From an uncultured Candidatus Saccharibacteria bacterium (lineage in GTDB: Bacteria > Patescibacteriota > JAQUNI01), in NCBI GenBank assembly GCA_964555185.1, contig CAZKRD010000004.1, forward strand, positions 755 through 64,754: a stretch of DNA of 64,000 nucleotides. The letters are read 5' to 3'. The translations under genes and the position numbers were made by a program. Shown one piece after another: positions 1 to 64,000 of this stretch. Each line of letters opens with the position of its first letter. Position 1 is the stretch's first letter. The notes under the pieces were generated by a model, which saw only the letters and a program-made list of their open reading frames with translations, made no database searches and was not told the DNA's origin.

Positions 1-1
1 T

Positions 2-3000
2 GCCTATACCCTCTATCTCTATGACACTAACCAATCTCACCTCCTCCATGTCCTATGGAACGAAGACGACTCTGCTCACCGCATCCTAAACCTCGCTGTT
101 GGAGGCGGCAATAGAGCATTCACCCTCAATGAAGACCTCACCATCGGAGACGGCCAGAATGTTACGATCACCGCCTTAGGCCAAGCCAACACCCTAACCT
201 TAAATGAGTCCTTTACGATTGGAGACGGCAATGACGGCACCCTCACTTACTCCGCCTCCTCCAAGACCCTAACCGTAGAAGATGACTCCTATATCAACCA
301 AGACCTAACCACAGACGCCAACCCGACATTCGCAGGACTAAACGCTGATGCTATTAACATTGGCATCACTTCTTCTTTTGAAATAGACACTGATTCAAAT
401 ATCCTTCTTCTAGATTCAAACTCAGGTACAGTCAAGATAGATGATGACCTTTACATCACCGGACAAGTTAAAGGAGACTCAAGCTTCGCATTCGGCGGAG
501 CAGACACGGAAAGCTACAACGTAATTGGAGACACCACTACAAACATGGGTCATTCGCTATCAAGCGATGACGACCTATATATAGAAGGCGATTTAGAGGT
601 AGACGGTTCTGCTTGGTTTGATGCTTCAGTGACAATCGCAGACAAACTGACAGTAGATGGAACTACTCTTCATGTTAATTCTGATACTAACCGAGTGGGG
701 ATTGGGACGGTGAGTCCTGCAAAAAACTTAGATATTTATGATGCTACTGGAGCAGAACTTTTATTAGTGCGAGACGATTCTTCTACTGAAATTAACAATT
801 TACTTGGTCAAATATTATTTGATGCAAATGATGGTTTAAGTTCTGTAGATGCTTCAGTAATGATTAGAGCTTATGCTTCTGAAGAACATATTACAATTAA
901 TAAAGGAGGATATTTAACATTTGAAACAAAACGAGATAATGTAAACGATAATCAACCAGCTAATGAGTGGATGAGATTAACATCAGCAGGATTTCTCGGC
1001 ATAAACACCACACTTCCTGACCGCAAACTAGATGTTTTAGATGCCTCTAACCCCCAACTCCGTCTAACTTACACAGACGGGAGTGTGTATTCCGAATTTC
1101 AAACAGACTCTGGTGGAGACTTAACCATAGATATGTCGGGAGGTAATTTGCTCTTAGCTGATGCAGATACTTTTGCTGTGGGTGGAACATTAGGACAAGC
1201 CTATAATGTAATTGGTGATACTACTACGGGAATGGGTCATTCTTTATCTTCAGATGATGACTTATACCTTGAAGGAGATTTGGAAGTAGACGGCACAGCA
1301 TGGTTTGACGGAGGAATCACGACCCCAAGCCTTGCCATCTCCGGATTAACTGCTTCAAGACTGGTTGCTACAGACGCAGCTAAAAACATTGTCTCTTCTG
1401 ACCTTTACGCCTGGGTAACCGGTACAGCCAATCGAGTCACAGTCGCGGATGATGCAGACGGAACAATCACTCTCTCTGCTCCTCAAGATATCCATACAGC
1501 AGCCAACCCAACATTCGCAGGCTTAAACGCAGACGCGATCAACATCGGAATCACTTCTTCTTTTGAAATAGACACTGATTCAAATATCCTCCTCTTAGAC
1601 TCAAGTTCAGGCACAGTTAAAGTAGACGACAACCTCTATATCACCGGACAAGTTAAAGGAGACTCAAGCTTCGCATTCGGAGGAGCAGACACGGAAAGCT
1701 ACAACATAATCGGAGACACCACCACAAACATGGGCCACTCCCTAGCCTCTGATGATGATTTATATATAGAAGGAGACCTGGAAGTGGACGGTTCTGCTTG
1801 GTTTGATGCTTCGGTCACAATCGCAGACAAACTGACAGTAGATGGAACTACTCTTCATGTGAATTCTGATACTAATCGGGTGGGGATTGGGACGACGGGA
1901 CCAACAGCGAAGTTGGAAGTTTCTGGTGGGAATTTGAAAATGACAAGTGGAAATATAGCTTTGAATGGTAATTGGTTAAGTAAAGATGGTGATAATGAAG
2001 GACTCTACATTCAAAGTAATGGTTATATAAATAATTTCGGCGAGGGTGCAACTCAGAATTTTGTCATAATAGGGACTGCATTATTCCGTGGTGCAACTTT
2101 TAGTATTGAAAATGCAAGTGCTAAGAATATTCTTGTGACATCTGGAAATAATATAAATCTGGTGACTGCCAGCGGCGGCAACGTCGGCATAAACACCGTA
2201 GGCCCCGACCGTAAACTAGACATCTTAGACGCCACTAACCCCCAACTACGCCTAACCCACACAGACGGGAGTGTTTATGTGGATATGCAAGCAACTTCGG
2301 CAGGACATTTAAGTATTTCAGGAAGTGGGGGGAATGTGGGAATTGGGACAACAACACCTACTTCAAAACTTCATATATTTTCACCTGATGATGCAGATTC
2401 GTGGAATAGTGCCCAACCATTAGTGGAAATAACTAATCTTGATGTAAATGCAACCGATGCAGCTGCTTTACTTGTTCGTGGTGGAGCAAATAATGTAGTT
2501 GGTCTAACTTTTCAAGTGCAAGATTATAGTGGGAATACAGATTTTGTAATAACAGGAAACGGCAACGTCGGCATTGGAACTGCGAGTCCCAATCTTAAAG
2601 TTGAATGGGCAGACGCAACAAGAAGTGGATTTTTGGATTTTGGCTTAGGAGGAGTAACAATAGGAGGAGCAGCAGGAAATAATTTAGCATTATGGACTAA
2701 TGGCAATCAACAAGTTACTATAGACACCAACGGCAACGTCGGCATCGGCACCACTGCTCCAGATAAAATTCTTGAAATCAACAAATCCACAGGAGGAGAG
2801 ATCCGCCTTACCTACAATGACTCTGATGGTAGTGCTGCTAACTATGCTGATTTCAGTGTAGGTAGTGGTGGAGATTTAACTATAGATGCCTCTGGTGGAA
2901 ACTTGCTTTTAGCAGATAGTGATACTTTTGCTGTGGGTGGAGCGTTAGGACAAGCCTACAATGTAATTGGAGACACGACCACGAACATGGGCCACTCCCT

Positions 3001-6000
3001 AGCATCAGATGATGATTTATATATAGAAGGAGATCTGGAAGTAGACGGCACAGCATGGTTTGACGGAGGAATCACCACCCCAAGCCTTGCCATCTCCGGA
3101 TTAACTGCTTCAAGACTGGTTGCTACAGACGCAGCTAAAAACATTGTCTCTTCTGACCTTTACGCCTGGGTAACCGGTACAGCCAATCGAGTCACAGTCG
3201 CGGATGATGCAGACGGAACAATCACTCTCTCTGCTCCTCAAGATATCCATACAGCAGCCAACCCAACATTCGCAGGCTTAAACGCAGACGCCATCAACAT
3301 CGGAATCACTTCTTCTTTTGAAATAGACACAGACTCAAACATCCTCCTCTTAGACTCAAGCTCTGGCACAGTCAAAATAGATGATGACCTCTACATCACC
3401 GGACAAGTTAAAGGAGACAGCTCCTTCGCCTTTGGCGGAGCAGACACCCAAAACTACAACGTAATTGGAGACACCACTACGAATATGGGTCACTCCCTAG
3501 CATCAGATGATGACCTCTATATTGAAGGAGATTTGGAAGTAGACGGTTCTGCCTGGTTTGATTCTGCAATTACTGTAGCAGGAGACATCACTCTTACGGG
3601 ACATCTCTTACCTTCTGCTAATGATCAATATGATCTAGGTTCAGATAGTCTGCGCTGGAGAGACCTCTACCTGGGCCCTGGTTCTGTCCATATGGGTGTT
3701 TCTGGCAATGAAGCCATAATCGGCTATGACACTACCTCAAACTACATCACCTTTGACCCAGATGGAGACACCACAGCAGAGATGGTGATTGATGATTCTG
3801 GGAATGTGGGGATTGGGACGACTGGGCCAGACAGAAAGCTAGACATCATAGACTCATCTAACCCTCAATTAAGGTTATCTTATGTCGATTCCAATGCTTA
3901 CGCAGATTTTCAAGTAGAAAGTAACGGATATCTTGGCATACTACCTTCTGGTAAGAATGTCGGCATCGGCACCACTAGTCCCAGCGCCCTTCTCCATGTA
4001 GCTGAAAGTAGAACTTCAGGTACGATCACAAAACTGTCTTATCCTTCTGCCACCACTCTAGCTGGCAGTGTGATTGGCACTGATATTGATCTTTTAACCA
4101 ATCTCACCCCCGGATCCTATGATATTACAGGATTGCAAATCACAATGCCGTCAACAGGCACGGGAGATCATAGCTTTGCCAAGTTTATTGAAGGTTCCAC
4201 TACGCTTTATGACTTTAATACTGTAACTGCCCAATTCGATGTACCAACTTCATTTAATGCCGCTGGCGATGTTTCTTTATCCTATGATTTAATTTTGACC
4301 AATGCCAATGCTAGCTATATTAAATCGAACGGCTCTTTATATATTGAGGCTGGTGATCCAAACCAAAATTATGGTTTGACTCTATCAGCCAATGGATCGG
4401 GCAGAGTTATTGTTAGTGACAATTTTTATGTTACTGGCCCTGTTCAGGGAGATTCTGCCTTCGCCTTTGGCGGAGCAGACACCCAAACCTACAACGTAAT
4501 CGGAGACACCACGACAAACATGGGCCACTCCCTTGCTTCCGATGATGATCTCTACATTGAAGGAGACCTGGAAGTAGACGGTTCTGCTTGGTTTGATGCT
4601 TCTGTTACAATTGCAGACACACTGACTGTAGCTGGAGACATCCTTGCTACTTCTGGTGTCCATATTGGTGTAGATACTACTCCTAATCTTATTGATGACG
4701 CCACTAACGGATCAGATTCTACCACTCTCTACATTGGCAATAAGATTATTAGCACAGAGGCCTCTGATGCCAGAAAAAAGGATGTGATTGGCACAACCGG
4801 GAGAGGTCTCCAAGACATCCTGGAGATGAAGGTAGTAGACTTTACCTGGAAGCCAGACTTTGACATTGATTCCAGCACGATTAACACTGGGATACTGGCC
4901 CAAGAGATGTATCAGATCCTGCCCTCTGTAGTTAGAGTACCCCCGGATGAAGAGACCGGCCTATGGTCTATTCAGTACAACAACATGGTTCCTGTCCTCG
5001 TCAGAGCGATCCAGGAACAACAGGGACAGCTTTCTGTACTTGATGATGAAATGTTATTGGTTAACGATCAGATTATGGAGCTTTCTGGGATTATTTCTGA
5101 TAGTATGCCGGCTTTTTCCGCATTAGATTTAGAGATTGATGGTTTAGGCGAGGAACTGGCGGATTACGGAGCGCAGATTGATGATTTAGAGGTGAGAGTG
5201 GGCGACTTAGAGGGAGGTTCTGATACTGTTCCAGAAACAGACCTTGGAGATAATGGCGACACAACCTCCGAATCTGAAGAGGTGAACCCAGAGTCTTTGC
5301 AAGAGACCTTGCAGACTCTGGTTGACAGCCTGGACGCTCTTTCTGGTTTGACCAGTCAGCTTGGCATTTTAACTGATTCTATCCTAACTGTGATGGAATC
5401 CAATCAAGTGAACACAGCAAGGATTGAAGAACTAGAAGCAGAAGTAGGAGAATTAAAGCAGATTGCGAGGATTGTGGACGAGAAAGTAGTGATTGGCACA
5501 CCCGATCAGTATTTGGTTTTGGACGCGGCAAGCGGACTTGAGATTAACAGTGAGAATTTTGTTCTGGATCCAGACGGCAATGTGACGATCGCTGGTGAGC
5601 TTAACCTGCTTTCCGGCAGGATTAATTCAGAGTCCGGGGTTTTAGAGCTAAATCCGGGTGAGAATGAAGAAGGGGAAAGCAAGGTTGTGGTCCGGGGAGA
5701 CTTGGAAGTGGAAGGAGACTTGTTGGTTTTAGGAACTTCAACAGAACCGGCAGTAGAGGAAGTGGAAGGAGAGGAGGAAGAGAGGGATTCGATCACAGGC
5801 GTGGCTGTAATCTCCGCGGGCGACACCGAGATTGTGGTCGACAATGATAATATAAGCGCAGACTCTTTAATCTATATTACACCCGTGTCGCCTACTCAAG
5901 GCCAGGTCCTGTTTGTTGCGGAAAAGCGCGAGGAAGAGGTTTATGATCAAGATCGGAAGGAATGGTTGGCCCAGGGCTTTACCGTAGCGGTTGAAGAAGA

Positions 6001-6049
6001 GGTGGGGGAGGATATTGAGTTTAATTGGTGGATTGTGGATTCAAACTAA
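2..6049 (+). CDS. Giant repetitive surface/tail-fibre-like protein, 5'-truncated by the window edge (the frame is open from nt 2; the ORF-track Met at 545 is internal). It has repeated Gly/Thr-rich motifs (NVGIGTTxP, GDTTTNMGHSLASDDDLYIEGDLEVDG) and an internal Peptidase_S74-like intramolecular chaperone domain, followed by an ~380-aa acidic coiled-coil tail
   Basis: Translating frame 2 from nt 2 gives no stop codon, and nt 300-545 encode the same repeat seen downstream. The segment SDARKKDVIGTTGRGLQDILEMKVVDFTWKP...GILAQEMYQILPSVVRVPPDEETGLWSIQYNNMVPVLVRAIQEQ matches the endosialidase/tail-spike chaperone (PF13884-like) consensus, including a Ser..Lys dyad. Confidence 0.6.
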   Translation, partial: AYTLYLYDTNQSHLLHVLWNEDDSAHRILNLAVGGGNRAFTLNEDLTIGDGQNVTITALGQANTLTLNESFTIGDGNDGTLTYSASSKTLTVEDDSYINQDLTTDANPTFAGLNADAINIGITSSFEIDTDSNILLLDSNSGTVKIDDDLYITGQVKGDSSFAFGGADTESYNVIGDTTTNMGHSLSSDDDLYIEGDLEVDGSAWFDASVTIADKLTVDGTTLHVNSDTNRVGIGTVSPAKNLDIYDATGAELLLVRDDSSTEINNLLGQILFDANDGLSSVDASVMIRAYASEEHITINKGGYLTFETKRDNVNDNQPANEWMRLTSAGFLGINTTLPDRKLDVLDASNPQLRLTYTDGSVYSEFQTDSGGDLTIDMSGGNLLLADADTFAVGGTLGQAYNVIGDTTTGMGHSLSSDDDLYLEGDLEVDGTAWFDGGITTPSLAISGLTASRLVATDAAKNIVSSDLYAWVTGTANRVTVADDADGTITLSAPQDIHTAANPTFAGLNADAINIGITSSFEIDTDSNILLLDSSSGTVKVDDNLYITGQVKGDSSFAFGGADTESYNIIGDTTTNMGHSLASDDDLYIEGDLEVDGSAWFDASVTIADKLTVDGTTLHVNSDTNRVGIGTTGPTAKLEVSGGNLKMTSGNIALNGNWLSKDGDNEGLYIQSNGYINNFGEGATQNFVIIGTALFRGATFSIENASAKNILVTSGNNINLVTASGGNVGINTVGPDRKLDILDATNPQLRLTHTDGSVYVDMQATSAGHLSISGSGGNVGIGTTTPTSKLHIFSPDDADSWNSAQPLVEITNLDVNATDAAALLVRGGANNVVGLTFQVQDYSGNTDFVITGNGNVGIGTASPNLKVEWADATRSGFLDFGLGGVTIGGAAGNNLALWTNGNQQVTIDTNGNVGIGTTAPDKILEINKSTGGEIRLTYNDSDGSAANYADFSVGSGGDLTIDASGGNLLLADSDTFAVGGALGQAYNVIGDTTTNMGHSLASDDDLYIEGDLEVDGTAWFDGGITTPSLAISGLTASRLVATDAAKNIVSSDLYAWVTGTANRVTVADDADGTITLSAPQDIHTAANPTFAGLNADAINIGITSSFEIDTDSNILLLDSSSGTVKIDDDLYITGQVKGDSSFAFGGADTQNYNVIGDTTTNMGHSLASDDDLYIEGDLEVDGSAWFDSAITVAGDITLTGHLLPSANDQYDLGSDSLRWRDLYLGPGSVHMGVSGNEAIIGYDTTSNYITFDPDGDTTAEMVIDDSGNVGIGTTGPDRKLDIIDSSNPQLRLSYVDSNAYADFQVESNGYLGILPSGKNVGIGTTSPSALLHVAESRTSGTITKLSYPSATTLAGSVIGTDIDLLTNLTPGSYDITGLQITMPSTGTGDHSFAKFIEGSTTLYDFNTVTAQFDVPTSFNAAGDVSLSYDLILTNANASYIKSNGSLYIEAGDPNQNYGLTLSANGSGRVIVSDNFYVTGPVQGDSAFAFGGADTQTYNVIGDTTTNMGHSLASDDDLYIEGDLEVDGSAWFDASVTIADTLTVAGDILATSGVHIGVDTTPNLIDDATNGSDSTTLYIGNKIISTEASDARKKDVIGTTGRGLQDILEMKVVDFTWKPDFDIDSSTINTGILAQEMYQILPSVVRVPPDEETGLWSIQYNNMVPVLVRAIQEQQGQLSVLDDEMLLVNDQIMELSGIISDSMPAFSALDLEIDGLGEELADYGAQIDDLEVRVGDLEGGSDTVPETDLGDNGDTTSESEEVNPESLQETLQTLVDSLDALSGLTSQLGILTDSILTVMESNQVNTARIEELEAEVGELKQIARIVDEKVVIGTPDQYLVLDAASGLEINSENFVLDPDGNVTIAGELNLLSGRINSESGVLELNPGENEEGESKVVVRGDLEVEGDLLVLGTSTEPAVEEVEGEEEERDSITGVAVISAGDTEIVVDNDNISADSLIYITPVSPTQGQVLFVAEKREEEVYDQDRKEWLAQGFTVAVEEEVGEDIEFNWWIVDSN
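1141..1900 (+). repeat. Intragenic near-identical repeat block, copy A, within the giant gene. Related copies lie at ~300-710, 2893-3560 and 4440-4630
   Basis: About 285 nt at 1290-1575 match 3040-3325 with only ~2 mismatches. The motif GDTTTNMGHSL(A/S)SDDDLYIEGDLEVDG recurs 6 times, at nt ~545, 1230, 1728, 2982, 3483 and 4517. Confidence 0.8.
2893..3560 (+). repeat. Intragenic near-identical repeat block, copy B
   Basis: Direct nucleotide comparison with 1141-1900. Confidence 0.8.
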
Positions 6050-6063
6050 GATTTACAATTATT

Positions 6064-6262
6064 CTAATTATACTAATTGTTCTAATTATTCTAAGAAATG
6101 ACCAAGCCCCAATGACCAAATTAATAGAATTATTCTAATTAACCTAATTATTCTAAACAAATCCCAATAACCAATGACCCAAAATTAATTTTATTTTTTG
6201 GGGTTTGGGACTTAGTCATTATTTAGAACAATTAGTATAATTAGAACAATTAGTATAATTTT
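6064..6262. mobile_element. MITE-like non-autonomous element with 18-bp terminal inverted repeats (attatactaattgttcta ... tagaacaattagtataat, the right TIR tandemly doubled). Internal ccaatgacc modules and a central imperfect palindrome
   Basis: The left TIR at ~6067-6084 is the exact reverse complement of tagaacaattagtataat at 6225-6242 and 6243-6260. Confidence 0.55.
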
Positions 6263-6270
6263 CTTCCCTT

Positions 6271-9200
6271 ATGTTGCTAAAAATAAAAAAACCTATTTGT
6301 TGGTTTAAAAAACTAAGCAAACGAGTTCTGTTTTTAATTATCTTAGGCATCTTCTTTGTCGGTGCCGGAGTTTTTACGATCGTAGCGGTTAATAATCGCG
6401 GCAACGAACCGGTTGCTTGGTGGCGGTTAGACGAGGGCTATGGCACAAGCGCTTATGATGCCAGCGCAAACTCCAACACAGGCACGATAATCAATGCTGT
6501 TTGGAAAAACGAACCCTATTGCAAAACAGGAAAATGCCTCTACTTTGACGGAACCAATGATTATTTATCAATAATTAATGATTCAACACTCAATCCAACA
6601 GAAGGAGTAACAATAGAAACATGGGCAAGACCCAACAACTTTGACTCCTCTGCCTCCTTAATTAAAAAAGACCAGCAATATTCATTAGACATTGCTCAAG
6701 GAGTGCCTAACTTCAGAGCTTACGCCAACTCAAGATGGTATTCTGCCATAGGCGGTGAAAGGGCTTGGCTTTTCAGAGAGCCAGCTGACAACCAGCTTAC
6801 AGGCGATGGCGGAGCCACCTTCACAGAAGCTTTTGGTTACCGAGCCCTAACCCCTGCAAACCTCACAGCAGAAAAAGGAGTACTAATTACTGACGCTGAC
6901 GGCAGTGGCTCTGGAAGTGGCGACAACTTACAATACAGCCGTGGAAGCCAGAGCACCCCCGATGGAACTAATGTTGTCTACGAAAACTTTGATCCAAACC
7001 AAGGCACTTTGGAGTTTTGGGTCAGACCTAATTGGGATGGGGATGATGGGTTAAGGCATTATATAACTCAAGGGTGGCATGACACTAATAATCGTTTTCA
7101 AATACGTAAAGATATTAGCACTAATGATTTATATTTTTCTTATTACGCCAACAGTTCTGGGGCTGACGTAGGGGCTTATGATATATCATCTTGGAACGCA
7201 GGAGTTTGGCACCATATTATAGGAGTGTGGGATAAAAATAATGTGACCAATGGCACCGATAATATAACTTTATATGTTGATGGTTCAAGGATAGCTGGTA
7301 ATGTCACTGACCCTGGACAGGCAGAAGGAGTAGATACTGATTTTCATATTGGCTCTGGCAGAGACGGTGCTGATCAATTCAACGGCACAATTGCTGGCAG
7401 AATATTAAATCGGCCACTGACAAGCACTGAAGTCACGGCTCTGTATAATTCTGGGGCTGGCTCAACCGACACCTTTACCGTCACCCCAGACACGGTTTGG
7501 ATGGGGACTTACTCTGACGACTCCACAACAGCCACATATTGGCATACTGGCAAAAGCGTGTCCGCAATCGCAGACGGAGCAAACGAAGACACCCTGACAA
7601 CCGCCAGCGGAGCAGACAACTCCTTCAGCGATAACGACCGCGTCGTAGTTTACGACGGCACGGGCTACAAAGTAGAGGGTTGTGTGGACGGCGCGCCAAG
7701 CGACACCAGCGTTGCAGTTGACAACTGCGCCGACGCTGACCCAGGAACCACTGAAAATATAGGTGTTCATGCTGAACTAGATTCTTCTACTCCTGAATAT
7801 TTCTATAATGCCGCTGCCTCTATGAAGCCAGGCGATGGCGTTGATTTCTATGTTGCCGCGTGGGTAAATCCAGCAGTGGTTGGTACATATATTATTTTTC
7901 AATCAGGTCTGCCTTATGCTTGGGTAGATCGTGCTGGTTATTATTTTTACATGTCTGGTGATAAAATTGGAATTCGTCTTGATGATGAAACTGATACGGG
8001 TGGTGGTGCGTTTACTTCAGAAGCTTGTATTGTAGCTGATAAGTGGCAGCACATAGCAGTGAGAGTAGATAGGGATGATTTAGCTTATTTTTTCTGTAAT
8101 GGTTATGCCGCAGGAACTGCAAATGTATCAGGGTATGATGGTGACTTATCTGATGCTGCTATTACTAGGATTGGAACAGGTTATAATGGAGCAGGTAATC
8201 CGCAATATAGTTTTGATGGTAAGATTCGTGACGTTAGAATACAGGTAGGTGGAACACAGCCCTCAGATGCGCAGATTTTGTATCAAGCAACGCATCCTTT
8301 GGATTATACCGCAAGTTCATGGACACTGAATGGTTCTCGAGGATATTACACTATGACAGACTCTGATATGTCTTCTGGTTTGACAGCTTCAGGAGATGCC
8401 ATTGCTTTGTTAACTGCGGGTGGTGGTAATCCTAGGGAACAAGAAGCGTTTGTTAGCAAAAACCTGATTCAAGACGGGTCAATGGAAAACGGGGGAATAG
8501 GGGAGTGGCAAGTCGGCGATGTAGCAACAACTCTGGCCAAAGATACCACAACAATAAAATACGACAACCAATCATTAAAAATCACTAACGCTGACGCCAG
8601 TCAGGCGTTTGCTCGCCAAAGCATTACCACAGTCGCAGGCGAGGATTATTATTTTAATGGTTGGTTTTATGGTCCCTCTACAGTCAACGGCGCAAGTCAA
8701 TTAGTTGATGTTGATGCTACTGCGGCATTAGGTGTAACAGCCACACAAGCAGGCGCTATTGCCTCAACATGGAAAGAGGTGGATTTTTGCTTTGAAGCTG
8801 GCGACACCTCTACTGACATTGATTTGGGCAGTGGTTCTGTTATTGATACTGAAATTGGCTATTGGGATTCTGTAAAGCTCCTCCCCAACCTTATTGATGA
8901 CGGTGGCATGGAGGGGGCTTATACTAGCTGTGGCGCATCACTTACATTGTCATCAGTCAATACTACGTTTACATCAACTAGAGTAACAGATGGCTCTGCC
9001 TGGACTTTGTCCAGCGTCATTTCAGGATATATAGCCATAGCCAGTGGTGGTTCAAAAGGAATGATTACTGTTGTTGACGACGGTTCTGATTATGTAGATG
9101 TAGAAAATTGGGATGCTGGAACACCAAGCAATGGCGAAACCGTACGTATTTATTATGCGCTACCTGACGGATGGTCAACTTCAATTTGTAATTCTGCGAG

Positions 9201-12200
9201 CAAACCTCGTCGACTTGAAGGTCGTACTGGGAGTTATGCTCAACAACTTAGAATGGGCGCCGCTAGCTGTACCCATTATTTGTATCAAGACATAGCTGGG
9301 TATGAAGATTTTAAAGGTAAATATCTGACCTTAAGCGCTTGGGTTAATGGTAACTGGAGTATTGGCGCTGGCTCTTGCACACCTCCTTATATTATGATTG
9401 ATGATGGTGTGTCAACTGTCTCGTCAGAAACAAAGAGCGTTGATGATGGTTGGGAGAAGTTAATAATCACTAAGCTGATAAGTGATAGCGCAACCAAAAT
9501 CAGAGTAAGATTATATGTGCCTTATTATATTTATTCAACATGGGATGATATTTCTCTTGTTGTCCTTGATGATATTTCTCCAAGTACGGCTACGCCGTCA
9601 ACCGAGGCAAATTCTTTTGGCACAGGTAAGTGGAGCGACACGAACGGCGCATTTCTGGTTGACGGCGGAGATACTTTAACATACACACAATCTGGCAATC
9701 TTGACAACGAGGCAGGCACAGTGGCTTTTTGGGTGAAACCAAATGGCTACGACGAATCAACTCCAGTGGACAAATACTGGATTGACACCCGCGACTCAAC
9801 CCCAGACCAAGGGTTTTATGTGTATATGAACTCAACCGAAGACGATGTGGTATTTGCCGGCAATGACAGCGTTAATGTTTGGGCGGCCACCTCAACAGCA
9901 ATTGATTGGAGCGTTAATGCCTGGCACCACATAGCAGTAACCTACGACTGCTCACAAGCAGGTGGCTCTGACGAAGTCTACTTATATATTGATGGCTCCG
10001 TAGCGGCTTCAGATACTTCAGAAACCTGCGCTTCTTGGACTCTGCCAACTAATATGTATGTAAATAGTGATTATGCTGGAGCAAACCAAGGAGATGCTTA
10101 TCTTGATGATATTAGAACATATGACTCAGTGCTTTCATCAACAGAAATTACTGATATTTATAACAACACAAAATTGCGGACTGTTTCTGCCAACGAATGG
10201 GCGCATTTAACAGGGGTTTATTCAAAAGACGACGCTAATCTAAAAATTTATAAAAATGGGGTGTTGCAGAATACAGTGGCTGTGGGCGCCAGCTACGACT
10301 TAGCAACCAGCTCAAATAATTTAATGCTCGGCGAAGCATTTTTCGGATTTTTAGACGAGCCCCGCATATACGACTATGCTAGAACCGCTGACCAAGTTAA
10401 AGCTGACTATGTTGCTGCTTCGTCTTTGCGTGGAGCTTCTGGCAGAGCTGTAACAGTTGGGGAAGGGATTGACTCAAGCGAAGGGCTTGTGGCTCACTGG
10501 GCAATGGACGAGTCCGCGTGGGACGGCACTACAGATGAGGTTGTTGACTCCTCTGGCAATGCCAACCACGGCGTGCGTGTCGCCGATGCCAACACCACAA
10601 GCACCGCAAAATACGGCAGAGCAGGGACTTTTGATGGCACAGGGGATTATGTGGATATTGGAATCGGCCCCACTGCGGTAAACGTGGTAGCTTTTTGGGC
10701 AAATCCAGGCACCACATCAGATTATTTTATAGACTTGAACGGCTCTGCCTATATTAGCGTATCATCCGGGACTTTATCGGCAACAGGATTTACTGATCCA
10801 ACAATTTATGTAAATGGCGCAGTGTCTAATACTATCGTAGCTAGCGCGTGGCAGCACATTGTTGTTACAACAAATACTAGTATCAATGCCAGTGATTTGG
10901 ATATAGGCAGATTAGAAGGAACAGATGATTATCAAGGGGAAATTGATGATGTTAAGATGTATAGCGTTATTCGTTCAGCCAGTCAAATCCGCAAGGATTA
11001 TGAAACCGGCCCGCCACCTGACCTGCACTTAAAAATGGATGAAAACACCGGCGATACGGTTTATGATACAGCAGGAGAGAATGATGGGATTTTGGGTACT
11101 GGCTCTGGTGTTGATGTAAGGGATCCTTCTTGGGCTCCTGGTAAATATGGCAGTGGCTTAAAGCTTGATGGTTATGATGATCGTATAATAGTAAGCCATG
11201 GAAGCGCTTTTGAATTTGGAAGGGGGAATTTTACGATTGCCTTTTGGGCAAAAATAATCGACAATATTCGTATGGGAAAAGACTATTATTATGGTGAAAG
11301 CCCAGCGGGCGAGAATAGGTGGGCGATTCACTCAGCTGGCTATGGCCAAGGGATTATGTGGCAGTCTGCTAACTGCGGGGATGGCTCCAATGATGTCATG
11401 GTGGGTGCTGGCAGTAGTGGCGATTATGCTGACGGCGAGTGGCGTCATTTTGCTTTTGTTAAAAAGGATCAGATAGGATATTGGTATATCAATAGCGTTG
11501 ATAAAACCAGTTGGCGGTCTGATTCTTTTGCTGATTTTGGTTGTTCTTTGAGTAATGACAGAACTTTAGTAATGGGAAGATATACCAGATATCCTGTTGA
11601 TGGAACTGATTATATGGATGGTTCTTTTGATGATTTTAGAGTTTATAAATATGCCCGGACGCAGAAGCAGATTATGGAGGATATGAACGCAGGCCACCCA
11701 GCAGTTGGCTCGCCTGTTGGCTCGTATGTCGGCTATTGGAAGTTTGATGAGGGCTATGGCACTACTGCTTATGATAATTCTGTTAATGATAATGATTTAA
11801 CCCTTTCTAACGAATCCTGGGAAACAGATTGCAAGTTTGATAGTTGCTGGGACGGAGATGGCACAGAATATGTTTATCGCAATGATGATCCTGACTTTGA
11901 TTTTGGGGCTACTGATGACTTCGCAATCACGGGCTGGTTTAAACACGATACGATCGCTGATAACCCAGATTATCTAGTGGTAAAGAATAATGGCAAGGGC
12001 TACAAAATCTATATGGATTCTGACGGCGACCTTGCCTTTGGCATTGATGATGATGCCAGCTTTGACCCTGATGATGTAGTCGGCGATGATCAATCAAAAA
12101 ACTATGATGATAATACCTGGCACCATTTTGCCGCAATCGCAAACGATACTACTTCAATCAAACTCTATGTTGACGGTATCAAGATAGATGAAGACACCAC

Positions 12201-13827
12201 AATCGAAGCCTCTGGCACCCTAGCAAATGCCGACCCTCTCTACATCGGAGTAGATGATGACGGCTCTTCCAATCCTTGGGATGGTGAGATCGATGAACTT
12301 AAGATCTACCGTTTTACCTTGACGCCAGAAGAGATCAAACAAGAATACAATCAAAGCAAAAGCCTTGTTTTGGGTTCAAAGTCAACAGAATCTGACGGCA
12401 CCACTCCATCCAATTCAGCTTCAAGGGAGTACTGCGTCCCTGGAGACACAACATTTTGTGATCCGCCAGTGGCGCACTGGCGGATGGATACAAAAGGAGG
12501 GGATACGGCTTATGATTTAGCCGGATCGAATGACGGCACCTTGGGCAGCGGCGCTGGCGCTGACTCTGCTGATCCTGTGTGGCGACATGAAGACCGCTGC
12601 CACGAAGCGGGCTGTCTTGATTTTGATGGGGTGGATGATTATGTGGATGCGGGGAACGATGATTCTTTGACTAATATCAGTGAACTTACAATTTCAGCTT
12701 GGATAAATAGCCCTCTTCTATTTGAGGAATCTGCTGGCTCTGATTTAGGGTCTATTGTAGACAACGATGATAATGAAAATTATCAAATGAGAGTTAATGA
12801 GGATGGTCAAGTAATTCTTAATCTAGGTGGCGCATGGAATGCGTGTAGAACTGCAGGTGGAGCTATAACAGCAAATACTTGGCATCATCTTGTAGGCACA
12901 TACGATGGCTCAAATTGTGAAATTTTTGTTGATGGAATTAGTAAAGATACTGGAACAGGTGGAGCATTAATTGATTCTGCAGAACCTGTTTATATTGGCA
13001 AAAGAAAAGATACGGCTACTGAACGTTTTAATGGTATCATAGACGACGTCCGTATATACGACTACGCCCGAACACCAGCCCAAATCGCCTGGGAGTATAA
13101 TAGGGGAGCGCCTGTTGGCTGGTGGAAAATGGATGAGGGTCAGGATTCAGAAACAACCTGCAACGCCACTGGCTCAACTGTGTATGACTACTCTGGCAAC
13201 GGCAATAACGGAACCCTTTCACTCCAACCTGCTGGCAACACAGCCACTACAACTGCATGGTCCGAAGGCAAATACTCCTGCGCCCTCGACTTTGACGGCA
13301 CTGATGATTATGTGGAGATCGGAGATAGTGACTCTTTAGATAACACAAACCAATTGACAATTTCTACTTGGGTTTATCCAGAATCTATTTCCAATAGAGG
13401 TATTTTGGCAAAAAGAGTTGCTTTTCAGGATAATCACTCATATGACCTTTATTTTGCTTCAAGTAAATTATATGTTGATATTGATAGTAATAATGATAGA
13501 TTTAGTAGTAATAAAATTTTCAGCACCAACCAATGGTATCATATTGTGGTTGTGTATGATGGAACATTAGCATCTGCTCAGCGGGCTAAAGTTTATGTAG
13601 ATGGTGTTTTGGACAAAACGGCAACTGAAACAAGCACATCTATTCCAAACTACGCCTCGAATTTTTATATTGGGGTTTTAAAAACAGACCCTGGGACAAC
13701 TTGGGAATTCGACGGTCTCATAGACGACGTCCGCATATACAACTACGCCCTAACCCCGTTGCAAATTCGCACACTTTACAACGAGAATTCAGCGGTGAGA
13801 TTTGGACCTACCGAGGGATTGCCGTAA
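6271..13827 (+). CDS. Giant membrane-anchored multi-lectin protein. N-terminal TM helix, at least 9 LamG-like (Laminin_G_3/concanavalin-A-like jelly-roll) domains and two CBM_4_9-like modules
   Basis: The unit W(W/K)(L/F)DEGxG..aYD.SgN.n.GT.....G..G.al.FDGtdDYv...WhHiavtYD...lYvDG....iDdvRIY(D/N)YA(R/L)T..qI recurs about 9 times. NLIQDGSMENGGIGEWQ and NLIDDGGMEG look like carbohydrate-binding-module starts. The hydrophobic stretch at aa 18-40 is a signal anchor. Confidence 0.75.
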   Translation: MLLKIKKPICWFKKLSKRVLFLIILGIFFVGAGVFTIVAVNNRGNEPVAWWRLDEGYGTSAYDASANSNTGTIINAVWKNEPYCKTGKCLYFDGTNDYLSIINDSTLNPTEGVTIETWARPNNFDSSASLIKKDQQYSLDIAQGVPNFRAYANSRWYSAIGGERAWLFREPADNQLTGDGGATFTEAFGYRALTPANLTAEKGVLITDADGSGSGSGDNLQYSRGSQSTPDGTNVVYENFDPNQGTLEFWVRPNWDGDDGLRHYITQGWHDTNNRFQIRKDISTNDLYFSYYANSSGADVGAYDISSWNAGVWHHIIGVWDKNNVTNGTDNITLYVDGSRIAGNVTDPGQAEGVDTDFHIGSGRDGADQFNGTIAGRILNRPLTSTEVTALYNSGAGSTDTFTVTPDTVWMGTYSDDSTTATYWHTGKSVSAIADGANEDTLTTASGADNSFSDNDRVVVYDGTGYKVEGCVDGAPSDTSVAVDNCADADPGTTENIGVHAELDSSTPEYFYNAAASMKPGDGVDFYVAAWVNPAVVGTYIIFQSGLPYAWVDRAGYYFYMSGDKIGIRLDDETDTGGGAFTSEACIVADKWQHIAVRVDRDDLAYFFCNGYAAGTANVSGYDGDLSDAAITRIGTGYNGAGNPQYSFDGKIRDVRIQVGGTQPSDAQILYQATHPLDYTASSWTLNGSRGYYTMTDSDMSSGLTASGDAIALLTAGGGNPREQEAFVSKNLIQDGSMENGGIGEWQVGDVATTLAKDTTTIKYDNQSLKITNADASQAFARQSITTVAGEDYYFNGWFYGPSTVNGASQLVDVDATAALGVTATQAGAIASTWKEVDFCFEAGDTSTDIDLGSGSVIDTEIGYWDSVKLLPNLIDDGGMEGAYTSCGASLTLSSVNTTFTSTRVTDGSAWTLSSVISGYIAIASGGSKGMITVVDDGSDYVDVENWDAGTPSNGETVRIYYALPDGWSTSICNSASKPRRLEGRTGSYAQQLRMGAASCTHYLYQDIAGYEDFKGKYLTLSAWVNGNWSIGAGSCTPPYIMIDDGVSTVSSETKSVDDGWEKLIITKLISDSATKIRVRLYVPYYIYSTWDDISLVVLDDISPSTATPSTEANSFGTGKWSDTNGAFLVDGGDTLTYTQSGNLDNEAGTVAFWVKPNGYDESTPVDKYWIDTRDSTPDQGFYVYMNSTEDDVVFAGNDSVNVWAATSTAIDWSVNAWHHIAVTYDCSQAGGSDEVYLYIDGSVAASDTSETCASWTLPTNMYVNSDYAGANQGDAYLDDIRTYDSVLSSTEITDIYNNTKLRTVSANEWAHLTGVYSKDDANLKIYKNGVLQNTVAVGASYDLATSSNNLMLGEAFFGFLDEPRIYDYARTADQVKADYVAASSLRGASGRAVTVGEGIDSSEGLVAHWAMDESAWDGTTDEVVDSSGNANHGVRVADANTTSTAKYGRAGTFDGTGDYVDIGIGPTAVNVVAFWANPGTTSDYFIDLNGSAYISVSSGTLSATGFTDPTIYVNGAVSNTIVASAWQHIVVTTNTSINASDLDIGRLEGTDDYQGEIDDVKMYSVIRSASQIRKDYETGPPPDLHLKMDENTGDTVYDTAGENDGILGTGSGVDVRDPSWAPGKYGSGLKLDGYDDRIIVSHGSAFEFGRGNFTIAFWAKIIDNIRMGKDYYYGESPAGENRWAIHSAGYGQGIMWQSANCGDGSNDVMVGAGSSGDYADGEWRHFAFVKKDQIGYWYINSVDKTSWRSDSFADFGCSLSNDRTLVMGRYTRYPVDGTDYMDGSFDDFRVYKYARTQKQIMEDMNAGHPAVGSPVGSYVGYWKFDEGYGTTAYDNSVNDNDLTLSNESWETDCKFDSCWDGDGTEYVYRNDDPDFDFGATDDFAITGWFKHDTIADNPDYLVVKNNGKGYKIYMDSDGDLAFGIDDDASFDPDDVVGDDQSKNYDDNTWHHFAAIANDTTSIKLYVDGIKIDEDTTIEASGTLANADPLYIGVDDDGSSNPWDGEIDELKIYRFTLTPEEIKQEYNQSKSLVLGSKSTESDGTTPSNSASREYCVPGDTTFCDPPVAHWRMDTKGGDTAYDLAGSNDGTLGSGAGADSADPVWRHEDRCHEAGCLDFDGVDDYVDAGNDDSLTNISELTISAWINSPLLFEESAGSDLGSIVDNDDNENYQMRVNEDGQVILNLGGAWNACRTAGGAITANTWHHLVGTYDGSNCEIFVDGISKDTGTGGALIDSAEPVYIGKRKDTATERFNGIIDDVRIYDYARTPAQIAWEYNRGAPVGWWKMDEGQDSETTCNATGSTVYDYSGNGNNGTLSLQPAGNTATTTAWSEGKYSCALDFDGTDDYVEIGDSDSLDNTNQLTISTWVYPESISNRGILAKRVAFQDNHSYDLYFASSKLYVDIDSNNDRFSSNKIFSTNQWYHIVVVYDGTLASAQRAKVYVDGVLDKTATETSTSIPNYASNFYIGVLKTDPGTTWEFDGLIDDVRIYNYALTPLQIRTLYNENSAVRFGPTEGLP

Positions 13828-13871
13828 TAACGATTATATGCGAATTTGCAACGGGGCTAACCCAAACCAAA

Positions 13872-13900
13872 CCCCGTTAGAGGTTTACCTCTAAACGGGG
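13872..13900 (+). terminator. Strong stem-loop (ccccgttagagg-ttta-cctctaaacgggg) in the 3' UTR of the giant LamG gene. It is part of nested inverted repeats that include a 17-bp IR spanning the stop codon (13757 ccccgttgcaaattcgc / 13838 gcgaatttgcaacgggg). No clean U-tract follows
   Basis: Palindromes read directly from the sequence. Confidence 0.35.
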
Positions 13901-14038
13901 CAAATTAAGAATGTATTTAACGAGGGCTCCGTCGTCCGCTTCGGCCCAACAGAAGGATTGCCTTGATAAAACAATTTTTAAATGCCTTGTTTTGGTTAAT
14001 TTTTCTTGTTAAAGTTCAGTTAAACAAAACAATAATAT

Positions 14039-17000
14039 ATGTTTGCAAAAGTTAATCCCAGGCCCAATTTTCCAAAAATCGAAAAAAAGATTTTAGATTA
14101 TTGGGCGAAAAATAAAATATTTAAAAAAAGCGTAGACAAGAAAGCAAGCAAAGGCAACTACGTGTTTTTTGAGGGTCCGCCAACAGCAAATGGCAAACCC
14201 GGCGTGCATCATATAGAGGCGCGGGCTTTTAAGGATTTGTTTCCGCGCTATAAAACAATGCGAGGGCACAGGGTAGTAAGGAAAGCGGGCTGGGACACGC
14301 ACGGATTGCCGGTTGAATTGGAGGTTGAGAAGAATTTAGGGTTCTCGGGCAAGCGCGACATTGAGGAGTATGGGATCGAGAGGTTTAACAGGAAATGTAA
14401 AGTTTCAGTCTGGAAATACAAAGAGGATTGGGAAGAGATGACCCGCCGGATTGGTTTTTGGCTGGATATGGAAGATCCTTATGTTACTTTTGATAATGAT
14501 TATATTGAATCGGTTTGGTGGATAATAAAGCAGGTTTGGGATAAAGGATTGCTCTATCAGGGCCATAAGGTCGTCCCCTATTGTCCGCGGTGCGGAACCG
14601 CGCTTTCGAGCCATGAGGTGGCGCAGGGGTATAAGAAAGTGAAAGAGGAGAGCGTGTTCGTTAAGTTCAAAATCAAAGATCAAATCTCAAAAATCAAAAA
14701 TACAAATCAAAAGTCAAAAATTAAAATCACTTCGCGATTTTTGAATGGAAAAGAGGATGTTTATTTTTTAGCCTGGACCACGACGCCTTGGACTCTGCCA
14801 GGGAATTTGGCATTGGCTTTGGGGGAGGATATTGATTATGTTTTAGTAGAAGTAGGAGCAGGCCTTGTGCCTGCCCTGCATCGGAATGACGCAGAGCCTG
14901 CCCAGGGCGACCACAAGGGTCGCCCCTACAGAGAATGTTTCATTTTGGCCCGAGAGCGGTTGGAAATTTTAGAGGGGAAGTATAAGATAATTAAGGAATT
15001 TAAAGGTAAGGATTTGGCAGGGACCCCCTATGAGCCGTTGTATCCGGTTTTTAGCGGCGAAGAGAGCGAGCATATCTACCATTCTGTTTTGGCCGATTTT
15101 GTAACCACAGATGAGGGCACGGGGATTGTCCATACGGCTGTGATGTATGGGGAGGATGACTATCGGTTGGGAGAGAAGTTGGGGCTGCCGAAAAGACATA
15201 CAGTAAACTTACAAGGTAAATTCAAAGTCAAAAATCAACCTTCGAGTCCTGAGCCTCAGGTCGAGGGAAAGTCAAAAATAGAAGCTGCTTTGCAGCTTTT
15301 GAGAAAGATAGAGGGCAAATTTGTTAAGGATGCGGAGGGTGATATAGTTTCTGATTTAAAGAAGCGCGGATTGTTTTATAAATCCGAGATGTATGAACAT
15401 GATTATCCGTTCTGCTGGCGGTGCAAGACGCCGCTTTTATACTATGCGAAGAAGAGTTGGTTTATTGCGATGAGTAAATTGCGTAAAAAACTAAAGGAGA
15501 ATAATGAAGAAATTAATTGGGTTCCAGACTATCTCAAACACGGCCGTTTTGGTAAATGGCTGGAGGAGGTCAAGGATTGGGCTGTATCGAGGGAGAGGTA
15601 TTGGGGAACGCCGCTGCCGGTTTGGCAATGCCAAACTGGTAATTTCCAATTTCCAATTTCCAATTTCCAAACAAATTACAAATTACAAATTTCAAATTCC
15701 AGACAGTGTGGTAATGTTAGAGTTATTGGTTCTGTAAAAGAGTTAGAAAAATTGAGTAATAGGAAAATTGGGGATTTGCATCGGCCGGATATTGACAAGA
15801 TTAAGTTTAAATGTGAAAAATGCGGCGGGGAGATGAGGAGAGTATTGGAGGTAATTGATTGTTGGTTTGATGCGGGTTCAATGCCGTTTGCCCAGTATCA
15901 TTATCCATTTGAAAATAAGGCAAAGATAGACCGAGGAGAGCAGTACCCTGCTGATTTTATTTGCGAGGCAATCGACCAGACCCGAGGCTGGTTTTATACG
16001 CTTTTGGCGATTTCAACGCTCTTAGATAAGGGCACTTCTTATAAAAATGTGATTTCTTTGGGTCATGTTTTGGACGTTCGAGGCCAAAAAATGAGCAAAT
16101 CGCGTGGGAATGTGGTTGATCCTTTTAAAGCTTTAGAGCAATATAGCGCAGATGCTTTGCGCTGGTTTTTCTATACCGTGAATAAGCCGCAGGAATCAAA
16201 GAATTTTGACCCGCAGATTTTGCGCGATATTGTCTCGCGGTTTATTTTGACGCTGTGGAACTCGTATTCTTTTTTTGTGACGTATGCGAATATTGATAAA
16301 TTTGGTAGGGGCGACCCTAAGTGGTCGCCCGGCACGAGATTTTACAGAAGAGGGCGGCCACACGGGGCCGCCCCTACGGGGAATATTTTGGATAAGTGGA
16401 TTATTTCTAGATTAACAGGGTTGAACAAAAAAATTGTTCAATACTTGGATGATTACAATGTCTTGCGATCAGCCAAAGAGATTGAGAAGTTTGTTGACGA
16501 TTTATCCAATTGGTATATTAGGCGTTCACGCCGCAGGTTTTGGAAGAGCGAAGACGATCAGGATAAAACAGAAGGATATCAAACCTTGTATTTTGTGCTG
16601 GTCAATTTAAGCAAAATCTTAGCTCCTTTTATGCCCTTTGTTTCGGAAGAGATTTATCGCAACTTGACCGGAGACGATTCAGTGCATTTAGCCGCCTTTC
16701 CGGAAATAGATCAGAAATTATTTGATCAGAAGCTGAATCAGCAGATGGAATTTGTCCGTCAGGTTGTGGCTTCGGGCTTAAGCTTAAGGGCAAAGGCGGG
16801 GATTAAAGTTCGCCAGCCTTTAAGTAAATTCAAAGTGCAAAGTGCAAAGTGCCTGCCTTCGCCAAGGCTTCGGCAGGCAGGCAAAGTGACCGCAGGTCAT
16901 CTTGAGCGTCAGCCAAGGATCTCACCTCCTTTGTTAGAGTTGATTAAAGAAGAGCTGAATGTGAAGGAGGTTAAGTTTGTTTCTGGGCTTAAGAAGGCGA

Positions 17001-17338
17001 AAGGCTTCTTGACAGCAGAAGAGGGAGGAATTAAAGTTGGTTTGGATACGAAAGTTACTCCAGAATTAAAGCGCGAAGGGATGGCGCGCGATTTAGTCAG
17101 GGCGATTCAAGAGGCGCGCAAAAAAGCAGGCTTTCAGGTTTCAGATCGGATTGAATTGTTTGTAGAAAGAAAAGGTATGAAGTTCAATAAAGCGATTTCA
17201 GAGTGGGAAGAGTATATTAAGAAAGAGACTTTAGCAGTTAAGATTAGCGATCAGAAGGGTGATGTTGATTATAGTGAGATAGTGAAAATAGAGGGAGAAG
17301 AGGTTTGGGTAGGAGTAAAGAAGATTAAGTCAGATTAA
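14039..17338 (+). CDS. ileS: Isoleucine--tRNA ligase carrying about 6 in-frame repeat-element insertions
   Basis: Class I motifs P..ANG.PGVHH and KMSKSRGN, WTTTPWTLP, and a C-terminal Zn region. Insert coordinates are listed as separate repeat features. Confidence 0.9.
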   Translation: MFAKVNPRPNFPKIEKKILDYWAKNKIFKKSVDKKASKGNYVFFEGPPTANGKPGVHHIEARAFKDLFPRYKTMRGHRVVRKAGWDTHGLPVELEVEKNLGFSGKRDIEEYGIERFNRKCKVSVWKYKEDWEEMTRRIGFWLDMEDPYVTFDNDYIESVWWIIKQVWDKGLLYQGHKVVPYCPRCGTALSSHEVAQGYKKVKEESVFVKFKIKDQISKIKNTNQKSKIKITSRFLNGKEDVYFLAWTTTPWTLPGNLALALGEDIDYVLVEVGAGLVPALHRNDAEPAQGDHKGRPYRECFILARERLEILEGKYKIIKEFKGKDLAGTPYEPLYPVFSGEESEHIYHSVLADFVTTDEGTGIVHTAVMYGEDDYRLGEKLGLPKRHTVNLQGKFKVKNQPSSPEPQVEGKSKIEAALQLLRKIEGKFVKDAEGDIVSDLKKRGLFYKSEMYEHDYPFCWRCKTPLLYYAKKSWFIAMSKLRKKLKENNEEINWVPDYLKHGRFGKWLEEVKDWAVSRERYWGTPLPVWQCQTGNFQFPISNFQTNYKLQISNSRQCGNVRVIGSVKELEKLSNRKIGDLHRPDIDKIKFKCEKCGGEMRRVLEVIDCWFDAGSMPFAQYHYPFENKAKIDRGEQYPADFICEAIDQTRGWFYTLLAISTLLDKGTSYKNVISLGHVLDVRGQKMSKSRGNVVDPFKALEQYSADALRWFFYTVNKPQESKNFDPQILRDIVSRFILTLWNSYSFFVTYANIDKFGRGDPKWSPGTRFYRRGRPHGAAPTGNILDKWIISRLTGLNKKIVQYLDDYNVLRSAKEIEKFVDDLSNWYIRRSRRRFWKSEDDQDKTEGYQTLYFVLVNLSKILAPFMPFVSEEIYRNLTGDDSVHLAAFPEIDQKLFDQKLNQQMEFVRQVVASGLSLRAKAGIKVRQPLSKFKVQSAKCLPSPRLRQAGKVTAGHLERQPRISPPLLELIKEELNVKEVKFVSGLKKAKGFLTAEEGGIKVGLDTKVTPELKREGMARDLVRAIQEARKKAGFQVSDRIELFVERKGMKFNKAISEWEEYIKKETLAVKISDQKGDVDYSEIVKIEGEEVWVGVKKIKSD
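14668..14730 (+). repeat. In-frame AT-rich simple-sequence patch inside ileS (aaatcaaagatcaaatctcaaaaatcaaaaatacaaatcaaaagtcaaaaattaaaatcac, encoding KIKDQISKIKNTNQKSKIKIT)
   Basis: Same caaag/caaaa module family as the intergenic repeats. Codes a low-complexity K/I/N peptide between conserved IleRS blocks. Confidence 0.5.
14858..14930 (+). repeat. In-frame GC-rich insert inside ileS. It ends in a reverse-orientation REP palindrome gggcgaccacaagggtcgcccctac (14905-14929)
   Basis: 8-bp perfect stem gggcgacc/ggtcgccc plus a cccctac tail, which is the reverse complement of the gtaggggcgac head found in the RAYT gene. Confidence 0.6.
15218..15281 (+). repeat. In-frame hairpin mini-element inside ileS, flanked by the direct repeat aagtcaaaaat
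   Basis: caaagtcaaaaatcaacc-ttcgagtcctgagcctcaggtcgaggg-aaagtcaaaaatag. GC-rich palindromic core in an AT-rich gene, with an 11-bp flanking duplication. Confidence 0.5.
15641..15700 (+). repeat. In-frame heptamer microsatellite (ttccaat x4 followed by caaattacaaattacaaatttcaaattcc) inside ileS, encoding NFQFPISNFQTNYKLQISN
   Basis: The identical ttccaatttccaatttcc array also occurs in metG (28938-29003) and in the 55.06-55.14 kb palindrome. Confidence 0.65.
16352..16377 (+). repeat. In-frame REP-like palindrome inside ileS (gggcggccacacggggccgcccctac)
   Basis: Stem ggcggcc/ggccgcc plus a cccctac tail. Encodes RGRPHGAAPTG. Confidence 0.55.
16827..16890 (+). repeat. In-frame type-2 GC hairpin element inside ileS (caaagtgcaaagtgcaaagtg-cctgccttcgccaaggcttcggcaggcagg-caaagtgacc), flanked by the direct repeat gcaaagtg
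   Basis: Inverted ends cctgcc..ggcagg. The same core occurs in tgt (21617-21669) and at 57427-57470. Confidence 0.65.
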
Positions 17339-17339
17339 T

Positions 17340-17472
17340 TTTCAATTTTCAAGTACCAATTTACAATCAATTTTCAATAACCAATGATTAAATGTTCAAA
17401 CGGTTTGAAAATTTAATCATTTAAAATTATGATTTGATTGAAAATTGAGAATTGTAAATTGAAAATTAACCA
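17340..17472. repeat. AT-rich long imperfect palindrome (ttttcaa/ccaatga modules, centre caaacggtttg) filling the ileS-recO spacer
   Basis: The left arm ttttcaattttcaagtaccaatttacaatcaattttcaataaccaatgattaaatgttcaaac is approximately the reverse complement of the right arm. Confidence 0.75.
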
Positions 17473-18210
17473 ATGTATTTTTCGAAAAAAATAAAAGGGA
17501 TTGTGATTAAGCGAAGGAAGCACCAAGAGGCGGATTTGATTTTGACGATTTTTTCTGAAAGTTTAGGCAAGATTGAGGCGCGGGCCAGGGGATTGCGCAA
17601 GGCGAAAAGTAAAATGGCTGGCCAGTTGGAGCTTTTTAATCTAGTAAAAATAGAACTTCATCGCGGCAGGTTTTGGGATTTGATTATTGGCGCGGAAAGC
17701 ATTAATAATTTTTCTAACCTTAAAGCAAACCTTAAAAAATTGGTCCTTGCTCATTTTTTCGCGGAATTTGTTGACAAGTTTACGCCAGAAGGAGGGAAGG
17801 ATATCCGTTTTTACAATATTTTTCGGGATATTTTTTTGGATTTAGATCGTTTTTCAAAGAGGCGAGAGTATTTGAGAGCTTTTATTGGTGGCGAGGTTAG
17901 ACTTTTAAAACATTTAGGCCTCACTCCCTGTTTGGATCGGTGTCTCGGCTGCGGCGCTCTTCTTTCGGGCGGCCGTTTTAAATTGGGAGAAGGAGGGGTC
18001 TATTGCCCAAATTGCTCGACAGGGGTAAAGTACAGTGATTCGATTGACCAGAGGACACTTTCGTTTTTATCCCAAGAGACGCGAAGTCAGGCGCGAGAGG
18101 TCAAAGGCAATGAGCAGGATCTGAAGAAAGTCAGCTTGGCGCTGGCAGGATTCTTTGCCGCGGCCTGTCTTGAGAGGCCAAGGGCGCTTGAGTTTATTAA
18201 AAAGCTTTAA
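17473..18210 (+). CDS. recO: DNA repair protein RecO
   Basis: N-terminal OB-fold pattern (GIVIKRRKHQEADLILTIFSESLGKI) and a C-terminal CxxC...CxxC zinc finger. Confidence 0.7.
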   Translation: MYFSKKIKGIVIKRRKHQEADLILTIFSESLGKIEARARGLRKAKSKMAGQLELFNLVKIELHRGRFWDLIIGAESINNFSNLKANLKKLVLAHFFAEFVDKFTPEGGKDIRFYNIFRDIFLDLDRFSKRREYLRAFIGGEVRLLKHLGLTPCLDRCLGCGALLSGGRFKLGEGGVYCPNCSTGVKYSDSIDQRTLSFLSQETRSQAREVKGNEQDLKKVSLALAGFFAAACLERPRALEFIKKL

Positions 18211-18332
18211 TCAATTTTCAATAACCAATGAATAAATTTTCAAACAAAACCATTTTCGCAGGTTTGAAAATTAAATCATTGAACCTTCGGATTTGATTGA
18301 AAATTGAGATTTGTAAATTGAAAATTACCTTT
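18211..18332. repeat. AT-rich palindromic element, same family, with core ttttcaaacaaaaccattttcgcaggtttgaaaatt
   Basis: The core is the reverse complement of the core at 57200-57240, so the same element is present in both orientations. Confidence 0.75.
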
Positions 18333-20168
18333 ATGATCAACCTTGCCTACCCTAAAGTAGGGCCAAAGAGAAAGTCTTCGGGCAGGAAGCGCGGCATAAT
18401 TTTAGCGGTTTTAGTTTTAGTTTTTCTTTTTGGAGGAGCTTCTGGTTGGTATTTTTTTATTTTTCAAAAACAAGCGGATAATTTTACAGGCCAAGGGGTG
18501 GAAGTAAAAATCGAGGCGCCGGAGGAGGTGATTTCCGGCTCTTCTTATCAATACACGATTGAATACGTTAATAACGAAAAGGTGGCGCTTGAGAATGCCT
18601 CGCTTGTCCTTTATTTCCCCTCCGGTTTTAATTTTACTGATTCTTTACCAGAGCCGGATTCAAAGGGAGAGAGCGAAGAGGCCAATGTCGCTTTTAAGGT
18701 TCAGGGCGATTCCTCTTCCCGTACCTGGGATTTGGGAAGACTGGATCAGGGGGAGCGGGGAATAATTAAGTTTAAAGGGATTATTTTGGGGGATTTGGGT
18801 TCAACCAACGCTTTGAGTGCGCATTTGAGCTACCAGCCGGAGAATTTCAGCTCCAGTTTTTCAGCAGAAGGCGGGACTAGCGTGTTGGTTAAAAAATCGC
18901 TGGTTGATTTTGATTTAGAACTGCCCGAGAAGACAGGAAAGGGGAGAGAGGTTGAGATCGCGGTTTTATACCGTAATATCACCTCGGAAGATTTAGAGAA
19001 TGTGCGGATTATCCTGAATTATCCAGAAGGATTTTCTTTTATCTCATCAGAACCAAGAGCAGATCGCGAGGATCGGGTTTGGGATTTTCGAGTTTTGCGG
19101 CGCGGCGAGCGGGGGCGGATTGATCTTAAGGGGAAGATAGATTCGGGAGAGTCTTTAGCTGCCTTTAGCGCAGAGCTTGGGGTTGTGGATCAGTATAAGC
19201 AGTTTTTCAGCCAAGTCAAGCAGGAGAAGAAGATGATTGTTTTAAACCCCTTATTGGAAATAACCGCTACGATTAACGGCGAGGAGGAGACGAAGATCAA
19301 TCCCGGCGATGAGCTTAGATTTATCTTTACTTATGCTAATCTTGGGGATGTCAGGATTGAGGATGGAACAATCAACTTCTCTATGGAAACAGGGCTTTTG
19401 GATACCAGTTCAATCTCGATTTTAGAAGGTCATTATGATGCTAACGAATTCACTTGGGATGCCGGCTCTTCCTTGGGCTTGGCGAGGGTGGAACCGGGGG
19501 AAAAGGGCAGGGTAGAATTTGGAGCTCAACTTTTACCTGTTTTCCCCTATTCCTCTTTGGATAAGCGGAACTTGGAACTCTCGGGCAAAGCGCGTTTTGA
19601 AAGCAATAGTGTTGACGGACTCCGAGGGTTTGATTTTGAGACCGAGAGCAATGAATTGAGAGCGAAAATCAACACCGAGCTTGATTTGGTTTCGGAAGCG
19701 CGATATTTTGACCTTGATTATGAACAGGCAGGTTCAGGCCCTCTGCCGCCTAAAGTGGGGCAAAAAACCATTTATCGTATTTATTGGACGCTTTCTAACA
19801 CGACTAATGACGCGGAGAATGTTCAAATTAAAACTATCCTGCCGGAAGGGGTGGCTTTCGGGGAGGATTTTTTCTCTTCTTTTGGCAATGAATTAGAGTA
19901 TGATCCGGAGACAAGAGCCGTGATTTGGGATTTGGGCAGGGTGCAGGCCTATGCCGGCAGTGTTTTGGCAGGCGCGCGGGCTTGGTTTGAGGTTGGTGTG
20001 ATCCCGACCGCGGACCAGGTAGGCCAAACTCCGCCATTAACGGAAGAGATTTTTGTTTCGGGACAGGATTTGTTTACCGAAGCCAGAATTGAGAATGAAC
20101 ATCCGAGTTTAAATACAGAATTGACTAATGATTTGGGAGCATTGGGGAAAGGGGAGGTGGTGAAGTAA
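18333..20168 (+). CDS. DUF11 (conserved repeat domain) membrane-anchored protein. The ORF-track start at 18297 lies inside the palindromic repeat, so the ATG at 18333 is preferred
   Basis: N-terminal TM helix followed by about 4 repeats of the pattern ..Y.i...N.g...a.nv.i....P.G..f....p......W.lG.l..Ge.g.i...g. Confidence 0.6.
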   Translation: MINLAYPKVGPKRKSSGRKRGIILAVLVLVFLFGGASGWYFFIFQKQADNFTGQGVEVKIEAPEEVISGSSYQYTIEYVNNEKVALENASLVLYFPSGFNFTDSLPEPDSKGESEEANVAFKVQGDSSSRTWDLGRLDQGERGIIKFKGIILGDLGSTNALSAHLSYQPENFSSSFSAEGGTSVLVKKSLVDFDLELPEKTGKGREVEIAVLYRNITSEDLENVRIILNYPEGFSFISSEPRADREDRVWDFRVLRRGERGRIDLKGKIDSGESLAAFSAELGVVDQYKQFFSQVKQEKKMIVLNPLLEITATINGEEETKINPGDELRFIFTYANLGDVRIEDGTINFSMETGLLDTSSISILEGHYDANEFTWDAGSSLGLARVEPGEKGRVEFGAQLLPVFPYSSLDKRNLELSGKARFESNSVDGLRGFDFETESNELRAKINTELDLVSEARYFDLDYEQAGSGPLPPKVGQKTIYRIYWTLSNTTNDAENVQIKTILPEGVAFGEDFFSSFGNELEYDPETRAVIWDLGRVQAYAGSVLAGARAWFEVGVIPTADQVGQTPPLTEEIFVSGQDLFTEARIENEHPSLNTELTNDLGALGKGEVVK

Positions 20169-20214
20169 TTTTCAATTTTCAATTTTCGAATTTTCAATCA
20201 ATTTTCAATACTCA

Positions 20215-20574
20215 ATGACAAAATTTTCAAACAATAAATTTGACCTTGAGGAAAGAACAGCTAAGTTTGCTGAAAATATTATTGATTTAGTAAGAAGTAT
20301 TAAAAAAGATGATGTTAATCGCCGTATTATTAGCCAAGTAGTTAGCTCTGGAGGTTCATTGGGCGCTAATTACTGCGAGGCCAATGAGGCAGAAAGCAGA
20401 AAAGATTTTGTTCATAAAATAGGTATTTGCAAAAAAGAAACAAAAGAAGTTAAACATTGGCTCCGCTTATTAGCCAGAAGCAACCCAGAGAAAAAAGATA
20501 GAATTAGATTGTTATGGCAGGAAGCCCACGAATTATTATTAATCTTTTCCAAGATTAGAAGATCGTGTGTGTAA
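20215..20574 (+). CDS. Four-helix-bundle protein (TIGR02436 / 23S rRNA intervening-sequence protein family)
   Basis: SSGGSLGANYCEANEAESRKDFVHKIGICKKETKEVKHWLRL matches the family hallmark S..aNi.Eg..r.s..df..f..ia.gS..E. Confidence 0.7.
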   Translation: MTKFSNNKFDLEERTAKFAENIIDLVRSIKKDDVNRRIISQVVSSGGSLGANYCEANEAESRKDFVHKIGICKKETKEVKHWLRLLARSNPEKKDRIRLLWQEAHELLLIFSKIRRSCV

Positions 20575-21901
<1,327 letters not shown>

Positions 21902-21957
21902 AATAGTGTGCTAAAATAAAAAGAGAAATTTGGCTAAAACAGGTCAGACTATAAATC

Positions 21958-23262
21958 ATGAATAAAATTGAAAAAATCACCTCGCTTGCTAAGCGACGGG
22001 GCTTTATTTTTCAGTCCTCGGAGATTTATGGCGGCATTTCTGGCGTTTATGATTATGGGTCGCTGGGTGTGGAGCTTAAGAATAATATTAAAAGATTGTG
22101 GTGGAAGAATATTGTGGGAACCCGAGAGAATGTGGTGGGCTTAGACGCGGCAATCGTGATGCCTCCCAAGGTCTGGGTTGCGTCGGGACACTTGGAGCAT
22201 TTTGTTGATCCGCTTCGTGAATGCAAGAAATGCCGCAAGCGCTTTAGGTCTGATGACTTGAAGAGCAAGAAGAAGTGTCCAGAATGCGGCGGGCTTTTGG
22301 GGCGTGAGCGGACATTTAATATTCTTGTGGAAACCCATCTGGGGCCAGTAAAAGACACTGCGAATCTTGCTTATCTGCGCGGAGAGACAGCGCAGGGAAT
22401 TTTTGTTAATTTTGAGAATGTCAGGGATTCGATGCGCCAGAAGATCCCATTTGGGATTGCCCAGATTGGCAAGGCGTTTCGCAATGAAATCACGCCCGGC
22501 AATTTTATTTTCCGCTTGCGGGAGTTTGAACAAATGGAATTGGAGTATTTCATTGAGCCGGGCAGCCAAAAGAAATGGTTTGACCATTGGAAGCGTGAAC
22601 GGATGGATTGGTATCTCTCTTTAGGTATTGCTCGAGAGAGCCTTCGTTTTTACAAACACAAGAAGAATGAGTTGGCCCATTACGCGGATATGTGTGAGGA
22701 CATAGAATACAAATTTCCCTGGGGCTGGGGGGAATTGGAGGGAATCGCCTCGCGCCGCGATTATGATTTAAAGCAGCACAGCCAGATTTCCGGCAAAGAC
22801 CTTTCCTATTTTGACGAAAAAAAGAATAAGAAGTATATTCCTTTCGTGATTGAGCCGTCAGCCGGTGTTGATCGCCTCGCGCTTGTGCTTTTACTAGATA
22901 GTTATCACGAAGAAGAAGTAAAGGGCCAAAAGCGAGTGGTGATGCGTTTTGACAAGGAACTTGCGCCAGTCAAGGTTGCGGTTCTGCCGCTTCTTAGAAA
23001 CAAAAAAGAATTGACCAAAAAAGCGCGAGAGGTCTATCAGATGCTTTCTGATCAGTTTTTGATTATCTATGACGAGGCCGGTTCGATCGGCCGCCGCTAT
23101 CGCAGGCAGGATGAGATAGGAACCCCTTATTGCGTTACAATTGATTTTGAAAGCCTGGAAGATCAGGCAGTGACTGTTCGGGATCGGGATAGTATGGGGC
23201 AGGAGAGGATAGGGATCAAAGAGTTAGTGGTGTTTTTAGGCGATAGACTAAAAAGGAATTAA
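21958..23262 (+). CDS. glyQS: Glycine--tRNA ligase (class II, alpha2 type)
   Basis: N-terminus IFQSSEIYGGISGVYDYGSLG and an insertion-domain CxxC..CxxC. Confidence 0.85.
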   Translation: MNKIEKITSLAKRRGFIFQSSEIYGGISGVYDYGSLGVELKNNIKRLWWKNIVGTRENVVGLDAAIVMPPKVWVASGHLEHFVDPLRECKKCRKRFRSDDLKSKKKCPECGGLLGRERTFNILVETHLGPVKDTANLAYLRGETAQGIFVNFENVRDSMRQKIPFGIAQIGKAFRNEITPGNFIFRLREFEQMELEYFIEPGSQKKWFDHWKRERMDWYLSLGIARESLRFYKHKKNELAHYADMCEDIEYKFPWGWGELEGIASRRDYDLKQHSQISGKDLSYFDEKKNKKYIPFVIEPSAGVDRLALVLLLDSYHEEEVKGQKRVVMRFDKELAPVKVAVLPLLRNKKELTKKAREVYQMLSDQFLIIYDEAGSIGRRYRRQDEIGTPYCVTIDFESLEDQAVTVRDRDSMGQERIGIKELVVFLGDRLKRN

Positions 23263-23376
23263 AAATTCAAAATTCAAAATTCAAAGTTACAGTTTCAAGT
23301 TTAAAGTTTTTAAATTCACAATTTTTAACTTTGAATTTAACTTTGGACTTTGTACTTTGGACTTTGTACTAAAATT
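23263..23376. repeat. Palindromic simple-sequence element (aaattcaaa tandem on one arm, aactttgNact tandem on the other) abutting the next start codon
   Basis: aaaattcaaaattcaaaattcaaagttacagtttcaagtttaaagttttt / aaattcacaatttttaactttgaatttaactttggactttgtactttggactttgtact. Confidence 0.7.
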
Positions 23377-24315
23377 ATGACTATTGAGCAAATTTATAAA
23401 TTAGCGATCAAGTTAGGTATTAAGGCGGATCCGAGGCCGAAAGAGCAGATCAAGAAGATTTTGGACCGGGAAAAGAAGAAATACAAAGCATTGCGCAAAG
23501 TTTTGCGCGAGATTTTTGATCTGGAGAGACTGGCTAATCCTTACGCGGATACGCGGATTCTGTTCGGAGACCCCAATAAATCGGTTAAGAGGGTACTGAC
23601 AGGGATTGATATTGGTTCAGGCGAGGTAATGTTAGCAGATAAGTTAGGGGATATTGATCTGATTATTTCGCACCATCCGATAGGCCTGGCCCTAGCCGGC
23701 TTGGATGGGGTGATGGAACTGCAGGCGGATGTTTTGGCTTCCTATGGCATTCCGATCAATATTGCCGAGTGTTTGATTGAAAAGAGGATGAGCGAGGTTG
23801 CCCGCGGATTAGCGCCGGTAAATCACGCGAGAGCTTTAGACACCGCGCGGATTTTAGAGATTCCATTGATCTGTACGCATACGCCCTGTGATAATTTGGT
23901 GTATCAAGCAGTGAACAAAAAAATTGTTCAAGCTAAAAATATCAACACGGTCGGGGATGTCATTGATTTGCTCTATACTTTCCCTGAATACAAAGAAGCC
24001 GCCAGGTGTGGCGCTGGCCCAATGGTCTTTGCGGGCAAAAAAGAGCGCAGAGTGGGCAAGATTTGCCTCTCGGAAATCACGGGCGGCACGGAAGGGAACA
24101 AGGAAATCTTTAAATATATGGCCCAGGCAGGGATCGGCACGGTGATTGGGATGCATATGTCTGAGCCCAATCGCAAAGAAGCAGAAAAACATCACCTGAA
24201 TGTGATCATTGCCGGCCACATCGCTTCGGATTCAGTGGGGATGAATGTATTTCTCAACGAGCTAGTAAAAAAAGGCGTTGAGGTTATAACTTGTTCGGGG
24301 CTGATTCGGAAATAA
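23377..24315 (+). CDS. Nif3-like dinuclear metal-centre protein
   Basis: DIDLIISHHP motif and a C-terminal GHIASDSVGMNVFLNEL, which is GHyasE-like. Confidence 0.55.
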   Translation: MTIEQIYKLAIKLGIKADPRPKEQIKKILDREKKKYKALRKVLREIFDLERLANPYADTRILFGDPNKSVKRVLTGIDIGSGEVMLADKLGDIDLIISHHPIGLALAGLDGVMELQADVLASYGIPINIAECLIEKRMSEVARGLAPVNHARALDTARILEIPLICTHTPCDNLVYQAVNKKIVQAKNINTVGDVIDLLYTFPEYKEAARCGAGPMVFAGKKERRVGKICLSEITGGTEGNKEIFKYMAQAGIGTVIGMHMSEPNRKEAEKHHLNVIIAGHIASDSVGMNVFLNELVKKGVEVITCSGLIRK

Positions 24316-24449
24316 ATTCAGAAATCCAAAGTCTAAAACCCAAATGTCAAATCAAAACTAAATGACAAATATCAAATTCTTGGATTTTGGAATTGATTTG
24401 GCATTCGTCTCGCCTGTCGGGAGGCAGGGATTTTGAAATTTGAAATTAA

Positions 24450-25715
24450 ATGTTTTCTAAACACGTTTTCAAAAATGGCTTGCGCGTGGTTACGGTGCCG
24501 CTTAAGAATACCAAGACGGTTACGGTTTTGGTGATGGTGGAGACCGGTTCAAAGTATGAGACTAAAAAGACAAACGGAATTTCCCATTTTTTAGAGCATA
24601 TGTTTTTTAAGGGGACCAAGAGGAGGCCGGATACCTTGAGTTTGGCCTTGGAGATTGACCGGATTGGGGGCGAGCACAATGCTTTTACGGCGAAGGAATT
24701 CACAGGCTATTACGGAAAAGCAGCCAGGAAGCATCAAGATCTGCTCTTGGATCTTATTTCGGATATGTATCTGCATTCTAAGCTAGAGCAAGCAGAGATT
24801 GAGCGGGAGCGGGGCGTGATTTGCGAGGAGATCAATATGCGCCAAGATCTGCCAATGGTTTTGGTTTCTGATCTTTTTGAAAAATTGCTTTATCCTGATC
24901 AGCCGGCAGGCAGGCTGACGATTGGGACAAAGGAGAATATTGGCTCATTTATGAGAGAGGATTTGGAAGAGTACTTGGCGAAACATTATTTAGCTTCTAA
25001 TACCATTATTTTCGCGGCCGGTGATTTAACAGGGGCGGAAGTTCAAAGGAAGGCGCAAAAATATTTTGGCAAAGTGAGAAGCGGCGACCCTCCAAAGAAG
25101 CGGCCGGTTCGGGAGAGACAAAAAGAGTCCCAGATTTTGGTTCGTAAAAAAGAGACGGATCAGACCCATCTTTCTTTAGGTTTGCGGGCCTATTCGGCAA
25201 AACACCCTGATTATTTTAGTTTGAAGGTGTTGTCCGCGGTTTTAGGCGAAGGGATGAGTTCGCGGCTTTTCATTTCAGTGCGGGAAAGAAGAGGTCTTGC
25301 TTACTATATTCAAAGTGAATTGTCCGCCTATACTGATTCAGGCTACCTTGCCGTTCAGGCCGGAGTTCCTAATGATAAATTGGACCAGGCAGTAAAAGTT
25401 ATTTTAGAGGAATTTAATAAGATTAAAGATAAAGAGATAGACAAGAAAGAACTTAAAAAATCAAAAGAATATCTTAAAGGCAAACTCCTTTTAGATTTAG
25501 AAACATCAGACGAGCTTGCTTTTTGGCTGGCTGGCCAGGAGGTTCTAAGGGGCAAGATGCTGGAAGTGCCGCAGGTATTGAAAAGAATTGACGCGGTTTC
25601 TGAATCTGATCTTAAGCGGATCGGGCAAGATATTTTTCAAAACCAGAACTTGAATCTAGCGGTGATTGGTCCTGGGAAGGACGAGGAGGACCTGAAGAAA
25701 ATCTTAAAATTTTAA
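24450..25715 (+). CDS. M16 (pitrilysin/insulinase) family zinc peptidase
   Basis: Inverted zinc motif HFLEHMFFKGT. Confidence 0.8.
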   Translation: MFSKHVFKNGLRVVTVPLKNTKTVTVLVMVETGSKYETKKTNGISHFLEHMFFKGTKRRPDTLSLALEIDRIGGEHNAFTAKEFTGYYGKAARKHQDLLLDLISDMYLHSKLEQAEIERERGVICEEINMRQDLPMVLVSDLFEKLLYPDQPAGRLTIGTKENIGSFMREDLEEYLAKHYLASNTIIFAAGDLTGAEVQRKAQKYFGKVRSGDPPKKRPVRERQKESQILVRKKETDQTHLSLGLRAYSAKHPDYFSLKVLSAVLGEGMSSRLFISVRERRGLAYYIQSELSAYTDSGYLAVQAGVPNDKLDQAVKVILEEFNKIKDKEIDKKELKKSKEYLKGKLLLDLETSDELAFWLAGQEVLRGKMLEVPQVLKRIDAVSESDLKRIGQDIFQNQNLNLAVIGPGKDEEDLKKILKF

Positions 25716-25725
25716 ACAAGAATTT

Positions 25726-26781
25726 ATGATCAAAAAACAAATTACTTTCGACATTTCGTCAATGACGATTGTTAAGATTGTCTTCGTCCTTTTGGGTTTA
25801 ACGGTTTTGTATTTAGTCCGGGACATCATTGCTATTTTATTCACTAGTGTTGTGATCGCCGCGGCCTTAAACAGAACAGTGAATCGGCTGCAAAAGAAGA
25901 AGGTGCCGCGCTCTTTGAGCGTGATTTTGATTTATCTGATTCTGATTAGCGTGATCACCCTGTCTATTTATCTTCTGATCCCGCCGATTACTACTCAAAT
26001 CAAGGAGTTGTCCAGTCAGTTCCCTGATCTTTACGATAGATTCATCCCTCGGATTTTGGGGATAGAGGGTTTTTCCTTGAGAGAGGAGTTTGTTGCCGGC
26101 ACCCAAGGGCTTCTTTCTTCTTTAGGCGATAACATCACCTCTGCCGGCCGGACTGTTTTTAGTACTTTGGGGACTATTTTTGGGGGCATTATTTCCGCGA
26201 TCGCGGTTCTGGCTTTATCTTTTTATTTGATTGTTCAAGAGAATGCTTTGAAAAATTTTATCCGCCTGTGCGTGCCAAAGCGCCGCTCGCCTTACATCAT
26301 TGATTTAATTGACCGGATTAACGGAAAGATTGGGAGATGGCTTTCGGGCCAGATTATTCTTTGTATTGTGGTCGGACTTTTTACTTTCTTGGGTTTATGG
26401 CTTTTGGGAGTGCGGTACGCTTTGGTTTTGGCGATTTTTGCCGGACTGACTGAGATCGTCCCTTATATCGGTCCGATCATTGGCGCAATTCCCGCGATTT
26501 TCCTTGCTTTTATCCAATCGCCTCTCTTGGCCCTGTTTGTGGTTATCCTCTATTTTATAGTCCAACAGCTTGAAAACCATGTTTTTGTTCCTAAGATAAT
26601 GCAGAAAGCGATTGGGCTTAATCCCGTGGTTGTGATCTGCGCTTTGTTGATTGGAGGCAAGCTTGCTGGTATTTTGGGGATGATTTTGGCCGTGCCCGTG
26701 GCCACGGGGATTTCGGTTTTTGTCAAGGATTATGTTCAAGGAAACACGAAGGGCAAAACGAAAAAGGCAAAAGTTAATTAG
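25726..26781 (+). CDS. AI-2E family transporter (UPF0118)
   Basis: Multi-TM topology and a C-terminal QQLENHVFVPKIMQKAIGLNPVVVI..GGKLAGILGMILAVP. Confidence 0.75.
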   Translation: MIKKQITFDISSMTIVKIVFVLLGLTVLYLVRDIIAILFTSVVIAAALNRTVNRLQKKKVPRSLSVILIYLILISVITLSIYLLIPPITTQIKELSSQFPDLYDRFIPRILGIEGFSLREEFVAGTQGLLSSLGDNITSAGRTVFSTLGTIFGGIISAIAVLALSFYLIVQENALKNFIRLCVPKRRSPYIIDLIDRINGKIGRWLSGQIILCIVVGLFTFLGLWLLGVRYALVLAIFAGLTEIVPYIGPIIGAIPAIFLAFIQSPLLALFVVILYFIVQQLENHVFVPKIMQKAIGLNPVVVICALLIGGKLAGILGMILAVPVATGISVFVKDYVQGNTKGKTKKAKVN

Positions 26782-26847
26782 CGAATTAACGGATTAAAGG
26801 ATTAATTTTTAAATTCGTAATCCGTTAATTCGGTAATCCGTCAAATT
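26782..26847. repeat. Short palindrome cgaattaacggattaaaggattaatttttaaattcgtaatccgttaattcg
   Basis: Read directly from the sequence. Confidence 0.6.
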
Positions 26848-27534
26848 GTGTTGTATATCATCGCTACTCCCATTGGTAATTTGGAGGATTTAAGCTTGCG
26901 GGCTCTGCGGGTGTTGCGCGGGGTGGATTTGATTTTGTGTGAAGACACGCGGACTACAGGGAAGCTAGTAAAGCACTATCAAATCAAGACACGTCTTTTA
27001 AGCTATCATACTCATTCAGGCGAGAAACGGACGAGCCGCATTTTGAATTTATTGAAAGAGGGCAAGGATTTAGCCCTGGTTACTGATTCGGGCACACCTG
27101 GGATCTCTGACCCCGGCGCAAGATTGATCGGCCAGTTGGTCTCCGAAGATCCCGAGGCGGAGATTTTTTGTGTTCCCGGGCCTTCTGCTTTGACTGCTGC
27201 TGCTTCTCTTTCTGCTTTTCCGACCAATCGATTTTTATTTTTAGGATTCTTGCCGCGCAAAAAAGGAAGAAAAAAATTATTAGAGTCACTGCCGCAAACC
27301 AAGGGGACCATCATTTTTTACGAGTCCCCTTATCGGATTAAAAAAACCCTCAAAGAATTGCAGGGAATTTTGCAAAATCGGCCAATTGAAGTTTTTCGGG
27401 AATTAACTAAAAAATTTGAAACAATTTACCGCGGTCAGGCCAAAGAGGTTTTGGCGAATCTGCCGGATAAAGTGCGGGGAGAGATTGTGGTCATTATTGG
27501 ACCGTCCTTTTTGACCCGAGAGAACAAATCTTGA
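26848..27534 (+). CDS. rsmI: 16S rRNA (cytidine1402-2'-O)-methyltransferase
   Basis: IATPIGNLEDLSLRAL..DLILCEDTR and TDSGTPGISDPG. Confidence 0.85.
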   Translation: MLYIIATPIGNLEDLSLRALRVLRGVDLILCEDTRTTGKLVKHYQIKTRLLSYHTHSGEKRTSRILNLLKEGKDLALVTDSGTPGISDPGARLIGQLVSEDPEAEIFCVPGPSALTAAASLSAFPTNRFLFLGFLPRKKGRKKLLESLPQTKGTIIFYESPYRIKKTLKELQGILQNRPIEVFRELTKKFETIYRGQAKEVLANLPDKVRGEIVVIIGPSFLTRENKS

Positions 27535-27547
27535 AGCTGTTTAACTC

Positions 27548-27814
27548 TTAAGCTTCTATTTTTGTCTGTTCGTTTGTTCTTCCGCCAGAGACGGCTTTTA
27601 ACGCTTTTTCCTCCAAGATTTTTATAATCTTTTTTGTTATTTGGGATTTTCCGGGATTGTTTGAGAACTGGGTTGCCGCATGGGTAATTTGGGCGATCGC
27701 TGTTCTTTGGTCATCAAGCTGGGAAACAATCTCCAAAGCTTTTTCCGCCAGGGAGTTTTTGCCCGTGTTCAGGACTTCAAAGAACAAGTCCCAAAATGCT
27801 TTCTTTTGATCCAT
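27548..27814 (-). CDS. Hypothetical small protein (88 aa)
   Basis: Only an ORF between rsmI and metG, with no recognisable motif. Confidence 0.3.
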   Translation of the reverse strand: MDQKKAFWDLFFEVLNTGKNSLAEKALEIVSQLDDQRTAIAQITHAATQFSNNPGKSQITKKIIKILEEKALKAVSGGRTNEQTKIEA

Positions 27815-27855
27815 TTTAGATAGTTAATTTTCTAAGATATTTAATTTTAGCACAA

Positions 27856-29277
27856 TTGAAATCTGTGTCAACAGAGAAGAAATTTTATATCACCACCCCG
27901 ATTTATTATGTCAATGATAAACCGCATGCCGGCCACGCTTACACCACGATTGCAGCGGATGTTTTAGCGCGCTGGCATAGAATCCAAGGAAAGGATGTTT
28001 TCTTTTTGACTGGGACGGATGAGCATGGAGCGAAAGTAGCAGAAGCAGCAAGCGTGGCTGGTAGAAAACCAAAAGAATTTTGTGATCAAATCGCAGGCAA
28101 GTTTAAGCAGGCCTGGCAAAACCTGAATATTGATTATGACTATTTTATTCGCACTACTGATCCCAAACACCAAAAGGGAGTTATTGATTTTTTGACTCGG
28201 CTAAAAAAGGAAGGTTATCTGTATGAAAAGGATTACTCCGGATTATACTGCGTTGGTTGTGAGAAGTTTATTACGGAAAAGGAATTAGTAGGCGGGAAAT
28301 GTCCAGACCACGGCCAGGTGCCGGAACAAGTCACGGAAAAGAACTGGTTTTTTAAACTCAAGGAATTTTTGCCTCGGGTGAAAAAAAAGATATCAAAAGG
28401 TGAACTCAAGATTGAGCCAGAGAGCGCTCTCGGGGAGACGATGGGACTCTTGAAGCAAGACTTAGATGACTTTTCTGTTTCGCGCCAGAGAGTAGATTGG
28501 GGGATTAAACTCCCCTGGGATCAGAAACAGAGTATCTACGTTTGGATAGACGCGCTGTTGAATTATTGGACCGCGGTAAAAGAAGCGGGGCGCGGGAAAT
28601 ATTGGCCGCCGGATTTGCATTTGATTGGCAAGGATATTTTGAAATTTCACGCTGTCTTCTGGCCGGCAATGCTGCTCGCGGCAGGCGAAGATTTGCTGCC
28701 TCGCCAGATTTTTGTCCATGGTTACTTCACGATCAATGGCCAGAAGATGTCCAAGACCCTGGGTAATGTGATTGACCCCAATGACCTGGTAAAGAAATAC
28801 GGCGCGGACGCAACCCGCTATTTGCTCTTGAGCCAATTTCCTTTTGGGAGCGATGGAGATATATCCCTTGCGAAATTAACCACAACCTATAATGCGGATT
28901 TAGCGAACGGTTTAGGGAACTTGGTGGCCAGAGTAATAAATTTCCAATTTCCAATTTCCAATTTCCAAATAAATCCCAATTTCCAATTTCCAAACTCCAA
29001 ACTTCGTAAATATAATGATTTAATGAAAGAATTAAAGTTGTTTGAGGTAGTAAAGTTTATTAGAGAGAAGATTAAAGAGTGCAATAATCTTATTGAAAAA
29101 GAGAAACCCTGGGAAATAAAAGAAAGGAATAAATTAGAGAAAATTATTGATCCGATTCTTTTGAAAATTATTACTGTCGCTGAAATGATTCGGCCTTTTA
29201 TGCCGGATACGTATAATAAGATTCAGAGGATACTGAAAACAGGAAAGAAAGAGATATTGTTTCCGAGGGTAAAATAA
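27856..29277 (+). CDS. metG: Methionine--tRNA ligase with an in-frame repeat insertion
   Basis: PIYYVNDKPHAGHAYTTIAADVLARW (HIGH-type) and KMSKTLGN. Confidence 0.9.
   Translation: MKSVSTEKKFYITTPIYYVNDKPHAGHAYTTIAADVLARWHRIQGKDVFFLTGTDEHGAKVAEAASVAGRKPKEFCDQIAGKFKQAWQNLNIDYDYFIRTTDPKHQKGVIDFLTRLKKEGYLYEKDYSGLYCVGCEKFITEKELVGGKCPDHGQVPEQVTEKNWFFKLKEFLPRVKKKISKGELKIEPESALGETMGLLKQDLDDFSVSRQRVDWGIKLPWDQKQSIYVWIDALLNYWTAVKEAGRGKYWPPDLHLIGKDILKFHAVFWPAMLLAAGEDLLPRQIFVHGYFTINGQKMSKTLGNVIDPNDLVKKYGADATRYLLLSQFPFGSDGDISLAKLTTTYNADLANGLGNLVARVINFQFPISNFQINPNFQFPNSKLRKYNDLMKELKLFEVVKFIREKIKECNNLIEKEKPWEIKERNKLEKIIDPILLKIITVAEMIRPFMPDTYNKIQRILKTGKKEILFPRVK
28938..29003 (+). repeat. In-frame ttccaat-heptamer array inside metG, encoding INFQFPISNFQINPNFQFPNSKL
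   Basis: Same array as ileS 15641-15700. It sits right after the conserved GNLVAR block. Confidence 0.65.
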
Positions 29278-29307
29278 CTTTTAACTTTGCACTTTGCACT
29301 TTAAACT
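29278..29307 (+). promoter_or_regulatory. actttgcact tandem motif (cttttaactttgcactttgcactttaaact) directly abutting the tatD ATG, with no Shine-Dalgarno sequence
   Basis: Same motif family lies upstream of hisS (58160-58206) and the Nif3-like gene (23330-23376). It is present as the reverse complement inside ileS (16827-16850). Confidence 0.3.
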
Positions 29308-30087
29308 ATGATTGATACCCATGGTCATTTGAATTTTGAAGCCTTTGTGGAGGATTATAGGGAGGTGATTGCCAGGTCAGAGCAAGGAGGGATCAAGGCG
29401 ATTGTCAATGTCGGCTCCCAGTTTGAGACAAGCGCTAAGGCTCTACGGATCGCGGAAGAGAGCAAAATCTGTTTTGCCAGCATTGGCGTGCACCCGATCC
29501 ATTCTTCAGGGGTTCAGGATCTAGGGAAAAAGGAAATTTTTACTAAACTTTCTAAATTAGCGGAAAATAAAAAAGTTGTCGCGATTGGGGAGACAGGCCT
29601 GGACTATTATCACCTACCCCCGGATTCTCCAGCAGAGGCGCGGCAAGAGCAAAAAGAATTATTTAGAATTCATCTGGAAGCAGCAGAAAAGAAAAAACTG
29701 CCAATTATTTTGCATTGCCGGAATGCTTACGAGGATTTATTGGAGATTCTTCCAAAGGGAACGAAGGGAGTAATCCATTGTTTTTGCGGGAGCAAGGAGA
29801 TCGCCCAAAAGTTTTTAAACCTTGGTTTTTACATCGGCTTTACGGGCATGATCACTTATCCGGGCAATCAGTTTTTAGAGGAGGCAGTAAAAGCAGTACC
29901 TTTAGAGAAAATTTTGGCGGAAACCGATTGTCCTTATCTCGCGCCGCAGGCAAAGCGGGGCGAGCGCAACGAGCCGCTGTTTGTGCGGTATGTGATTTTA
30001 AAGATCGCGGAGGTTTTGGGTTTGACCCTCCAACAGGTGGAGCAGGCGACAGATCAGAACGCGAGGAGGTTGTTTGAATTAAGATAG
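29308..30087 (+). CDS. tatD: TatD-family metal-dependent hydrolase/DNase
   Basis: MIDTHGHLNFEAF, HCR..Y and the overall TIM-barrel pattern. Confidence 0.8.
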   Translation: MIDTHGHLNFEAFVEDYREVIARSEQGGIKAIVNVGSQFETSAKALRIAEESKICFASIGVHPIHSSGVQDLGKKEIFTKLSKLAENKKVVAIGETGLDYYHLPPDSPAEARQEQKELFRIHLEAAEKKKLPIILHCRNAYEDLLEILPKGTKGVIHCFCGSKEIAQKFLNLGFYIGFTGMITYPGNQFLEEAVKAVPLEKILAETDCPYLAPQAKRGERNEPLFVRYVILKIAEVLGLTLQQVEQATDQNARRLFELR

Positions 30088-30093
30088 TCATTT

Positions 30094-30693
30094 ATGCAGA
30101 AGTCGCAACATCACCGAAGATCGATTAGGTTGCCGACGTATGATTATTCGCTACCGGGACATTATTTTGTGACGATTTGTTCTTATCAATGGCAGGAAAT
30201 ATTCGGGGAGATTGCTGTAGGGGCGACCCGTGGGTCGCCCGTGATGGCTTTGAATAAATACGGTGAAATTGTTCGTAATATTTGGCATACAATTCCGGAT
30301 CACCACCCCGTTGCTTTAGACGCGTTTCAAATGATGCCTAACCATATACATTTTATCATTCAACTATTGGGCAATCGTTCGGGCGGGTCACGACCCGCCC
30401 CTACGCTGGGTATTGTTGTCGGTCTATTTAAATCCGAATGCACAAAACAGATCAGACGGGCTATGGGCGATGCTAACAAAATTATTTGGCAGCGCAACTA
30501 TTACGAACACATCATCAAAACCGAAGAGTCCCTAAACCAAACCCGCGAATACATAGTTAAAAATCTAATCAGCTGGGAATTTGATTGCAACAATCCACTT
30601 AACATTTATGGAAAAATACAATCCTCAAAAAATCGAACCCAAGTGGCAAAAACAGTGGGAGAAGGAGGGCTTGAACCGGGCCCGGGATTTTAG
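30094..30693 (+). CDS. IS200/IS605-family Y1 HUH transposase of the REP-associated tyrosine transposase (RAYT)-like type. Its 3' end overlaps the leuS start
   Basis: HUH motif MPNHIHFIIQ and catalytic Tyr region IWQRNYYEHIIKTEESLNQTREYIVKN. Two REP palindromes lie inside the CDS at 30217-30240 and 30381-30404. Confidence 0.7.
   Translation: MQKSQHHRRSIRLPTYDYSLPGHYFVTICSYQWQEIFGEIAVGATRGSPVMALNKYGEIVRNIWHTIPDHHPVALDAFQMMPNHIHFIIQLLGNRSGGSRPAPTLGIVVGLFKSECTKQIRRAMGDANKIIWQRNYYEHIIKTEESLNQTREYIVKNLISWEFDCNNPLNIYGKIQSSKNRTQVAKTVGEGGLEPGPGF
30217..30240 (+). repeat. REP palindrome gtaggggcgacccgtgggtcgccc inside the RAYT gene, forward orientation
   Basis: 9-bp stem ggggcgacc/ggtcgcccc. Confidence 0.75.
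30381..30404 (+). repeat. REP palindrome gggcgggtcacgacccgcccctac inside the RAYT gene, inverted orientation. With 30217-30240 it forms a REPIN-like inverted pair
   Basis: Stem gcgggtc/gacccgc plus a cccctac tail. Confidence 0.7.
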
Positions 30694-33025
30694 CAAAAAA
30701 AAGAAGTTTTATTGTTTGGATATGTTCCCCTATCCTTCCGGAGCCGGTCTGCACGTTGGCCACCCCGAAGGGTATACGGCCACGGATGTTGTTTCGAGGT
30801 ATCATAGGATGAAAGGCGATAATGTCCTCCATCCGATCGGCTGGGACGCTTTTGGTCTGCCTGCTGAAAACTACGCGATTTCCCAAAAAGTTCATCCAGA
30901 CAAGAGCACGCACGATAACATCAAGCGTTTTAAGTCCCAGATCAAATCCTTGGGCTTTTCCTATGATTGGGAGCGGGAAATAGACACCTCGGATCCAGAG
31001 TATTATCGCTGGACCCAGTGGTTTTTTCTTTTCTTATACAAAAACGGCTGGGCTTACCGGGCCCGGGCGCCGGTGAATTGGTGTCAAAGCTGCCAGACGG
31101 TTTTAGCCAATGAACAAGTGGTAAACGGCAAGTGCGACCGCTGTGAGGGCGCGATCAGCCAGAAAAATTTGAAGCAGTGGTTTTTTAAGGTAACTGATTT
31201 TGCGGATGATTTAATTGCCGGTTTAGATAAAATCGATTGGCCCGAGTCAACCAAGCTGATGCAGAAGAATTGGATTGGCAAAAGCAAGGGCGCGATTATA
31301 AAATTTCAAATTACAAATGACAAATTACAAACAAATTCCAAATCCAACATTCCAAAAAATTACTTTTTAGAGGCTTTTACTACTCGTCCCGATACTATTT
31401 ATGGGACAACTTATATGGTCGTAGCGCCGGAACATAAGATAATTGAAGGATTAAAAGTTAAGATAAAAAATTATAGCGAGGTTTTAAAATATGTGAAGCA
31501 AGCGAAAGAAAAAAGTGATCTGGATCGAATTGATTTGACTAAAGAGAAAACTGGGGTGAAACTCGAGGGAATTTGGGCAATTAATCCGGTAAATAAGGAA
31601 AAAATTCCAATCTATATTGCTGATTATGTTTTAATTTCTTATGGCTTGGGCGCGATTATGGCTGTGCCAGCGCATGATCAGCGCGATTGGGAATTTGCGA
31701 AAAAATTTAATCTTCCGATCAGGCAAGTGATCCAGGGAGGAGATATTAAAAAGAAGGCTTATATTGGTGATGGCAAATTAATAAACTCAAAGATTATTGA
31801 TGGACTTAATGTGCAGGCGGCGATTACTAAAATTAGTTCTTGGCTTGAGCAGAAGGAACTAGGGGGAAAGATGACAAACTACAAGCTCCGCGATTGGCTG
31901 ATCTCGCGGCAGAGGTATTGGGGCGCGCCGATTCCGATTGTTTATTGCGAGCAGTGCGGCGAGGTGCCGGCAGCAGAGCGCGATTTACCAATAAAATTGC
32001 CAAAGGATGTTGACTTTATGCCAACCGGCGAATCACCGCTTCACGGGTCCCGCGAATTTCACAAGGTAGAGTGCCCAAAGTGCGGGAGACGAGCGCGCAG
32101 AGAATCAGACACGATGGATACTTTTGTCTGCTCTTCTTGGTACTTTTTCCGCTACTGCGATCCGAGAAACAGCAAGGAATTTGCCTCCAAGAAATTATTA
32201 AAATACTGGCTGCCGGTTGATCTTTATGTGGGCGGAGCAGAACATACGGTTTTGCACTTGATGTACTCCCGTTTTTTCACCAGAGCTTTATATAGGAAGG
32301 GCTTGATTGATTTTGATGAACCTTTTTTGAAATTACGGCATCAGGGCATGGTTTTAGCTCCTGACGGCCGCAAGATGAGCAAGTCTTTGGGCAATGTCGT
32401 CAATCCTGATGACGTGATTTCAAAATACGGCGCGGATACAATGCGGCTTTATGAGATGTTTATGGGGCCCTTTGCGGATAGTATTCCTTGGAGCACAAAG
32501 GGAGTGATCGGCATGCGTCGGTTTTTAGAAAAGGTTTGGAAGATAAGGTCAAAGATTAAACCTCAAAGTCAAAAATTAGAGAAGTTGGTGCATCAGACTA
32601 TCAAGAAGGTCAGTGAGGATATTGAGAATTTTAAATTCAACACCGCGGTTTCGGCTTTGATGATCTTGGTCAAGGCAATGAAAAAAGAGGTTCAAAAAGA
32701 ACACTTTGAGGCACTTTTGCTTCTACTTTCTCCTTTTGCCCCGCATCTTTCGGAAGAGCTGTGGCAAGGTTTAGGAAATAAAGAAAGTATATTTAGGCAA
32801 AACTGGCCCAAGTACGATCCAGATCGGGTCTGGGAACAAGAAATCGAACTTGTGATCCAAGTCAATGGCAAGGTGCGGGCGCGGGTTGAAGCGCCGGCTG
32901 ATATTTCTCGAGATAAAGCTAAGAAGCTTGCCCTTGCGCAAGACAATGTCAAGAAATGGGTAGGGGATAAAAAGATTAAACGTCTTGTTTTTATCCAAGG
33001 CAGGTTAGTCAATATCGTGGTTTGA
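30608..33025 (+). CDS. leuS: Leucine--tRNA ligase. The ATG at 30608 is preferred over the ORF-track TTG at 30581. Carries one in-frame AT-rich insert
   Basis: HVGHPEGY (HIGH-type), KMSKSLGN, TTRPDT and the editing domain. Confidence 0.9.
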   Translation: MEKYNPQKIEPKWQKQWEKEGLNRARDFSKKKKFYCLDMFPYPSGAGLHVGHPEGYTATDVVSRYHRMKGDNVLHPIGWDAFGLPAENYAISQKVHPDKSTHDNIKRFKSQIKSLGFSYDWEREIDTSDPEYYRWTQWFFLFLYKNGWAYRARAPVNWCQSCQTVLANEQVVNGKCDRCEGAISQKNLKQWFFKVTDFADDLIAGLDKIDWPESTKLMQKNWIGKSKGAIIKFQITNDKLQTNSKSNIPKNYFLEAFTTRPDTIYGTTYMVVAPEHKIIEGLKVKIKNYSEVLKYVKQAKEKSDLDRIDLTKEKTGVKLEGIWAINPVNKEKIPIYIADYVLISYGLGAIMAVPAHDQRDWEFAKKFNLPIRQVIQGGDIKKKAYIGDGKLINSKIIDGLNVQAAITKISSWLEQKELGGKMTNYKLRDWLISRQRYWGAPIPIVYCEQCGEVPAAERDLPIKLPKDVDFMPTGESPLHGSREFHKVECPKCGRRARRESDTMDTFVCSSWYFFRYCDPRNSKEFASKKLLKYWLPVDLYVGGAEHTVLHLMYSRFFTRALYRKGLIDFDEPFLKLRHQGMVLAPDGRKMSKSLGNVVNPDDVISKYGADTMRLYEMFMGPFADSIPWSTKGVIGMRRFLEKVWKIRSKIKPQSQKLEKLVHQTIKKVSEDIENFKFNTAVSALMILVKAMKKEVQKEHFEALLLLLSPFAPHLSEELWQGLGNKESIFRQNWPKYDPDRVWEQEIELVIQVNGKVRARVEAPADISRDKAKKLALAQDNVKKWVGDKKIKRLVFIQGRLVNIVV
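31300..31368 (+). repeat. In-frame AT-rich repeat inside leuS (aaatttcaaattacaaatgacaaattacaaacaaattccaaatccaacattccaaaaaattac)
   Basis: Same caaattacaaa modules as ileS 15670-15700. It lies just before the conserved TTRPDT block. Confidence 0.55.
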
Positions 33026-33056
33026 ATTTTTCAACAATTAAACAAAAAACAAAAAA

Positions 33057-33503
33057 ATGAAACAAGCAAACAACAGGGTGACGAAAGGTTTTGCAGCGGT
33101 CCTTGCGGTTATCATTGTCGTATTGGTTCTGGCGGCAGGGGGCGGGGTCTTTTATTATTTCCAAAAGAATCAGTCAGCGGGAGATGTCGTAACCAGCAAT
33201 GATCTTTTAGAGGTGAGTTCTCCTGTTCCTGGCCAGAAGATCAGAAGTCCGGTTTTGGTTTCGGGCAAGTCCAATTTTTTTGAGGCCCACACCCGGATTC
33301 GGATTACCGATGATAACGGTCAGATCCTCGCCGACACTTTTACCACGGCAGAGGGGTGGATGGATCAGCTCTATCCTTTTTCCAAGGAGGTTTCTTATGG
33401 AAATCCATCAGCTAAAAAAGGTATTGTCGAGGTTTTTGCAGAGTCAGCCAAAGACGGAAGCGAAATCAGCAAGATCACGATTCCGGTAGTTTTTCAGGAT
33501 TAG
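33057..33503 (+). CDS. Membrane-anchored Gmad2-like immunoglobulin-fold protein
   Basis: N-terminal TM helix. SPVPGQKIRSPVLVSGKSNFFEAHTRIRITDDNGQILAD resembles the Gmad2 family. Confidence 0.45.
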   Translation: MKQANNRVTKGFAAVLAVIIVVLVLAAGGGVFYYFQKNQSAGDVVTSNDLLEVSSPVPGQKIRSPVLVSGKSNFFEAHTRIRITDDNGQILADTFTTAEGWMDQLYPFSKEVSYGNPSAKKGIVEVFAESAKDGSEISKITIPVVFQD

Positions 33504-33657
33504 ATGAGATTTTTTTAGATTTCATTCAGAATGAAAACCTGTGGATAAGTTCCGCAGGTTTTTAGGCTGTGTAGGTTTTTTTCTGACAAGAGATATATGA
33601 TTTTTCATTTATTTTAAGCCGAAAAATCAAACAATTGAAATTTTTGCAGAAAAAAAC

Positions 33658-33692
33658 TTGACAAGATTTCTAGAAGGTTTATAATGTAGAAG
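33658..33692 (+). promoter_or_regulatory. Sigma70-like promoter TTGACA-17-ATAATG/TATAAT for the TrmB-like gene
   Basis: cttgacaagatttctagaaggtttataatgtag. Confidence 0.5.
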
Positions 33693-33704
33693 TATTTTCA
33701 AATT

Positions 33705-34493
33705 ATGCTGATTACGACTTTAGAACAATTAGGGCTTTCGGAAAAGCAGGCCAAGACTTATCTGGCTTGTCTTAGATTAGGCCCGGCGCCTGTCCGCAGG
33801 ATCGCGGAAGAGACCAATTTGAATCGGGGCACGTGTTATGACACCCTGAAGGGATTAATGGAGAAGGGTTTGGTCAGTTACTATCATCAAGATAAACATA
33901 AATATTTTGTGGCCGAGGATCCGGGGAAACTAAAAGAGCTGATTAGATCCCGGGAGCGGGAGCTCAAAGAAGCAGGGCAGAGGGTTGCTAAAATTATTCC
34001 AGAATTAAAATCAATTTATGATAATGCCGAAGACAAGCCGGTAGTGAAATATTATGAGGGTCTTCCCGGGATCAAAACAGTCTTGAAGGATTTGCTGCAT
34101 TCTTTTGAGGGAGCGAAAAAGAAAGGATATTTTGTTTATTCGGCTGCTGACATCCGGGATTATTTATACCGAGCTTACCCCGAGTTTACTGGAGAGAGGA
34201 TCCGGGCAAAGATTCGGGTCAAGGTGATCGCGATTGGTTCGGGCGGGCGGCTCTGCGGTCTGGACGAACGCAAGTGGCTGTCTCGGGCCAAGAGCTCGCC
34301 TACTTATATTTTGGTTTATCAAAACAAAACAGCTTTGATTTCAGTTGATAAAAACAAAATCTCTCACGGAGTGATTATTGAAGACGAGGGAATTTATTAC
34401 ACCCAAATTCTTTTGTTTGAGAAAATGTGGAAGTCTTTGGAGCTAGCAAAGAGAGTGAAGGGTCGCGGGTGCGGGAGGTGCAAAGAAGATTAA
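33705..34493 (+). CDS. TrmB-family HTH transcriptional regulator
   Basis: N-terminal winged-helix LSEKQAKTYLACLRLGPAPVRRIAEETNLNRGTCYDTLKGLMEKGLV. Confidence 0.6.
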   Translation: MLITTLEQLGLSEKQAKTYLACLRLGPAPVRRIAEETNLNRGTCYDTLKGLMEKGLVSYYHQDKHKYFVAEDPGKLKELIRSRERELKEAGQRVAKIIPELKSIYDNAEDKPVVKYYEGLPGIKTVLKDLLHSFEGAKKKGYFVYSAADIRDYLYRAYPEFTGERIRAKIRVKVIAIGSGGRLCGLDERKWLSRAKSSPTYILVYQNKTALISVDKNKISHGVIIEDEGIYYTQILLFEKMWKSLELAKRVKGRGCGRCKED

Positions 34494-34543
34494 TTTTAAA
34501 ATAAGAGCGGCTTTTTTAAAAACAGATTTTTTGGGATAAAACC

Positions 34544-34578
34544 TGGGGTCCCCGAAAAATCGAAGATTTTATGGGGTA
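34544..34578 (+). promoter_or_regulatory. 35-nt double-dyad motif tggggtccccgaaaaatcgaagattttatggggta upstream of glmS. Copy 2 is at 54811-54845
   Basis: 33/35 identity between the two copies. Contains the ggggtcccc palindrome and the aaaatc-gaa-gatttt inverted repeat. Confidence 0.5.
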
Positions 34579-34670
34579 TCTAAAAAGACTAACCCATCGC
34601 GATTTGGTCGGTCCGATAGGTTAGTCTTCCTTGATCGTATAATAAAGCGGCTCTCTCGTCAATTTTTTCT

Positions 34671-36440
34671 ATGTGCGGAATTATTGCCTATTGGGGAAGA
34701 CAAGAGGCGGCCAAAGTGATTTGGGAGGGCTTGCGCAGTCTTGAGTACCGCGGTTATGACTCTTGGGGGATTGCGATTTTTAAAAACAAAAGGATTGGGC
34801 TTTGCAAGAGGATAGGCAAGATCAGCAGAGCGCGGCTGCCCCGGTTTGCTTTGAAGCAAGCAAGGGTCGGCTTGGGGCACACCCGTTGGGCCACGCACGG
34901 CAGGGTGACCAAGGCCAATACCCATCCCCATTTATCGCAATCCGGGCAAGTGGTCGTGGTTCATAACGGGATCGTGGAGAATTTTAGTTCTTTAAAAACA
35001 GAATTGAAGAGCAAGGGTTATCAGTTTCAAAGCGAAACAGATACAGAGATTATTGCCAATCTTTTTGATTATTATCTTAACAAAAATTCTTTGGAGCGGG
35101 CGGCGCGGAAGGTTTTCGGGAGACTCAAGGGCAGGAACGCGGTAGTCTGTTATCATCGCAAGACAGAGACCCTGGTTGGTTTCAAATCCGGCTCACCCCT
35201 TATTTTCGGTTTGAAGGATAAAAAAGAGATTTTCTTTGCTTCGGACCAAACCGCTCTTTTGCAAGATAAGCCCCAGGTCAGACATCTTCAAGACGGCGAG
35301 ATGGTTTTGGCCCGGCCCGAAGAGTTTGTTTTTTACAAGATGGGGACCAATCAGAAATTAGCGCCGCGTTTTAGGCGATTAACAGGCGAAAAGGAAAGAG
35401 TGAGTAAACGAGGCTATGCTCATTTTATGCTTAAAGAGATCTGTGAACAGCCGCGGAGCATTATGCGAGCGCTTGCTCAATCCGAAGAAGATTTGAAGAG
35501 GGTGAGCAGAGCAGTCAGGAAGGCGAGAAGAGTGTTTTTGACCGGGGTCGGGACAGCAGGGCAGGTCTGTAATTTTGTCCGGTATTTTTTCGCTAATTTC
35601 CTAGCCCGCGAATTCGACTTTATCTTGGGCTCGGAACTTGTTCACTTTACTTCTCTACTCAAACAAGGAGACTTATTGATTGCTGTTTCTCAAAGCGGGG
35701 AAACCGCGGACACGATTGGGGCGATTGAACTTGCCAAAGAGAAGGGTCTCAAAATAGTTTCTGTGATTAATGTTCAACATTCCACTATTGATCGCCTTGC
35801 TGATTACAGTTTATTAATTCGGGCAGGCGTCGAAAAAGCGGTTGCCTCGACCAAGGCCGCGACCGGGCAAATCGCGGTTTTGGCGCTCTTGGCCTTTACC
35901 CTTTGGGGAAGACTCTCTGAAGGCAAGAGGATTTTGGAGAAATTAGCAACAGAAAGCGAACGGATTTTAAGTTACTCTTATCGGTTAAAAGTGAGAAAGC
36001 TGGCGGCGCTCCTGACAACCAAGAAAGATATTTATATTATTGGACGAGGATTAAATTATCCGATTGCCCGCGAGGCGGCAATCAAACTGCAGGAGGTGAC
36101 TTATATTCACGCCGAGGGATTTCCCGGCGGCGAGTTAAAACACGGCCCGCTCGCCTTAATCGAGAAGGGGACACCGGTTGTTGTTTTGGTGGACAGCGAG
36201 ACGCGAGAGGAGATTTTGAGTAATGCCCAGGAAGTGAAGGCCCGGGGCGGCTTGCTTTTAGGGATCGGGCCGGGGAAAGAGGAAGGTTTTGATTTTTGGC
36301 TCCCGACCGCTAACCTCGGGCTTTTGCAGGGAATGCTGAATCTGTTTCCGGTCCAGCTTTTGGCCTATTATTTAGCTGTCGCTCGAGGGATTGATCCGGA
36401 TATGCCGCGGAATTTAGCCAAGGCCGTAACCGTGAAATAG
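34671..36440 (+). CDS. glmS: Glutamine--fructose-6-phosphate aminotransferase
   Basis: N-terminal MCGI nucleophile and two SIS domains. Confidence 0.9.
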   Translation: MCGIIAYWGRQEAAKVIWEGLRSLEYRGYDSWGIAIFKNKRIGLCKRIGKISRARLPRFALKQARVGLGHTRWATHGRVTKANTHPHLSQSGQVVVVHNGIVENFSSLKTELKSKGYQFQSETDTEIIANLFDYYLNKNSLERAARKVFGRLKGRNAVVCYHRKTETLVGFKSGSPLIFGLKDKKEIFFASDQTALLQDKPQVRHLQDGEMVLARPEEFVFYKMGTNQKLAPRFRRLTGEKERVSKRGYAHFMLKEICEQPRSIMRALAQSEEDLKRVSRAVRKARRVFLTGVGTAGQVCNFVRYFFANFLAREFDFILGSELVHFTSLLKQGDLLIAVSQSGETADTIGAIELAKEKGLKIVSVINVQHSTIDRLADYSLLIRAGVEKAVASTKAATGQIAVLALLAFTLWGRLSEGKRILEKLATESERILSYSYRLKVRKLAALLTTKKDIYIIGRGLNYPIAREAAIKLQEVTYIHAEGFPGGELKHGPLALIEKGTPVVVLVDSETREEILSNAQEVKARGGLLLGIGPGKEEGFDFWLPTANLGLLQGMLNLFPVQLLAYYLAVARGIDPDMPRNLAKAVTVK

Positions 36441-36453
36441 GAATTAATCTTTA

Positions 36454-37533
36454 GTGATTTTTATGCGCGTTATTTACTTTGACGACGATAAAGTAAAACA
36501 GTTGTCCCCGGTAACCTTAACCCGGAGAGCAAGTCAAATCAGTTGTGGAAGCTACACGCTGGAGCGGCTTGTTACTGAAATTTTTAAACCCAGCTCTTTC
36601 TCTTATCGTAAAGCTAAGATGGATTCCGGCTGGAAATTTGTTAATAATGCTTTATACTTAAATAGCCGCACCCTCCCTTGGGTCCGCTCTCTTTTAAAAT
36701 TAAAAAAGGCCCTGGAGTACGGAGGAAAAGAAGGCGATTTGTTCCTGCTTTCTTATCCTTGGCAAATAGTTTTAGAGAGCAACCGCATTTTGGGCGATAA
36801 TCTTACTTACAGGATGTGCGAGTTTACGAGGCACGCAAACGGGGTTTATTTGGGCGATAATGTTGAGTTGCACAAGAGCGCGATTTGCGATTTGACAAAA
36901 GGACCGATCATTTTGGATCGTGGTGTCAAGGTTTCTCCCTTTGTGGTCTTGCGCGGTCCTCTCTACGTGGGCCCAGAAACCAAGATTCGTGACTTTACTT
37001 CGCTTGCTCATTCCAGCATCGGCAAGGTCTGCAAGCTGGCTGGCGAGATTGAAGAGAGTGTGATTTCCGGCTACACTAACAAACAGCACTATGGTTTTGT
37101 CGGCCATAGTTATATTGGCTCTTGGGTCAATTTAGGGGCAGGCACTACTTTTTCCGATTTAAAGAATACTTATGGCGAGATTAAGGTGAATTTTTTGGGC
37201 AAGAGACGGGGGATTGGGACCCAGTTCTTTGGCGCGGTCGTGGGTGATTATGTTAAGACGGCAATCAATACTTCTGTAAGCTCTGGGAGATTGATTGGTC
37301 CGAATAGCTTTTTGTACGGCCTGGTTAGCGAGGATGTCCCGCCTTTTGTCAATTATTTTCAAGGCAGGATGGTGGAGTTTTATTTAGAGGAAGCATACAA
37401 GGTGCAGAAGAGGATGTTTTTGCGGCGCGGCCGCAAGGCCAGAGCTCGAGATCGCCTTATTTTGCGGCAGGCTTTTTTAAAAAGTAAAGCGGAGCGTGAG
37501 GGGAGGGTGGAGAGAAAGGAGTTTAGTTTGTGA
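36454..37533 (+). CDS. Left-handed beta-helix (hexapeptide-repeat) protein, possibly a sugar-nucleotidyltransferase-associated protein
   Basis: Hexapeptide periodicity in ..VYLGDNVELHKSAICD..GPIILDRGVKVSPFVVLRGPLYVG. Confidence 0.5.
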   Translation: MIFMRVIYFDDDKVKQLSPVTLTRRASQISCGSYTLERLVTEIFKPSSFSYRKAKMDSGWKFVNNALYLNSRTLPWVRSLLKLKKALEYGGKEGDLFLLSYPWQIVLESNRILGDNLTYRMCEFTRHANGVYLGDNVELHKSAICDLTKGPIILDRGVKVSPFVVLRGPLYVGPETKIRDFTSLAHSSIGKVCKLAGEIEESVISGYTNKQHYGFVGHSYIGSWVNLGAGTTFSDLKNTYGEIKVNFLGKRRGIGTQFFGAVVGDYVKTAINTSVSSGRLIGPNSFLYGLVSEDVPPFVNYFQGRMVEFYLEEAYKVQKRMFLRRGRKARARDRLILRQAFLKSKAEREGRVERKEFSL

Positions 37534-37564
37534 CTATTATTATATTTATTAAAATATAATTGTT

Positions 37565-38569
37565 ATGGCTAAAAGAAAAAAACCAAATATTGTCTGCCTT
37601 GGGGCAGGCACAGGGCAAGCTACGGTCTTGCGCGGCTTGAGAAAATATGACTGTAATTTGACCGGCATTGTCGGCGGGACGGACAATGGCGGTTCTTCAG
37701 GCGTCCTTCGCCAGGAGATGGGGATTCCCCAGCCAGGAGACACCAGGAATTGCCTTGAGAATGTTTCGGATCCAAATCATATCTTGACTAAGATTTTTGC
37801 TTATCGGTTTACCGAAGGATCATTTAAAGGGGTGAGCTTGGGGAATCTGATTTTAGCGGCCTTGACTCGGATCACCGGGGATTTCGGCGAAGCGGTAATG
37901 GCAGCCAATTCGCTTTTGAAGACCAGGGTTAGGATTTATCCAGTCAGCGCGACTAGCACCCACATTGCTTGTGAATTAAAGAATGGTAAAAAAATCCGCG
38001 GAGAATGGGAGATTATTCTCCGTAAAGACCCAAGTTCGATCAAGAGAATTTTTTTAACCAAAAAATCCGAGGCCTTTCCACCTGTGCTCACCGCTCTTTC
38101 AAAAGCCAACCTGATTATTATTGGTCCAGGATCTTTGTTTACGGGCGTTTTACCCCATTTTTTGGTCAAAGGACTGCCAGAAGCAATTAAGGCCTCGCCC
38201 GCTAAGAGGGTCTATATCTGCAATATGATGACCCAGCCCGGTCAGACCATGAACTTTAAGGTTTCAGATCATATCAAGCAGGTGAAGAAATATTTGGGCC
38301 AGAATCCTGACTGGGTTGTCGTGAACAGCGGCAAGATCAGCCAGGAGATTTTAGAGCACTACAAAAATTTTAACTCGGCCCCAGTTAAGGTGGATAAGGT
38401 GCGAGGGGTGAAGACGATCGCGAGAGCTTTGGCCCTAAACCAGGTAGGCGAGGCAGTGCACAGGGAGAACGTACGGATGCGGCATTTTCGCGTCTGGCGG
38501 GAATGGACCCATCTTCTGCGGCATGATTCGGATAAGTTAGCGAAGATTTTGATTGGATTGGTGAAGTAA
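37565..38569 (+). CDS. YvcK/CofD-family (UPF0052) gluconeogenesis-factor-like protein
   Basis: CLGAGTGQATVLRGL and GGTDNGGSSGVLRQEMG..PGDTRNCL. Confidence 0.8.
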   Translation: MAKRKKPNIVCLGAGTGQATVLRGLRKYDCNLTGIVGGTDNGGSSGVLRQEMGIPQPGDTRNCLENVSDPNHILTKIFAYRFTEGSFKGVSLGNLILAALTRITGDFGEAVMAANSLLKTRVRIYPVSATSTHIACELKNGKKIRGEWEIILRKDPSSIKRIFLTKKSEAFPPVLTALSKANLIIIGPGSLFTGVLPHFLVKGLPEAIKASPAKRVYICNMMTQPGQTMNFKVSDHIKQVKKYLGQNPDWVVVNSGKISQEILEHYKNFNSAPVKVDKVRGVKTIARALALNQVGEAVHRENVRMRHFRVWREWTHLLRHDSDKLAKILIGLVK

Positions 38570-38599
38570 CAGAGGCAATAGATTTATCCGTTTTTATTT

Positions 38600-40423
38600 A
38601 TGAAATTAAAAGCAGTGATTTTGGCGGCAGGCGAGGGGACTCGCCTGCACCCTTTTTCAACAAAAGAATACCCTAAGGTTTTGTTTCCTTTTCGGGGCAA
38701 GCCCTTGCTTTGTTATCACATTGAGGAGTTTTTGGAGGCCGGTGTTCGCGATTTTATCGTGGTTTGCAATCCAGAGAATAAAGTGGCAGTGAGTGGAATT
38801 GTTAAGAAGGAACACCCTAATTTAAAGATTGCTTTGGTTGTCCAGGATAAGCAGTTAGGGCCTGCCCATTCTGCTTACGCGGCAAAAGATCAGCTTCGGG
38901 GCACTGATTTTTTTATTTTGAAATATGGCGATAGTTGGACCAAGGCCTCGAGGTTGAAGATGATTCTGTCCCAGTTTCCCAAGGATCCGCGGGATGGGAT
39001 AGTTTTTTTAACCAAGGTTTCTGACTTTAAACGATTTGGCATTGCTCGCTTTGAGGGAGAGACTCTTGTTAAGATTGTGGAGAAGCCAGCTAAAAATCCT
39101 CCTTCTGATTTGGCTTGGCGGGGAATCAGTGTTTTGAGTGTTCAGAAGTTTTTAGCCGGTTTTTCAAAAGATAAAGTTGGGCCGGGCAAAAAAGAGGTTC
39201 CCCCGCCAGAATACGTTTTAAGGGCCAAGGGTCGGTTAAACTACAGGATTGTGAAATACTCTAAACTGGATTTAGGCTATCCTTGGGATATTCTGTTATT
39301 AAACAGAGCGGTCTTGGATAGATTCGGCGGTCAAAATTTAGGCAGAAGAATCGGAGCAGGAGCATCTATTTCTCCCAAGAGTTTCATCGGTCCGAGAGCA
39401 GTGATTGGGCCTGGAGTCCGGATCGGAGATTATGTTTCTTTGGAGAGAGCCTGGGTCGGCAAGGACGCGGTGATTGAGGATTCCTATTTAATGCCGGGCG
39501 CTAGAATTGGATCAGGAGCGAAAATTAAGAGAACCGTTGTTGGCCGCAAAACAGAAATTGGTCCGGGTTTTGTTACTAAAGACCAGACCAGAGGGAAAAA
39601 CAAAGTTTTTGTTAAAGGGGAATACAGGGAAGCGCCCTTTTCTGCTTTGGGTTGTTTCTTGGGCCACAGGGTCAAGGTCGGACCAAAACTTTTTTCAGAT
39701 TCTGGCAGAGTGGTTTATTCAGGGAGAGAGGTGAACAAAAATATTGTTCACGATATTTTGCCGATTCGCGCTGTGTTTTTTGACGCGGACAACACAATTT
39801 ACAATACTCGAAAAGTAGCGAAGCTCGCGGACAAACGGGCAATGGCTTATTTGGCTTCTGGTACTCCGTATCGGCCGGAAGATTTATATGATTATTGGCA
39901 CGACAAGATCGTTGCCAAATTAAAACAGAGCCAGAACCCAAAACTGCGCCACAGACATTATTCCTATCAGAGGTTGATCAAGGAATTTAAGCTTGGAAAG
40001 AGCAGCCAAAGAACTTTTTTGGCTTTTCGCAGTGAATTGGTTAAGCATTTGGAGCCAGCGGCCCATCTTAAAGGCGTGCTTGGGAGGCTGGGAGACTATC
40101 AAAAGGCAATAGTTTCCGAGGACAACCGAGATTTAATTGATTTTAAACTTAAGGCCTTGGGACTTTGGAAGTATTTTGATTTGGTGATTGCCGCTTCCGA
40201 TATTGGCACAATGAAGCCCTCATCAACATATTTTCAATCCACCTTGGCTAAATTAAAGCTCTACCCAGGCCAGGCAGTGATGATCGGAGATGATTGGGAA
40301 AAGGACTTGGCTTTGGCTTTTGATTTGGGCTTGCGGACAATAATCTGGGGCAAGAAGGACTCGCGAGCGCACAGGGCTCTTAAGGATTTTAGGAAGTTGC
40401 CGGGACTTTTGAAGATCATCTAA
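38600..40423 (+). CDS. Fusion protein: sugar-phosphate nucleotidyltransferase, LbH domain and C-terminal HAD hydrolase
   Basis: N-terminus KAVILAAGEGTRLHP, central hexapeptide repeats, and C-terminal VFFDADNTIY...GDDWEKD (HAD motifs I and IV). Confidence 0.65.
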   Translation: MKLKAVILAAGEGTRLHPFSTKEYPKVLFPFRGKPLLCYHIEEFLEAGVRDFIVVCNPENKVAVSGIVKKEHPNLKIALVVQDKQLGPAHSAYAAKDQLRGTDFFILKYGDSWTKASRLKMILSQFPKDPRDGIVFLTKVSDFKRFGIARFEGETLVKIVEKPAKNPPSDLAWRGISVLSVQKFLAGFSKDKVGPGKKEVPPPEYVLRAKGRLNYRIVKYSKLDLGYPWDILLLNRAVLDRFGGQNLGRRIGAGASISPKSFIGPRAVIGPGVRIGDYVSLERAWVGKDAVIEDSYLMPGARIGSGAKIKRTVVGRKTEIGPGFVTKDQTRGKNKVFVKGEYREAPFSALGCFLGHRVKVGPKLFSDSGRVVYSGREVNKNIVHDILPIRAVFFDADNTIYNTRKVAKLADKRAMAYLASGTPYRPEDLYDYWHDKIVAKLKQSQNPKLRHRHYSYQRLIKEFKLGKSSQRTFLAFRSELVKHLEPAAHLKGVLGRLGDYQKAIVSEDNRDLIDFKLKALGLWKYFDLVIAASDIGTMKPSSTYFQSTLAKLKLYPGQAVMIGDDWEKDLALAFDLGLRTIIWGKKDSRAHRALKDFRKLPGLLKII

Positions 40424-40539
40424 GAATTAATTTTCAATTTTCAAACTAAGACTTAGGTAATTTTTTTAAAAATTAGTTATTGGAAATCCCACTTCGCGAG
40501 GCGAGTATTTGGAAATTGGTCATTGGAAATTAAAGAAAC

Positions 40540-41196
40540 ATGAATATTATCAAAATTAACCCAGCCAATCCTGATCCCAAAGTAATAGAAAAAGCCGCCC
40601 GAGTTATCCTCAAGGGCGGTTCTGTTGTTTTACCCACAGACACAGCTTATGGTTTGGCAGTCAATGCTTTGGATCGGAAAGCAGTGAAAAAGCTTTTTAG
40701 AATCAAAACCAGGGCGAAAAATAAGCCTCTGCCGGTTGCGGTTTTAGAGATAAAGCAGGCGCAAAAATTAGCTTTTTTTGATAGCCGGGCTTTGAGTTTG
40801 GCAAAAGAATTTTGGCCGAGCGCTTTGACCTTGGTCTTACGAAAGAAAGAAGTCGTGCCGAAAGAAGTTACTGGCTATGAAGAGACGATTGGTTTGCGGA
40901 TTCCTGATTCCAGGGTTTGTTTGACTCTTGCCGACAGGGCGCAAGTTCCGTATACTATAACTAGCGCTAACATAAGCGGAGGAGAAATTCCCTATTCTGT
41001 TTTGGAAGTGGTTAGGCAATTTGAGAATAGAAAGTGGCAACCCGATTTGATTTTAGACGGCGGGACTTTGGTTAAAATAAAGCCTTCAACAGTGGTTGAT
41101 TTGTCAGAAGAAGGTGAAATAAAAGTGTTAAGACAGGGAGAAGTAGAAATAAACGCAAAACGCAAAAATCAAATCTCAAAATGTAATCCAAAATAG
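40540..41196 (+). CDS. tsaC: L-threonylcarbamoyladenylate synthase (YrdC/Sua5/TsaC family)
   Basis: ILKGGSVVLPTDTAYGLAVNA. Confidence 0.8.
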   Translation: MNIIKINPANPDPKVIEKAARVILKGGSVVLPTDTAYGLAVNALDRKAVKKLFRIKTRAKNKPLPVAVLEIKQAQKLAFFDSRALSLAKEFWPSALTLVLRKKEVVPKEVTGYEETIGLRIPDSRVCLTLADRAQVPYTITSANISGGEIPYSVLEVVRQFENRKWQPDLILDGGTLVKIKPSTVVDLSEEGEIKVLRQGEVEINAKRKNQISKCNPK

Positions 41197-41256
41197 AAAA
41201 AGCCTCTATTAAATCCTTCTTTTTACATTTTGAATTTTCATTTTGCATTTTGACAT

Positions 41257-42432
41257 TTGATTTTTGCATTGTCTATCATGTCCATTTTTTTTGAAGATTA
41301 CTCGGTTAAGCACGCGCTAAAGCGCGAGATTACTGAATTATATATTTCAGTCGCGATCAAAAATTTTGCGGTTTCAATGATTGCGCTTTTTGAGCCGATT
41401 TATCTTTATGATAAATTAGGCCTCTCTCTGGCCGAGATTATGCTTTATTTCGCGGCTGTTTATACCTTGTATTTGTTCTTACTGCCGATTGGGGGCAAGA
41501 TCTGCGCCCGCTTTGGCTTTGAACATTCTATTCTTTATAGCGCGCCGATCAGTGTTCTCTATTTCAGCACGCTTTATTTTGCTGGCGAAACAAGGGCCTT
41601 GATCTACTTTGCTCCGGTTTTTTTGGCGGTTTACAAGGCCCTGTTCTGGCCTGCTTATCATGCTAATTTTGCTCGCTATACCAGCTTAGGCAAGCGGGGA
41701 AAACGGATCAGCCGCTTGGGCGCTTTGAATGCTTTGGTTATCGTTGCCGGCCCGCTCCTAGGAGGGATGCTGATTACCCTTTTCGGGTTTAATGTTTTGT
41801 TTATTATTGTTGCTGTTCTGATTTTGGTTTCCGTGATCCCTCTTTTTACCACTCAGGAGGTTTTCAAGCCGAGTTCTTTTGGCTACTTCCATGCCTTTGC
41901 CCGTCTTTTTAAGTCTTATTACCGACGTTATACTTTGGGTTTTATGGGTTATGCAGAGGAGCTGATTAAAGTGACGGTCTGGCCGATTTTTATCTTTGTG
42001 ATTTTGAAGAGTTATTTGAGCTTAGGCATACTTTCTTCAATGACGATTTTTTTGACCGCTGCTTTTGGTTTGTTGATTGGCCGGATTGTGGACAAGAAAG
42101 GCGGCAGGCAGATTCTGCGGTTTTCAACCATCGGATATTCCATTGTTTGGTTTGTCCGTTTGGCGGTGCAGAGCACAGTCGGGGTCTTTGTTGTTGACGG
42201 CCTGTCCCGGCTTTCGGGTCAGGGCGTGGGGATCCCGATGCAGACTTTGGTTTATGACAAAGGGACGGAAAGAGGGAATTTGAATTTCAGCGTCTTTTTT
42301 GAGATGGCTTTGGTTGTCGGCAAGATGCTGATTGCCTGGGTTTTGTTTTTCATTTTTTTGTACACCCAGAATGTCGGGATCGCCTTTATTTTGGGAGGGG
42401 TTTTGAGTTTATTATATCTTTTATTAAAATGA
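41257..42432 (+). CDS. Polytopic membrane transporter, MFS-like
   Basis: About 10-12 predicted TM helices. The start may be the ATG at 41278. Confidence 0.45.
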   Translation: MIFALSIMSIFFEDYSVKHALKREITELYISVAIKNFAVSMIALFEPIYLYDKLGLSLAEIMLYFAAVYTLYLFLLPIGGKICARFGFEHSILYSAPISVLYFSTLYFAGETRALIYFAPVFLAVYKALFWPAYHANFARYTSLGKRGKRISRLGALNALVIVAGPLLGGMLITLFGFNVLFIIVAVLILVSVIPLFTTQEVFKPSSFGYFHAFARLFKSYYRRYTLGFMGYAEELIKVTVWPIFIFVILKSYLSLGILSSMTIFLTAAFGLLIGRIVDKKGGRQILRFSTIGYSIVWFVRLAVQSTVGVFVVDGLSRLSGQGVGIPMQTLVYDKGTERGNLNFSVFFEMALVVGKMLIAWVLFFIFLYTQNVGIAFILGGVLSLLYLLLK

Positions 42433-42484
42433 CCGCAAGGTCAAATATTAAAGTGCTACTTTAAGGAGGATAGTAGTAAAATAA

Positions 42485-43729
42485 ATGGAGAATATTCTTA
42501 AAATGCAGGATCCGCCGGCTTTCCGTGCCCTGCAGGGTGAGATCCAAAGACAAAAGAATGGCATTGAATTGATTGCTTCAGAGAATTACGTGTCAAAAGC
42601 GGTTTTGGCGGCAATGGGTTCGGTTTTGACCAACAAATATTCCGAAGGTTATCCCGGGAAGCGCTATTATGGCGGCAATCAGTATATTGATCAGGCAGAA
42701 AAGCTCGCAATCCGGCGCGCCAAGCAGTTATTTGGCGCCGAACATGTTAATGTTCAGCCTTATTCTGGTTCGCCGGCAAATCTTGAGGTTTATTGGGCCT
42801 TGGTGCCTTTGGGGGGCAAGATCATGGGTTTAAGTCTAGCCCACGGCGGCCACTTAACCCACGGTCACAAAGTTAATTTCTCCGGCAAAGCTTACGAAGT
42901 GGCCTCTTACGGCGTGGAGCGGAGCGGCCGGATTTCTTATGCCAAGGTCCGAGCTTTGGCTAGAGAAGAAAAACCGGATTTGATTATTTCCGGCTATACC
43001 GCTTATCCGCGCAAGATTGATTTTAAAAAGTTCAAAGAAATCGGGGACGAGGTCGGCGCGATCTCAATGGCTGATATCTCGCATATCGCGGGTTTGATCG
43101 CGGCCGGCTTGCATCCCAATCCCGTTCCCTATTTTGACGTGGTTACAACCACGACCCACAAGACCCTGCGCGGACCGCGGGGGGCGATGATTATGTGTAA
43201 GCGCAAGTGGGCAAAAGCGATTGACCGCGCGGTTTTTCCGGGGATGCAGGGCGGGCCGCATAATCATATTAATCTTGCTAAAGCAGTTGCTTTTGGCGAG
43301 GCGCAAGAGCCGGAATTTAAAACCTATTGCCGCCAGATTATTAAGAATGCCAAAATCTTAGCTCGCGCTTTGATTGCTTTGAAATTTGATCTGGTGTCCG
43401 GAGGCACGGATACTCATTTGATGCTTCTCGATTTAACCAATAAAAAGATTACGGGCAAGCGGGCGGAGCACACTTTAGAGCAGGCCGGGATCACTTTAAA
43501 CAAAAACATGGTTCCCTTTGATCCCCGTTCGCCGTTCGATCCGTCAGGAGTCAGGATCGGGACGCCGGCTGTCACCAGCCGCGGGATGGCAGAACCCGAG
43601 ATGAAGAAGATCGCGGCCTGGATTGACCGCGCGATTAAAGCAAAGGGCCGCAAGGCAAGCTTAAAGAAGATCGCTCGCGAAATTAAGGATTTCTGCCAAG
43701 ATTTTCCCGTACCAGGGATTGATCAATAA
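42485..43729 (+). CDS. glyA: Serine hydroxymethyltransferase
   Basis: LIASENYVS, PLP-lysine region TTTTHKTLRGPRG. Confidence 0.9.
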   Translation: MENILKMQDPPAFRALQGEIQRQKNGIELIASENYVSKAVLAAMGSVLTNKYSEGYPGKRYYGGNQYIDQAEKLAIRRAKQLFGAEHVNVQPYSGSPANLEVYWALVPLGGKIMGLSLAHGGHLTHGHKVNFSGKAYEVASYGVERSGRISYAKVRALAREEKPDLIISGYTAYPRKIDFKKFKEIGDEVGAISMADISHIAGLIAAGLHPNPVPYFDVVTTTTHKTLRGPRGAMIMCKRKWAKAIDRAVFPGMQGGPHNHINLAKAVAFGEAQEPEFKTYCRQIIKNAKILARALIALKFDLVSGGTDTHLMLLDLTNKKITGKRAEHTLEQAGITLNKNMVPFDPRSPFDPSGVRIGTPAVTSRGMAEPEMKKIAAWIDRAIKAKGRKASLKKIAREIKDFCQDFPVPGIDQ

Positions 43730-43755
43730 TCCAACCTTTTATTTAGATTATTTAG

Positions 43756-43793
43756 AGCAGGGGTTGAATATATTAAACCCCTGCTTTTATTTT
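43756..43793 (+). terminator. Rho-independent terminator for glyA (agcaggggtt-gaatatatta-aacccctgct, then ttttatttt)
   Basis: 10-bp stem, 10-nt loop and a U-tract. Confidence 0.75.
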
Positions 43794-44022
43794 AATTAAA
43801 AAACAGCCTTTTTTTTGGGCTCTTGCCAGCTTGTTTAGCTGCCTGGGCATTTTTCGTGCCATGCTCATCTGTGCCTGTGGAAAATAATACCTCCTCCCCC
43901 AAAACTTGGTGATACCGAGCCAAAACATCTGCCTGGATAATCTCCAAAGCAAATCCAACATGGGGAATCCGATTTGTATAAACAATACTGGTGGGAATAT
44001 AGAACTTTTTCATTAAATCCAT
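43792..44022 (-). pseudogene. N-terminal ~70-aa fragment of a second, divergent methionyl-tRNA synthetase gene
   Basis: YIPTSIVYTNRIPHVGFALEIIQADVLARYHQVLGEEVLFSTGTDEHGTKNAQAAKQAGKSP aligns with metG residues 12-80. The frame terminates at an A8 tract. Confidence 0.65.
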
Positions 44023-44136
44023 TCTATCATATTTTTTGATAATTTCCAGTTGAAATAAAGAAGCGCTGACAATCTTGTCAGCGCTTATTTTTGATATGTT
44101 TGACGTCGCAAGTTAAACATTGTATTTGTGAAGGTG

Positions 44137-44379
44137 CTACAATTCTTCTGGATTTTTAATGTACTGTACTACCCATCCTCCGACAATTATGGCAGCACCA
44201 GCAATAGCTCCCCAGATGAATACTTTATCGACTAGGCAGACAAGCGATAATATGATAAGAGCCGATCCAACTCTTTGCATAATGTCCCATGGTTGCTTCG
44301 TTGTGCGCCATAGAATCAAAGCAGCTACGAACAAAGAGGCAAATAACTTTGGCCAAGTGAACAGAAACATTGCTTTCAC
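44137..44379 (-). CDS. Hypothetical small two-TM membrane protein (80 aa)
   Basis: Hydrophobic segments only. Confidence 0.3.
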   Translation of the reverse strand: MKAMFLFTWPKLFASLFVAALILWRTTKQPWDIMQRVGSALIILSLVCLVDKVFIWGAIAGAAIIVGGWVVQYIKNPEEL

Positions 44380-44388
44380 CTCCTAGAA

Positions 44389-45072
44389 TTATTCTTTATG
44401 GACTATAACCACAAATTCTCCTCTTACCTTACCACTTTTTATTTTATTTGCAACCTCTGCTGGGGTGCCGCGGTAGGTTGTTTCAAATTTTTTGGTTAGT
44501 TCGCGGCAAACCATTATTTGTCGGGATTCTTCGCTAACGCTCAGAATGACAGCCAATTCATTAAGGGTTTTTAAAATTCTGTGCGGTGATTCATACAAAA
44601 TGACCGGGTATTTTGAAGCTACGACCTGTTCAAAAAACTTCTTGCGCTTGCGCTTGGCTGGCGGAAACCCTAAAAACAGAAACTTGTCCATTGGAAAACC
44701 GGAAATACTAGCTGCAGCTGTTACTGTCGACGGCCCAGACACCGGCATAATCTTCACACTATGTTTAAGGTCGGGTTGTAAACATTGTTTAATTAGTTTG
44801 TTGCCCGGGTCGGAGATGCCGGGCGTGCCGGCGTCAGAAACCAGGGCTAAATTCTTCCCTCTCTCTAAAAGTTTCAAAATATAGTCAACTTTTTTTAATT
44901 TGCTGTGCTGGTGATAAGAAAGCGTGGGAGTGACTATTTTATAGCGGCCTAACAATTTTTTAGTTACCCTGGTATCTTCGCACAAAATTAAATCAACCCC
45001 CTGCAACACTTCTAAAGCTCGGGGGCTGATTTCTTTGAGATTTCCAATCGGAGTCGCAACGATATATAGAAT
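44389..45072 (-). CDS. rsmI: Second, divergent rsmI paralog (about 55% identical to 26848-27534). It has no ATG: the ORF-track start at 45009 is GTG (V), and the conserved N-terminus ILYIVATPIGNLKEISPRALEV continues upstream to ~45072 with only ATT/ATA/GTG candidate starts
   Basis: Translating upstream of 45009 gives the RsmI N-terminal motif ATPIGNL, with a stop at 45082-45084. Confidence 0.6.
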   Translation of the reverse strand: MLYIVATPIGNLKEISPRALEVLQGVDLILCEDTRVTKKLLGRYKIVTPTLSYHQHSKLKKVDYILKLLERGKNLALVSDAGTPGISDPGNKLIKQCLQPDLKHSVKIMPVSGPSTVTAAASISGFPMDKFLFLGFPPAKRKRKKFFEQVVASKYPVILYESPHRILKTLNELAVILSVSEESRQIMVCRELTKKFETTYRGTPAEVANKIKSGKVRGEFVVIVHKE

Positions 45073-45104
45073 AGATATATCTTAATATATCTTAATATAT
45101 CTTA
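45067..45104. repeat. Tandem repeat atatatcttaat x3 abutting the 5' end of the rsmI paralog
   Basis: gatatatcttaatatatcttaatatatcttac. A related atatcttaatatcttac run lies at 57361-57390. Confidence 0.6.
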
Positions 45105-45347
45105 CAAAACTACTGCTTTTGCGTCTTTTCGCTTTTTCAGGAAATCCCTAAGAAATTCAAACAATATGCCGGCCAAAGGGATAGCCAGGAGCGCTCCTAA
45201 AAAGCCCCAGAGTTTTCCGCCAACAAACAAAGCAACCAGAACCAAAACCGGAGGGATGCCAATGAATTTCTTGCTTAAAATCGGCGTCAAGATACCACCT
45301 TCAATCTGCTGAATCAGAACAAAAATTATTTTTGCATTCGCAACCAT
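45102..45347 (-). pseudogene. C-terminal 81-aa fragment of an AI-2E family transporter
   Basis: IQQIEGGILTPILSKKFIGIPPVLVLVALFVGGKLWGFLGALLAIPLAG aligns with the C-terminus of the intact AI-2E gene at 25726-26781. No upstream remainder is present. Confidence 0.6.
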
Positions 45348-46008
45348 AAAAAGGCTTAATGGAAATCAGTAGTTCCGGCATAAATTCTTCACATTTCTGG
45401 TGTCGCAATTCCTGGAGATTTCTAATTTCTTCCGCACTTTCCCCTTTGTTTATGCAGGTTAAATCAGTTCCTCCTAATTTATTTTCCGACAACAGCTCCG
45501 CCACAATACAATCCTTATCAGCTGAGCAACTTTTATTTAACTCTGTGATTTTTTTGTTAATTTCATCAAGGAGATCCTCGCAATATGTTTTTATCTCTGC
45601 CTTCGGCTCTTCTTTAATCGGTGAGTAAGATATAACATTAATTGTTTTCCCTTCGGATCGACAGAAATACTCCTCAACAATGTTTCCTTCGATAGTTAAT
45701 GTCGTATTTTGAAGATTCCACAACTCATCTTCAAGTGGACCAATTAGACAATAAGTTTTTTCTCCCTCGATCTCTAAACCTAATTTTGTAAAAGGTTCAT
45801 TTCCAAAAACATAAACTCGTCCCGTTTTTGTAATTGTTGATGGTTTTTCATCTGCAGGAACCGAAGGAGCTTTCCCTTCTGGCGCTTCCAAATATTGCCA
45901 GGCTAAAATCCCTCCGGCCAAAAGTGTAACTAGAACAATAATAAAAATTCCTACAGGTGTAGAAATTCTTTTATTTGAAAATTTGGGTTGATTATCCATA
46001 AATTTCAC
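45301..46008 (-). CDS. Hypothetical Cys-rich membrane-anchored or secreted protein
   Basis: N-terminal TM helix and 9 Cys in the C-terminal half. Confidence 0.4.
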   Translation of the reverse strand: MKFMDNQPKFSNKRISTPVGIFIIVLVTLLAGGILAWQYLEAPEGKAPSVPADEKPSTITKTGRVYVFGNEPFTKLGLEIEGEKTYCLIGPLEDELWNLQNTTLTIEGNIVEEYFCRSEGKTINVISYSPIKEEPKAEIKTYCEDLLDEINKKITELNKSCSADKDCIVAELLSENKLGGTDLTCINKGESAEEIRNLQELRHQKCEEFMPELLISIKPFYGCECKNNFCSDSAD

Positions 46009-46168
46009 TTTTTAATTAAATGATTATTTCGACTTTTATAAAAATTTTCTTTTACAGTTCCGCTCTGCGGGACACAAAACCAAAAATTAAATTTTGACTG
46101 GAAAATCCCGTATAATTTGGTCGCCGAGCGAAGCGAGGCGACCTCCAAATCATTGACTTTTTCTCGGT

Positions 46169-46213
46169 GGTGCCGCGGGTGGGAGTTGAACCCACACGGG
46201 CTTGAGGCTCATA
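46169..46213 (-). pseudogene. Orphan 3'-half tRNA fragment (T-arm gtgggttcaactcccac, acceptor 3' strand ccgcggc, ACCA) lacking a 5' half
   Basis: No complementary gccgcgg 5' acceptor strand within 100 nt. It sits immediately downstream of tRNA-Leu. Confidence 0.5.
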
Positions 46214-46234
46214 CGATATAGCATATTTATCAAT

Positions 46235-46324
46235 TGGTGGGGATGGAGGGATTTGAACCCTCACGGACTTTGAAAGCCCAATGGTTTTTGAAACCATCCT
46301 GTCTACCAGTTCCAGCACATCCCC
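46235..46324 (-). tRNA. tRNA-Leu(CAA), with a long variable arm and an encoded CCA
   Basis: Reverse complement gives GGGGATG..(anticodon loop tt-CAA-aa)..long V-arm..GAGGGTTCAAATCCCTC..CATCCCC-ACCA. Confidence 0.8.
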
Positions 46325-46334
46325 GTTCCTTTAA

Positions 46335-46380
46335 AATATATCTTTTTTCACTTGACTTTGTCAATTGGAGATTTTATGAT
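46335..46380. promoter_or_regulatory. Divergent promoter pair sharing the palindromic -35 TTGACTTTGTCAA. Plus strand: TTGACT-17-TATGAT for parA. Minus strand: TTGACA-18-TATATT for tRNA-Leu
   Basis: Hexamers read directly, with appropriate spacing. Confidence 0.45.
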
Positions 46381-46422
46381 AAGATAGAAACAAAGCGAAT
46401 AGATTAAAACAAAAAGGATAAA

Positions 46423-47190
46423 ATGGCGCAAATCATTGCTTTGGTTAATCAAAAAGGAGGCGTGGGCAAGACCACAACCGCGGTTAATCTTGCTTCTTAT
46501 TTAGCTGATTTTGGCAAGAAGATTTTATTTTGCGATTTAGACCCGCAAGGCAATGCCACTTCGGGCTTAGGGATTAATAAGAAAGGGCTAAAACAAAACA
46601 TTTATGATGTTTTGTGCGGGCGGGCGGCTTTGTCCGATATTCTATATCAAAGCTCCTCTCCCGATATGCATATTGCGCCCGCCTCTTCTGATCTGGCTGG
46701 CGCTTCGATCGAATTGGTCTCTGTGCCCGAGCGCGAGTTTTTGTTAAAGAAATTTTTAGAGCCGGCAAAGCAAGACTACGACTATATCATTATTGATTCC
46801 CCTCCTTCTTTGGGAATTTTAACGATCAATGCCCTGACCGCTTGCCAGAGTGTTATGATTCCAGTCCAGTGTGAGTATTATGCCCTGGAAGGACTTTCTG
46901 AACTTCTTTACACCATTGATCTTGTCCAAAAGAACCTAAATCCTGATTTGAATATCTTGGGCATTGTTTTAACGATGCGGGATCGGAAAACGCGGATTGC
47001 CGCTGATGTGGTCTGCGAGGTCCAAAGGAACTTTCCGGACAAGGTTTTTGAGACAATCATTCCCCGTAATGTGAGATTGGCGGAAGCCCCGAGCTTTGGC
47101 CAGGCGATTTTAAACTACGAGCCGATGTGCAAGGGCGCGCGTGCTTACAAGCACCTGACAGAGGAGGTTATGGAGATGGGGGGAGAATAA
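46423..47190 (+). CDS. parA: Chromosome partitioning ATPase ParA/Soj
   Basis: Deviant Walker A KGGVGKTT. Confidence 0.9.
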   Translation: MAQIIALVNQKGGVGKTTTAVNLASYLADFGKKILFCDLDPQGNATSGLGINKKGLKQNIYDVLCGRAALSDILYQSSSPDMHIAPASSDLAGASIELVSVPEREFLLKKFLEPAKQDYDYIIIDSPPSLGILTINALTACQSVMIPVQCEYYALEGLSELLYTIDLVQKNLNPDLNILGIVLTMRDRKTRIAADVVCEVQRNFPDKVFETIIPRNVRLAEAPSFGQAILNYEPMCKGARAYKHLTEEVMEMGGE

Positions 47191-47349
47191 TTCTTAATTC
47201 TTAATTCTTAATTTTTATTGAATTTTTAATGACCTAATTTTTAATTTTTAAACATCCTATTATTCCAAATTTATCTTGTTTAAAAATTAAATCATTAAAA
47301 ATTAAACATTGATTAAGAATTTAAAATTTAAAATTATAAATTCAAATTT
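47191..47349. repeat. AT-rich palindromic spacer (ttcttaatt x3 followed by aatttttaatgacctaatttttaattttt ... aaaaattaaatcattaaaaattaaacattgattaagaatt)
   Basis: Inverted arms read directly. Confidence 0.65.
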
Positions 47350-48207
47350 ATGCAAAAACTTGGTTTGGGCAAGGGATTGTCCGCCTTAATTCCTAATAAA
47401 GTCGAGGAGACTGAAGACAAGGCACCCGTCTCGCAGTCGGGCAAGCAGATAATGCGAGAGATTGCGATTTCAGCGATTAAGCCTAATCCTAATCAGCCCC
47501 GTCAGAGGATTGAAGAAGATAAATTGCTGGAATTGGCTGATTCGATTAAGCTTTACGGCCTGCTTCAGCCATTGGTGATTGATCAGAACAACACCTTGAT
47601 CGCTGGTCAGCGGCGCTTGGAGGCGGCAAAGCTAGCCGGGCTGGAAAGGGTGCCGGCGGTTATTAGAGAGAGTGATATGAAGCAGAGCTTGGAGATGAGT
47701 TTGATTGAGAATGTACAGCGGGAGAATTTGAATCCGGTTGAACAGGCCTTGGGCTATAAGGCACTGGTTGACAAATTCGGCTTAAGTCATGTGGAGGTGG
47801 CAGAAAGAGTCGGAAAGAAGAGACCGACAATCAGCAATTATCTCCGTCTCCTAAAACTGCCGCTTACGATTCAAAAAGGATTAAGAGAAGGCATGCTTTC
47901 CGAGGATCAGGCCAAGGCGCTTTTAGAGGTTAGGAATCAGGAAAAACAGATGGTTTTTTACAGAAGAATTATCAAGGAGGGTTTAAACGGTGCAGATGCA
48001 AGAATACTTTTGCGGAAATATCGGAAGCGGCGGCCGCGCAAAAGGAAGCCGAGAGAACCGATTTTAGTAGAGGCGGAGGAGAAGCTTGAAGGATTTTTGG
48101 ACACGCGGGTTAAGGTTACCCGCGACGGCCGGATTGGAAAGATCTACATTGAATTTTATTCTCCGGAAGAACTTGAAGGGCTTTTGGAAAAGGTAATCAA
48201 GAAGTGA
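47350..48207 (+). CDS. parB: Chromosome partitioning protein ParB/Spo0J
   Basis: ParB box GLLQPLVIDQNNTLIAGQRRLEAA and HTH. Confidence 0.9.
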   Translation: MQKLGLGKGLSALIPNKVEETEDKAPVSQSGKQIMREIAISAIKPNPNQPRQRIEEDKLLELADSIKLYGLLQPLVIDQNNTLIAGQRRLEAAKLAGLERVPAVIRESDMKQSLEMSLIENVQRENLNPVEQALGYKALVDKFGLSHVEVAERVGKKRPTISNYLRLLKLPLTIQKGLREGMLSEDQAKALLEVRNQEKQMVFYRRIIKEGLNGADARILLRKYRKRRPRKRKPREPILVEAEEKLEGFLDTRVKVTRDGRIGKIYIEFYSPEELEGLLEKVIKK

Positions 48208-48334
48208 TTTTGGGTAACGATATCGTGTCGCGCAAAATAGTTAAAAAACAGCGTCTAATTAAAGGAAACAACAGATAGGTTAATCTCCTTTTAAGACGAA
48301 GACGCTTTTTTTAATCTTTAAATCCGTCAACCCG

Positions 48335-50551
48335 TCAACTCACAGATCCACATTCTTTATTGCTGCAGACTTCTGTTTTTTCTTTGCCATAGACCATTAG
48401 ACTGCCGCATTCGGGACATTTCTTGCCGGTGGGTTTGCTCCAGAGCGCGAACTCGCATTTAGGATACTGATTGCAGGCATAGAAGGTTCGGCCTTTCTTG
48501 CTGCGCTTTTCGATAATATCTCCCTTTTCACATTTGGGGCAGGTGACGCCAGTCTTCTTTTCAATCGACTTGATGTTTTTACAATCAGGATATCCAGAAC
48601 AACCGAGGAAAGGGCCAAACCGGCCGTGTCGGAGCACCATTGCCTTGCCGCATTTCTCGCATTTCTTGGCACCGATTGCTTTAGCGAGGGTCTTTTCTTC
48701 GCCTAAGGGCTTTGTGTGTTTACATTCTGGAAAACCAGTACAGGCTAAGAATTTGCCAAAGCGGCCGAGTTTGATCACAAGCTTCTTGCCGCACTTGGGG
48801 CATTTTTTGCGGGTTTTGGTTTCGGCAATATCTTTTTTTTGCACTTGTTTTTCTTTTTTCTTTAGGTTTTTAAGAAAGGGGTCATAGAATTCGCGCACGA
48901 CCGGCACCCATTCCTTTTTATTTTGAGCAATCGCGTCTAGGTCATTTTCGATCTTGGCGGTAAATTTGAGATCAACGATCTGGGGGAAATGCCGGACCAA
49001 GACATCGTTGACTACGATTCCGATTTCTTTAGGGTGAAGTTTTTTTTCCTTTTTTTCTACATAACCGCGCGCCTGGATCGTGGAAATGATCGCCGCGTAG
49101 GTGGAGGGGCGGCCAATCCCGTTTGCTTCAAGAGCGCGGACCAGGGTTGCCTCGCCGTAGCGCGCCGGCGGTTCAGTGAAGTGCTGGTTTGGGAGAAGTT
49201 TTTTAAGGTCGACGATCTCGCCCTTTTTTAAAACGGGGAGGATGTTCTCTTTGGTTGAGGACGGATAGACTTTGGTAAAACCGTCAAATTTGACGATCGC
49301 TCCCTCGGCGCGGAAGGTATGGTCGCGAGCCTGTATGTCCACTTTCGTGGAGTCGATAATCGCTTCTTGCATCTGGCAGGCGATCGTCCGTTTCCAGATT
49401 AGTTCGTAGAGCTTATACTGTCTAGCGTCAAGAAAGGGTTTTACTTTTTCGGGGGGCAAGCTTTTTGGTTCAGTGGGGCGGATCGCTTCGTGGGCTTCTT
49501 GCGCGAGCTTTGATTTGGTTTTATAAATGCGAGGGTCCCTGGGCAGGTATTTGGGACCAAATTGTTTTTTGATTTGATTGCGGATCTCTGACACTGCCTT
49601 TTTAGCGAGGTTTGTTGAATCGGTGCGCATATAGGTGATTAAGCCCTCTGCTTCTCCTTTATTAAGCTTGATTCCTTCATAAAGCTTTTGCGCTAAATAC
49701 ATTGTCTGTTTGGTTGAAAACCCTAATGTCCCCGCGGCTGTTTGCTGCAGGGTGGAGGTGGTAAACGGCGGCAAGGGAGATTTTTTGATTTCTTTCCGCT
49801 CAACCTTGCAGACCGTAAAGCGGGCTTTCTTGAGGGACCTCACAATTTCCTGGACCCTCCTTTTGTTTTTAAGCCCCAGTTTTCCTAAAAGCTTCCCATT
49901 CTGTTTGGTAAGGAGGGCGCGGAAGACATCTTCCGTTTTTGGTTTAGCTTTTCTTCTTTTTTGCAGATTTGCTTCCAGGGTCCAGTATTCTTCAGATTTG
50001 AATTTTTTGATTTTCTTTTCACGGTCAACAATCAAGCGCAGGGCGGCTGATTGGACTCGGCCGGCAGAGAGGCCTCTTGCCACTTTGCGCCAAAGAAAAG
50101 GGGAGAGTTTGTACCCGACCAGCCGATCCAAAATTCTTCTGGCCTGCTGGGCGTCAACCAGGTTCATATTAATCTGGCGCGGTTTTTTGAAGGAAGCTAA
50201 AACAGCCCTCCGGGTTATTTCGTGAAAAGCGATTCTTTGGATTTTTTTTGGGTCAAGCTTCAAAGCATAGGTTAAGTGCCAGGAGATCGCTTCGCCCTCG
50301 CGGTCTTCGTCAGTGGCTAGATATATTTCTTTTGACTTGGCGGCTAGATCTTTTAGTTTTTTGACTTGTTTTTTTGCTTCTTCTGGGATTACGTATTCAG
50401 GCTCAAAGTTTTTCCGGGTATTGACCCCTAACCCCTTTTTTGGCAAGTCCCGGATATGGCCATAGGATGATTCGACGCGGAAACTAGAATCCAAAAAGCG
50501 AGAAATTGTATTTGCTTTGGTCGGGGATTCGACAATCACGAGTTTTTTCAT
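48335..50551 (-). CDS. topA: DNA topoisomerase I with C-terminal zinc-ribbon repeats
   Basis: Toprim N-terminus LVIVESPTKA, and four CPKCG-type zinc fingers. Confidence 0.9.
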   Translation of the reverse strand: MKKLVIVESPTKANTISRFLDSSFRVESSYGHIRDLPKKGLGVNTRKNFEPEYVIPEEAKKQVKKLKDLAAKSKEIYLATDEDREGEAISWHLTYALKLDPKKIQRIAFHEITRRAVLASFKKPRQINMNLVDAQQARRILDRLVGYKLSPFLWRKVARGLSAGRVQSAALRLIVDREKKIKKFKSEEYWTLEANLQKRRKAKPKTEDVFRALLTKQNGKLLGKLGLKNKRRVQEIVRSLKKARFTVCKVERKEIKKSPLPPFTTSTLQQTAAGTLGFSTKQTMYLAQKLYEGIKLNKGEAEGLITYMRTDSTNLAKKAVSEIRNQIKKQFGPKYLPRDPRIYKTKSKLAQEAHEAIRPTEPKSLPPEKVKPFLDARQYKLYELIWKRTIACQMQEAIIDSTKVDIQARDHTFRAEGAIVKFDGFTKVYPSSTKENILPVLKKGEIVDLKKLLPNQHFTEPPARYGEATLVRALEANGIGRPSTYAAIISTIQARGYVEKKEKKLHPKEIGIVVNDVLVRHFPQIVDLKFTAKIENDLDAIAQNKKEWVPVVREFYDPFLKNLKKKEKQVQKKDIAETKTRKKCPKCGKKLVIKLGRFGKFLACTGFPECKHTKPLGEEKTLAKAIGAKKCEKCGKAMVLRHGRFGPFLGCSGYPDCKNIKSIEKKTGVTCPKCEKGDIIEKRSKKGRTFYACNQYPKCEFALWSKPTGKKCPECGSLMVYGKEKTEVCSNKECGSVS

Positions 50552-51687
50552 AAATTCGTTAACTGATTAATGATATAGTTTCCTGACCCAACATTGCGGA
50601 CCATACCTTTCATTTCTAGGAGTGTCAAGATTGTGGATACTTGCCCGGAACTAAATTTACCCTTCCTGATTACTTCGTTGATATGGGTTGGTTCTTGGGA
50701 GAGATATTTTAAAATTATGGCCTCTTCTTGGGTGGCGCTCGGCTTTTGGATTGTTTTGGAAGTTTTTAAAGAGAGGTTTAGATTGAGCTCGTCTAGGATG
50801 TCTTGGGTGTCTGATACCAATTTTGCGCCCATTTTAATCAGGTTGTTGGTGCCGCGGGAATAGGGATTATAGATTGAGCCCGGGATCGCGAAAATGTCGC
50901 GATTCTGATCCAAGGCGGCGCGGGCAGTGATCGAAGTCCCGCTTCTTTCCGCCGCCTCAATGACCAGGAGGCCGCGGGACAAGCCGGCGATGATCCGGTT
51001 GCGCTGGGGAAAGTTTTGTTTTCGGGCCGGGGCGCCGGGAGGATATTCCGAGATTAAGGCGCCGCCGTGTCCTAAAATTCTTTGGGCCAACTTAAAGTTA
51101 GTGCGCGGATAGATTGACTGATCATCAATGCCGCTTCCTAAAACAGCGATCGTGTGGCCGGCAAAGGAAAGACAGGCCTGATGGGCGAGGGCGTCAATGC
51201 CCAGGGCGAGACCGGAGACAATGCTGATTTTGATTTGGGAGAGGAGTCCGACGATTTGGAAGGTTACCTGCCGTCCGTAGCTGGTCGGCTTCCGCGTGCC
51301 GACCACGCTTAGATAGATATTGCCGGGTTTCTTGATTTCTCCTTTTAAATACAAGAGGGCGGGCGGGTCGTAAATTTCTTTCAAACTTTTTGGATACTTT
51401 TTGTTTTGAATCGTAATGATCTTGATTCCTTGTTGTCGAACCTTCTGGAGTGCTTCTGCGGGATTAATTCCAGAACGTGCGGATATGATTTGTCTTGCTT
51501 CTTTTTCTTCTAGCCCTGCCCGCTTGAGTTCCAAGAGAGGAGCAAACCAGGCTTGTTCTAAATCGGGGAAATAAGAGAGCAATTTTTTGAAACAAAGAGG
51601 GCCCACACCGGGGATGAGGTTAAAACCGTGGTAATATTGGCTGACAGATTCCATGGCTTTTTGACAATTAAGGGAGGGGGGTGGCAA
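50548..51687 (-). CDS. dprA: DNA processing protein DprA (SMF family)
   Basis: GLALGIDALAHQACL..GHTIAVLGSGID Rossmann core and a C-terminal winged helix. Confidence 0.8.
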   Translation of the reverse strand: MPPPSLNCQKAMESVSQYYHGFNLIPGVGPLCFKKLLSYFPDLEQAWFAPLLELKRAGLEEKEARQIISARSGINPAEALQKVRQQGIKIITIQNKKYPKSLKEIYDPPALLYLKGEIKKPGNIYLSVVGTRKPTSYGRQVTFQIVGLLSQIKISIVSGLALGIDALAHQACLSFAGHTIAVLGSGIDDQSIYPRTNFKLAQRILGHGGALISEYPPGAPARKQNFPQRNRIIAGLSRGLLVIEAAERSGTSITARAALDQNRDIFAIPGSIYNPYSRGTNNLIKMGAKLVSDTQDILDELNLNLSLKTSKTIQKPSATQEEAIILKYLSQEPTHINEVIRKGKFSSGQVSTILTLLEMKGMVRNVGSGNYIINQLTNL

Positions 51688-51710
51688 GATAGCGGCTCGG
51701 TGACGTTTTT

Positions 51711-54700
51711 TTAGTTGGCCAGTATTTTAAGATTTTGTTTTAATTTTTTAAGCCAATTCTTACCTAAGGAAGAAAAATCAATTTTGAGCCGGCAAGGGCC
51801 TTCGGTTTCGCTGATGATCCAGGCGGGGTTTGTCTTAAAGAGTTGATCCAAAGTATTGCTTTCCGGTGTTTCTACAAAATCCAGGACGATCCTTTTTCTG
51901 GATTGATGATCCAAGCCAAAGACGTTAATCGTGTCAATTGTTTTAATTCTTGCTCTCCGGGCAAGGATTTTTATTTTTAAAATCTCAAAAAGATTTTTAA
52001 ATTCCAGGGGCAGAAGACCGTACTTGCCTTCAATTTTATTTTTGAGGCGGCGGATTTCCGGGAAATTTTTTGCTCGGCTCAAGCAATGGTAGGCAGTGAG
52101 TCTTTTTTTCTCGCTTGAAATAAAAGAAGGAGGAATCCGAGCGGGAAGCGGCAGATCAATGCTTACTTCCAAGACGGGTTTTGCCTTTTTGCCGGTAGTA
52201 AGTTCGGAAATTGTCTGTTTGAGCAGTTCGGTATAGAGGTGGAGACCCACGGAATTGACACTGCCAGACTGTTTGCGGCCCAGGATATTGCCGGCGCCGC
52301 GTATTTCAAGATCGCGCAGAGCGATATTGAAGCCGGAGCCAAGGCCTTGCAGGGCGAGCAGGGCAGAGAGCCGCTCCCGGGCGTTAGCAGGAAGTTTTTC
52401 TCTTTGATAGAGGAGATAAGCGTAGGCCTGGCGTGTTCCTCGGCCAATTCGGCCCCGGATCTGATAGAGCTGGGAGAGGCCAAAATTGGGGCTGTTGTGG
52501 ACAATCAAGGTATTAACATTGGGCAGGTCCAGCCCGTTTTCAATGATCGTGGTGGCGACCAGAATGTCAATCCGGCCTTGATCGAATTCGTGCATCACCG
52601 AAGAGAGGTCATGATCAGACAGTCTGCCGTGGGCAATGTCAATTCGCGCCCGCGGCGCTAATTTCTGGATTTTTTTAGCCTGGGCGAGAATAGTTTCTAC
52701 TTTGTTGTAAAGGTAGTAGACTTGGCCTTTTCGTTTCAGTTCAAAATCGATTGCTTTTTTTATAATATCATCTTTGCGCAATTTAACATATGTTTTGACC
52801 GACTTCCGGCCCGCGGGGGGAGTTTTAATTGGGCTGACTTCCCGCAAACCAGAGAGGGCCAAATGGAGGGTGCGGGGGATCGGGGTGGCGGAAAGGGTTA
52901 GGATGTCCAGATTGGCGCGCAGCTGTTTTAGTTTTTCTTTATGGCGGACGCCGAATCTCTGTTCTTCGTCAATAATCAGGAGGCCTAGGTTTTCGAAGTT
53001 AACATCGCGCGAGAGGAGACGGTGAGTGCCGATTATGATCTCTATTTTGCCTTGGGAAAGTTTTTTGACAATTCTTTTTTGTTCTGATTTTGACTGGAAG
53101 CGGCTCAAAAGTTCAATTTTAGAGGAGAATTTTTTGAATCTTTCTCGGAAGGTGCCTAGGTGTTGCTGGGCGAGAATGGTGGTCGGCGCGAGGAGACAAA
53201 CCTGTTTCCCGTTATTCAGCGCTTTGAAGGCCGCGCGCATCGCGATTTCGGTTTTACCAAAGCCGACATCGCCGCAAATCAAGCGGTCCATCGGTTTATC
53301 GCTTTCCATATCTTTTTTAACCTTTTGGATCGCCTTTTCTTGGTCAGGGGTTTCCGGGTAGGGAAAGGAATTTTCAAATTTTCTCTGGGCAGGGGTATCT
53401 ACTCCAAAGACGAAGCCTTTTTGGGTTTGGCGCTTGGCCTGGATTTTAAGCAATTCCTCGGCCATTTTTTTCGCGTCTTCTTCGACCTGTCTTTTGATTT
53501 GGTGCCAGAGGGCTCCGTGCAGGCGGTGGATCGGGGGATTAGCCCGCCCCAGATAGCGGGCGATCCGGTCAGCTTGATCAATCGGCAGAAAGAGTTTGTC
53601 GCCTTGGGCGTATTCAAGCAAGTAATATTCCCGCGTGATTCCGTTAATTTCCTTTTGGACCATGCCGCGGAACAGGCCGATGCCGTGATTGAGGTGGACT
53701 ACGTGCATCCCCGAGACAAGGCCGGCGATAAATTCGTAATCAATCTGGTAGCGCGGCTGGCGGGATGACCGGCGCCAATGCCCAAAGATTTCCGTGTCGG
53801 TGAGGACCAGGACTTTTGCTTGGTCATTTTGGAAACCTCTTTGGAGTTTAATCGGTATCAAGGAGCAGTCGGTTTTGAGATTTTCTTTTTTAAGTTTTTT
53901 TGTGGAGACAAAGATCCTGTATTTATTTTTTTTAAAGCGGCGGATCGCTGTCCAGAATTTGTCTTGATTGCCAAAAAAGAGAGGAGGATTTTTAAACTGA
54001 AATTCGCGGCTGTTTTTCGTTTTTGGCGGGCTTGTCCGCCGAAGCCTATTGAGCGAAGGCGGAAAGGCCTGGAAAATAATTAAATTCTGCTTCAATTTAT
54101 TTTTTAAAAGGTTTTCTGGTTCGTTAAGGATTACTCTTGCTTGAGGAGCGAGCCAGTCCAAAATACTGCCTTGCGGCTTTTTGATCCTTGCCGGGAGAAT
54201 GGTTATTCTATTGTTCCATTTTTTCCCCGCGGGCTTGTGAAGCGAACCTTTTAGGGCTTCATTGTTGTTTTTTGGGGACCTGATTGTTTCGACTTTGTTG
54301 CCAAACAGTTCAATCCAAATACAGTGTTTTTGGAAGAAAGGGAAGATCTCCAAGATATTTCCCCGGCGGGCAAAGTTGCCTGGGATAAGCGCCCTTTTTT
54401 CTTTTTGGTAGCCAGCACTCAAAAGGAAGCCAATCAATTTTGGCAGATTAATTTTTTCTCCTTTTTCAAGGACCAATCCTGCTTTTTCCAATTCTTGAGG
54501 CGCGGGCAGTTTTACCTCCAGAATTTTAATCGGCGCCACGATCAGGCAGTTTTGATTTTCTTTTAGGAGCGATAATAGGGATAATCCCTCTCTGCCTGTT
54601 GTTAGCTCTGGAATCAGTTTCAGAATTTGCTTTTGTCTTTTTTGAGCCGTATTTTCAAGCCAGAATTTAATTCGCTTAAACCAAATTCTTGGATTTTTGA

Positions 54701-54800
54701 CTAATAGAAGAGAAGCCCCTTGCCAAAAGAGGGGGGAGTGGATCAAGAGCCAGGGTTTTGCTTCTTCCGGGACCAAGGCCAAGTATCTAGTTTTAGCCAA
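51711..54800 (-). CDS. mfd: Transcription-repair coupling factor
   Basis: CGDVGFGKTEIA (Walker A), DEEQRFGV and a TRCF C-terminal domain. Confidence 0.9.
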   Translation of the reverse strand: MAKTRYLALVPEEAKPWLLIHSPLFWQGASLLLVKNPRIWFKRIKFWLENTAQKRQKQILKLIPELTTGREGLSLLSLLKENQNCLIVAPIKILEVKLPAPQELEKAGLVLEKGEKINLPKLIGFLLSAGYQKEKRALIPGNFARRGNILEIFPFFQKHCIWIELFGNKVETIRSPKNNNEALKGSLHKPAGKKWNNRITILPARIKKPQGSILDWLAPQARVILNEPENLLKNKLKQNLIIFQAFPPSLNRLRRTSPPKTKNSREFQFKNPPLFFGNQDKFWTAIRRFKKNKYRIFVSTKKLKKENLKTDCSLIPIKLQRGFQNDQAKVLVLTDTEIFGHWRRSSRQPRYQIDYEFIAGLVSGMHVVHLNHGIGLFRGMVQKEINGITREYYLLEYAQGDKLFLPIDQADRIARYLGRANPPIHRLHGALWHQIKRQVEEDAKKMAEELLKIQAKRQTQKGFVFGVDTPAQRKFENSFPYPETPDQEKAIQKVKKDMESDKPMDRLICGDVGFGKTEIAMRAAFKALNNGKQVCLLAPTTILAQQHLGTFRERFKKFSSKIELLSRFQSKSEQKRIVKKLSQGKIEIIIGTHRLLSRDVNFENLGLLIIDEEQRFGVRHKEKLKQLRANLDILTLSATPIPRTLHLALSGLREVSPIKTPPAGRKSVKTYVKLRKDDIIKKAIDFELKRKGQVYYLYNKVETILAQAKKIQKLAPRARIDIAHGRLSDHDLSSVMHEFDQGRIDILVATTIIENGLDLPNVNTLIVHNSPNFGLSQLYQIRGRIGRGTRQAYAYLLYQREKLPANARERLSALLALQGLGSGFNIALRDLEIRGAGNILGRKQSGSVNSVGLHLYTELLKQTISELTTGKKAKPVLEVSIDLPLPARIPPSFISSEKKRLTAYHCLSRAKNFPEIRRLKNKIEGKYGLLPLEFKNLFEILKIKILARRARIKTIDTINVFGLDHQSRKRIVLDFVETPESNTLDQLFKTNPAWIISETEGPCRLKIDFSSLGKNWLKKLKQNLKILAN

Positions 54801-54810
54801 ATTTATTGCT

Positions 54811-54845
54811 TGGGGTCCCCGGAAAATCGAAGATTTTTTGGGGTA
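54811..54845 (+). promoter_or_regulatory. Second copy of the 35-nt double-dyad motif (tggggtccccggaaaatcgaagattttttggggta), immediately followed by TTGACA-17-TAAGCT
   Basis: 33/35 identity to 34544-34578. Confidence 0.5.
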
Positions 54846-54884
54846 CTTGATTGACAGGGCTTTCTCCTTATGCTAAGCTTATTC

Positions 54885-55060
54885 GATTTGCCGCTATATC
54901 GGGAATTATATATTCTTTACTATCCCGCTTGCAAGTGGTGAAAGTAGAAAGCCAATCCCTCCTTAGACTTTTTACGAGTAACTGTCAACATAAAGTTCGG
55001 GTCCTCGTGACTTTCTGAATTTTAGACTTACAAGTGGGATAGTGGAGGATATTTTTTTTA
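54885..55060 (+). ncRNA. Candidate structured small RNA in the pth-mfd spacer. A 16-bp long-range helix (tatcccgcttgcaagt / acttacaagtgggata) encloses ~95 nt and is followed by ggaggat and a T8 tract
   Basis: Helix and U-tract read directly. It does not match RNase P, SRP or tmRNA cores. Confidence 0.25.
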
Positions 55061-55061
55061 A

Positions 55062-55143
55062 TTTCCAATGACCAATTTCCAATTTTCAAATAACAAGAAG
55101 CTTGGTTATTGATTGGAAATTGGGATTTGGAAATTGAAAATTA
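55062..55143. repeat. Perfect palindrome centred on aagctt (ttccaatgaccaatttccaattttcaaataacaag-aagctt-ggttattgattggaaattgggatttggaaattgaaaatt). The pth stop codon lies at its centre, and the right arm encodes the pth C-terminus ELIFNFQIPISNQ
   Basis: Reverse-complement check. The pth stop is at 55106-55108. Confidence 0.8.
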
Positions 55144-55645
55144 ACTCCCCCAGGGCTTCCTGGGTTGTTTTTTTTATTTTAATTTTTTCGTTGAAGGGCA
55201 GTTTTTGGAGAACAAATTTCTCGGTTGGTATCCTGCTTGGGGTTTCGGGCTTGATTCCTATCCGCAGGCGGTGAAAGGCGTGGGTGCCCAGCGAGTCTAT
55301 AATCGATTGGACGCCCTTATGCCCGGCAGAGCTTATGTTTTTTTGAATTTTGAATTTACCTGAACTGATGTCAATGTCGTCGTGGATTACCCAGAGGTTT
55401 TCCGGTTTCAGTTTATAGAAGTTGACCAGGGCAGCGACACTTTGGCCGGAGTTGTTCATATAGGTTTGGGGTTTTGCTAGAATCAGGTTATCTTTTTTAG
55501 AGATTTTGGCTTTAAATTTTTTTCGGACCGTAAAAGCAGGGAAGTCTAATTTTTTTTTGAGCGCCTGGACTACAAAAAAACCGACATTATGTCGACTCGC
55601 TTTGTATTTTCCCCCAGGGTTGCCAAGTCCTACGATTAAGTCCAT
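55106..55645 (-). CDS. pth: Peptidyl-tRNA hydrolase, starting at MDLIVGLGNPG. The C-terminal tail derives from the palindromic repeat
   Basis: GLGNPG..Y..TRHN(V)GF N-terminal motif. Confidence 0.85.
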   Translation of the reverse strand: MDLIVGLGNPGGKYKASRHNVGFFVVQALKKKLDFPAFTVRKKFKAKISKKDNLILAKPQTYMNNSGQSVAALVNFYKLKPENLWVIHDDIDISSGKFKIQKNISSAGHKGVQSIIDSLGTHAFHRLRIGIKPETPSRIPTEKFVLQKLPFNEKIKIKKTTQEALGELIFNFQIPISNQ

Positions 55646-55658
55646 AGGTTTTTGTTTT

Positions 55659-57122
55659 TTAGAGTTCCTGGTCATAACCCAAAACAATCACAAAGTCGGC
55701 TTCATCTCCCGGTCCGGCTTCTGATTGATCAAGAAAGAAGTTTTTTCCTGCCGATACGTTAGCGTCTAGTTCTGTCTTGAGGTCCTTCAAGGCCTCCTCT
55801 TTGCTTCCTTCGGTGTGATCAAAGATTACGGTTTTTTCATAGTCATGGGAATCAGCATTCAGAACCCCTACTATTTGATAGCCCTCCGCTTCTAGCTCTA
55901 AAGCCACCTTGTCGGCTAAACCGACGATGTCAGTTCCATTCCTTACTTGAATTTTGACTTTGTCGTCGTCTGGTTCTTTCCCAACTGCTTTAGTAGCTTG
56001 GTTCTGGTTTTCCGAATTAAAAATATTTTGGGCCAGACTTTGGATTTCCTCAAAATTACCGGCCCGCGGCACGAGAATAGAAGCTCCTGCATTACTGCGA
56101 GAGGCAACCAAGAGGCCGTCCGGACTATCGTCTAAAACCCTGTTCTTGATTTTATCCAGTTCGATCTGCTTAGAGAGCTGGATCAGTTCTTTGGCTTTGC
56201 CCAAATCCAAATTTGTGATTAAATGGTTCCCCATTGAATCAATCAGTTTAGCAAGCTTCAAAGGATTTAGGATCGTGCCAATAGAAAAGATTTTGTCTTT
56301 AGTTGCGGCTAAGACTTTCTGCTGTCGTCTGCTGCGAGCGAAATCAGAGCCCTCGCCATTGGTTCCGTGCCTGGAGCGGACGAACTTTAAAGCTTTGTCG
56401 CCGTCCATATGCTGCGGTCCAGCTTGAAAGGAAATGGTTTGATATTCATAGTCCCAGGTGGGATAGAGATAATCAGTGAAGGGCTGATCTACGACTAGAT
56501 CAATCCCGCCGATGGTGTCAATCGCTTGCTCAAAGCCGGTAAAGTCCACAAGCAGATAGTAGTCAATCGGGATACCGGCTATCTTCTCGACGGTTTGACT
56601 TAAAAGGCGGGATCCGCCCTCTCGCGAATTTTCTCTTAAACCATAAGCATAGGTGGCGTTTATTTTCATTTGGCCGTAGTTCGCGGTCTCAATCCAAAGA
56701 TCACGTGGAATTGAGAGCATAGCCACTTCCTTGGTTTGGGGCTTGAGACTCAAGATCATAATCGTGTCTGCCAGGAAAGGCCCGCCGCCCTGATCTTTAT
56801 TATGGCCAACGCCGCGGATGCCGATTAGGAGGATATCGATCCTTTCTTCTTGGTTTAAGATTTCTTCTTCCGACAAGATCAATCTTTTGATCTGGTTCAG
56901 AATAGAATTTTCGTCTTTGCCTAAGAATATTTTTTTGCTGGCGGAAAAAATTCGATAAGAGAAGAGGATGCCCCCAACGACAATAATAATTCCTAAGATT
57001 AAGAGCACCTTTCTAAACCAATGTGTTTTAGGCTTTTCCGGCCTTTGCTCTATTGGATCTTCTAGGTCGGGAGGGGTCAGTTCCAAATTGTTGTTGTGAT
57101 AAGTCTGGTAAAAATTTTTCAT
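55659..57122 (-). CDS. LCP (LytR-CpsA-Psr) family cell-envelope phosphotransferase
   Basis: N-terminal TM helix and LCP core NILLIGIRG...ADTIMILSL....MLSIPRDLW. Confidence 0.75.
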   Translation of the reverse strand: MKNFYQTYHNNNLELTPPDLEDPIEQRPEKPKTHWFRKVLLILGIIIVVGGILFSYRIFSASKKIFLGKDENSILNQIKRLILSEEEILNQEERIDILLIGIRGVGHNKDQGGGPFLADTIMILSLKPQTKEVAMLSIPRDLWIETANYGQMKINATYAYGLRENSREGGSRLLSQTVEKIAGIPIDYYLLVDFTGFEQAIDTIGGIDLVVDQPFTDYLYPTWDYEYQTISFQAGPQHMDGDKALKFVRSRHGTNGEGSDFARSRRQQKVLAATKDKIFSIGTILNPLKLAKLIDSMGNHLITNLDLGKAKELIQLSKQIELDKIKNRVLDDSPDGLLVASRSNAGASILVPRAGNFEEIQSLAQNIFNSENQNQATKAVGKEPDDDKVKIQVRNGTDIVGLADKVALELEAEGYQIVGVLNADSHDYEKTVIFDHTEGSKEEALKDLKTELDANVSAGKNFFLDQSEAGPGDEADFVIVLGYDQEL

Positions 57123-57350
57123 ACACCAAAGATTTGAATTACCAATTTACATAATTACCAATTTACAAGTACCAATTTTCAATCAAATCCCAATTTTCAA
57201 TGATTTAATTTTCAAACCTGCGAAAATTGTTTTGTTTGAAAATTTATTCATTGGTTATTGAAAATTGGTACTTGTAAATTGAAAATTGATTAGTACATTG
57301 GTACTTGAAAATTGAAAATTGATTAGTACATTGGTACTTGAAAATATTGT
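57123..57350. repeat. Large AT-rich palindromic element (centre ttttcaaacctgcgaaaattgttttgtttgaaaat, the reverse-orientation copy of 18215-18290) plus a tandem duplication of gattagtacattggtacttgaaaattgaaaatt
   Basis: Direct comparison with 18211-18332 and with 20720-20750. Confidence 0.8.
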
Positions 57351-57426
57351 TCAATATCTTTCGATATCTAATGATATCTTAATATCTTACAGATGTATTA
57401 TATAAGATGAGGATAAGGCGAGTCAA

Positions 57427-57492
57427 GGCGGACAGGCCTGCCTTCGCTCACGAGCTTCGGCGGGCAAGCAGAATGCTTTTTTGCTTTTCCAT
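57427..57492 (+). repeat. Type-2 GC hairpin element (ggcggacaggcctgccttcgctcacgagcttcggcgggcaagc) followed by gcagaatgc and a T6..T4 tract. Terminator-like, but no plus-strand gene lies upstream
   Basis: Shares the cctgccttcgc..gcttcggc core with the tgt and ileS inserts. Confidence 0.5.
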
Positions 57493-57546
57493 ATTGTTTA
57501 TGTTATAATTCAAATGCAAAATTATCTAAATCACAAAGCATACTAA

Positions 57547-58155
57547 ATGTCTCAAGCAGAAGAACAAGGACTGGAAAAAAGGGGTTTAGTTTGGAGACTA
57601 GGGCGTTTTATTTGGGAAATTACCAAAGTTGTGGCAATATCTTTGGCGATTGTTCTGCCGGTCCGTTATTTTTTGATTCAGCCATTTTTTGTGAAGGGCG
57701 CTTCAATGGAGCCCAATTTTGAAGATGGTGAATACCTGATTGTTGACGAATTAAGTTATAATCTGGGGAGCCCGGAACGGGGAGAGGTAGTCGTGTTTCG
57801 TTACCCCAAGGAGCCCTCCCAGTATTATATCAAGAGGATTATCGGTTTGCCGGGCGAACGAATTAAGATTTCCGGCGGTCAGATAACAATTTTCAATTCT
57901 CTTCACCCAGACGGCTTTGTCTTGAATGAATCTGATTATTTGTACAACTTGTCCCGTACACCAGGCAGTATTGATCTTATGCTGGGAGCGGGCGAATATT
58001 TTGTTTTAGGAGACAACAGAGGGGCAAGTTCAGATTCGCGGGTTTTCGGCCCGGTAAATAAAGATGATATAATTGGCCGGGCTTGGATTCGGGCTTGGCC
58101 CGCCAATAGAATCACTAAGTTTGATTACCCCAGCTTCTTGCAGGATTTAAAGTAG
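57547..58155 (+). CDS. lepB: Signal peptidase I
   Basis: GASMEPNF (catalytic Ser) and GDNRGASSDSR. Confidence 0.85.
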   Translation: MSQAEEQGLEKRGLVWRLGRFIWEITKVVAISLAIVLPVRYFLIQPFFVKGASMEPNFEDGEYLIVDELSYNLGSPERGEVVVFRYPKEPSQYYIKRIIGLPGERIKISGGQITIFNSLHPDGFVLNESDYLYNLSRTPGSIDLMLGAGEYFVLGDNRGASSDSRVFGPVNKDDIIGRAWIRAWPANRITKFDYPSFLQDLK

Positions 58156-58206
58156 AAATTTTAATTATAACTTTGAACTTTGAACTTTTAACTTTGCACT
58201 AAACTC

Positions 58207-59556
58207 ATGCCTCGCAAAAAACAAACAAAAGCAAAAATTCAAGAGCCTGTCCGCAGAAGACGGTCATCATTTAAGACGGTTAAAGGGACCAAGGATATTT
58301 TGCCTGATGAGCAGCCTTGCTGGGATCTGGTCCGGGGCGCGGTTCGCGATTTAGCCCGAAGCTACAATTTCAGCCGGATCGATACTCCGATTATTGAAGA
58401 CGCCAATCTTTTTGTGCGGGGAGTGGGTTTGGGAACGGATATTGTTGATAAAGAGATGTTCAGTTTGAGAGGCAGAGGCGGAGGAGCGATTGCGCTCCGG
58501 CCAGAAAACACAGCCGGAGTGGCAAGGGCCTACGTTGAACACGGCCTTGCCAGGAATCCGCAGCCTGTGAAGCTGTATTATTTCGGTCCGATGTTCCGAT
58601 ATGATCAGCCGCAAGCCGGCCGGCAGAGGCAGTTTTATCAATTCGGTTTTGAGGTTTTAGGATCTGCCTCTCCTGCCTCTGACGCGCAGATGGTTTTGAT
58701 CACTATTGTTCTTTTGAAGGACTTGGGGCTTTCGGATGTGACCGTGCAGATTAATAGCGTAGGGTGCGCTAATTGCTGTGCGGATTACAAACAGAATCTA
58801 GTGAGCTATTATCAGGGTCAGACTAGTAAACTTTGTGCTGACTGTAAGCGGCGTTTGAGGGCAAATCCGCTGCGCCTTTTGGATTGCAAGGAAGAGAAAT
58901 GTCAGCGCCTTTCTAATCAGGCGCCGGTTTTGATTGATTCTCTGTGCAAAGAATGCCATAACCACTTCAAGGAAGTGCTGGAGCACCTTGATCAGTTGGA
59001 AATCCCCTATAATTTTAATCCCAAGTTAGTGAGGGGTTTGGATTATTATACTAAAACCGTTTTTGAAATTTGGCCTTCCAATATTAAAAAGGGCGCGGGT
59101 TCGCGGCAGGCTGCTTTGGCTGGCGGGGGGAGGTATGATGATTTAATTGAAGAATTAGGAGGAGAGCCAACGCCGGCAGTAGGGGTTTCCTGCGGCGTGG
59201 AAAGAATCATTTCAAAATTATTGGAAGAGGGGATAAGCATTCCCTCTTCACCTGGGCCGCAGATTTTTTTGGCTCAACTGGGAGAGCTAGCCAAAAGGAA
59301 AGCATTGGGCCTTTTTGAGGAGCTGCGCCGAAAAGGGATTCCAATCGCCGCCTCTTTCTCGCGAGATAGTCTTGGGTCTCAATTAAGAGTAGCCAATCGT
59401 CTTAAAGTCAAACTGGCTTTGATTTTGGGACAGAAAGAGGCTTTAGAGGGGGCGATTTTGGTGCGGGATATGGAGACGGGTGTCCAGGAGCTTGTTGATA
59501 TTAAGAAGGTGGCAGGAGAGATTAAAAGAAGATTGAAGAGAGCCAGAAAGAAATAA
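58207..59556 (+). CDS. hisS: Histidine--tRNA ligase
   Basis: Class II motifs, FRYDQPQAGRQRQFYQFG, GGGRYD. Confidence 0.9.
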   Translation: MPRKKQTKAKIQEPVRRRRSSFKTVKGTKDILPDEQPCWDLVRGAVRDLARSYNFSRIDTPIIEDANLFVRGVGLGTDIVDKEMFSLRGRGGGAIALRPENTAGVARAYVEHGLARNPQPVKLYYFGPMFRYDQPQAGRQRQFYQFGFEVLGSASPASDAQMVLITIVLLKDLGLSDVTVQINSVGCANCCADYKQNLVSYYQGQTSKLCADCKRRLRANPLRLLDCKEEKCQRLSNQAPVLIDSLCKECHNHFKEVLEHLDQLEIPYNFNPKLVRGLDYYTKTVFEIWPSNIKKGAGSRQAALAGGGRYDDLIEELGGEPTPAVGVSCGVERIISKLLEEGISIPSSPGPQIFLAQLGELAKRKALGLFEELRRKGIPIAASFSRDSLGSQLRVANRLKVKLALILGQKEALEGAILVRDMETGVQELVDIKKVAGEIKRRLKRARKK

Positions 59557-59670
59557 ATTCTACGCTGGCTTGCCAGCGGTTAACCCCTGCCAAGAGCAGG
59601 GTAGAAGGCGGTGTTAGAGGCAGTTTTTGACCAAAAACAAAACAAGAGATTAATTAGCACAATTCGTAAG

Positions 59671-59988
59671 ATGTGTATTTTTTGTGACATTGTGCAGGAA
59701 AAACACAAGGCCGACCTAGTGCATCGCGGTAAAAATTTGATCGCTTTTTCTGATATTAATCCCAAGGCGCCGGTCCATATTTTAATTGTGCCCAAAAAAC
59801 ACATTGAGTCAATCCAGAAATTAAAGGCAGAAGATGCTCCTTTGGTTTCAGAACTTATTTTCACGGCCCAGAAGATTGCAAAGGAAAAGGGCATTAGTGC
59901 TGGTTATAAATTAATCTTTAACTGCGGTCCGGGCGGCGGCCAGGTGGTTTCACACCTCCATTTGCATTTGCTGGGAGGATGGAAATAG
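59671..59988 (+). CDS. HIT-family (histidine triad) protein
   Basis: C-terminal HLHLHLLGG. Confidence 0.75.
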   Translation: MCIFCDIVQEKHKADLVHRGKNLIAFSDINPKAPVHILIVPKKHIESIQKLKAEDAPLVSELIFTAQKIAKEKGISAGYKLIFNCGPGGGQVVSHLHLHLLGGWK

Positions 59989-60170
59989 TTTGACCAAAGC
60001 AGCTAATCAGTGTTATTATGATTTATACTAACCAGCTTCTTCCTTCTTCCAAATTCCACCCTATATAACCAGGGTGACCATTCAAAGCTCCTAAATTATT
60101 CAGTTCAGGAGCGAAGGGTGGCATCATTCATCATACATAATTCATAATTTCAAAAGGGAGGTGAATACAC

Positions 60171-60413
60171 TTGATCGAAGTTAAAAAGAAAGGATCTGAA
60201 TCTCTGTCCAGCCTTCTTCGTAGATTTAACCGCAAGGTGCAGCAGAGCGGTATTTTAGTTCAAGCGCGAAAAATCAGATTTTACGCGCGGCCCAAAAGCA
60301 AAAAGAAGGTCAAAGAAAGCGCGATTCGGTGCGCCAAGATTGCCAAAGAGAAAGAATATTTGAGAAAGATAGGCAAAGAGATGGAGTTTGTTCACAAAAG
60401 AAGGCGACGTTAA
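60171..60413 (+). CDS. rpsU: 30S ribosomal protein S21. TTG start after the RBS aaagggaggtg. The TAA stop overlaps the ATG of the next gene (TAATG)
   Basis: LRRFNRKVQQSGIL..RK..FY.RP..KKK.K, a basic 80-aa protein. Confidence 0.75.
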   Translation: MIEVKKKGSESLSSLLRRFNRKVQQSGILVQARKIRFYARPKSKKKVKESAIRCAKIAKEKEYLRKIGKEMEFVHKRRRR

Positions 60414-60862
60414 TGAATATTAAAGAACAAATCGAGGAGGATTTTAAGCAGGCCTACCTTAAAAAAGATAAGGAGAAGGCGGCTGTTTTGGCTATGCTGA
60501 AGAGCACTCTCCAGAACGAGGAGATCGCTCGCAAGCGAGAAGGTTTGTCGGAAGAAGACGTGATTGGTATTATTAAAAGAGAGGTAAAGATGCGAAAGGA
60601 GGCTCTTTCAGAGTGGGAAAAAGCGGGGCGCAAAGAGGAGGCTGCAACTGAGAAGGAGGCAATTAAGATTTTAGAGCATTATTTGCCCGCAATGCTTTCT
60701 CGGGCAGAGATAGAGAAGATGGTAAAAGAGACGATTAGTGAAGTAAAGGCGGCATCTCCCCAAGATTTAGGCAAGGTGATGGGAGGTTTGATGCCCAAAT
60801 TGAAGGGGAAAGCAGACGGCGGAATGGTGAGCAAGATCGTGCAGGAACTATTATCAGATTAG
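60413..60862 (+). CDS. yqeY: GatB/YqeY-domain protein
   Basis: N-terminal IKEQIEEDFKQAYLKKDKEKAAVLAMLKSTL. Conserved rpsU-yqeY synteny. Confidence 0.7.
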   Translation: MNIKEQIEEDFKQAYLKKDKEKAAVLAMLKSTLQNEEIARKREGLSEEDVIGIIKREVKMRKEALSEWEKAGRKEEAATEKEAIKILEHYLPAMLSRAEIEKMVKETISEVKAASPQDLGKVMGGLMPKLKGKADGGMVSKIVQELLSD

Positions 60863-60913
60863 ATTCTTGAATATAATACAATAAAATAATTTACAAAATA
60901 AAAATATAAATTT

Positions 60914-62230
60914 ATGCCGGCGCCACCTCCAAACAATTTACCCATTAATAACCCTAACCTTCGTAATAACCCTGATTCCTCTCCTTCTTCTGGAGACCTG
61001 CGGGCGAAGGGTCCATCTCCTACTCTGCCGGGACAAAATGCCCTGGCAGGGGGCTTGGAGCGGAAACTTTCGGTTAAGGATGTTAGAGGGGCAGAAGCTC
61101 CAAACCAAAATTTTCAAAGCTCTCTTCGGGAAGAGAGAGGGGGCATGGCGTCTGTTCCTCCGTCCCAGGGAGCAGACAGGCCTTTTTTAGAAAGACCCGC
61201 TGGCGAGACAGTAGAAAGTAACAGTTTGCGAGAACAATCCCAGCGAGTAATGCCCGAGCAGTATCGAGGAACGAAGGGAGCAAGGGACTGGAAGGCAGAT
61301 TCTTCGCTTCCGCCTCTGCCGGAACCGCCGTCAAAGGCAGGCGGCCGGGCAAACCCGTCTTTAGAACAACAACCCAAGAAAAAAATTATATCCGGCAAAA
61401 TGGTTGTCGTTCTCATTATTTTGATTATTATTGGAGGCGGCGTCTTTGCTTACTTTAATTGGTTCGCGGGTCTTGAAACATTGCCTTGGGAAAAATCTAC
61501 TGAACTGCCGGAAGAGCTCCCGGAAGCACCCCCCGCTCTGCCCGAAGAGCCAGGGGAAATTCCATCAGAGCCCGAGCCTACGACCAAGGAAGGAATTCCT
61601 CCTTCTGATTTAGATACTGATGGCGACGGTTTGAGCGATCAAGAAGAAGAGGAGTTGGGGACTAATTTAGAGGACGCGGATTCTGATCGAGACGGGATCC
61701 CAGATGGCTGGGAAGTGGAAGCTGGGCTTGATCCCCTAGATCCTTCTGACAATACCCAGGATCCGGATGCGGACGGCTTGGATAATTCCAATGAATATTA
61801 TTACAACAGCGATCCTAAAAACAGCGATACAGACGGAGATTCTTACCCTGACGGGATGGAGGTAGATAACGGGTATGACCCAACCAAGGCTGACGCGAAG
61901 TTAGGAGCAAAATCACAAGAGCAGCTGGGTGTTGTTACGGACGCCCAAAACAGAGACAGGACGCGCAAGAACGACCTCAAGGCACTAGAGCTTGCTTTGG
62001 AATTATATTACGATGACAACGGCTTTTTCCCAGAATCCTTAGCAAGTCTAACCCCTGATTATGTGATCAGGATACCTAATGATCCTTTAAACCCCCAGTA
62101 TTCTTATCAATACGAAATGATTTCTCCGGTCAGTTACGCTTTAGAAGCGGTTATTGAATCAGAGGGCGATCCTGATGATCTAAAAGACGGGTCAGAGGAT
62201 CATTTATATCAAGTGAGAGTGAGGGAGTAA
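60914..62230 (+). CDS. Hypothetical envelope protein: Pro-rich N-terminus, single TM helix, Asp-rich calcium-binding (thrombospondin-type-3-like DxDxDG) repeats, and a C-terminal type-II-secretion pseudopilin (GspG)-like domain
   Basis: DTDGDGLSDQEE..DSDRDGIPDGWE..DPDADGLDN..DTDGDSYPDGME. The C-terminus RKNDLKALELALELYYDDNGFFPESL...IPNDPLNPQYSYQY resembles the pilin-fold consensus (A.sD....al..Y..dnG.YP..l......P.DPwg..Y.Y). Confidence 0.45.
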   Translation: MPAPPPNNLPINNPNLRNNPDSSPSSGDLRAKGPSPTLPGQNALAGGLERKLSVKDVRGAEAPNQNFQSSLREERGGMASVPPSQGADRPFLERPAGETVESNSLREQSQRVMPEQYRGTKGARDWKADSSLPPLPEPPSKAGGRANPSLEQQPKKKIISGKMVVVLIILIIIGGGVFAYFNWFAGLETLPWEKSTELPEELPEAPPALPEEPGEIPSEPEPTTKEGIPPSDLDTDGDGLSDQEEEELGTNLEDADSDRDGIPDGWEVEAGLDPLDPSDNTQDPDADGLDNSNEYYYNSDPKNSDTDGDSYPDGMEVDNGYDPTKADAKLGAKSQEQLGVVTDAQNRDRTRKNDLKALELALELYYDDNGFFPESLASLTPDYVIRIPNDPLNPQYSYQYEMISPVSYALEAVIESEGDPDDLKDGSEDHLYQVRVRE

Positions 62231-62668
62231 AACTTGTAACCTGTAGCTTGTAACCTGTAACCCAAGAGAAAGAATATGGAGAGAAAAAACAGGTTTCATC
62301 GCGATTTAAAGTTGTTAATGGACGGGTTTGTTAATAAGGTTTACGATTATACTCAAAATTTTCCTAAAGAAGAACGGTTTGGTGTTACTTCTCAATTACG
62401 CAGAGCAGCCTTGTCAGTAATTTTGAATTATATTGAGGGTTACGCTAGGCAAAGGAAAGCTGTTTTAAGAAACTTTCTAGAGATTTCTTACGGTTCCTTA
62501 AAAGAAGCAAAGTACCTTATTTATTTTTCATATAAAAGAAGATATCTTAAATTGAAAGAATCTAAAGAACTGTTAGAGCTTACGGAGAAGATTGGGGCAA
62601 TGCTCTGGGGGATTATTTCAAAACTCGTAACTTGAGTTACAAGTTACAGGTTACAAATTACAAGTATA
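62231..62668. repeat. Inverted repeats bracketing the second four-helix-bundle gene (ttgtaacctgtagcttgtaacctgtaaccc at 62231-62262, and gttacaagttacaggttacaaattacaag at 62637-62668)
   Basis: gttacaggttacaa is the reverse complement of ttgtaacctgtaac. Confidence 0.6.
62276..62635 (+). CDS. Four-helix-bundle protein (TIGR02436 family), second copy
   Basis: FPKEERFGVTSQLRRAALSVILNYIEGYARQRKAVLRNFLEISYGSLKEAKYLIY. Confidence 0.7.
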   Translation: MERKNRFHRDLKLLMDGFVNKVYDYTQNFPKEERFGVTSQLRRAALSVILNYIEGYARQRKAVLRNFLEISYGSLKEAKYLIYFSYKRRYLKLKESKELLELTEKIGAMLWGIISKLVT

Positions 62669-63082
62669 ATGGTTTTCTACTTCCGAAATTTAACCTCTGA
62701 AAAATTGGATCAGATTTTTTTTCAAAGAGTTTTAAAGAAGACAGCGGAGTTTGAGTCGGAATTGAATCATTTTGAGATCAGTCTGGTTTTGGTGGATGAT
62801 CAGAAAATGCGCGGCTTGAATAAAAAACATCGCGGGAGCGATGCGATCACCGATGTTTTATCTTTTAATCTGGGCAGTGGGATTGGTGAGATTTTTATTT
62901 CGGGAGAGAGAGCCAAGTCCCAGGCGCGGGCCTGCGGCTGGAGTTTCAAGAGAGAATTAGCTACCCTGTTTGTTCACGGACTGCTTCACCTGTTAGACTA
63001 TAATGATCAAGGTCTCAAAGAGCGCCAGGAGATGTTTAAACTTCAAGACGAAGTCGTAGATAGTTTAAGAATTAAGGATTGA
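62669..63082 (+). CDS. ybeY: Endoribonuclease YbeY (rRNA maturation factor)
   Basis: HGLLHLLDY, a H..H.....H-like zinc motif. Confidence 0.8.
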   Translation: MVFYFRNLTSEKLDQIFFQRVLKKTAEFESELNHFEISLVLVDDQKMRGLNKKHRGSDAITDVLSFNLGSGIGEIFISGERAKSQARACGWSFKRELATLFVHGLLHLLDYNDQGLKERQEMFKLQDEVVDSLRIKD

Positions 63083-63089
63083 AATTCCA

Positions 63090-63458
63090 TTGATGTCTTT
63101 TTTGAGCGTAGGAAAATTATTCCGCAGCTTTCATTATGCCTCTCGCGGCATTTACCGGGCTTTTCTTCGTGAACAGAATTTCAGGATTGGTATTTTTTTC
63201 AGTTTGATCGTCATTTTCCTTATGGTATACTATGAGGTAGTGGTTTGGGAGAAGGTGCTTTTGATTTTAGCGATTGTTGTCGGTTTGATTTTGGAGCTAT
63301 TTAACACGGTCTTGGAGAAAGTAGTCAACGTTTTGAAACCGCGCAGCCACCCTTATGCAGAGGTGATTAAAGATATGATGGCGGGATCAGTGCTTCTTGT
63401 TTTCACTGGCGGGGTGGTGATCGCGATATTAATTTTTTGGTCTTATGTTTTTAAATAA
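63090..63458 (+). CDS. dgkA: Diacylglycerol/undecaprenol kinase (DgkA family)
   Basis: Three TM helices and ELFNTVLEKVVN (Ala/Glu-rich catalytic helix). Confidence 0.7.
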   Translation: MMSFLSVGKLFRSFHYASRGIYRAFLREQNFRIGIFFSLIVIFLMVYYEVVVWEKVLLILAIVVGLILELFNTVLEKVVNVLKPRSHPYAEVIKDMMAGSVLLVFTGGVVIAILIFWSYVFK

Positions 63459-63523
63459 AGTCAAAAGAGAATTTTTTGGCTCTTTATTCTTTATTATTGT
63501 ATTTTCATTTTGATTTAATCTTT

Positions 63524-64000
63524 ATGTCAAAACAAGAAATAATTTGCGGGATTGATATTGGTTGTTCTAAGGTTAGAGTAGTAGTGGTAGAGAAATGGGG
63601 CGCGGAAGAAAAGCTTCAGATTTTAGGCTTGGGCGAGGTTTCCGCTGCCGGGATCAGGAAGGGAGCGGTGGTTGATTCAGAGGAGGTGATTAGCAGCATC
63701 TCGGAGGCCCTAGAGAAAGCAGAGCGAGTGGCCGGCCTGCCGATTGAACGAGCCTTTATTTCCGTGGGCGGTCCCCATATTTCCTATTTAGAATCAAGAG
63801 GAGTGATCGCTATTTCAAGAGCAGACGGCGAGATCTCGCGAGCAGACGTCAATCGGGCAATGGAAGCCGCTTCCGCGATCACGGTCCCCTCTAATCATGA
63901 AATTATGCATATCCTGCCGCGCGATTTCACGGTTGATGACGAGAGCGGCGTTAAAGATCCGACCGGGATGAGCGGGGTTCGTTTGGAAGTGGTTACCACT
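63524..64000 (+). CDS. ftsA: Cell division protein FtsA, 3'-truncated by the window edge
   Basis: ICGIDIGCSKVRVVVVE actin-fold phosphate-1 motif and downstream ISVGGPHI. Confidence 0.8.
   Translation, partial: MSKQEIICGIDIGCSKVRVVVVEKWGAEEKLQILGLGEVSAAGIRKGAVVDSEEVISSISEALEKAERVAGLPIERAFISVGGPHISYLESRGVIAISRADGEISRADVNRAMEAASAITVPSNHEIMHILPRDFTVDDESGVKDPTGMSGVRLEVVTT

Follow-up and report, generated by a model that had tools for sequence, protein, structure and literature searches.

A predicted membrane-anchored giant fibre protein of a CPR bacterium with an internal S74 autoprocessing domain and a C-terminal module common to many giant surface proteins

The DNA analysed here, a stretch of 64,000 nucleotides referred to as the window, opens with the 3' part of a giant tail-fibre-like gene in which an S74 self-cleaving domain is followed by a long C-terminal tail. 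Such a locus raises the question whether an S74 domain placed inside a protein can work, what the residues behind it are, and whether the gene belongs to a phage or to the cell.

Extent of the gene and of the encoded protein

Frame 2 of the window is open for 2,015 codons, from nt 2 to a stop codon at 6047-6049, and continues beyond the left edge. A protein of at least 2,015 residues had been described in the first-pass annotation, and the ORF at 2-6049 indeed proved to be the 3' part of a gene of 13,143 nt that codes for 4,380 aa, of which the window holds the last 46%. The length of 4,380 aa is that of the ENA gene call, and an independent contig, SDBT01016631.1, gives the 5' end and an identical length. 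The source genome is that of a CPR bacterium from deep-sea sediment.

The N-terminus of the giant protein carries one hydrophobic transmembrane helix (aa 117-141), and a weak match to HTH_17, under the Pfam cut-off, was obtained at aa 11-59 (19.4 bits). The architecture deduced from the sequence comprises a putative HTH-like domain, the transmembrane helix, a charged linker, approximately 3,300 residues of repeats, the S74/ICA (intramolecular chaperone auto-processing) domain and a tail module of approximately 360 residues.

The fibre repeats

The C-terminal part of the predicted extracellular fibre occupies nt 2-4762 (+ strand, as are all features below; aa 2366-3952 of the full protein) and is an open frame of Asp/Gly/Thr-rich, phage-tail-fibre-like repeats. 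Two PHROG families of tail-fibre proteins were matched, phrog_9942 at aa 1241-1678 (E 4.4e-15) and phrog_18345 at aa 704-1003 (E 3.4e-13), in support of the tail-fibre-like architecture noticed at first reading. In tblastn searches the fibre and S74 part matched 176 phage records whose annotation is tail fibre or PblB, the identities being all below 60%, and 22-36% among the matches listed. Weak matches to a bactofilin-type β-helix were summed over the fibre part, while no discrete bactofilin domain (PF04519) was detected: the 33.8 bits scored by the whole protein add up from weak repeats, no stretch being reported singly, and this pattern indicates β-helix-like repeats, not bactofilin.

A regular-expression scan recovered the 27-aa signature repeat GDTTTNMGHSLSSDDDLYIEGDLEVDG at 527-607, and five further copies in the window at 1214-1294, 1712-1792, 2969-3049, 3467-3547 and 4502-4582. 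The six copies counted earlier were thereby all located, the pattern GDTTT.MGHSL.SDDDLY.EGDLEVDG starting at aa 176, 405, 571, 990, 1156 and 1501; the whole gene contains 14 copies. Motifs of the GNVGIGTTxP type, also reported earlier, were found as five strict copies (GNVGIGT/GNVGINT) together with variants.

The internal S74/ICA domain

The S74/ICA domain was delimited at 4763-5056 on the basis of Pfam PF13884, alignment to 7dc3 and the family profile. The PF13884 match scored 33.5 bits against a cut-off of 22 (E 5.2e-8) and spans aa 1588-1644 (nt 4763-4933), that is model positions 1-57 of 58. The landmarks by which the domain had first been recognised lie at nt 4763-4780 (SDARKK), 4889-4909 (GILAQEM) and 4988-5020 (VPVLVRAIQEQ). 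The Ser-x4-Lys dyad is S1588-D-A-R-K-K1593, corresponding to Ser3953 and Lys3958 of the full protein; Ser1588 (codon 4763-4765) is the predicted nucleophile, Lys1593 (codon 4778-4780) the predicted general base, and the bond between Ala1587 and Ser1588 the predicted scissile bond.

The best PDB sequence match of the single sequence was 7dc3, the ICA domain of MYRF, while the family profile A5 matched the solved ICA domains 6f45 (8.8e-12), 8jov (3.4e-8), 7dc3 (1.3e-7) and 3gud (3e-4). In the alignment to 7dc3 the Ser falls on the first residue of the MYRF ICA motif (Ala in the crystallised chain) and the Lys on its Lys.

The domain is internal, as had been claimed: 427 residues follow the Ser, compared with 117-138 in the canonical C-terminal homologues P0006-P0010. 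Since 371 residues follow the Pfam match and 427 the Ser, the earlier figure of about 380 further residues was right. This arrangement is not a one-off, as S74 lies upstream of the tail in 25 of the 77 long family representatives and MYRF is an established precedent (PMC3742443). In all of the closest full-tail homologues tested (P0011-P0016) the ICA domain directly precedes the coiled coil, and P0040 and P0109 each carry two ICA domains in series. The Ser-x4-Lys dyad is kept in every one of the 33 ICA domains of tail-bearing representatives, which argues that the cleavage chemistry is under selection. Judged by its sequence, the internal S74 domain looks functional.

The C-terminal tail and the FNWW family

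From the Ser to the C-terminus the protein is acidic (D+E 22.5%, net charge -75). The description of this part as an acidic coiled-coil extension held for its acidity but only partly for its helices, since a β-rich stretch and, at the end, a β-sandwich modelled with confidence are present as well. In the AF2 model two long helices with an acidic linker between them are predicted at 4976-5446 (aa 1659-1737 and 1763-1815); pLDDT is below 50 in the ICA and helical parts, and the two-helix region is for that reason of low confidence. In this same low-confidence model the first tail helix is the continuation of the last helix of the ICA domain. The two tail helices presumably associate as a trimeric coiled coil, and the helical region is conserved in P0001, P0002 and P0011-P0016. 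The β-rich segment of short repeated strands (5462-5731, aa 1821-1910, again a low-confidence AF2 model) corresponds approximately to profile positions 180-240 and is matched by many family members.

The terminal β-sandwich (5789-6046, approximately 85 aa) is the most widespread part of the C-terminal module. The modelled fold appears to be that of phage tailspike C-terminal domains and H-type lectins; Foldseek against the PDB gave no match at E <= 1e-3, and the domain had no Pfam match and no tblastn match in phages. Searched by sequence, the tail was found in none of 50,697 phage genomes and not in IMG/VR.

The family bearing this tail is defined here, no published name having been found, by the end ...(D/E)(I/L)xFNWW(I/V)(I/V) at the extreme C-terminus; the window protein, which ends in DIEFNWWIVDSN (FNWWI), belongs to it. 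A profile search located the tail module in at least 1,453 clusters at 50% identity (E<=1e-3), and in 618 at E<=1e-10, and of the 150 matches listed, nearly all stop at most about 10 residues short of the C-terminus. The tail is a previously undescribed module common to more than 1,000 giant proteins, mostly long CPR surface proteins. Its terminal domain is among the most conserved parts, across unrelated protein bodies and across phyla; in one member (L012) collagen repeats are followed by the same tail.

Among relatives with a SAM-like N-terminus, 26 of 27 have exactly one transmembrane helix at aa 70-300, including a 2,555-aa protein from a complete Beckwithbacteria genome, and P0100 matches Phage_int_SAM_1 (34.2 bits). 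The giant fibre fits this layout of a small N-terminal domain followed by a single transmembrane helix, its own domain being HTH-like. About two thirds of the long family members carry the tail without a detectable ICA domain. In these the tail has to do its work while still joined to the protein, and a permanent tip would explain this no less well than a chaperone that is discarded.

Proposed maturation of the fibre and alternative readings

The reading that we favour, with slightly better than even confidence, is that the ORF encodes the last 2,015 residues of a membrane-anchored CPR surface fibre 4,380 residues long, a cell-anchored trimer whose C-terminal module registers the chains, is autocleaved and is shed. 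We infer its export, trimeric state, cleavage and function as follows. The N-terminal domain would stay cytoplasmic and the single helix would anchor the chain with its N-terminus inside, while the remainder of the giant protein would be exported. The C-terminal composite of ICA domain, coiled coil and β-sandwich would emerge last and register three chains; like its counterparts in phage tailspikes and MYRF, the ICA trimer would nucleate the β-helical stalk that lies upstream of it, and the ICA domain would then cut the chain before Ser3953. The mature fibre would be retained on the cell, and a trimer of the approximately 428-residue fragment (ICA plus tail) would be shed. By analogy, the most likely role of the fibre is to bring the bacterium into contact with a host cell. 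The S74 domain may be regarded as the point at which a fibre cassette of phage origin is joined to a constant, mostly CPR C-terminal module of many giant surface proteins.

Alternatively, the tail might be a permanent adhesive tip with the lectin-like β-sandwich as ligand-binding head, the ICA domain being only a trimerisation or folding nucleus that is left uncut or whose halves stay associated. The many long members in which no ICA domain precedes the tail would fit such a tip. We consider it unlikely, however, because the Ser and the Lys(+5) are invariant in all 33 ICA domains, which is hard to explain without catalysis, because a receptor-binding tip is expected to be variable whereas the terminal domain is so highly conserved, and because characterised ICA systems as a rule release after cleavage.

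Somewhat less probable still is a polyprotein, whose precursor would serve for delivery and from which ICA cleavage would free a trimeric mini-fibre as a functional product, either secreted or capping the tip. The layout of this mini-fibre would be an ICA base, a coiled-coil shaft, a β region and a lectin-like head. The fragment behind the Ser is itself arranged like an entire fibre, all members have 358-716 residues after the ICA domain as opposed to the short ends of P0006-P0010, and the two serial ICA domains of P0040 and P0109 would give three pieces. Against this, most family members carry the tail in a form that cannot be cleaved off, and a shed trimer would be costly for a genome of approximately 0.7 Mb.

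Intragenic repeats and the assembly

Self-blastn and per-position comparison revealed two paired copies of a repeat, at 1111-1807 and 2866-3562, sharing 89.2% nucleotide identity over 697 nt and 95.3% amino acid identity; the codons that differ comprise 51 synonymous and 11 non-synonymous changes. The near-identical blocks reported in the first-pass annotation are real, 1290-1575 being 99.3% identical to 3045-3330 over 286 nt, but the partner had been placed at 3040-3325, out of register (24%). The two copies are in fact offset by 1755 and share an exact core of 215 nt (1321-1535 and 3076-3290), and the 99.3% block is a probably converted core within an 89%-identical repeat. The intragenic repeats are in general 82-93% identical in DNA as compared with 95-99% in protein, the differences being mostly synonymous, and form a mosaic of identical cores set in flanks of 75-90% identity; exact repeats reach 425 nt in the gene. 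The proposal of a recent duplication holds only in part: the copies are old and under purifying selection, and identical tracts of 200-425 nt that patch them suggest gene conversion or an assembly effect.

Could the giant ORF, or the number and order of its repeats, have arisen from short reads mis-joined across these long exact repeats? The length of the exact repeats (215 nt even within the window) would allow it, the SDBT contig and both Logan contigs end within repeat copies, and the mosaic could partly reflect assembler choices. Such an artefact is nevertheless very improbable. The 5' end (start, transmembrane helix and first repeats) and the 3' end (last repeat, S74, tail and downstream genes) are each matched at 100% by independent contigs, the 13,143-nt frame is open and without N, the mostly synonymous divergence is expected of real coding repeats, and relatives of 2,000-6,300 aa with the same ends exist. 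The assembly risk raised earlier applies to the copy number of the middle repeats, three other assemblies being broken within the repeats. It does not extend to the S74 domain and tail, for which two independent assemblies agree at 100% identity. The doubt is confined to that copy number, and because the copy number rests on a single scaffold, so does the exact length of 4,380 aa.

Genomic context

Flanking sequence was surveyed over 11 kb on the upstream side and over more than 50 kb on the downstream side. It contains housekeeping genes on both sides and no phage structural genes, as the first reading had noted. The upstream neighbours are Lgt, a DsbA-like protein, L20, IF3, SmpB, ArgRS and a GT4 glycosyltransferase, and the downstream neighbours include a LamG protein, IleRS, RecO, TGT and aaRS genes. 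The LamG protein (6271-13827; 2,518 aa) has nine Laminin_G_3 domains (Pfam 1.4e-160) and an N-terminal hydrophobic anchor. It is a syntenic partner: the order giant gene, LamG giant, IleRS is also found in a Ca. Doudnabacteria MAG (L005), the IleRS being 57% identical. The assignment of the organism to CPR/Patescibacteria, Doudnabacteria-like, is supported by this shared gene order.

The housekeeping flanks, the N-terminal transmembrane anchor and the PHROG matches agree with the suggestion of a cellular surface filament with phage-fibre homology. That the gene is instead a tail-fibre gene of a phage or prophage, or was recently inserted by a phage, is largely refuted and hardly credible, since despite the tail-fibre families and 176 phage records matched by the fibre and S74 part and the phage-tailspike-like fold of the terminal domain, the gene is flanked by housekeeping genes, its N-terminus has an HTH-like domain and a transmembrane helix in place of a virion-attachment domain, the locus is syntenic with that of the Doudnabacteria MAG, and the tail is absent from phage collections. 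Very large proteins of Patescibacteria are reportedly targeted to the surface by preference and carry adhesion domains (PMC13059738).

Comparison with known systems

The phage CIMCD/ICA (Peptidase S74) systems compared were the K1F endosialidase, the GA-1/phi29 neck appendage (3gud), a long tail fibre distal subunit (6f45) and T5 pb1. As in these, a homologous Ser-x4-Lys domain follows a tail-fibre-like shaft and is followed by a helix continuing into a coiled coil, and the domain presumably trimerises, nucleates folding of the stalk and cleaves itself. In phages, however, the domain ends the polypeptide, a position that is typical of S74 domains without strictly defining them, whereas here a conserved module not found in phages follows, the anchor is the cell membrane and not a virion, and the gene lies among housekeeping genes. 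The C-terminal chaperone logic and the release after cleavage were reportedly worked out for phage endosialidase by Schulz et al. in 2010.

The tailspike and depolymerase C-termini compared with the terminal β-sandwich were those of K1 lyase (7w1c), Pam1 (7eea), K64-1 S2-4 (9k4a) and LKA1 gp49 (4ru4), and the H-type lectins were HPA (2ccv) and discoidin (2w94). There is no sequence similarity to either group, and here a self-cleaving domain and a coiled coil separate the β-sandwich from the fibre. Procollagen C-propeptide and the T4 fibritin foldon are C-terminal globular trimerisation units that register long trimers, and the procollagen propeptide is removed after registration, by a separate protease and not by autocleavage. 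The likeness of the tail module to both would be one of function and not of homology, with self-cleavage predicted here.

MYRF and MrfA (PMC3742443, PMC3828593, PMC8326128) resemble the giant fibre as cellular membrane-anchored proteins with an internal ICA domain whose cleavage separates two large functional parts, and the logic of a C-terminal chaperone, with release upon cleavage, is established for MYRF (PMC3742443, PMC8326128). MYRF is ordered as DNA-binding domain, ICA, transmembrane helix and lumenal tail, and cleavage frees the DNA-binding trimer from the membrane, whereas the order here is HTH-like domain, transmembrane helix, approximately 3,800 extracellular residues, ICA and tail. 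Because of the helix at aa 117-141, the ICA domain at Ser3953 lies beyond the membrane from the N-terminal domain; with the ICA domain on the extracellular side, cleavage would take place outside the cell and the N-terminal domain could not be released. No Ndt80-type DNA-binding domain was found in the giant protein by Pfam.

Beyond the shed chaperone that we favour for this fibre, a broader and more speculative view, to which we give little weight, is that the FNWW tail represents a new class of C-terminal module, mostly from CPR, by which giant trimeric surface fibres are assembled or sorted, and that the ICA-bearing third of the family are extracellular polyproteins, cut once, or twice in series as P0040 and P0109 would be, into an anchored fibre and a free trimeric lectin-like mini-fibre with a role of its own. 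Capping, host marking and matrix binding are suggested roles of such a mini-fibre. If this is true, the DNA-binding-like domain, the transmembrane helix and the ICA domain, combined in cellular proteins of prokaryotes, would constitute a bacterial pool of parts for a possible assembly of MYRF-type proteins.

The S74 domain and the architecture of the full-length protein

The + strand reading frame 2 is open from nt 2 to the stop codon at nt 6047-6049 (2,015 codons) and runs past the left edge of the window; the giant gene encodes 4,380 aa in the ENA gene call. Searches with the S74 model (PF13884, intramolecular chaperone auto-processing or ICA domain) gave a match at aa 1588-1644 of the window protein (33.5 bits, cut-off 22), and the motif SDARKK provides Ser1588 and Lys1593, i.e. 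Ser3953 and Lys3958 of the full protein, at the Ser-x4-Lys spacing of the family. The S74 domain of the first-pass annotation was thus recovered by HMM, and the large extension behind it, put at about 380 residues, is likewise present, with 427 residues C-terminal of the Ser. The best PDB match of the single sequence was the ICA domain of MYRF, a eukaryotic membrane-bound transcription factor, and a small family profile matched the solved phage-fibre ICA domains 6f45 (8.8e-12), 8jov and 3gud and also MYRF (1.3e-7). HMM score, dyad and relatedness to solved domains all place the region in the S74/ICA family. The sole respect in which the protein departs from that family is the terminal position, which is typical of S74/ICA domains and does not define them.

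Analysis of the full protein revealed a weak, full-length HTH_17-like match at aa 11-59 (19.4 bits, below cut-off), one TM helix at aa 117-141, which is the sole strongly hydrophobic segment, a charged linker to about aa 640, a fibre from about aa 640 to 3952 and the ICA domain from aa 3953. The fibre matched PHROG tail-fibre families (4.4e-15 and 3.4e-13) and entries in 176 phage records whose annotation reads tail fibre or PblB. Pfam matches to Bactofilin, MAPKK1_Int and EMC7 were rejected, being sums of weak repeat scores with no stretch individually significant. Behind the ICA domain, two long helices are predicted on either side of an acidic linker; a β-rich stretch follows, and another acidic linker separates it from the predicted β-sandwich at the end of the protein. 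The AF2 model of the C-terminal 475 aa (6 sequences, mean pLDDT 42) is usable for the last ~85 residues only and gives no basis for the structure of the ICA or coiled-coil parts.

The C-terminal FNWW tail module

The region after S74 had been described as an acidic coiled-coil extension; helices and acidic linkers are indeed predicted, but the region is a conserved module that also comprises the β-rich stretch and the terminal β-sandwich and ends in FNWWI. A tail profile searched against 1.84 billion cluster representatives retrieved 1,453 proteins at E<=1e-3, of which 618 reached E<=1e-10; in these proteins, from about 100 to 6,346 aa long, it matches the extreme C-terminus. Of the module, the final ~85 residues are shared most widely, with the consensus ...NATAGxAxLPAGxTE...SLIYVTP...QNQVLYVK...FxVAID...DxxFNWWII. 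No match to the module was found in Pfam (E<=10), NCBIfam (E<=1) or PHROGs (E<=0.01). The AF2 model of these ~85 residues, built on a 48-sequence alignment, was confident (mean pLDDT 88, core 95-98). Its structural neighbours in BFVD were pectate-lyase-type and K1-lyase-C-type tailspikes (E 3.7e-4 and 7.5e-4), and the Foldseek matches in the PDB were suggestive at most (best E 0.017). By sequence, relatives of the tail were found neither in 50,697 phage genomes (tblastn) nor in two IMG/VR pattern scans.

In GTDB the tail relatives belong to Doudnabacteria, Beckwithbacteria, Microgenomates, Saccharibacteria and other Patescibacteria. A few tail-bearing MAGs carry non-CPR labels, namely Gammaproteobacteria/Pseudomonadales (loci L007, L009, L012-L015, L018 and L020), Bathyarchaeia (L008) and Nanoarchaeia (L022); CPR contigs may have been mis-binned here, the labels may be wrong, or the module may have moved by horizontal transfer. 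At L012, the tail is found in one protein together with collagen repeats and a LamG domain. Protein P0003 (483 aa, on a Logan contig of 1,986 nt), in which a class-I tRNA-synthetase N-terminus is joined to the FNWW tail, is probably an assembly chimera and was left out of the profiles. In the literature searchable outside subscription journals neither the tail module nor the CPR architecture is described, only general statements on large surface proteins being found. The FNWW tail is a new, widespread C-terminal module.

Family plan and internal S74 domains in relatives

Iterative jackhmmer searches indicated that 25 of the 77 tail-bearing representatives of at least 700 aa contain an ICA domain, up from 18 of 77 with the first S74 HMM; a divergent 'SSLRYK' variant, present in the closest homologues, the Doudnabacteria protein L004 among them, was missed by that HMM and by Pfam. 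Several of the family's ICA domains were also confirmed with Pfam. The Ser-x4-Lys dyad is kept in all ICA domains of tail-bearing representatives (33/33), with 358-716 residues C-terminal of the domain. In the closest full-tail homologues tested (P0011-P0016), including a Doudnabacteria protein with SSLRYK, the ICA domain lies directly before the coiled coil in every case. On this sequence evidence the internal S74 domain is a trait of the family. Two relatives, P0040 (aa 65 and 281 of 997) and P0109 (aa 3373 and 3605 of 4164), have two consecutive ICA domains; both domains keep Ser-x4-Lys, and cleavage at each would leave the chain in three pieces.

The closest S74 relative is P0004 (JGI, 575 aa, 56% identity), whose extension after S74 differs: a small β domain that resembles the FNWW domain and ends in ...DISFDWIAL is accompanied by an Ig-like domain and by several acidic repeats that contain Cys (ALNYDPEATEDD...C.Y). 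An internal S74 domain can thus precede other tails as well.

The family plan is a small, presumably cytoplasmic domain with one TM helix behind it, a giant body that varies between members (phage-type fibre, LamG, collagen or LVIVD repeats) and the constant tail, with an ICA domain at the seam of body and tail in a third of the long members. In about half of the full-length relatives the N-terminus is formed by a tyrosine-recombinase-type SAM-like (core-binding) domain (34.2 bits in P0100), whereas the protein studied here has the weak HTH_17-like match at this end. A fold of DNA-binding type would lie on the cytoplasmic side of these giant proteins. Exactly one TM helix, at aa 70-300, was predicted in 26 of 27 SAM-like relatives (P0017, P0048, P0100, P0139, L006:2792-10456 and others), and a complete Beckwithbacteria genome encodes a protein of the same layout. 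In L010:1030-4158 (a Patescibacteria MAG), P0092 and P0098 the SAM-like domain and TM helix at the start of the protein are replaced by a C-terminal splicing domain of Hint/intein type (Intein_splicing, 42.1 bits, aa 45-93), so that the tail family includes autoprocessing domains of two kinds.

Proposed assembly and processing of the fibre

We propose that the N-terminal domain stays in the cytoplasm and that the single helix anchors the chain, the remainder lying outside. The C-terminal composite, last to be exported, would trimerise and set the register. By analogy with endosialidase-type tailspikes and MYRF, the precedents for nucleation by an ICA trimer followed by cutting (PMC3742443, PMC8326128), the ICA trimer would nucleate the upstream stalk and then cut before Ser3953. 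A trimer of the ICA-plus-tail fragment (about 428 residues) would be shed and the fibre left on the cell. Its likely purpose is host contact, as very large Patescibacteria proteins have been noted, in general terms, as surface-targeted adhesin candidates (PMC13059738).

In this model the ICA domain would act like the C-terminal chaperone of a phage fibre. The protein itself is no virion protein. MYRF likewise combines an internal ICA domain with a membrane anchor, but its domain order is different, so that cleavage in the present protein cannot free the N-terminal domain.

The main rival to shedding is that the tail remains in place as a lectin-like tip, a reading favoured by the two thirds of the family that carry the tail without any ICA domain. 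Where the family does have the predicted self-cleaving phage chaperone domain, it sits right at the seam, with the catalytic dyad in every case examined; this leads to the prediction of cleavage before Ser3953, lost in S->A or K->A variants. In a further variant, the protein would be a polyprotein from which a mini-fibre with its own function is released.

Repeats and assembly support

The six 27-aa signature repeats noted in the first pass were found in the window at aa 176, 405, 571, 990, 1156 and 1501, and the full gene has 14. A near-identical block reported at nt 1290-1575 and 3040-3325 exists, with the second copy displaced by 5 nt: the copies at 1290-1575 and 3045-3330 (register +1755) share 99.3% identity and a 215-nt exact core, and the entire 697-nt repeat shares 89.2%. 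Throughout the gene the long repeats are 82-93% identical in DNA and 95-99% in protein, and their differences are overwhelmingly synonymous third-position changes (e.g. 50 synonymous versus 2 non-synonymous codons). The copies are therefore not young, so that the recent duplication suggested earlier is only partly right, and this substitution pattern is that of copies kept by purifying selection. Embedded in them are identical tracts of 200-425 nt, which look like gene conversion or, in part, assembler behaviour. Exact repeats as long as 425 nt within the gene (nt -1991 to +363, counted from the start of the window, in the full gene; nt 1321-1535 and 3076-3290 in the window) lie inside copies with 75-90% identical flanks, a gene-conversion-like mosaic.

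The ENA gene call lies on a 706,972-bp metagenome scaffold, which was located through the adjacent 2,518-aa gene. Scanning metagenome contigs for exact matches gave SDBT01016631.1, from the deep-sea-sediment assemblies of Loki's Castle (PMC6401483), which brings the 5' end and overlaps the upstream sequence at 100%; the two joined give 13,143 nt/4,380 aa, equal to the ENA gene call. Window 4558-15253 and 4573-15253 were present at 100% identity in two independent Logan assemblies, and the last repeat, S74 domain, tail and downstream genes are therefore solid. SDBT01016631.1 and both Logan contigs each break off within a repeat copy, so that the mid-gene repeat number depends on one scaffold. 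The suspected assembly collapse is accordingly a risk for that copy number and not for the last repeat, S74 domain or tail, and an assembly artefact is limited to the former. The protein itself was not among the matches when its C-terminal 475 aa were searched against an index of 5.8 billion proteins.

Genomic context

Upstream of the gene lie Lgt, a DsbA-like protein, L20, IF3, SmpB, ArgRS and a GT4 glycosyltransferase, and downstream a LamG giant, IleRS, RecO, a DUF11 protein, TGT, further aminoacyl-tRNA synthetases and others. No phage genes were found among these neighbours, in agreement with the initial reading, and a prophage gene is effectively excluded. The proposal of a cellular surface filament of phage-fibre type stands in its core, fibre and ICA domain being homologous to phage proteins in a cellular context, with its details corrected.

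The LamG giant directly downstream (window 6271-13827, + strand; 2,518 aa) contains nine Laminin_G_3 domains besides a hydrophobic anchor at its N-terminus. The order is the same in a Ca. Doudnabacteria MAG (L005), where the end of a giant gene with the tail is followed by a LamG giant and then IleRS (57% identity); this identifies the organism as a CPR/Patescibacteria bacterium and suggests that the two giant surface proteins may cooperate. A scaffold length of about 0.7 Mb is in keeping with a CPR genome. The DUF11 (CLIPPER) repeat protein (window 18297-20168, + strand, 623 aa) has a hydrophobic segment at its N-terminus and brings the putative surface proteins within 20 kb to three. Over window 1-43700 almost all sizeable ORFs are on the + strand and the GC skew is positive throughout, consistent with one replichore and with strong gene-strand bias.

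Significance for CPR surface biology

CPR/Patescibacteria probably live attached to host cells. The locus provides a concrete surface-protein design, recurring in more than 1,000 protein clusters, in which the giant body outside the cell can be exchanged (in this case it is a phage-type fibre) and is joined to a constant C-terminal module unnamed in databases. It adds a prokaryotic cellular case of an internal ICA domain beside the eukaryotic MYRF, and it indicates that CPR surface fibres can be found via their conserved ends and not via their variable bodies.

Follow-up and report, generated by a model that had tools for sequence, protein, structure and literature searches.

Proteins built of ConA-like or LamG domains are regarded as attachment factors of CPR bacteria and are also carried by CPR/DPANN phages (PMC11310336, PMC12911398). 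In the RTX adhesins, such as MpIBP of Marinomonas, FrhA of Vibrio and AhLap of Aeromonas, a ligand-binding module, often a CBM, projects from a split beta-sandwich domain (PMC12077191, PMC10865825), and in TafC, the tip subunit of the haloarchaeal Tat-fimbriae, a LamG domain that faces outward on the appendage has been proposed to be adhesive (PMC11821415).

The gene described here (6271..13827, ATG start) encodes a protein of 2,518 aa followed by a stop codon and lies in a 64,000-nt stretch of DNA from an uncultured Candidatus Saccharibacteria bacterium, referred to below as the window; the gene and all parts of its product are on the plus strand. With the CPR/DPANN ConA/LamG arrays (PF13385, often accompanied by DUF2341) the protein shares family, tandem design, N-terminal anchor, phylum and presumed attachment role, and its linkers and units, among them 'IMEDMNAGHP..GSPVGS' and 'REYCVPGD..C.PP', are orthologous to those of CPR LamG arrays. 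It differs from them at the first LamG domain (LamG1), which was uninterrupted in all array homologues compared at this position (10 proteins, and the arrays of loci L006, L008 and L009), whereas it is split in the present protein, which according to Pfam also lacks the DUF2341 domain (PF10102) found in many homologues.

The likeness to RTX adhesins, a ligand-binding-type module that emerges from an interrupted beta-sandwich, is an analogy of design only. RTX adhesins form an unrelated family with Ig-like extenders, RTX repeats and type I secretion in Gram-negative hosts, whereas Pfam gives only LamG-type families for the present protein, and its anchor is N-terminal. Furthermore, the inserts of RTX adhesins are single domains of 17-30 kDa near the distal end, in contrast to six modules of ~120 kDa accommodated here in a LamG domain beside the anchor. 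TafC (NF052521) was the sole NCBIfam match, but with 169.1 bits against an equivalog cutoff of 410, and membership in this family was rejected as the score is under the threshold and LamG units alone are in common; in contrast to TafC, the protein has neither a donor-strand N-terminal domain nor a Tat signal. ConA/LamG surface proteins in CPR bacteria and LamG proteins in CPR phages were known already; what is new here is the split LamG1 with a nested cassette.

Results

The exact 2,518-aa protein (P0001) was found in three assemblies, the ENA scaffold_1 (706,972 bp) and the Logan runs SRR8482191 and SRR8482196, all three being products of different pipelines. Only one Kyte-Doolittle window exceeded 1.6, at aa ~19-41 (6325..6393) directly behind a Lys/Arg-rich stretch, in agreement with the single N-terminal signal anchor proposed in the initial annotation, and the same N-terminus ('...AVNNRG') is present in the syntenic orthologue encoded at L006 in a Doudnabacteria MAG. 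A motif search of the 2,518-aa protein revealed no LPXTG or sortase signal. The N-terminal anchor, a LamG1 of the 'C..G.C' type, colinear linkers and the C-terminal LamG units place the protein in the orthologous group of CPR LamG arrays typified by L006 and P0003-P0016.

Laminin_G_3 (PF13385) was detected by Pfam with E=1.4e-160 and 528.9 bits (cutoff 27.6) in 10 stretches. The self-jackhmmer map likewise consisted of ten units, at aa 93-165 (N-terminal half only), 231-388, 513-664, 1131-1293, 1294-1376 (C-terminal half only), 1455-1573, 1633-1801, 1861-2022, 2119-2272 and 2342-2499, corresponding to nine LamG domains, one of which is split in two. The array of about nine LamG units noticed in the initial annotation was thus borne out, as was the remark that the units are not recent duplications: since the intragenic DNA repeats do not exceed 53 nt, at 70-83% identity, the duplications must be old. 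LamG2 (aa 231-388, 6961..7434, self-jackhmmer E=1e-36), LamG3 (aa 513-664, 7807..8262, E=1e-38) and LamG4 (aa 1131-1293, 9661..10149, E=1e-44) belong to the cassette, of which LamG2 is the first and LamG4 the last domain. The remaining units, also delimited by self-jackhmmer, are the compact variant LamG5 (aa 1455-1573, 10633..10989), whose sequence 'DLNGSAYISxSSGTLSATGF' also occurs in P0002, P0003, P0004, P0007 and P0008, LamG6 (aa 1633-1801, 11167..11673), LamG7 (aa 1861-2022, 11851..12336), LamG8 (aa 2119-2272, 12625..13086), with the conserved Cys linker 'SREYCVPGDTTFCDPP' ahead of it, and LamG9 (aa 2342-2499, 13294..13767), the best Pfam match of all (profile positions 1-150 of 151). From their fold class, the LamG units are predicted to bind ligands.

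The array is not merely tandem, however: a cassette of six modules is nested in LamG1 and splits this domain in two. The N-terminal half of LamG1 (aa 45-165, 6403..6765) carries the 'WKNEPYCKTGKCLYFDG' motif and matches only positions 1-69 of the self-HMM, and the C-terminal half (aa 1306-1376, 10186..10398), with 'SANEWAHLTGVY ... FLDEPRIYDYARTADQVKADY', matches only positions 71-158. Located between them is an insert of 1,140 aa (aa 166-1305, 6766..10185), which consists of the modules LamG, beta module, LamG, CBM, CBM and LamG. The core motifs of LamG1 are intact in both halves, which when joined align end to end with the LamG1-plus-linker segments of 10 homologues in which this domain is uninterrupted. 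Plain pairwise MAFFT alignments with the array of L006 being misled by the repeats, the scores of global alignments were compared before and after removal of the insert, and deletion of aa 166-1305 raised the score against the first 330 aa of this orthologue from 246 to 436. At the junction, 'YSAIGG|...|SANEWAHLTGV' of the split protein corresponds to 'ISAVGG-SCLTDVLTDSKSLVG-SWHHVVGV' of L006. The reading frame of 7.5 kb is open across both junctions. Signals of a recent transfer were not detected, in that a repeat search within the gene found no junction repeats and the composition of the insert is indistinguishable from that of the rest of the gene.

An AF2 model of the joined LamG1 halves, an artificial concatenation, reached a pLDDT of 70.8 and a pTM of 0.74. 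Foldseek aligned the whole of this model (213-246 columns, TMq 0.62-0.72) with domain 4 of AbnA, BoNT HcN/NTNH and the lectin domains of trans-sialidases, and LamG1, the LamG unit that was modelled, thus matches two-sheet ConA-like jelly rolls. Model residues 82-122, corresponding to aa 125-165 and hence to the strands just before the junction, were predicted at a pLDDT of only 30-44. Because of these low values and the artificial nature of the concatenation the reassembly is not secure, and that the two halves form one jelly roll in the real protein is a prediction of the model.

P0167, P0168 and P0169 each align across the 5' junction without a break (54-63% protein identity); P0167 and P0169 come from three different metagenome samples. 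All three relatives are short and diverged, and P0167 is a genuinely truncated ORF of 399 aa adjoining an IS200-type transposase. No other organism was found to share the 3' junction, for which a scan of JGI metagenomes yielded ordinary LamG arrays only. As the identical protein is present in three assemblies and the 5' junction is crossed by P0167-P0169, the nested arrangement is no assembly artefact, and the architecture of a split LamG1 with a nested cassette is well supported. Locus L005, where two half-matches 4.3 kb apart had suggested a second split LamG1, was rejected, since the halves are located in different ORFs with a reverse-transcriptase-like gene on the opposite strand between them.

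The insert is colinear over its whole length with stand-alone proteins of about 1,000-1,450 aa (P0056-P0066 and P0018), to which it shows 33-38% identity. Full-length colinearity was seen with family members of 1,000-1,190 aa; P0058 covers 98% of the insert at 35% identity (E=2e-135), and P0018 is 37% identical over 650 aa. Alignment of 10 sequences of this cassette family revealed 71 invariant columns, which include Q79, G80, E83-W85, G207, I209-R212 and N215 in LamG2, where the stretches 'QGTLEFWVRPNWDG' and 'FNGTIAGRILNRPLTS' are largely conserved, and V244, W245, D297, G298 and G300 in the beta module. The homologues are mostly found in phage contigs, and all six contexts that were read are phage-like, half of them with tail or tube genes beside the homologue. 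The neighbouring genes encode DNA polymerase A, primase, RNA ligase and SbcCD in L010; Phage_tail_S, Phage_tube_2 and NUMOD3 in L012; HNH-rich small ORFs in L014; DnaE, RecA and RNA ligase in L015; Phage_depo_C and an S77 prohead protease in L017; and Phage_tail_S and a tape measure protein in L018. A further homologue is present in L022, an IMG/VR UViG. When the insert was compared by tblastn with 50,697 phage records (INPHARED), only a Methanobacterium virus was recovered, at 7% coverage, and the family is thus found in no cultured phage of this collection. A PHROG scan of the insert alone gave no match; the baseplate wedge family phrog_13163 matches aa 1127-1283, i.e. LamG4.

The phage LamG-CBM proteins have module order and invariant motifs in common with the insert. 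They are, however, separate proteins, several of them without a signal peptide, whereas the cassette described here lacks separate termini, being an internal part of a membrane-anchored cellular protein whose chromosomal gene has housekeeping genes downstream. Another CPR protein, P0019 of Jacksonbacteria (1,988 aa), also joins a complete LamG of the 'C..G.C' type with the cassette, which therefore occurs in cellular proteins too. In P0019 the cassette is not nested but follows in tandem after the LamG and an FN3-like stretch, and the N-terminus carries DUF2341; it looks like an independent fusion.

Apart from its LamG domains, the cassette comprises three modules. A beta-rich module of unassigned fold (aa ~400-500, 7468..7770; 'TVTPDTVWMGTYSD ... 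RVVVYDGTGYK') is conserved across the cassette family; it had no Pfam match, and no significant similarity to PDB sequences was found for aa 388-510. CBM-like module 1 (aa 726-872, 8446..8886; 'KNLIQDGSMENGGIGEW...') scored just below the threshold of CBM_4_9 (PF02018): the match extends over profile positions 1-125 of 136 with E=2e-5, but its 25.4 bits fall short of the cutoff of 25.9. Precomputed PF02018 matches exist for the homologues P0056, P0060 and P0061. CBM-like module 2 (aa 873-1100, 8887..9570; 'NLIDDGGMEG...') had no Pfam match. AF2 nevertheless modelled it as a beta-sandwich, with a pLDDT of 53-92 outside an internal low-confidence insertion at aa ~884-961. The model of both modules (aa 720-1105) had a pLDDT of 63 and a pTM of 0.68, and Foldseek matched it to the tandem CBM22 structure 4xup, covering both modules (E=1e-11), to CBM16 (2zew; TMt 0.64, rmsd 3.7) and, in BFVD, to phage 'CenC-like' (E=1e-14), minor-tail, tip-attachment and tail-fibre proteins, the matches to phage tail proteins likewise extending over both modules. 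These data support a beta-jelly-roll fold of the CBM4/9/16/22 group for the two modules, the confidence of the model being moderate. The two CBM_4_9-like jelly rolls of the initial annotation are thus upheld by their fold, although module 1 stays 0.5 bit below the PF02018 cutoff, but they are not interspersed in the array: they are adjacent to each other and inside the 1,140-aa insert.

Upstream of the LamG array, the window begins within the gene of a fibre-like protein of 4,380 aa, whose C-terminal 2,015 aa (1..6049, plus strand) are encoded in the window and contain Peptidase_S74. Two lengths of this gene product, 4,380 and 1,834 aa, had raised the question of recoded stop codons, which was dismissed since the ORF extends beyond the window and TGA serves as a stop. 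An imperfect palindrome of ~200 nt (6054..6263) between the two giant genes is probably a terminator and promoter region. The genes downstream of the array are housekeeping genes, and that of a conserved DUF11/CLIPPER surface protein is located nearby. The proposed pairing with the fibre-like gene was substantiated by L006, where the order fibre gene, LamG array, IleRS, RecO, DUF11 and class II aaRS is the same, with identities of 45% for the C-terminus of the fibre, 57% for IleRS, 53% for RecO, 56% for DUF11 and 55% for the class II aaRS. The LamG array of L006 comprises 1,631 aa, as compared with 2,518 aa, contains an uninterrupted LamG1 and lacks the cassette; the two arrays are 38% identical over 1,306 aligned columns.

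Discussion

We consider it likely that this gene encodes a cell-surface adhesin array of a Doudnabacteria-related CPR bacterium, in which a split domain displays a glycan-binding cassette that resembles a phage tail protein. One N-terminal helix would fix the multi-lectin protein in the membrane, with the remainder being extracellular; the extracellular topology, the ligand binding and the role of the LamG array as an adhesin are all inferred. The backbone would consist of six consecutive LamG (ConA-like) jelly rolls common to orthologues across many CPR lineages, and a complete copy of a ~1,100-aa protein, which otherwise stands alone in phage tail-gene neighbourhoods, may have entered LamG1, the domain nearest to the membrane, in a surface loop immediately ahead of the 'W-H-H' strand. 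As the model predicts that the two LamG1 halves come together as a single jelly roll, the cassette would bud out of the split domain, a presentation comparable to that of the ligand-binding modules of RTX adhesins. The most likely role would be adhesion, through glycans or other structures on the surface of a partner cell, a host cell or a substrate. The phage-type cassette may add an extra specificity, probably for carbohydrates, and the fibre-like giant protein next door may serve the same surface attachment. The initial reading as a membrane-anchored multi-lectin candidate adhesin fits all these findings and the literature on CPR ConA/LamG proteins (PMC11310336, PMC12911398), though it had missed both the split LamG1 and the phage-family cassette; for the term 'nanofibre' we found no support.

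The phage relatives of the cassette could also point to a device that interacts with phages, in which the cassette, derived from a tail protein of phages that infect this CPR bacterium or its host, masks the receptor of the phage itself, as in superinfection exclusion, or acts as a decoy or 'phage sink' that captures material of phages or hosts. The presence of cassette homologues in phage tail-gene neighbourhoods and the resemblance of the CBM tandem to phage tip-attachment, minor tail and tail fibre proteins are consistent with such a function, and adsorption of a host prophage by a CPR bacterium, which thereby acts as a phage sink, has been demonstrated (PMC13578794). No PADLOC defence model, however, matched either the LamG array or the fibre-like giant protein, no known exclusion system is so built, and the pairing of backbone array and fibre is conserved in genomes without the cassette, and the core function should therefore be independent of the latter; we regard this alternative as improbable. 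Slightly less probable still is that the fibre and LamG genes constitute a phage-derived block, i.e. a prophage remnant, a tail-like apparatus or a lysogenic-conversion 'AMG' module, rather than native adhesin genes. Both giant genes show atypical codon usage, with a GC3 of 0.35-0.39 as against 0.50 in housekeeping genes and RSCU correlations to housekeeping genes of 0.71-0.81 as against 0.87-0.95, and the GC3 values make it conceivable that the two genes are both of foreign origin, even though the Asp/Gly/Ser/Thr-rich composition can also cause such a bias. In addition, the fibre, with its Peptidase_S74 domain, has matches to tail-fibre PHROGs, the array matches the PHROG 'virion structural protein', and ConA/LamG genes have been reported in CPR phages (PMC11310336, PMC12911398). 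Against this, there are no phage genes downstream, homologues of array and fibre are widespread in CPR MAGs, and the Doudnabacteria MAG contains the same pair in the same housekeeping neighbourhood with flanking genes that are only 53-57% identical, which argues for a long vertical residence.

A structural component of the envelope, in which the array would bind the wall polysaccharides of its own cell as an S-layer-like scaffold or spacer, is just as doubtful as a phage-derived block. An N-terminal anchor combined with many lectin-type domains would suit this function, as would the LCP (LytR-CpsA-Psr) and sugar-nucleotide genes in the same window and the nearby DUF11/CLIPPER protein, but the Pfam scan of the protein revealed no SLH, S-layer or cell-wall-binding repeats, and its rapid modular turnover, seen in the gain of the cassette and in the differing number of domains among orthologues, with lengths of 1,631 versus 2,518 aa, would rather be expected of proteins in contact with other organisms. 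Very improbable is an artefact or a decaying gene, either a chimeric assembly or an insertion that wrecked LamG1 in a gene on its way to becoming a pseudogene. Although the relatives sharing the 5' junction are all short, one being the truncated P0167 beside its transposase, although the strands before the junction model poorly and although the 3' junction is seen nowhere else, recovery of the same ORF by different pipelines, a frame open across both repeat-free junctions, the conservation of the 5' junction at 54-63% protein identity and the intact core motifs of LamG1 all speak against it. Least probable of all is a polysaccharide-degrading enzyme, a ConA-like glucanase equipped with CBMs for feeding on complex glycans. 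The ConA-like superfamily does take in GH16-type glucanases, CBM4/9/16/22-type modules usually accompany glycoside hydrolases, and in one paper phage ConA-like genes were read as glycoside-hydrolase-related (PMC12911398). In the present protein, however, all ConA-like units match the non-catalytic Laminin_G_3, neither Pfam nor NCBIfam detected a glycoside hydrolase or any other enzymatic family, and neither the GH16-type motif E-[ILVM]-D-[ILVMF]-x(0,1)-E nor the loose ExDxxE was found, so that the earlier statement that it has no enzymatic domain stands.

The surface adhesin with a displayed cassette thus remains the reading that we prefer. The cassette is an unusually large nested domain insertion, with its six modules placed in a loop of a jelly roll of ~200 residues, and split-domain presentation, described for RTX adhesins, would have arisen here in an unrelated class of adhesins. 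Partner recognition by CPR/Patescibacteria is largely obscure, most lineages being uncultured, and LamG/ConA arrays are the usual suspects without defined ligands. The cassette offers a concrete handle on this problem, being a discrete and presumably recently acquired recognition block with clear phage relatives on a conserved backbone, for which the syntenic orthologue of L006, devoid of the cassette, provides a natural control. A more far-reaching idea, which we consider rather unlikely, is that phages and an ultra-small episymbiont share one pool of receptor-recognition modules, and that the cell uses the split-domain cassette, kept in related lineages, for the glycan recognized by the phage, as a means of locating its bacterial host or staying attached to it. 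If this were true, the partner specificity of CPR bacteria would be predictable from the host range of phages that carry a matching cassette.

The array gene and its split LamG domain

The ORF at 6271..13827 (+) starts with ATG and, under the standard genetic code, encodes 2,518 aa, exactly as in the initial annotation, which had read the product as a membrane-anchored lectin array and candidate adhesin. The single N-terminal anchor proposed there was recovered as the sole hydrophobic segment (aa ∼19-41), following a Lys/Arg-rich N-terminus; no LPXTG motif was present in the protein. Pfam analysis gave Laminin_G_3 with E=1.4e-160 over 10 stretches, overlapped by weaker matches to the Laminin_G_2, Pentaxin and sialidase N-terminal lectin domains of the same superfamily, while the only NCBIfam match, TafC, was sub-threshold and limited to the LamG part. 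As intragenic DNA repeats were short (≤53 nt) and 70-83% identical, the LamG units derive from ancient duplications, as had been proposed.

An iterated self-profile delimited complete LamG units at aa 231-388, 513-664, 1131-1293, 1633-1801, 1861-2022, 2119-2272 and 2342-2499 and a compact unit at aa 1455-1573. Two further stretches were partial: aa 93-165 covered profile positions 1-69, and aa 1294-1376 covered positions 71-158. When aa 44-165 were concatenated with aa ∼1294-1425, the joined sequence aligned over its full length with the uninterrupted LamG1 and following linker of ten homologues, the split point falling in a variable loop ahead of the conserved W-H-H strand. By these alignments the protein carries nine LamG domains, the first of which (LamG1) is split by an insert (aa 166-1305), and this explains the ten Pfam stretches; the repeated LamG units described initially therefore stand, but not as a plain tandem array. 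AlphaFold2 modelling of the joined LamG1 halves, an artificial concatenation supplied with an alignment of ten homologous segments, yielded a pLDDT of 70.8 and a pTM of 0.74, with a pLDDT of only 30-44 at aa 125-165, the strands just ahead of the junction. Foldseek alignments took in all 204 residues of the model (213-246 columns, TMq 0.62-0.72), the targets being complete ConA-like jelly rolls of AbnA (domain 4), of clostridial neurotoxins and NTNH (HcN domains) and of trans-sialidases (lectin domains).

In a scan of species-representative genomes, relatives of the array protein were confined to Patescibacteria (Gribaldo-, Doudna-, Sacchari- and Moraniibacteria). A Doudnabacteria MAG locus, L006, was syntenic with the window, encoding the C-terminus of the upstream fibre protein (45% identity), a LamG array protein of 1,631 aa, IleRS (57% identity), RecO (53%), a DUF11 protein (56%) and a class II aaRS (55%). 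This orthologue has the anchor and the N-terminal pattern '...AVNNRG..PV.WW..DEG.G...WKNE..CK.GKCL.FDG.NDY' in common with the query, and its LamG1 is uninterrupted. Aligned globally with the orthologue's first 330 residues, the query scored 246 as it stands and 436 once aa 166-1305 had been removed. At the junction, the query reads 'YSAIGG' before and 'SANEWAHLTGV' after the insert, versus 'ISAVGG-SCLTDVLTDSKSLVG-SWHHVVGV' in the orthologue, a comparison that places the insert in a loop of about 14 residues.

Conservation of the nested arrangement

Upon searching the 5' junction (aa 44-400) against 1.84 billion cluster representatives, three proteins, P0167 (59% identity), P0168 (54%) and P0169 (63%), crossed it in a single aligned stretch; P0167 and P0169 originate, between them, from three separate metagenome samples. 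For the 3' junction, a JGI metagenome scan returned ordinary arrays only. Neither base composition nor codon usage (RSCU r=0.89) set the insert apart from the rest of the gene, and its ends bore no junction repeats. These features indicate that the insertion is not recent. P0167 is a genuine 399-aa ORF that immediately follows an IS200-type Y1 transposase, as seen in two independent JGI metagenomes (L019:481-2515 and L020:260-2275); it comprises the anchor, the N-terminal half of LamG1 and the first cassette LamG, and ends after 'VWMGNYSD', followed by AT-rich non-coding DNA. P0168 and P0212 terminate at the same motif, 'VWMG.(Y/F)SD'.

Free-standing relatives of the insert

Searched alone, aa 166-1305 retrieved free-standing proteins of about 1,000-1,190 aa (P0056-P0066) and a longer one of 1,448 aa (P0018), all colinear with the entire insert; P0058 (1,112 aa) covered 98% of it at 35% identity (E=2e-135). 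An alignment of 10 family members contained 71 invariant columns, and the module order is LamG, conserved beta module, LamG, CBM-like, CBM-like, LamG. The beta module, which carries 'TVTPDTVWMGTYSD...RVVVYDGTGYK', had no match in Pfam or PDB. Several members are missing a signal peptide. The family is modular: in P0057, an SGNH/GDSL hydrolase separates the beta module from the second LamG.

The genomic contexts of the free-standing proteins are viral: DNA polymerase A with UDG, primase, RNA ligase, SbcCD-like proteins, dUTPase and RNR (L010); Phage_tail_S, Phage_tube_2 and a NUMOD3 endonuclease (L012); HNH endonucleases amid many small ORFs (L014); DnaE, RecA, RNA ligase and a Pel9A-like beta-helix (L015); Phage_depo_C, BACON_2 and an S77 prohead protease (L017); and Phage_tail_S with a tape-measure protein (L018). 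IMG/VR contained one full-length and one partial copy, and no cultured phage was found to carry the cassette. It also occurs in cellular proteins: in Jacksonbacteria P0019 the cassette stands in tandem after a complete 'C..G.C' LamG, an arrangement that looks like an independent fusion. In P0062 the cassette core is embedded between fibre-like 'GIGT.SP..L' repeats resembling the gene upstream in the window, so that modules of both neighbouring gene types recombine in nature.

The 'CBM-like' label given initially held on fold and only marginally on sequence. Module 1 (aa 726-872) matched nearly the whole CBM_4_9 profile (E=2e-5), its 25.4 bits falling short of the gathering score (25.9). For module 2 Pfam gave no match, and precomputed PF02018 matches were present in three family members. 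The AlphaFold2 model of aa 720-1105 (pLDDT 63, pTM 0.68) showed two beta sandwiches, the second holding a low-confidence insertion. It matched Xyn10C over its CBM22-1/CBM22-2 tandem (E=1e-11), as well as CBM16 and CBM22 modules taken singly (TMt 0.58-0.64) and the CBM-like domains found in Vip3 and Cry protoxins; the viral models that it matched (E=1e-14 to 1e-9) are named 'Carbohydrate-binding, CenC-like', 'Tip attachment protein J', 'minor tail protein' and 'tail fiber'. An internal segment of module 2 (window 8920-9153, aa ∼884-961), of ∼75 residues and low model confidence, is similar in composition to the 'VVVYDGTGYK' beta module; P0058 and P0064 contain counterparts of the segment, which may be an additional small nested domain.

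Genomic neighbourhood

The product of the giant fibre gene, which runs into the window up to 6049, is in fact 4,380 aa long, carries Peptidase_S74, matches tail-fibre PHROGs and has many relatives in CPR MAGs and Caudoviricetes. In its gene (L001:1-9779), direct repeats of at least 300 nt occur in 8 or more copies (82-97% nucleotide identity, spacing 651-1755 nt), which are recent internal duplications, unlike the ancient LamG repeats of the adjoining gene. Peptidase_S74, an intramolecular chaperone, lies at window 4220-4390 (aa 1407-1463 of ORF 545..6049), and the protein continues for about 370 aa beyond it; in characterised tail fibres and endosialidases this domain stands at the extreme end. 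The spacer between both giant genes (window 6054-6263) is a ∼200-nt imperfect palindrome composed of 'TTCTAATTA'/'TAATTAGAA' motifs and containing TATAAT-like boxes. Copies related to it at 70-92% identity occur, in both orientations, in several intergenic regions of L006 and in L019 and L021, and the element may be a lineage-wide intergenic repeat, a terminator or a promoter.

Downstream of the array gene lies ordinary chromosome, with five aaRS genes, RecO, TGT, TopA, DprA, Mfd, ParB, SHMT, GlmS and LCP. GC3 was 0.35-0.39 in both giant genes (window 1-13827) versus 0.50 in the housekeeping genes (14039-59553), and RSCU correlation to the housekeeping pool was 0.71-0.81 and 0.87-0.95 respectively. 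A DUF11/CLIPPER-type surface protein (window 18297-20168) is encoded three genes downstream of the LamG gene, in synteny kept in L006, and P0019 is directly followed by a 1,955-aa DUF11/CLIPPER protein (L016:11371-17238); the LamG-DUF11 neighbourhood is thus recurrent. On another Patescibacteria contig (L005:2109-5459), a minus-strand ORF (4290..5459) that is reverse-transcriptase-like and has a YMDD motif, and an ORF (2109..3566) with a TM segment and a Tyr/Asn/Gly/Phe/Arg-rich C-terminus lie between LamG genes and may form a diversity-generating retroelement.

Interpretation

Attachment of CPR and DPANN cells is already ascribed to ConA/LamG proteins, whose genes have also been reported in phages of both (PMC11310336, PMC12911398). 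This locus contributes an architecture in which a complete recognition cassette of phage type buds from a LamG that is split, within a conserved array anchored in the membrane. The closest parallel in design is found in the RTX adhesins, an unrelated protein family in which CBMs and other ligand-binding modules likewise project from a split domain (PMC12077191, PMC10865825).

Five less probable explanations were weighed, and specific evidence counts against every one. The junction-crossing relatives are all short, as a decaying gene might leave them, but the identical 2,518-aa product was recovered from one 707-kb ENA scaffold and two Logan contigs of different runs, which argues against an artefact. 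An enzyme is disfavoured by the lack of any enzymatic domain among the Pfam matches, in line with the initial annotation, and of a GH16-type motif in the protein. The viral settings of the cassette family could suit a phage-decoy or receptor-masking role, yet the array protein matched no defence-system model. A phage-derived two-gene block of fibre and array genes would agree with the tail-fibre matches, but the synteny kept in L006 speaks against it; a self-binding envelope scaffold could use repeated LamG units, but cassette gain and the differing length of the orthologues (1,631 versus 2,518 aa) better suit a protein directed at other organisms.

We consider the architecture, a cassette nested in split LamG1, highly probable. 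The overall reading, that of an adhesin at the cell surface which has acquired a cassette for glycan recognition, is favoured with less assurance, as its adhesin function is one that we infer; the initial interpretation was supported in part and was incomplete. The array protein offers a striking example of nested domain insertion and a concrete, testable handle on partner recognition by uncultured episymbionts.

Follow-up and report, generated by a model that had tools for sequence, protein, structure and literature searches.

Short, GC-rich hairpins have spread into the coding genes of the compact mitochondrial genomes of fungi, as mobile GC clusters or 'byp' elements; the latter are skipped by the ribosome, and the reading frame need not be kept. 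In Rickettsia conorii, 44 copies of the Rickettsia palindromic element (RPE) are found genome-wide, about half of them in ORFs (reviewed in PMC10969869). Bacterial MITEs also add peptide segments when they lie inside ORFs (PMC10969869, PMC5896051), and intragenic GTAG REPs, many of them dimers coding for 20-30 aa, were described by Di Nocera 2013 (PMC3733652), tRNA synthetases included. Since in-frame palindromic repeats, even GTAG REPs in tRNA synthetases, have thus been published, the case presented here is not a new principle; it is a dense new variant of it in CPR. Here, we analyzed a 64-kb stretch of a ~707-kb genome (64,000 nt, hereafter the window), to which all copy counts refer. It seems quite probable to us that the repeat-like patches in its genes are short, structured, multi-copy DNA elements which landed or expanded in coding sequences and survived in frame in permissive loops.

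The ileS gene contains six in-frame repeat-like patches

The ileS gene (14039-17338, + strand) is a single intact ORF of 1099 aa encoding a type-2 IleRS with the KMSKS motif. The best solved relatives of its product are the type-2 enzymes 8c8w and 1ile, and a homologue search returned Patescibacteria, in agreement with the CPR lineage that a first, sequence-only reading of this DNA had considered likely. The same reading had proposed six repeat-like patches in ileS, and all six were found where it had placed them, 6/6 in frame. Together they add ~130 residues, which is ~12% of the protein. The six sites hold 34, 35, 32, 25, 38 and 40 residues, respectively, while the medians in 88 other Patescibacteria IleRS are 11, 11, 10, 2, 21 and 17; this explains the length of 1099 aa in comparison to a median of 977 aa in those 88 proteins.

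Patch 1 (14663-14730, +) is an AT-rich period-7 array of 8.4 copies (TRF) coding for KDQISKIKNTNQKSKIKI; it lies in the loop directly preceding the editing-domain motif WTTTPWT, opposite a 23-aa gap in 8c8w. Patch 2 (14852-14929, +), a 78-nt REPIN-like REP doublet of two hairpins with the ends GTAGG...CCTAC (folding z = -4.2), codes for VGAGLVPALHRNDAEPAQGDHKGRPY. In patch 3 (15224-15279, +; z = -3.5) a 32-nt hairpin (15236-15267) is flanked on either side by the 12-nt direct repeat AAAGTCAAAAAT. Patch 4 (15638-15703, +) is a heptamer palindrome, weak in folding, of AATTTCC x4 followed by ACAAATT x4, and it interrupts a CxxC knuckle, which becomes C-x25-C. The sequence previously noted as a second REP at 16352-16377 is indeed a REP, yet not a single one: it belongs to a doublet, patch 5 (16305-16377, +), a 73-nt REPIN composed of GTAGGGGCGACC..GGTCGCCC, a spacer and GGGCGGCC..GGCCGCCCCTAC (z = -4.6), which codes for GRGDPKWSPGTRFYRRGRPHGAAPT. 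Finally, patch 6 (16831-16888, +; z = -3.4) consists of CAAAGTG x3, the 30-nt GC hairpin CCTGCCTTCGCCAAGGCTTCGGCAGGCAGG (16852-16881; CCTGCC..GGCAGG) and one more CAAAGTG.

The patches appear as gaps in 8c8w when IleRS is aligned to it, and their location in loops, proposed earlier, agrees with the AlphaFold model (mean pLDDT of 87). All segments with pLDDT<50, i.e., aa 224-232, 278-293, 536-554, 764-779 and 939-959, coincide with patches (1, 2, 4, 5 and 6, respectively) and with nothing else, and the block of aa 401-410 in patch 3 averages 52.

Because the DNA was assembled from a metagenome, and mis-joins classically originate at repeats, one could suspect that repeat reads were erroneously joined into genes. 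However, three contigs that belong to different length classes all encode exactly this 1099-aa protein, and in independent JGI, ENA and NCBI assemblies of relatives the same sites hold inserts, without exception in frame. Assembly chimeras, a concern raised already by the sequence-only reading, are thus barely conceivable.

All inserts are open in the host reading frame

Every insert is free of stop codons in the host frame. When the composition of the AT-rich patches is shuffled, a given frame is open in only ~13-26% of shuffles, and several inserts are closed in the remaining frames. The inserts are therefore probably translated, and a peptide spanning an insert junction, as predicted from the sequence, would be, for example, TGNFQFPISNFQTNYK. 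Most of them are stable hairpins, which could also suggest their excision from the mRNA or a bypass by the ribosome; bypass has precedents in gene 60 of phage T4 and in the yeast mitochondrial 'byp' GC-cluster elements. Removal or bypass would, however, relax the constraint on insert length and on stop codons, thus the constraint that we see argues against it. Apart from the open frames, all indels that are polymorphic between the window and its sisters (metagenome contigs of 84-95% protein identity) have lengths that are multiples of 3. Moreover, a search of the window found no known ribozyme or intron family. We consider untranslated inserts very improbable.

The elements recur across genes in differing codon phases

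Three types of elements are present: GTAG-headed REP doublets (REPINs; class A), ~30-nt GC-rich hairpins (class B) and AT-rich heptamer arrays or palindromes (class C). The window holds at least 16 in-frame elements, and tgt, metG, leuS, mfd, pth and Sua5 are affected besides ileS. The density had been called unusual, and it is well above the figure reported for R. conorii.

Class C copies adjoin the stop codons of many genes in the window. AATTTCC x3 was matched 12 times (0.01 expected), and strict period-7 arrays number 12, with 0 in 20 shuffles. An intergenic heptamer palindrome at 17335-17469 (no strand assigned), which begins at the ileS stop codon (TAATTTTCAATTTTC...) and has 67-nt arms (z = -7.2), serves as the reference copy of this family. 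The array in metG (28936-29010, +) comprises AATTTCC x4 plus further units and codes for INFQFPISNFQINPNFQFPNSKL after GNLVAR. Its segment 28939-28966 is, as had been claimed, the same 28-nt AATTTCC x4 as in ileS patch 4, with the same peptide NFQFPISNFQ; this identical block is part of a longer similarity (64 nt, 86%) between unrelated positions of the two genes. In part, the metG array stands in place of a native segment, with no net gain against 1a8h and 8 to 11 aa more than in the sister and close relatives. The related array expected before TTRPDT in leuS was found at 31296-31368 (+; KFQITNDKLQTNSKSNIPKNY), in a position equivalent to ileS patch 1, with a net gain of 12 aa against 1h3n. 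A second AT-rich patch of leuS lies at 32545-32594 (+). In Sua5/YrdC the left arm of a heptamer palindrome (41151-41244, +) holds the C-terminal tail and the stop codon. Similarly, in pth (ORF 55106-55687, - strand) the stop codon and the 11 codons before it (IFNFQIPISNQ) are contained in a palindrome (55043-55152, -), which is located where it had been reported but is imperfect rather than perfect, as its 41-nt arms are 78% complementary.

The class B hairpin, whose pattern has 1 match in the window versus 0.01 expected, is translated in all three phases. In-frame copies are found in tgt (21626-21656, +), within an 18-aa insertion relative to solved TGT, and in mfd (54030-54064, -; PPSLNRLRRTS), and an intergenic copy lies at ~57436-57470. 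A single GTAG REP is also present in frame in tgt (21374-21398, +), where it reads VGATRGSP and adds 5 aa in comparison to solved TGT; in another phase the REP element is read differently (VGATRGSP in phase 0, GRGDPKWSP in phase 1). All REP units of the window (7/7) lie inside ORFs, thus the claim that the patches are indistinguishable from intergenic families holds for the AT arrays and the 30-nt hairpin and is unsupported for the REPs. Among the relatives, a single ileS has three copies of a 28-nt element in two phases, and another element likewise occurs three times in two phases. The patches are multi-copy DNA recurring across genes in differing codon phases, and not protein modules.

A RAYT-like gene accompanies the REPs

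An intact gene of a RAYT-like HUH/Y1 transposase with the HIH and YY motifs is present at 30094-30693 (+). It matches Pfam Y1_Tnp (30.3 bits), its best NCBIfam family is REP_Tyr_transpos at 66 bits, which is below the curated cut-off of 80, and its homologues carry the JGI label RayT. The ORF itself contains two in-frame GTAG REPs (30217-30241 and 30380-30404). In a sister, the gene was lost by a 382-nt internal deletion; the same sister is devoid of the patch 2 doublet and its patch 5 REPIN is degraded and interrupted, though this is a single comparison. By analogy with REP-RAYT systems, the GTAG REPs, single or as inverted doublets, are most likely moved by this RAYT, which would be the mobilizing enzyme of class A. 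No paper linking CPR with REP or RAYT was found in the literature searched.

The patches vary between sisters and relatives

In ileS, leuS and a peptidase gene, clean in-frame gains and losses of 21, 30 and 51 nt separate the sister contigs from the window, against a background of 76% identity at 4-fold sites. In ileS, a REP doublet and 51 nt are exclusive to the window and 30 nt to the sister, which alone also has 30 nt in the M16 peptidase gene and, in leuS, 51 nt and 21 nt. The doublet is patch 2, missing from sister L001, with limits that are ambiguous because the sister holds a different 21-nt GC segment at the site; the 51 nt belong to patch 6. In leuS, the 51 nt are an additional double hairpin nested at the 31296-31368 site, and the 21 nt are three heptamers at 32545-32594. 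Patch 5 is present in the sister as well, where a 30-nt hairpin is nested inside its second loop. At the CxxC site the insert varies in presence within three sister pairs or clades (95-100% bootstrap support), which corresponds to at least 3 gain or loss events. More distant relatives have the same loops occupied by their own, differing repeat families. The patches are, as suggested by the sequence-only reading, lineage-specific indels.

Do the inserted peptides have a function? They could be adaptive, lineage-specific modules of CPR synthetases, e.g., partner-binding or localization loops, with the peptide under selection. Some are common to relatives of only ~60% identity, such as NFQF(P/S)I(S/F)NFQ at site 4, conservation of VGATRGSP in RAYT extends throughout the CPR RAYT clade in the alignment, and patches 4 and 5, which share repeat nucleotides with the sister rather than the peptide alone, are conserved above neutral sites. 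The outcome that would have refuted the sequence-only reading, sister orthologues in which non-repeat DNA codes for the same peptides, is thus not what the sister shows. Patch 4 is 80% identical in nucleotides to its counterpart in L002, where 4-fold sites are at 44% (P = 2e-9). This excess conservation of patches 4 and 5 may leave room for some constraint or function. In patch 4, however, third codon positions share in it, and what is conserved is thus the DNA rather than the peptide. Divergence at patches 1 and 3 equals or exceeds that of neutral sites, the sister carrying another AT-rich array in each place. Patch 1 is 29% identical in amino acids and 67% in nucleotides over 21 codons (0.68 over a 66-nt span), while the remainder of the gene is at 87%, and the array at the patch 3 site is of equal length and 48% identical, below the neutral 76%. 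Furthermore, one DNA gives unrelated peptides in several phases, presence varies inside tight sister pairs, unrelated sequences fill the same loops among lineages, and the segments are of low complexity and predicted to be disordered. Adaptive modules are thus improbable.

For class C only, another possibility is that the heptamer patches are local tandem arrays produced by replication slippage or unequal recombination and are not mobile, their likeness to intergenic arrays arising solely from one mutational process acting everywhere. Period-7 arrays are common and adjoin stop codons, and the leuS array differs from the sister by exactly 21 nt. At site 6, unit number and form vary: L118 has CAAAGTT x3 + CAAAGTG and no hairpin, L001 has one unit and the window four. 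In L002 an identical C-to-T change is found in 4/4 units of patch 4, which points to concerted change or re-insertion. On the other hand, the same 28 nt at unrelated places of ileS and metG, the two palindromic arms of patch 4, like those of the intergenic elements, and the 69-nt block at site 4, wholly present or absent with an empty form (TGTGAAAAATGC) free of any heptamer seed, do not fit this view. We regard it as possible, if on balance doubtful. The AT arrays may nevertheless grow by slippage rather than transposition; the 21-nt steps are explained equally well by it.

How the elements may persist

In the explanation that we favor, i.e., mobile or expanding DNA elements, short structured repeats would land or expand within coding genes, and the only copies to survive selection would be those that are in frame, lack stop codons and lie in loops and domain linkers where the structure permits them, which is why the elements would persist. 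Class B hairpins would insert cleanly, with the loops of older elements and heptamer boundaries as frequent targets, and their ~30 nt, equal to 10 codons, make them frame-neutral. Class C members would belong to the same family as the stop-codon-adjoining copies, and inside genes they could change only by three units (21 nt). Translated into disordered surface loops, the inserts would evolve mostly free of protein-level constraint and be presumably near neutral, with turnover between close relatives and reuse of the same loops by different lineages, each with its own repeat families.

Comparison with known systems

The parallel with Rickettsia drawn by the sequence-only reading is supported by the indels, the loop location and the multi-copy nature of the DNA. 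Like RPEs, the elements are palindromic, multi-copy and in frame in housekeeping genes that are unrelated to each other, within a small and reduced genome, and in both cases tolerance is attributed to permissive protein positions (PMC10969869). However, RPEs measure ~100-150 bp and belong to alphaproteobacterial families, each encoding a conserved peptide, whereas here units of 25-78 nt fall into at least three unrelated classes read in several phases, are nested within each other and reach six in a single gene, ileS; sequence kinship to RPEs is not expected.

Class A resembles the REP/REPIN-RAYT systems (Nunvar 2010, PMC2817692; Bertels & Rainey 2011, PMC3116915), with which it shares the 5' GTAG head followed by a GC-rich imperfect palindrome, inverted doublets folding into a long hairpin and a Y1/HUH RAYT-type gene in the genome. 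It differs in that all seven REP units are intragenic, that RAYT has REPs inside its ORF instead of flanking it, a feature conserved across the CPR clade, and in the host, a Patescibacterium of ~0.7 Mb. Bacterial MITEs (Coxiella QMITE, Anabaena MITEs, ERIC, BOX) are likewise small, non-autonomous, structured repeats and occasional residents of ORFs, but they usually exceed 100 bp and have terminal inverted repeats and target-site duplications that lead back to an IS, whereas no IS parent is evident for the 30-nt hairpins, and it is ambiguous whether the direct repeats beside them (7 or 12 nt) represent target duplications. Finally, the 'byp' elements are also short GC-rich hairpins in protein-coding genes of a compact genome; in contrast to them, every element described here is in frame and stop-free, which argues for translation.

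Six repeat-like inserts lie in loops of the isoleucyl-tRNA synthetase

The ileS gene (14039-17338) is one intact ORF of 1099 aa encoding a type-2 isoleucyl-tRNA synthetase (IleRS). The nearest solved structures are those of Priestia megaterium IleRS2 (8c8w, E = 6e-256) and Thermus IleRS (1ile), and all close homologues come from Patescibacteria/CPR. The six patches which the sequence-only reading had placed in this gene were all found, at 14663-16888. Patch 1 (14663-14730) is an AT-rich period-7 array, patch 2 (14852-14929) is a 78-nt hairpin pair bounded by GTAGG...CCTAC, and patch 3 (15224-15279) is a 32-nt hairpin flanked by two AAAGTCAAAAAT copies. Patch 4 (15638-15703) consists of AATTTCC x4 followed by ACAAATT x4 and gives a weak palindrome on folding, patch 5 (16305-16377) is another GTAG...CTAC doublet, and patch 6 (16831-16888) is composed of CAAAGTG x3, a 30-nt hairpin (CCTGCC..GGCAGG) and a further CAAAGTG. 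The hairpins fold far better than shuffled sequences (z = -3.4 to -4.6), and the repeat patterns of the patches occur at a frequency far over chance expectation. In a 12-mer self-comparison with one mismatch allowed the signal was drowned by background; a 14-mer comparison, though still noisy, had its peaks on patches 1, 4 and 6, metG, leuS and the intergenic palindromes.

The length of each site was taken between conserved anchors in a 96-sequence alignment. Sites 1-6 hold 34, 35, 32, 25, 38 and 40 residues in this IleRS, while the medians of 88 other Patescibacteria IleRS are 11, 11, 10, 2, 21 and 17. This excess of approximately 130 residues explains the length of the protein (1099 aa versus a median of 977 aa). 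In an AlphaFold2 model built from the same alignment (mean pLDDT 87.3, pTM 0.83), pLDDT falls below 50 only at aa 224-232, 278-293, 536-554, 764-779 and 939-959, and aa 401-410 average 52; these segments are precisely the six patches. As predicted by the model, the patches are thus inserts located in loops, as had been proposed from the sequence. Patch 4 converts a C-x2-C knuckle (WICEKCG in one relative) into C-x25-C.

We rejected an assembly artefact as the source of the patches, since the exact 1099-aa protein is encoded by three contigs that fall in different size classes, up to a scaffold of 706,972 bp. A search of genome contigs with the IleRS returned matches of at most 53% identity, all distant relatives, with no close comparators among them.

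Inserts recur in other host genes

The metG gene carries the identical 28-nt AATTTCC x4 seen in ileS patch 4, coding the same peptide. In comparison to Thermus MetRS this insert gives no net gain, whereas in comparison to the sister population (a closely related metagenome population) and other close relatives it adds 8 to 11 aa; the metG array is thus partly a replacement. In leuS, the array reported before TTRPDT accounts for a net 12 aa, at a position equivalent to that of ileS patch 1 (before WTTTPWT). The arrays at 14663-14730 (ileS) and 31296-31368 (leuS) stand at the entry to the editing domain, the same place in two paralogous synthetases. Compared with solved TGT, the tgt product is longer by 5 aa at a REP and has an insertion of 18 aa at a hairpin. 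Insertion in frame at fold-compatible positions was seen for ileS, tgt and leuS. Both pth and Sua5 run into the arm of a heptamer palindrome, so that their last ~10 codons and the stop codon are repeat-encoded; the claim that the pth tail and stop lie in a palindrome was borne out in this respect, but the palindrome is imperfect (78% complementary) and not perfect as described.

Two giant ORFs, 545-6049 (1834 aa, with internal repeats of about 1.2-1.75 kb) and 6271-13827 (2518 aa, with many LamG/Laminin_G_3 domains), probably encode surface proteins and are unrelated to the inserts.

The inserts are stop-free in the host frame

None of the inserts brings a stop codon into the frame of its host gene, and several are closed in non-host frames. 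Shuffling AT-rich patches of this composition leaves a given frame open in no more than about 13-26% of cases; at high GC, as in metagenome contigs with 30-nt hairpins, the open-frame test loses its reliability. The predicted insert-junction peptides include QTGNFQFPISNFQTNYK, GDPKWSPGTR and LPSPRLR. The indels that are polymorphic between the window and the sister all have lengths in multiples of 3. An Rfam search of the window at the gathering threshold gave a single match, the tRNA gene at 46238-46324 on the minus strand, and no ribozyme, intron or other RNA family for the hairpins. Removal of the inserts as introns, or their avoidance by ribosomal bypass, was rejected on these grounds, since spliced-out or bypassed elements would escape the constraint on length and stop codons. 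The same constraint argues, indirectly, that the inserts are translated.

Class A: GTAG REPs and a candidate RAYT

The window has seven GTAG REP units (four in ileS, one in tgt and two in the ORF 30094-30693), all of them intragenic; the high-copy, mainly extragenic distribution usual for REPs is thus not seen in these 64 kb, which represent 9% of the genome. Imperfect palindromes of 20-40 nt with a 5' GTAG/GGAG head, of the form GTAGGGGCGACC..GGTCGCCC, occur at 16305, 21374 and 30217, and in reverse orientation at 14929, 16377 and 30404, and patch 2 has a variant form, GTAGGAGCAGGC..GCCTGCCC, as its left unit. Two inverted pairs form REPINs, 14852-14929 and 16305-16377, with arms 74% and 81% complementary. 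Folded as DNA, they reach -22.3 kcal/mol (z = -4.2) and -22.4 kcal/mol (z = -4.6), respectively.

The ORF 30094-30693, located between tatD and leuS and overlapping the leuS start, encodes an IS200-like Y1/HUH protein with HIH and YY motifs. It scores 30.3 bits against Pfam Y1_Tnp (cut-off 23); its top NCBIfam model is REP_Tyr_transpos, at 66 bits, which falls short of the cut-off of 80, and its near homologues carry the JGI label RayT. Judged by these sequence matches, it is a candidate REP-associated tyrosine transposase (RAYT) for class A. No REPs were seen in its short flanks; its two REPs bracket the HUH motif from within the ORF (aa 42-49 and 96-104). The REP-coded VGATRGSP is a 7-8-aa insertion shared in a CPR RAYT clade relative to the RAYTs of other phyla, and the other REP coincides in part with a G..R.AP motif that all of these proteins have.

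In the sister, the corresponding gene (contig L084, 2617-2748) has a 382-nt internal deletion which removed both REPs and the catalytic motifs and kept only the gene ends. The sister is also without the patch-2 doublet, and its patch-5 REPIN is degraded and interrupted. This one comparison is in keeping with RAYT-dependent maintenance of REPINs. Putative transposition of the REPIN by the RAYT gains indirect support, as the doublet is found in the lineage with the intact gene and is absent where the gene is deleted.

Class B: GC hairpins of about 30 nt

Besides one intergenic copy, class B hairpins were found in ileS, tgt and mfd; the mfd hairpin site falls outside the part covered when the protein is aligned to solved structures. 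The motif core, GCCTTCGC-N6-GCTTCGGCGGRCARGC, occurs, often within a larger hairpin, on 33 metagenome contigs (L085-L117) with GC from 0.36 to 0.68, hence the motif is cross-phylum. The hairpins recur beside CAAAGTN-type heptamers. Direct repeats flank them in patch 6 (CAAAGTG) and patch 3 (AAAGTCAAAAAT), and the 30-nt inserts found only in the sister have no duplication at their flanks. No parent IS for the hairpins was seen in the window.

Class C: heptamer arrays and palindromes

Class C is AT-rich. Strict period-7 arrays number 12 in the window versus none in shuffles. Four of them are gene-internal (two in ileS, one each in metG and leuS), all in genes for class I synthetases, a group that accounts for about 12% of the coding sequence. 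Half of the 12 begin at or adjoin a stop codon, with TAA as part of the first unit. In their long form, between genes, the heptamers build strong AT-rich palindromes (AATTTYC... / ...GRAAATT), found at 17335-17469 (z = -7.2), 18206-18301, 20160-20234, 20592-20754, 41165-41244, 47187-47337, 55043-55152 and 57137-57351. They fill most intergenic spacers, usually from the TAA stop of the upstream gene, and may serve as terminators or 3' stabilisers.

Several ORFs, as called mechanically, start upstream of the sister's starts: DUF11 (18297-18332), tgt (20741-20758), NIF3 (23350-23376) and recO (17473-17541). The extra N-terminal codons of the DUF11 and NIF3 ORFs lie within heptamer arrays; the repeats produce spurious TTG/ATG extensions. 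Between heptamer palindromes on both sides lies a small gene of the 23S rRNA intervening sequence protein family (PF05635, 20215-20574), whose product is 46% identical to the sister's, versus 83-95% for its neighbours. A more distant relative, L118, also has a gene of this family next to ileS.

Gain, loss and turnover in related populations

The sister is syntenic on two contigs, L001 (ileS to the TP-methylase gene) and L084 (metG-tatD-leuS), with protein identity of 84-95% and an identity at 4-fold sites in ileS of 0.76. The two differ by clean, frame-preserving gains or losses. The window alone has the patch-2 doublet and, at patch 6, an extra 51 nt. Only the sister has a 30-nt hairpin of the patch-6 family nested within the patch-5 REP loop, another hairpin of 30 nt in the gene of the M16 peptidase, a double hairpin of 51 nt set into the leuS array and a 21-nt step (three heptamers) in a second leuS array. 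Together with the site lengths of the 88 IleRS, these gains and losses agree with the proposal that the patches are lineage-specific indels, and the polymorphism suggests that classes B and C are mobile. Site 6 consists of four heptamers in L118, where the hairpin is missing, of a single heptamer in the sister, and of four plus the hairpin in the window. Such differences suggest that arrays grow and shrink 21 nt at a time and that the junctions between units are where hairpins insert.

The site 4 insert is split by presence and absence inside three sister groupings (bootstrap support 95-100%), which requires that this one position gained or lost the insert three times or more. Patch 4 of the window is 80% identical to that of L002, another distant relative, versus 44% at 4-fold sites (P = 2e-9), and the same C-to-T change is seen in all four units, which argues for concerted change or re-insertion and not ordinary coding evolution. 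Patches 1 and 3 diverge as fast as neutral sites or faster. More distant relatives, about 60% identical, have repeats of their own in these loops: in L118, CAGCCCAAGGCTGATCCGCCTRGGGCGG fills sites 1, 2 and 3 in two phases, and in L002 two other elements are present in ileS loops in five copies in total. Two further IleRS relatives, P0008 and P0005, carry other widespread in-frame repeat-coded peptides (e.g., ...GDCRVVPRGLGTPRNDD..., ...CHAEFSSASKKSSQEILKQVQDD...), which suggests that many further element families are involved across the clade.

Adaptive protein modules would be an alternative source of such peptides. This reading was rejected, since one DNA element gives different peptides according to codon phase. 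The REP is read as VGATRGSP in tgt and the RAYT gene versus GRGDPKWSP in ileS, and the 30-nt hairpin gives an 11-residue peptide in tgt, LPSPRLRQAG in ileS and PPSLNRLRRTS in mfd. By their sequence, the patches are thus DNA-level elements and not protein modules.

Implications for CPR genomes

CPR/Patescibacteria genomes are regarded as extremely streamlined. Here, about 12% of an essential IleRS is repeat-derived and one insert splits a CxxC knuckle, thus selfish DNA shapes core proteins in these organisms. REPIN-RAYT biology gains a new phylum and an intragenic mode of life. Annotation is affected in several ways: start codons within arrays are called wrongly, HMM scores drop under curated cut-offs because of repeat inserts, protein lengths are inflated, and 'CPR-specific insertions' may be over-interpreted. 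Sites that are reused again and again show, as a natural map, which loops of class I aminoacyl-tRNA synthetases are permissive. The case is of interest for CPR genome biology, annotation and synthetase evolution.

We consider it rather unlikely that the GC hairpins and heptamer arrays form one undescribed mobile system, in which hairpins would land beside CAAAGTN heptamers, arrays would be their pads or footprints, loops of essential proteins would be remodelled continuously across Patescibacteria, within the limits of the hot spots, and the RAYT clade with its own in-frame REPs would take part in the same arms race. If such a single system did exist, a good part of the 'CPR-specific insertions' seen in conserved proteins would come from parasites and not from adaptation.

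Comparison with known systems

In-frame palindromic repeats are established in Rickettsia, where the palindromic elements (RPEs) are about 150 bp long and R. conorii has 44 copies, about half of them in ORFs (PMC10969869). RPE families 1-10 measure about 100-150 bp, whereas the units here are 25-78 nt and belong to another lineage, which makes membership implausible. The RPE-like situation in CPR put forward by the sequence-only reading is therefore supported as a functional analogy. Intragenic GTAG and CGTC REPs were catalogued by Di Nocera et al. 2013, many as dimers coding 20-30 aa and some in tRNA synthetases (PMC3733652), and REPIN-RAYT biology is well described (PMC3116915, PMC2817692). 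IS-derived MITEs have terminal inverted repeats, target-site duplications and a related autonomous IS; the flanking direct repeats here might be such duplications, but the sister-only 30-nt inserts have none, and no parent IS was seen in the window. We found nothing relevant in the searchable literature linking CPR/Patescibacteria with REPs, RAYTs, RPEs or in-frame palindromes.

The principle is thus already known, and the present case is its extension to CPR. It differs from the known RPE and REP cases in the host phylum and in density, which is unusually high as first noted: a single essential gene has six inserts, and the 64 kb contain at least 16 in-frame elements. It differs further in the nesting of several unrelated classes within one another, in the repeated reuse of the same loops by different families and, unlike usual RAYTs, in a RAYT clade with REPs inside the ORF.
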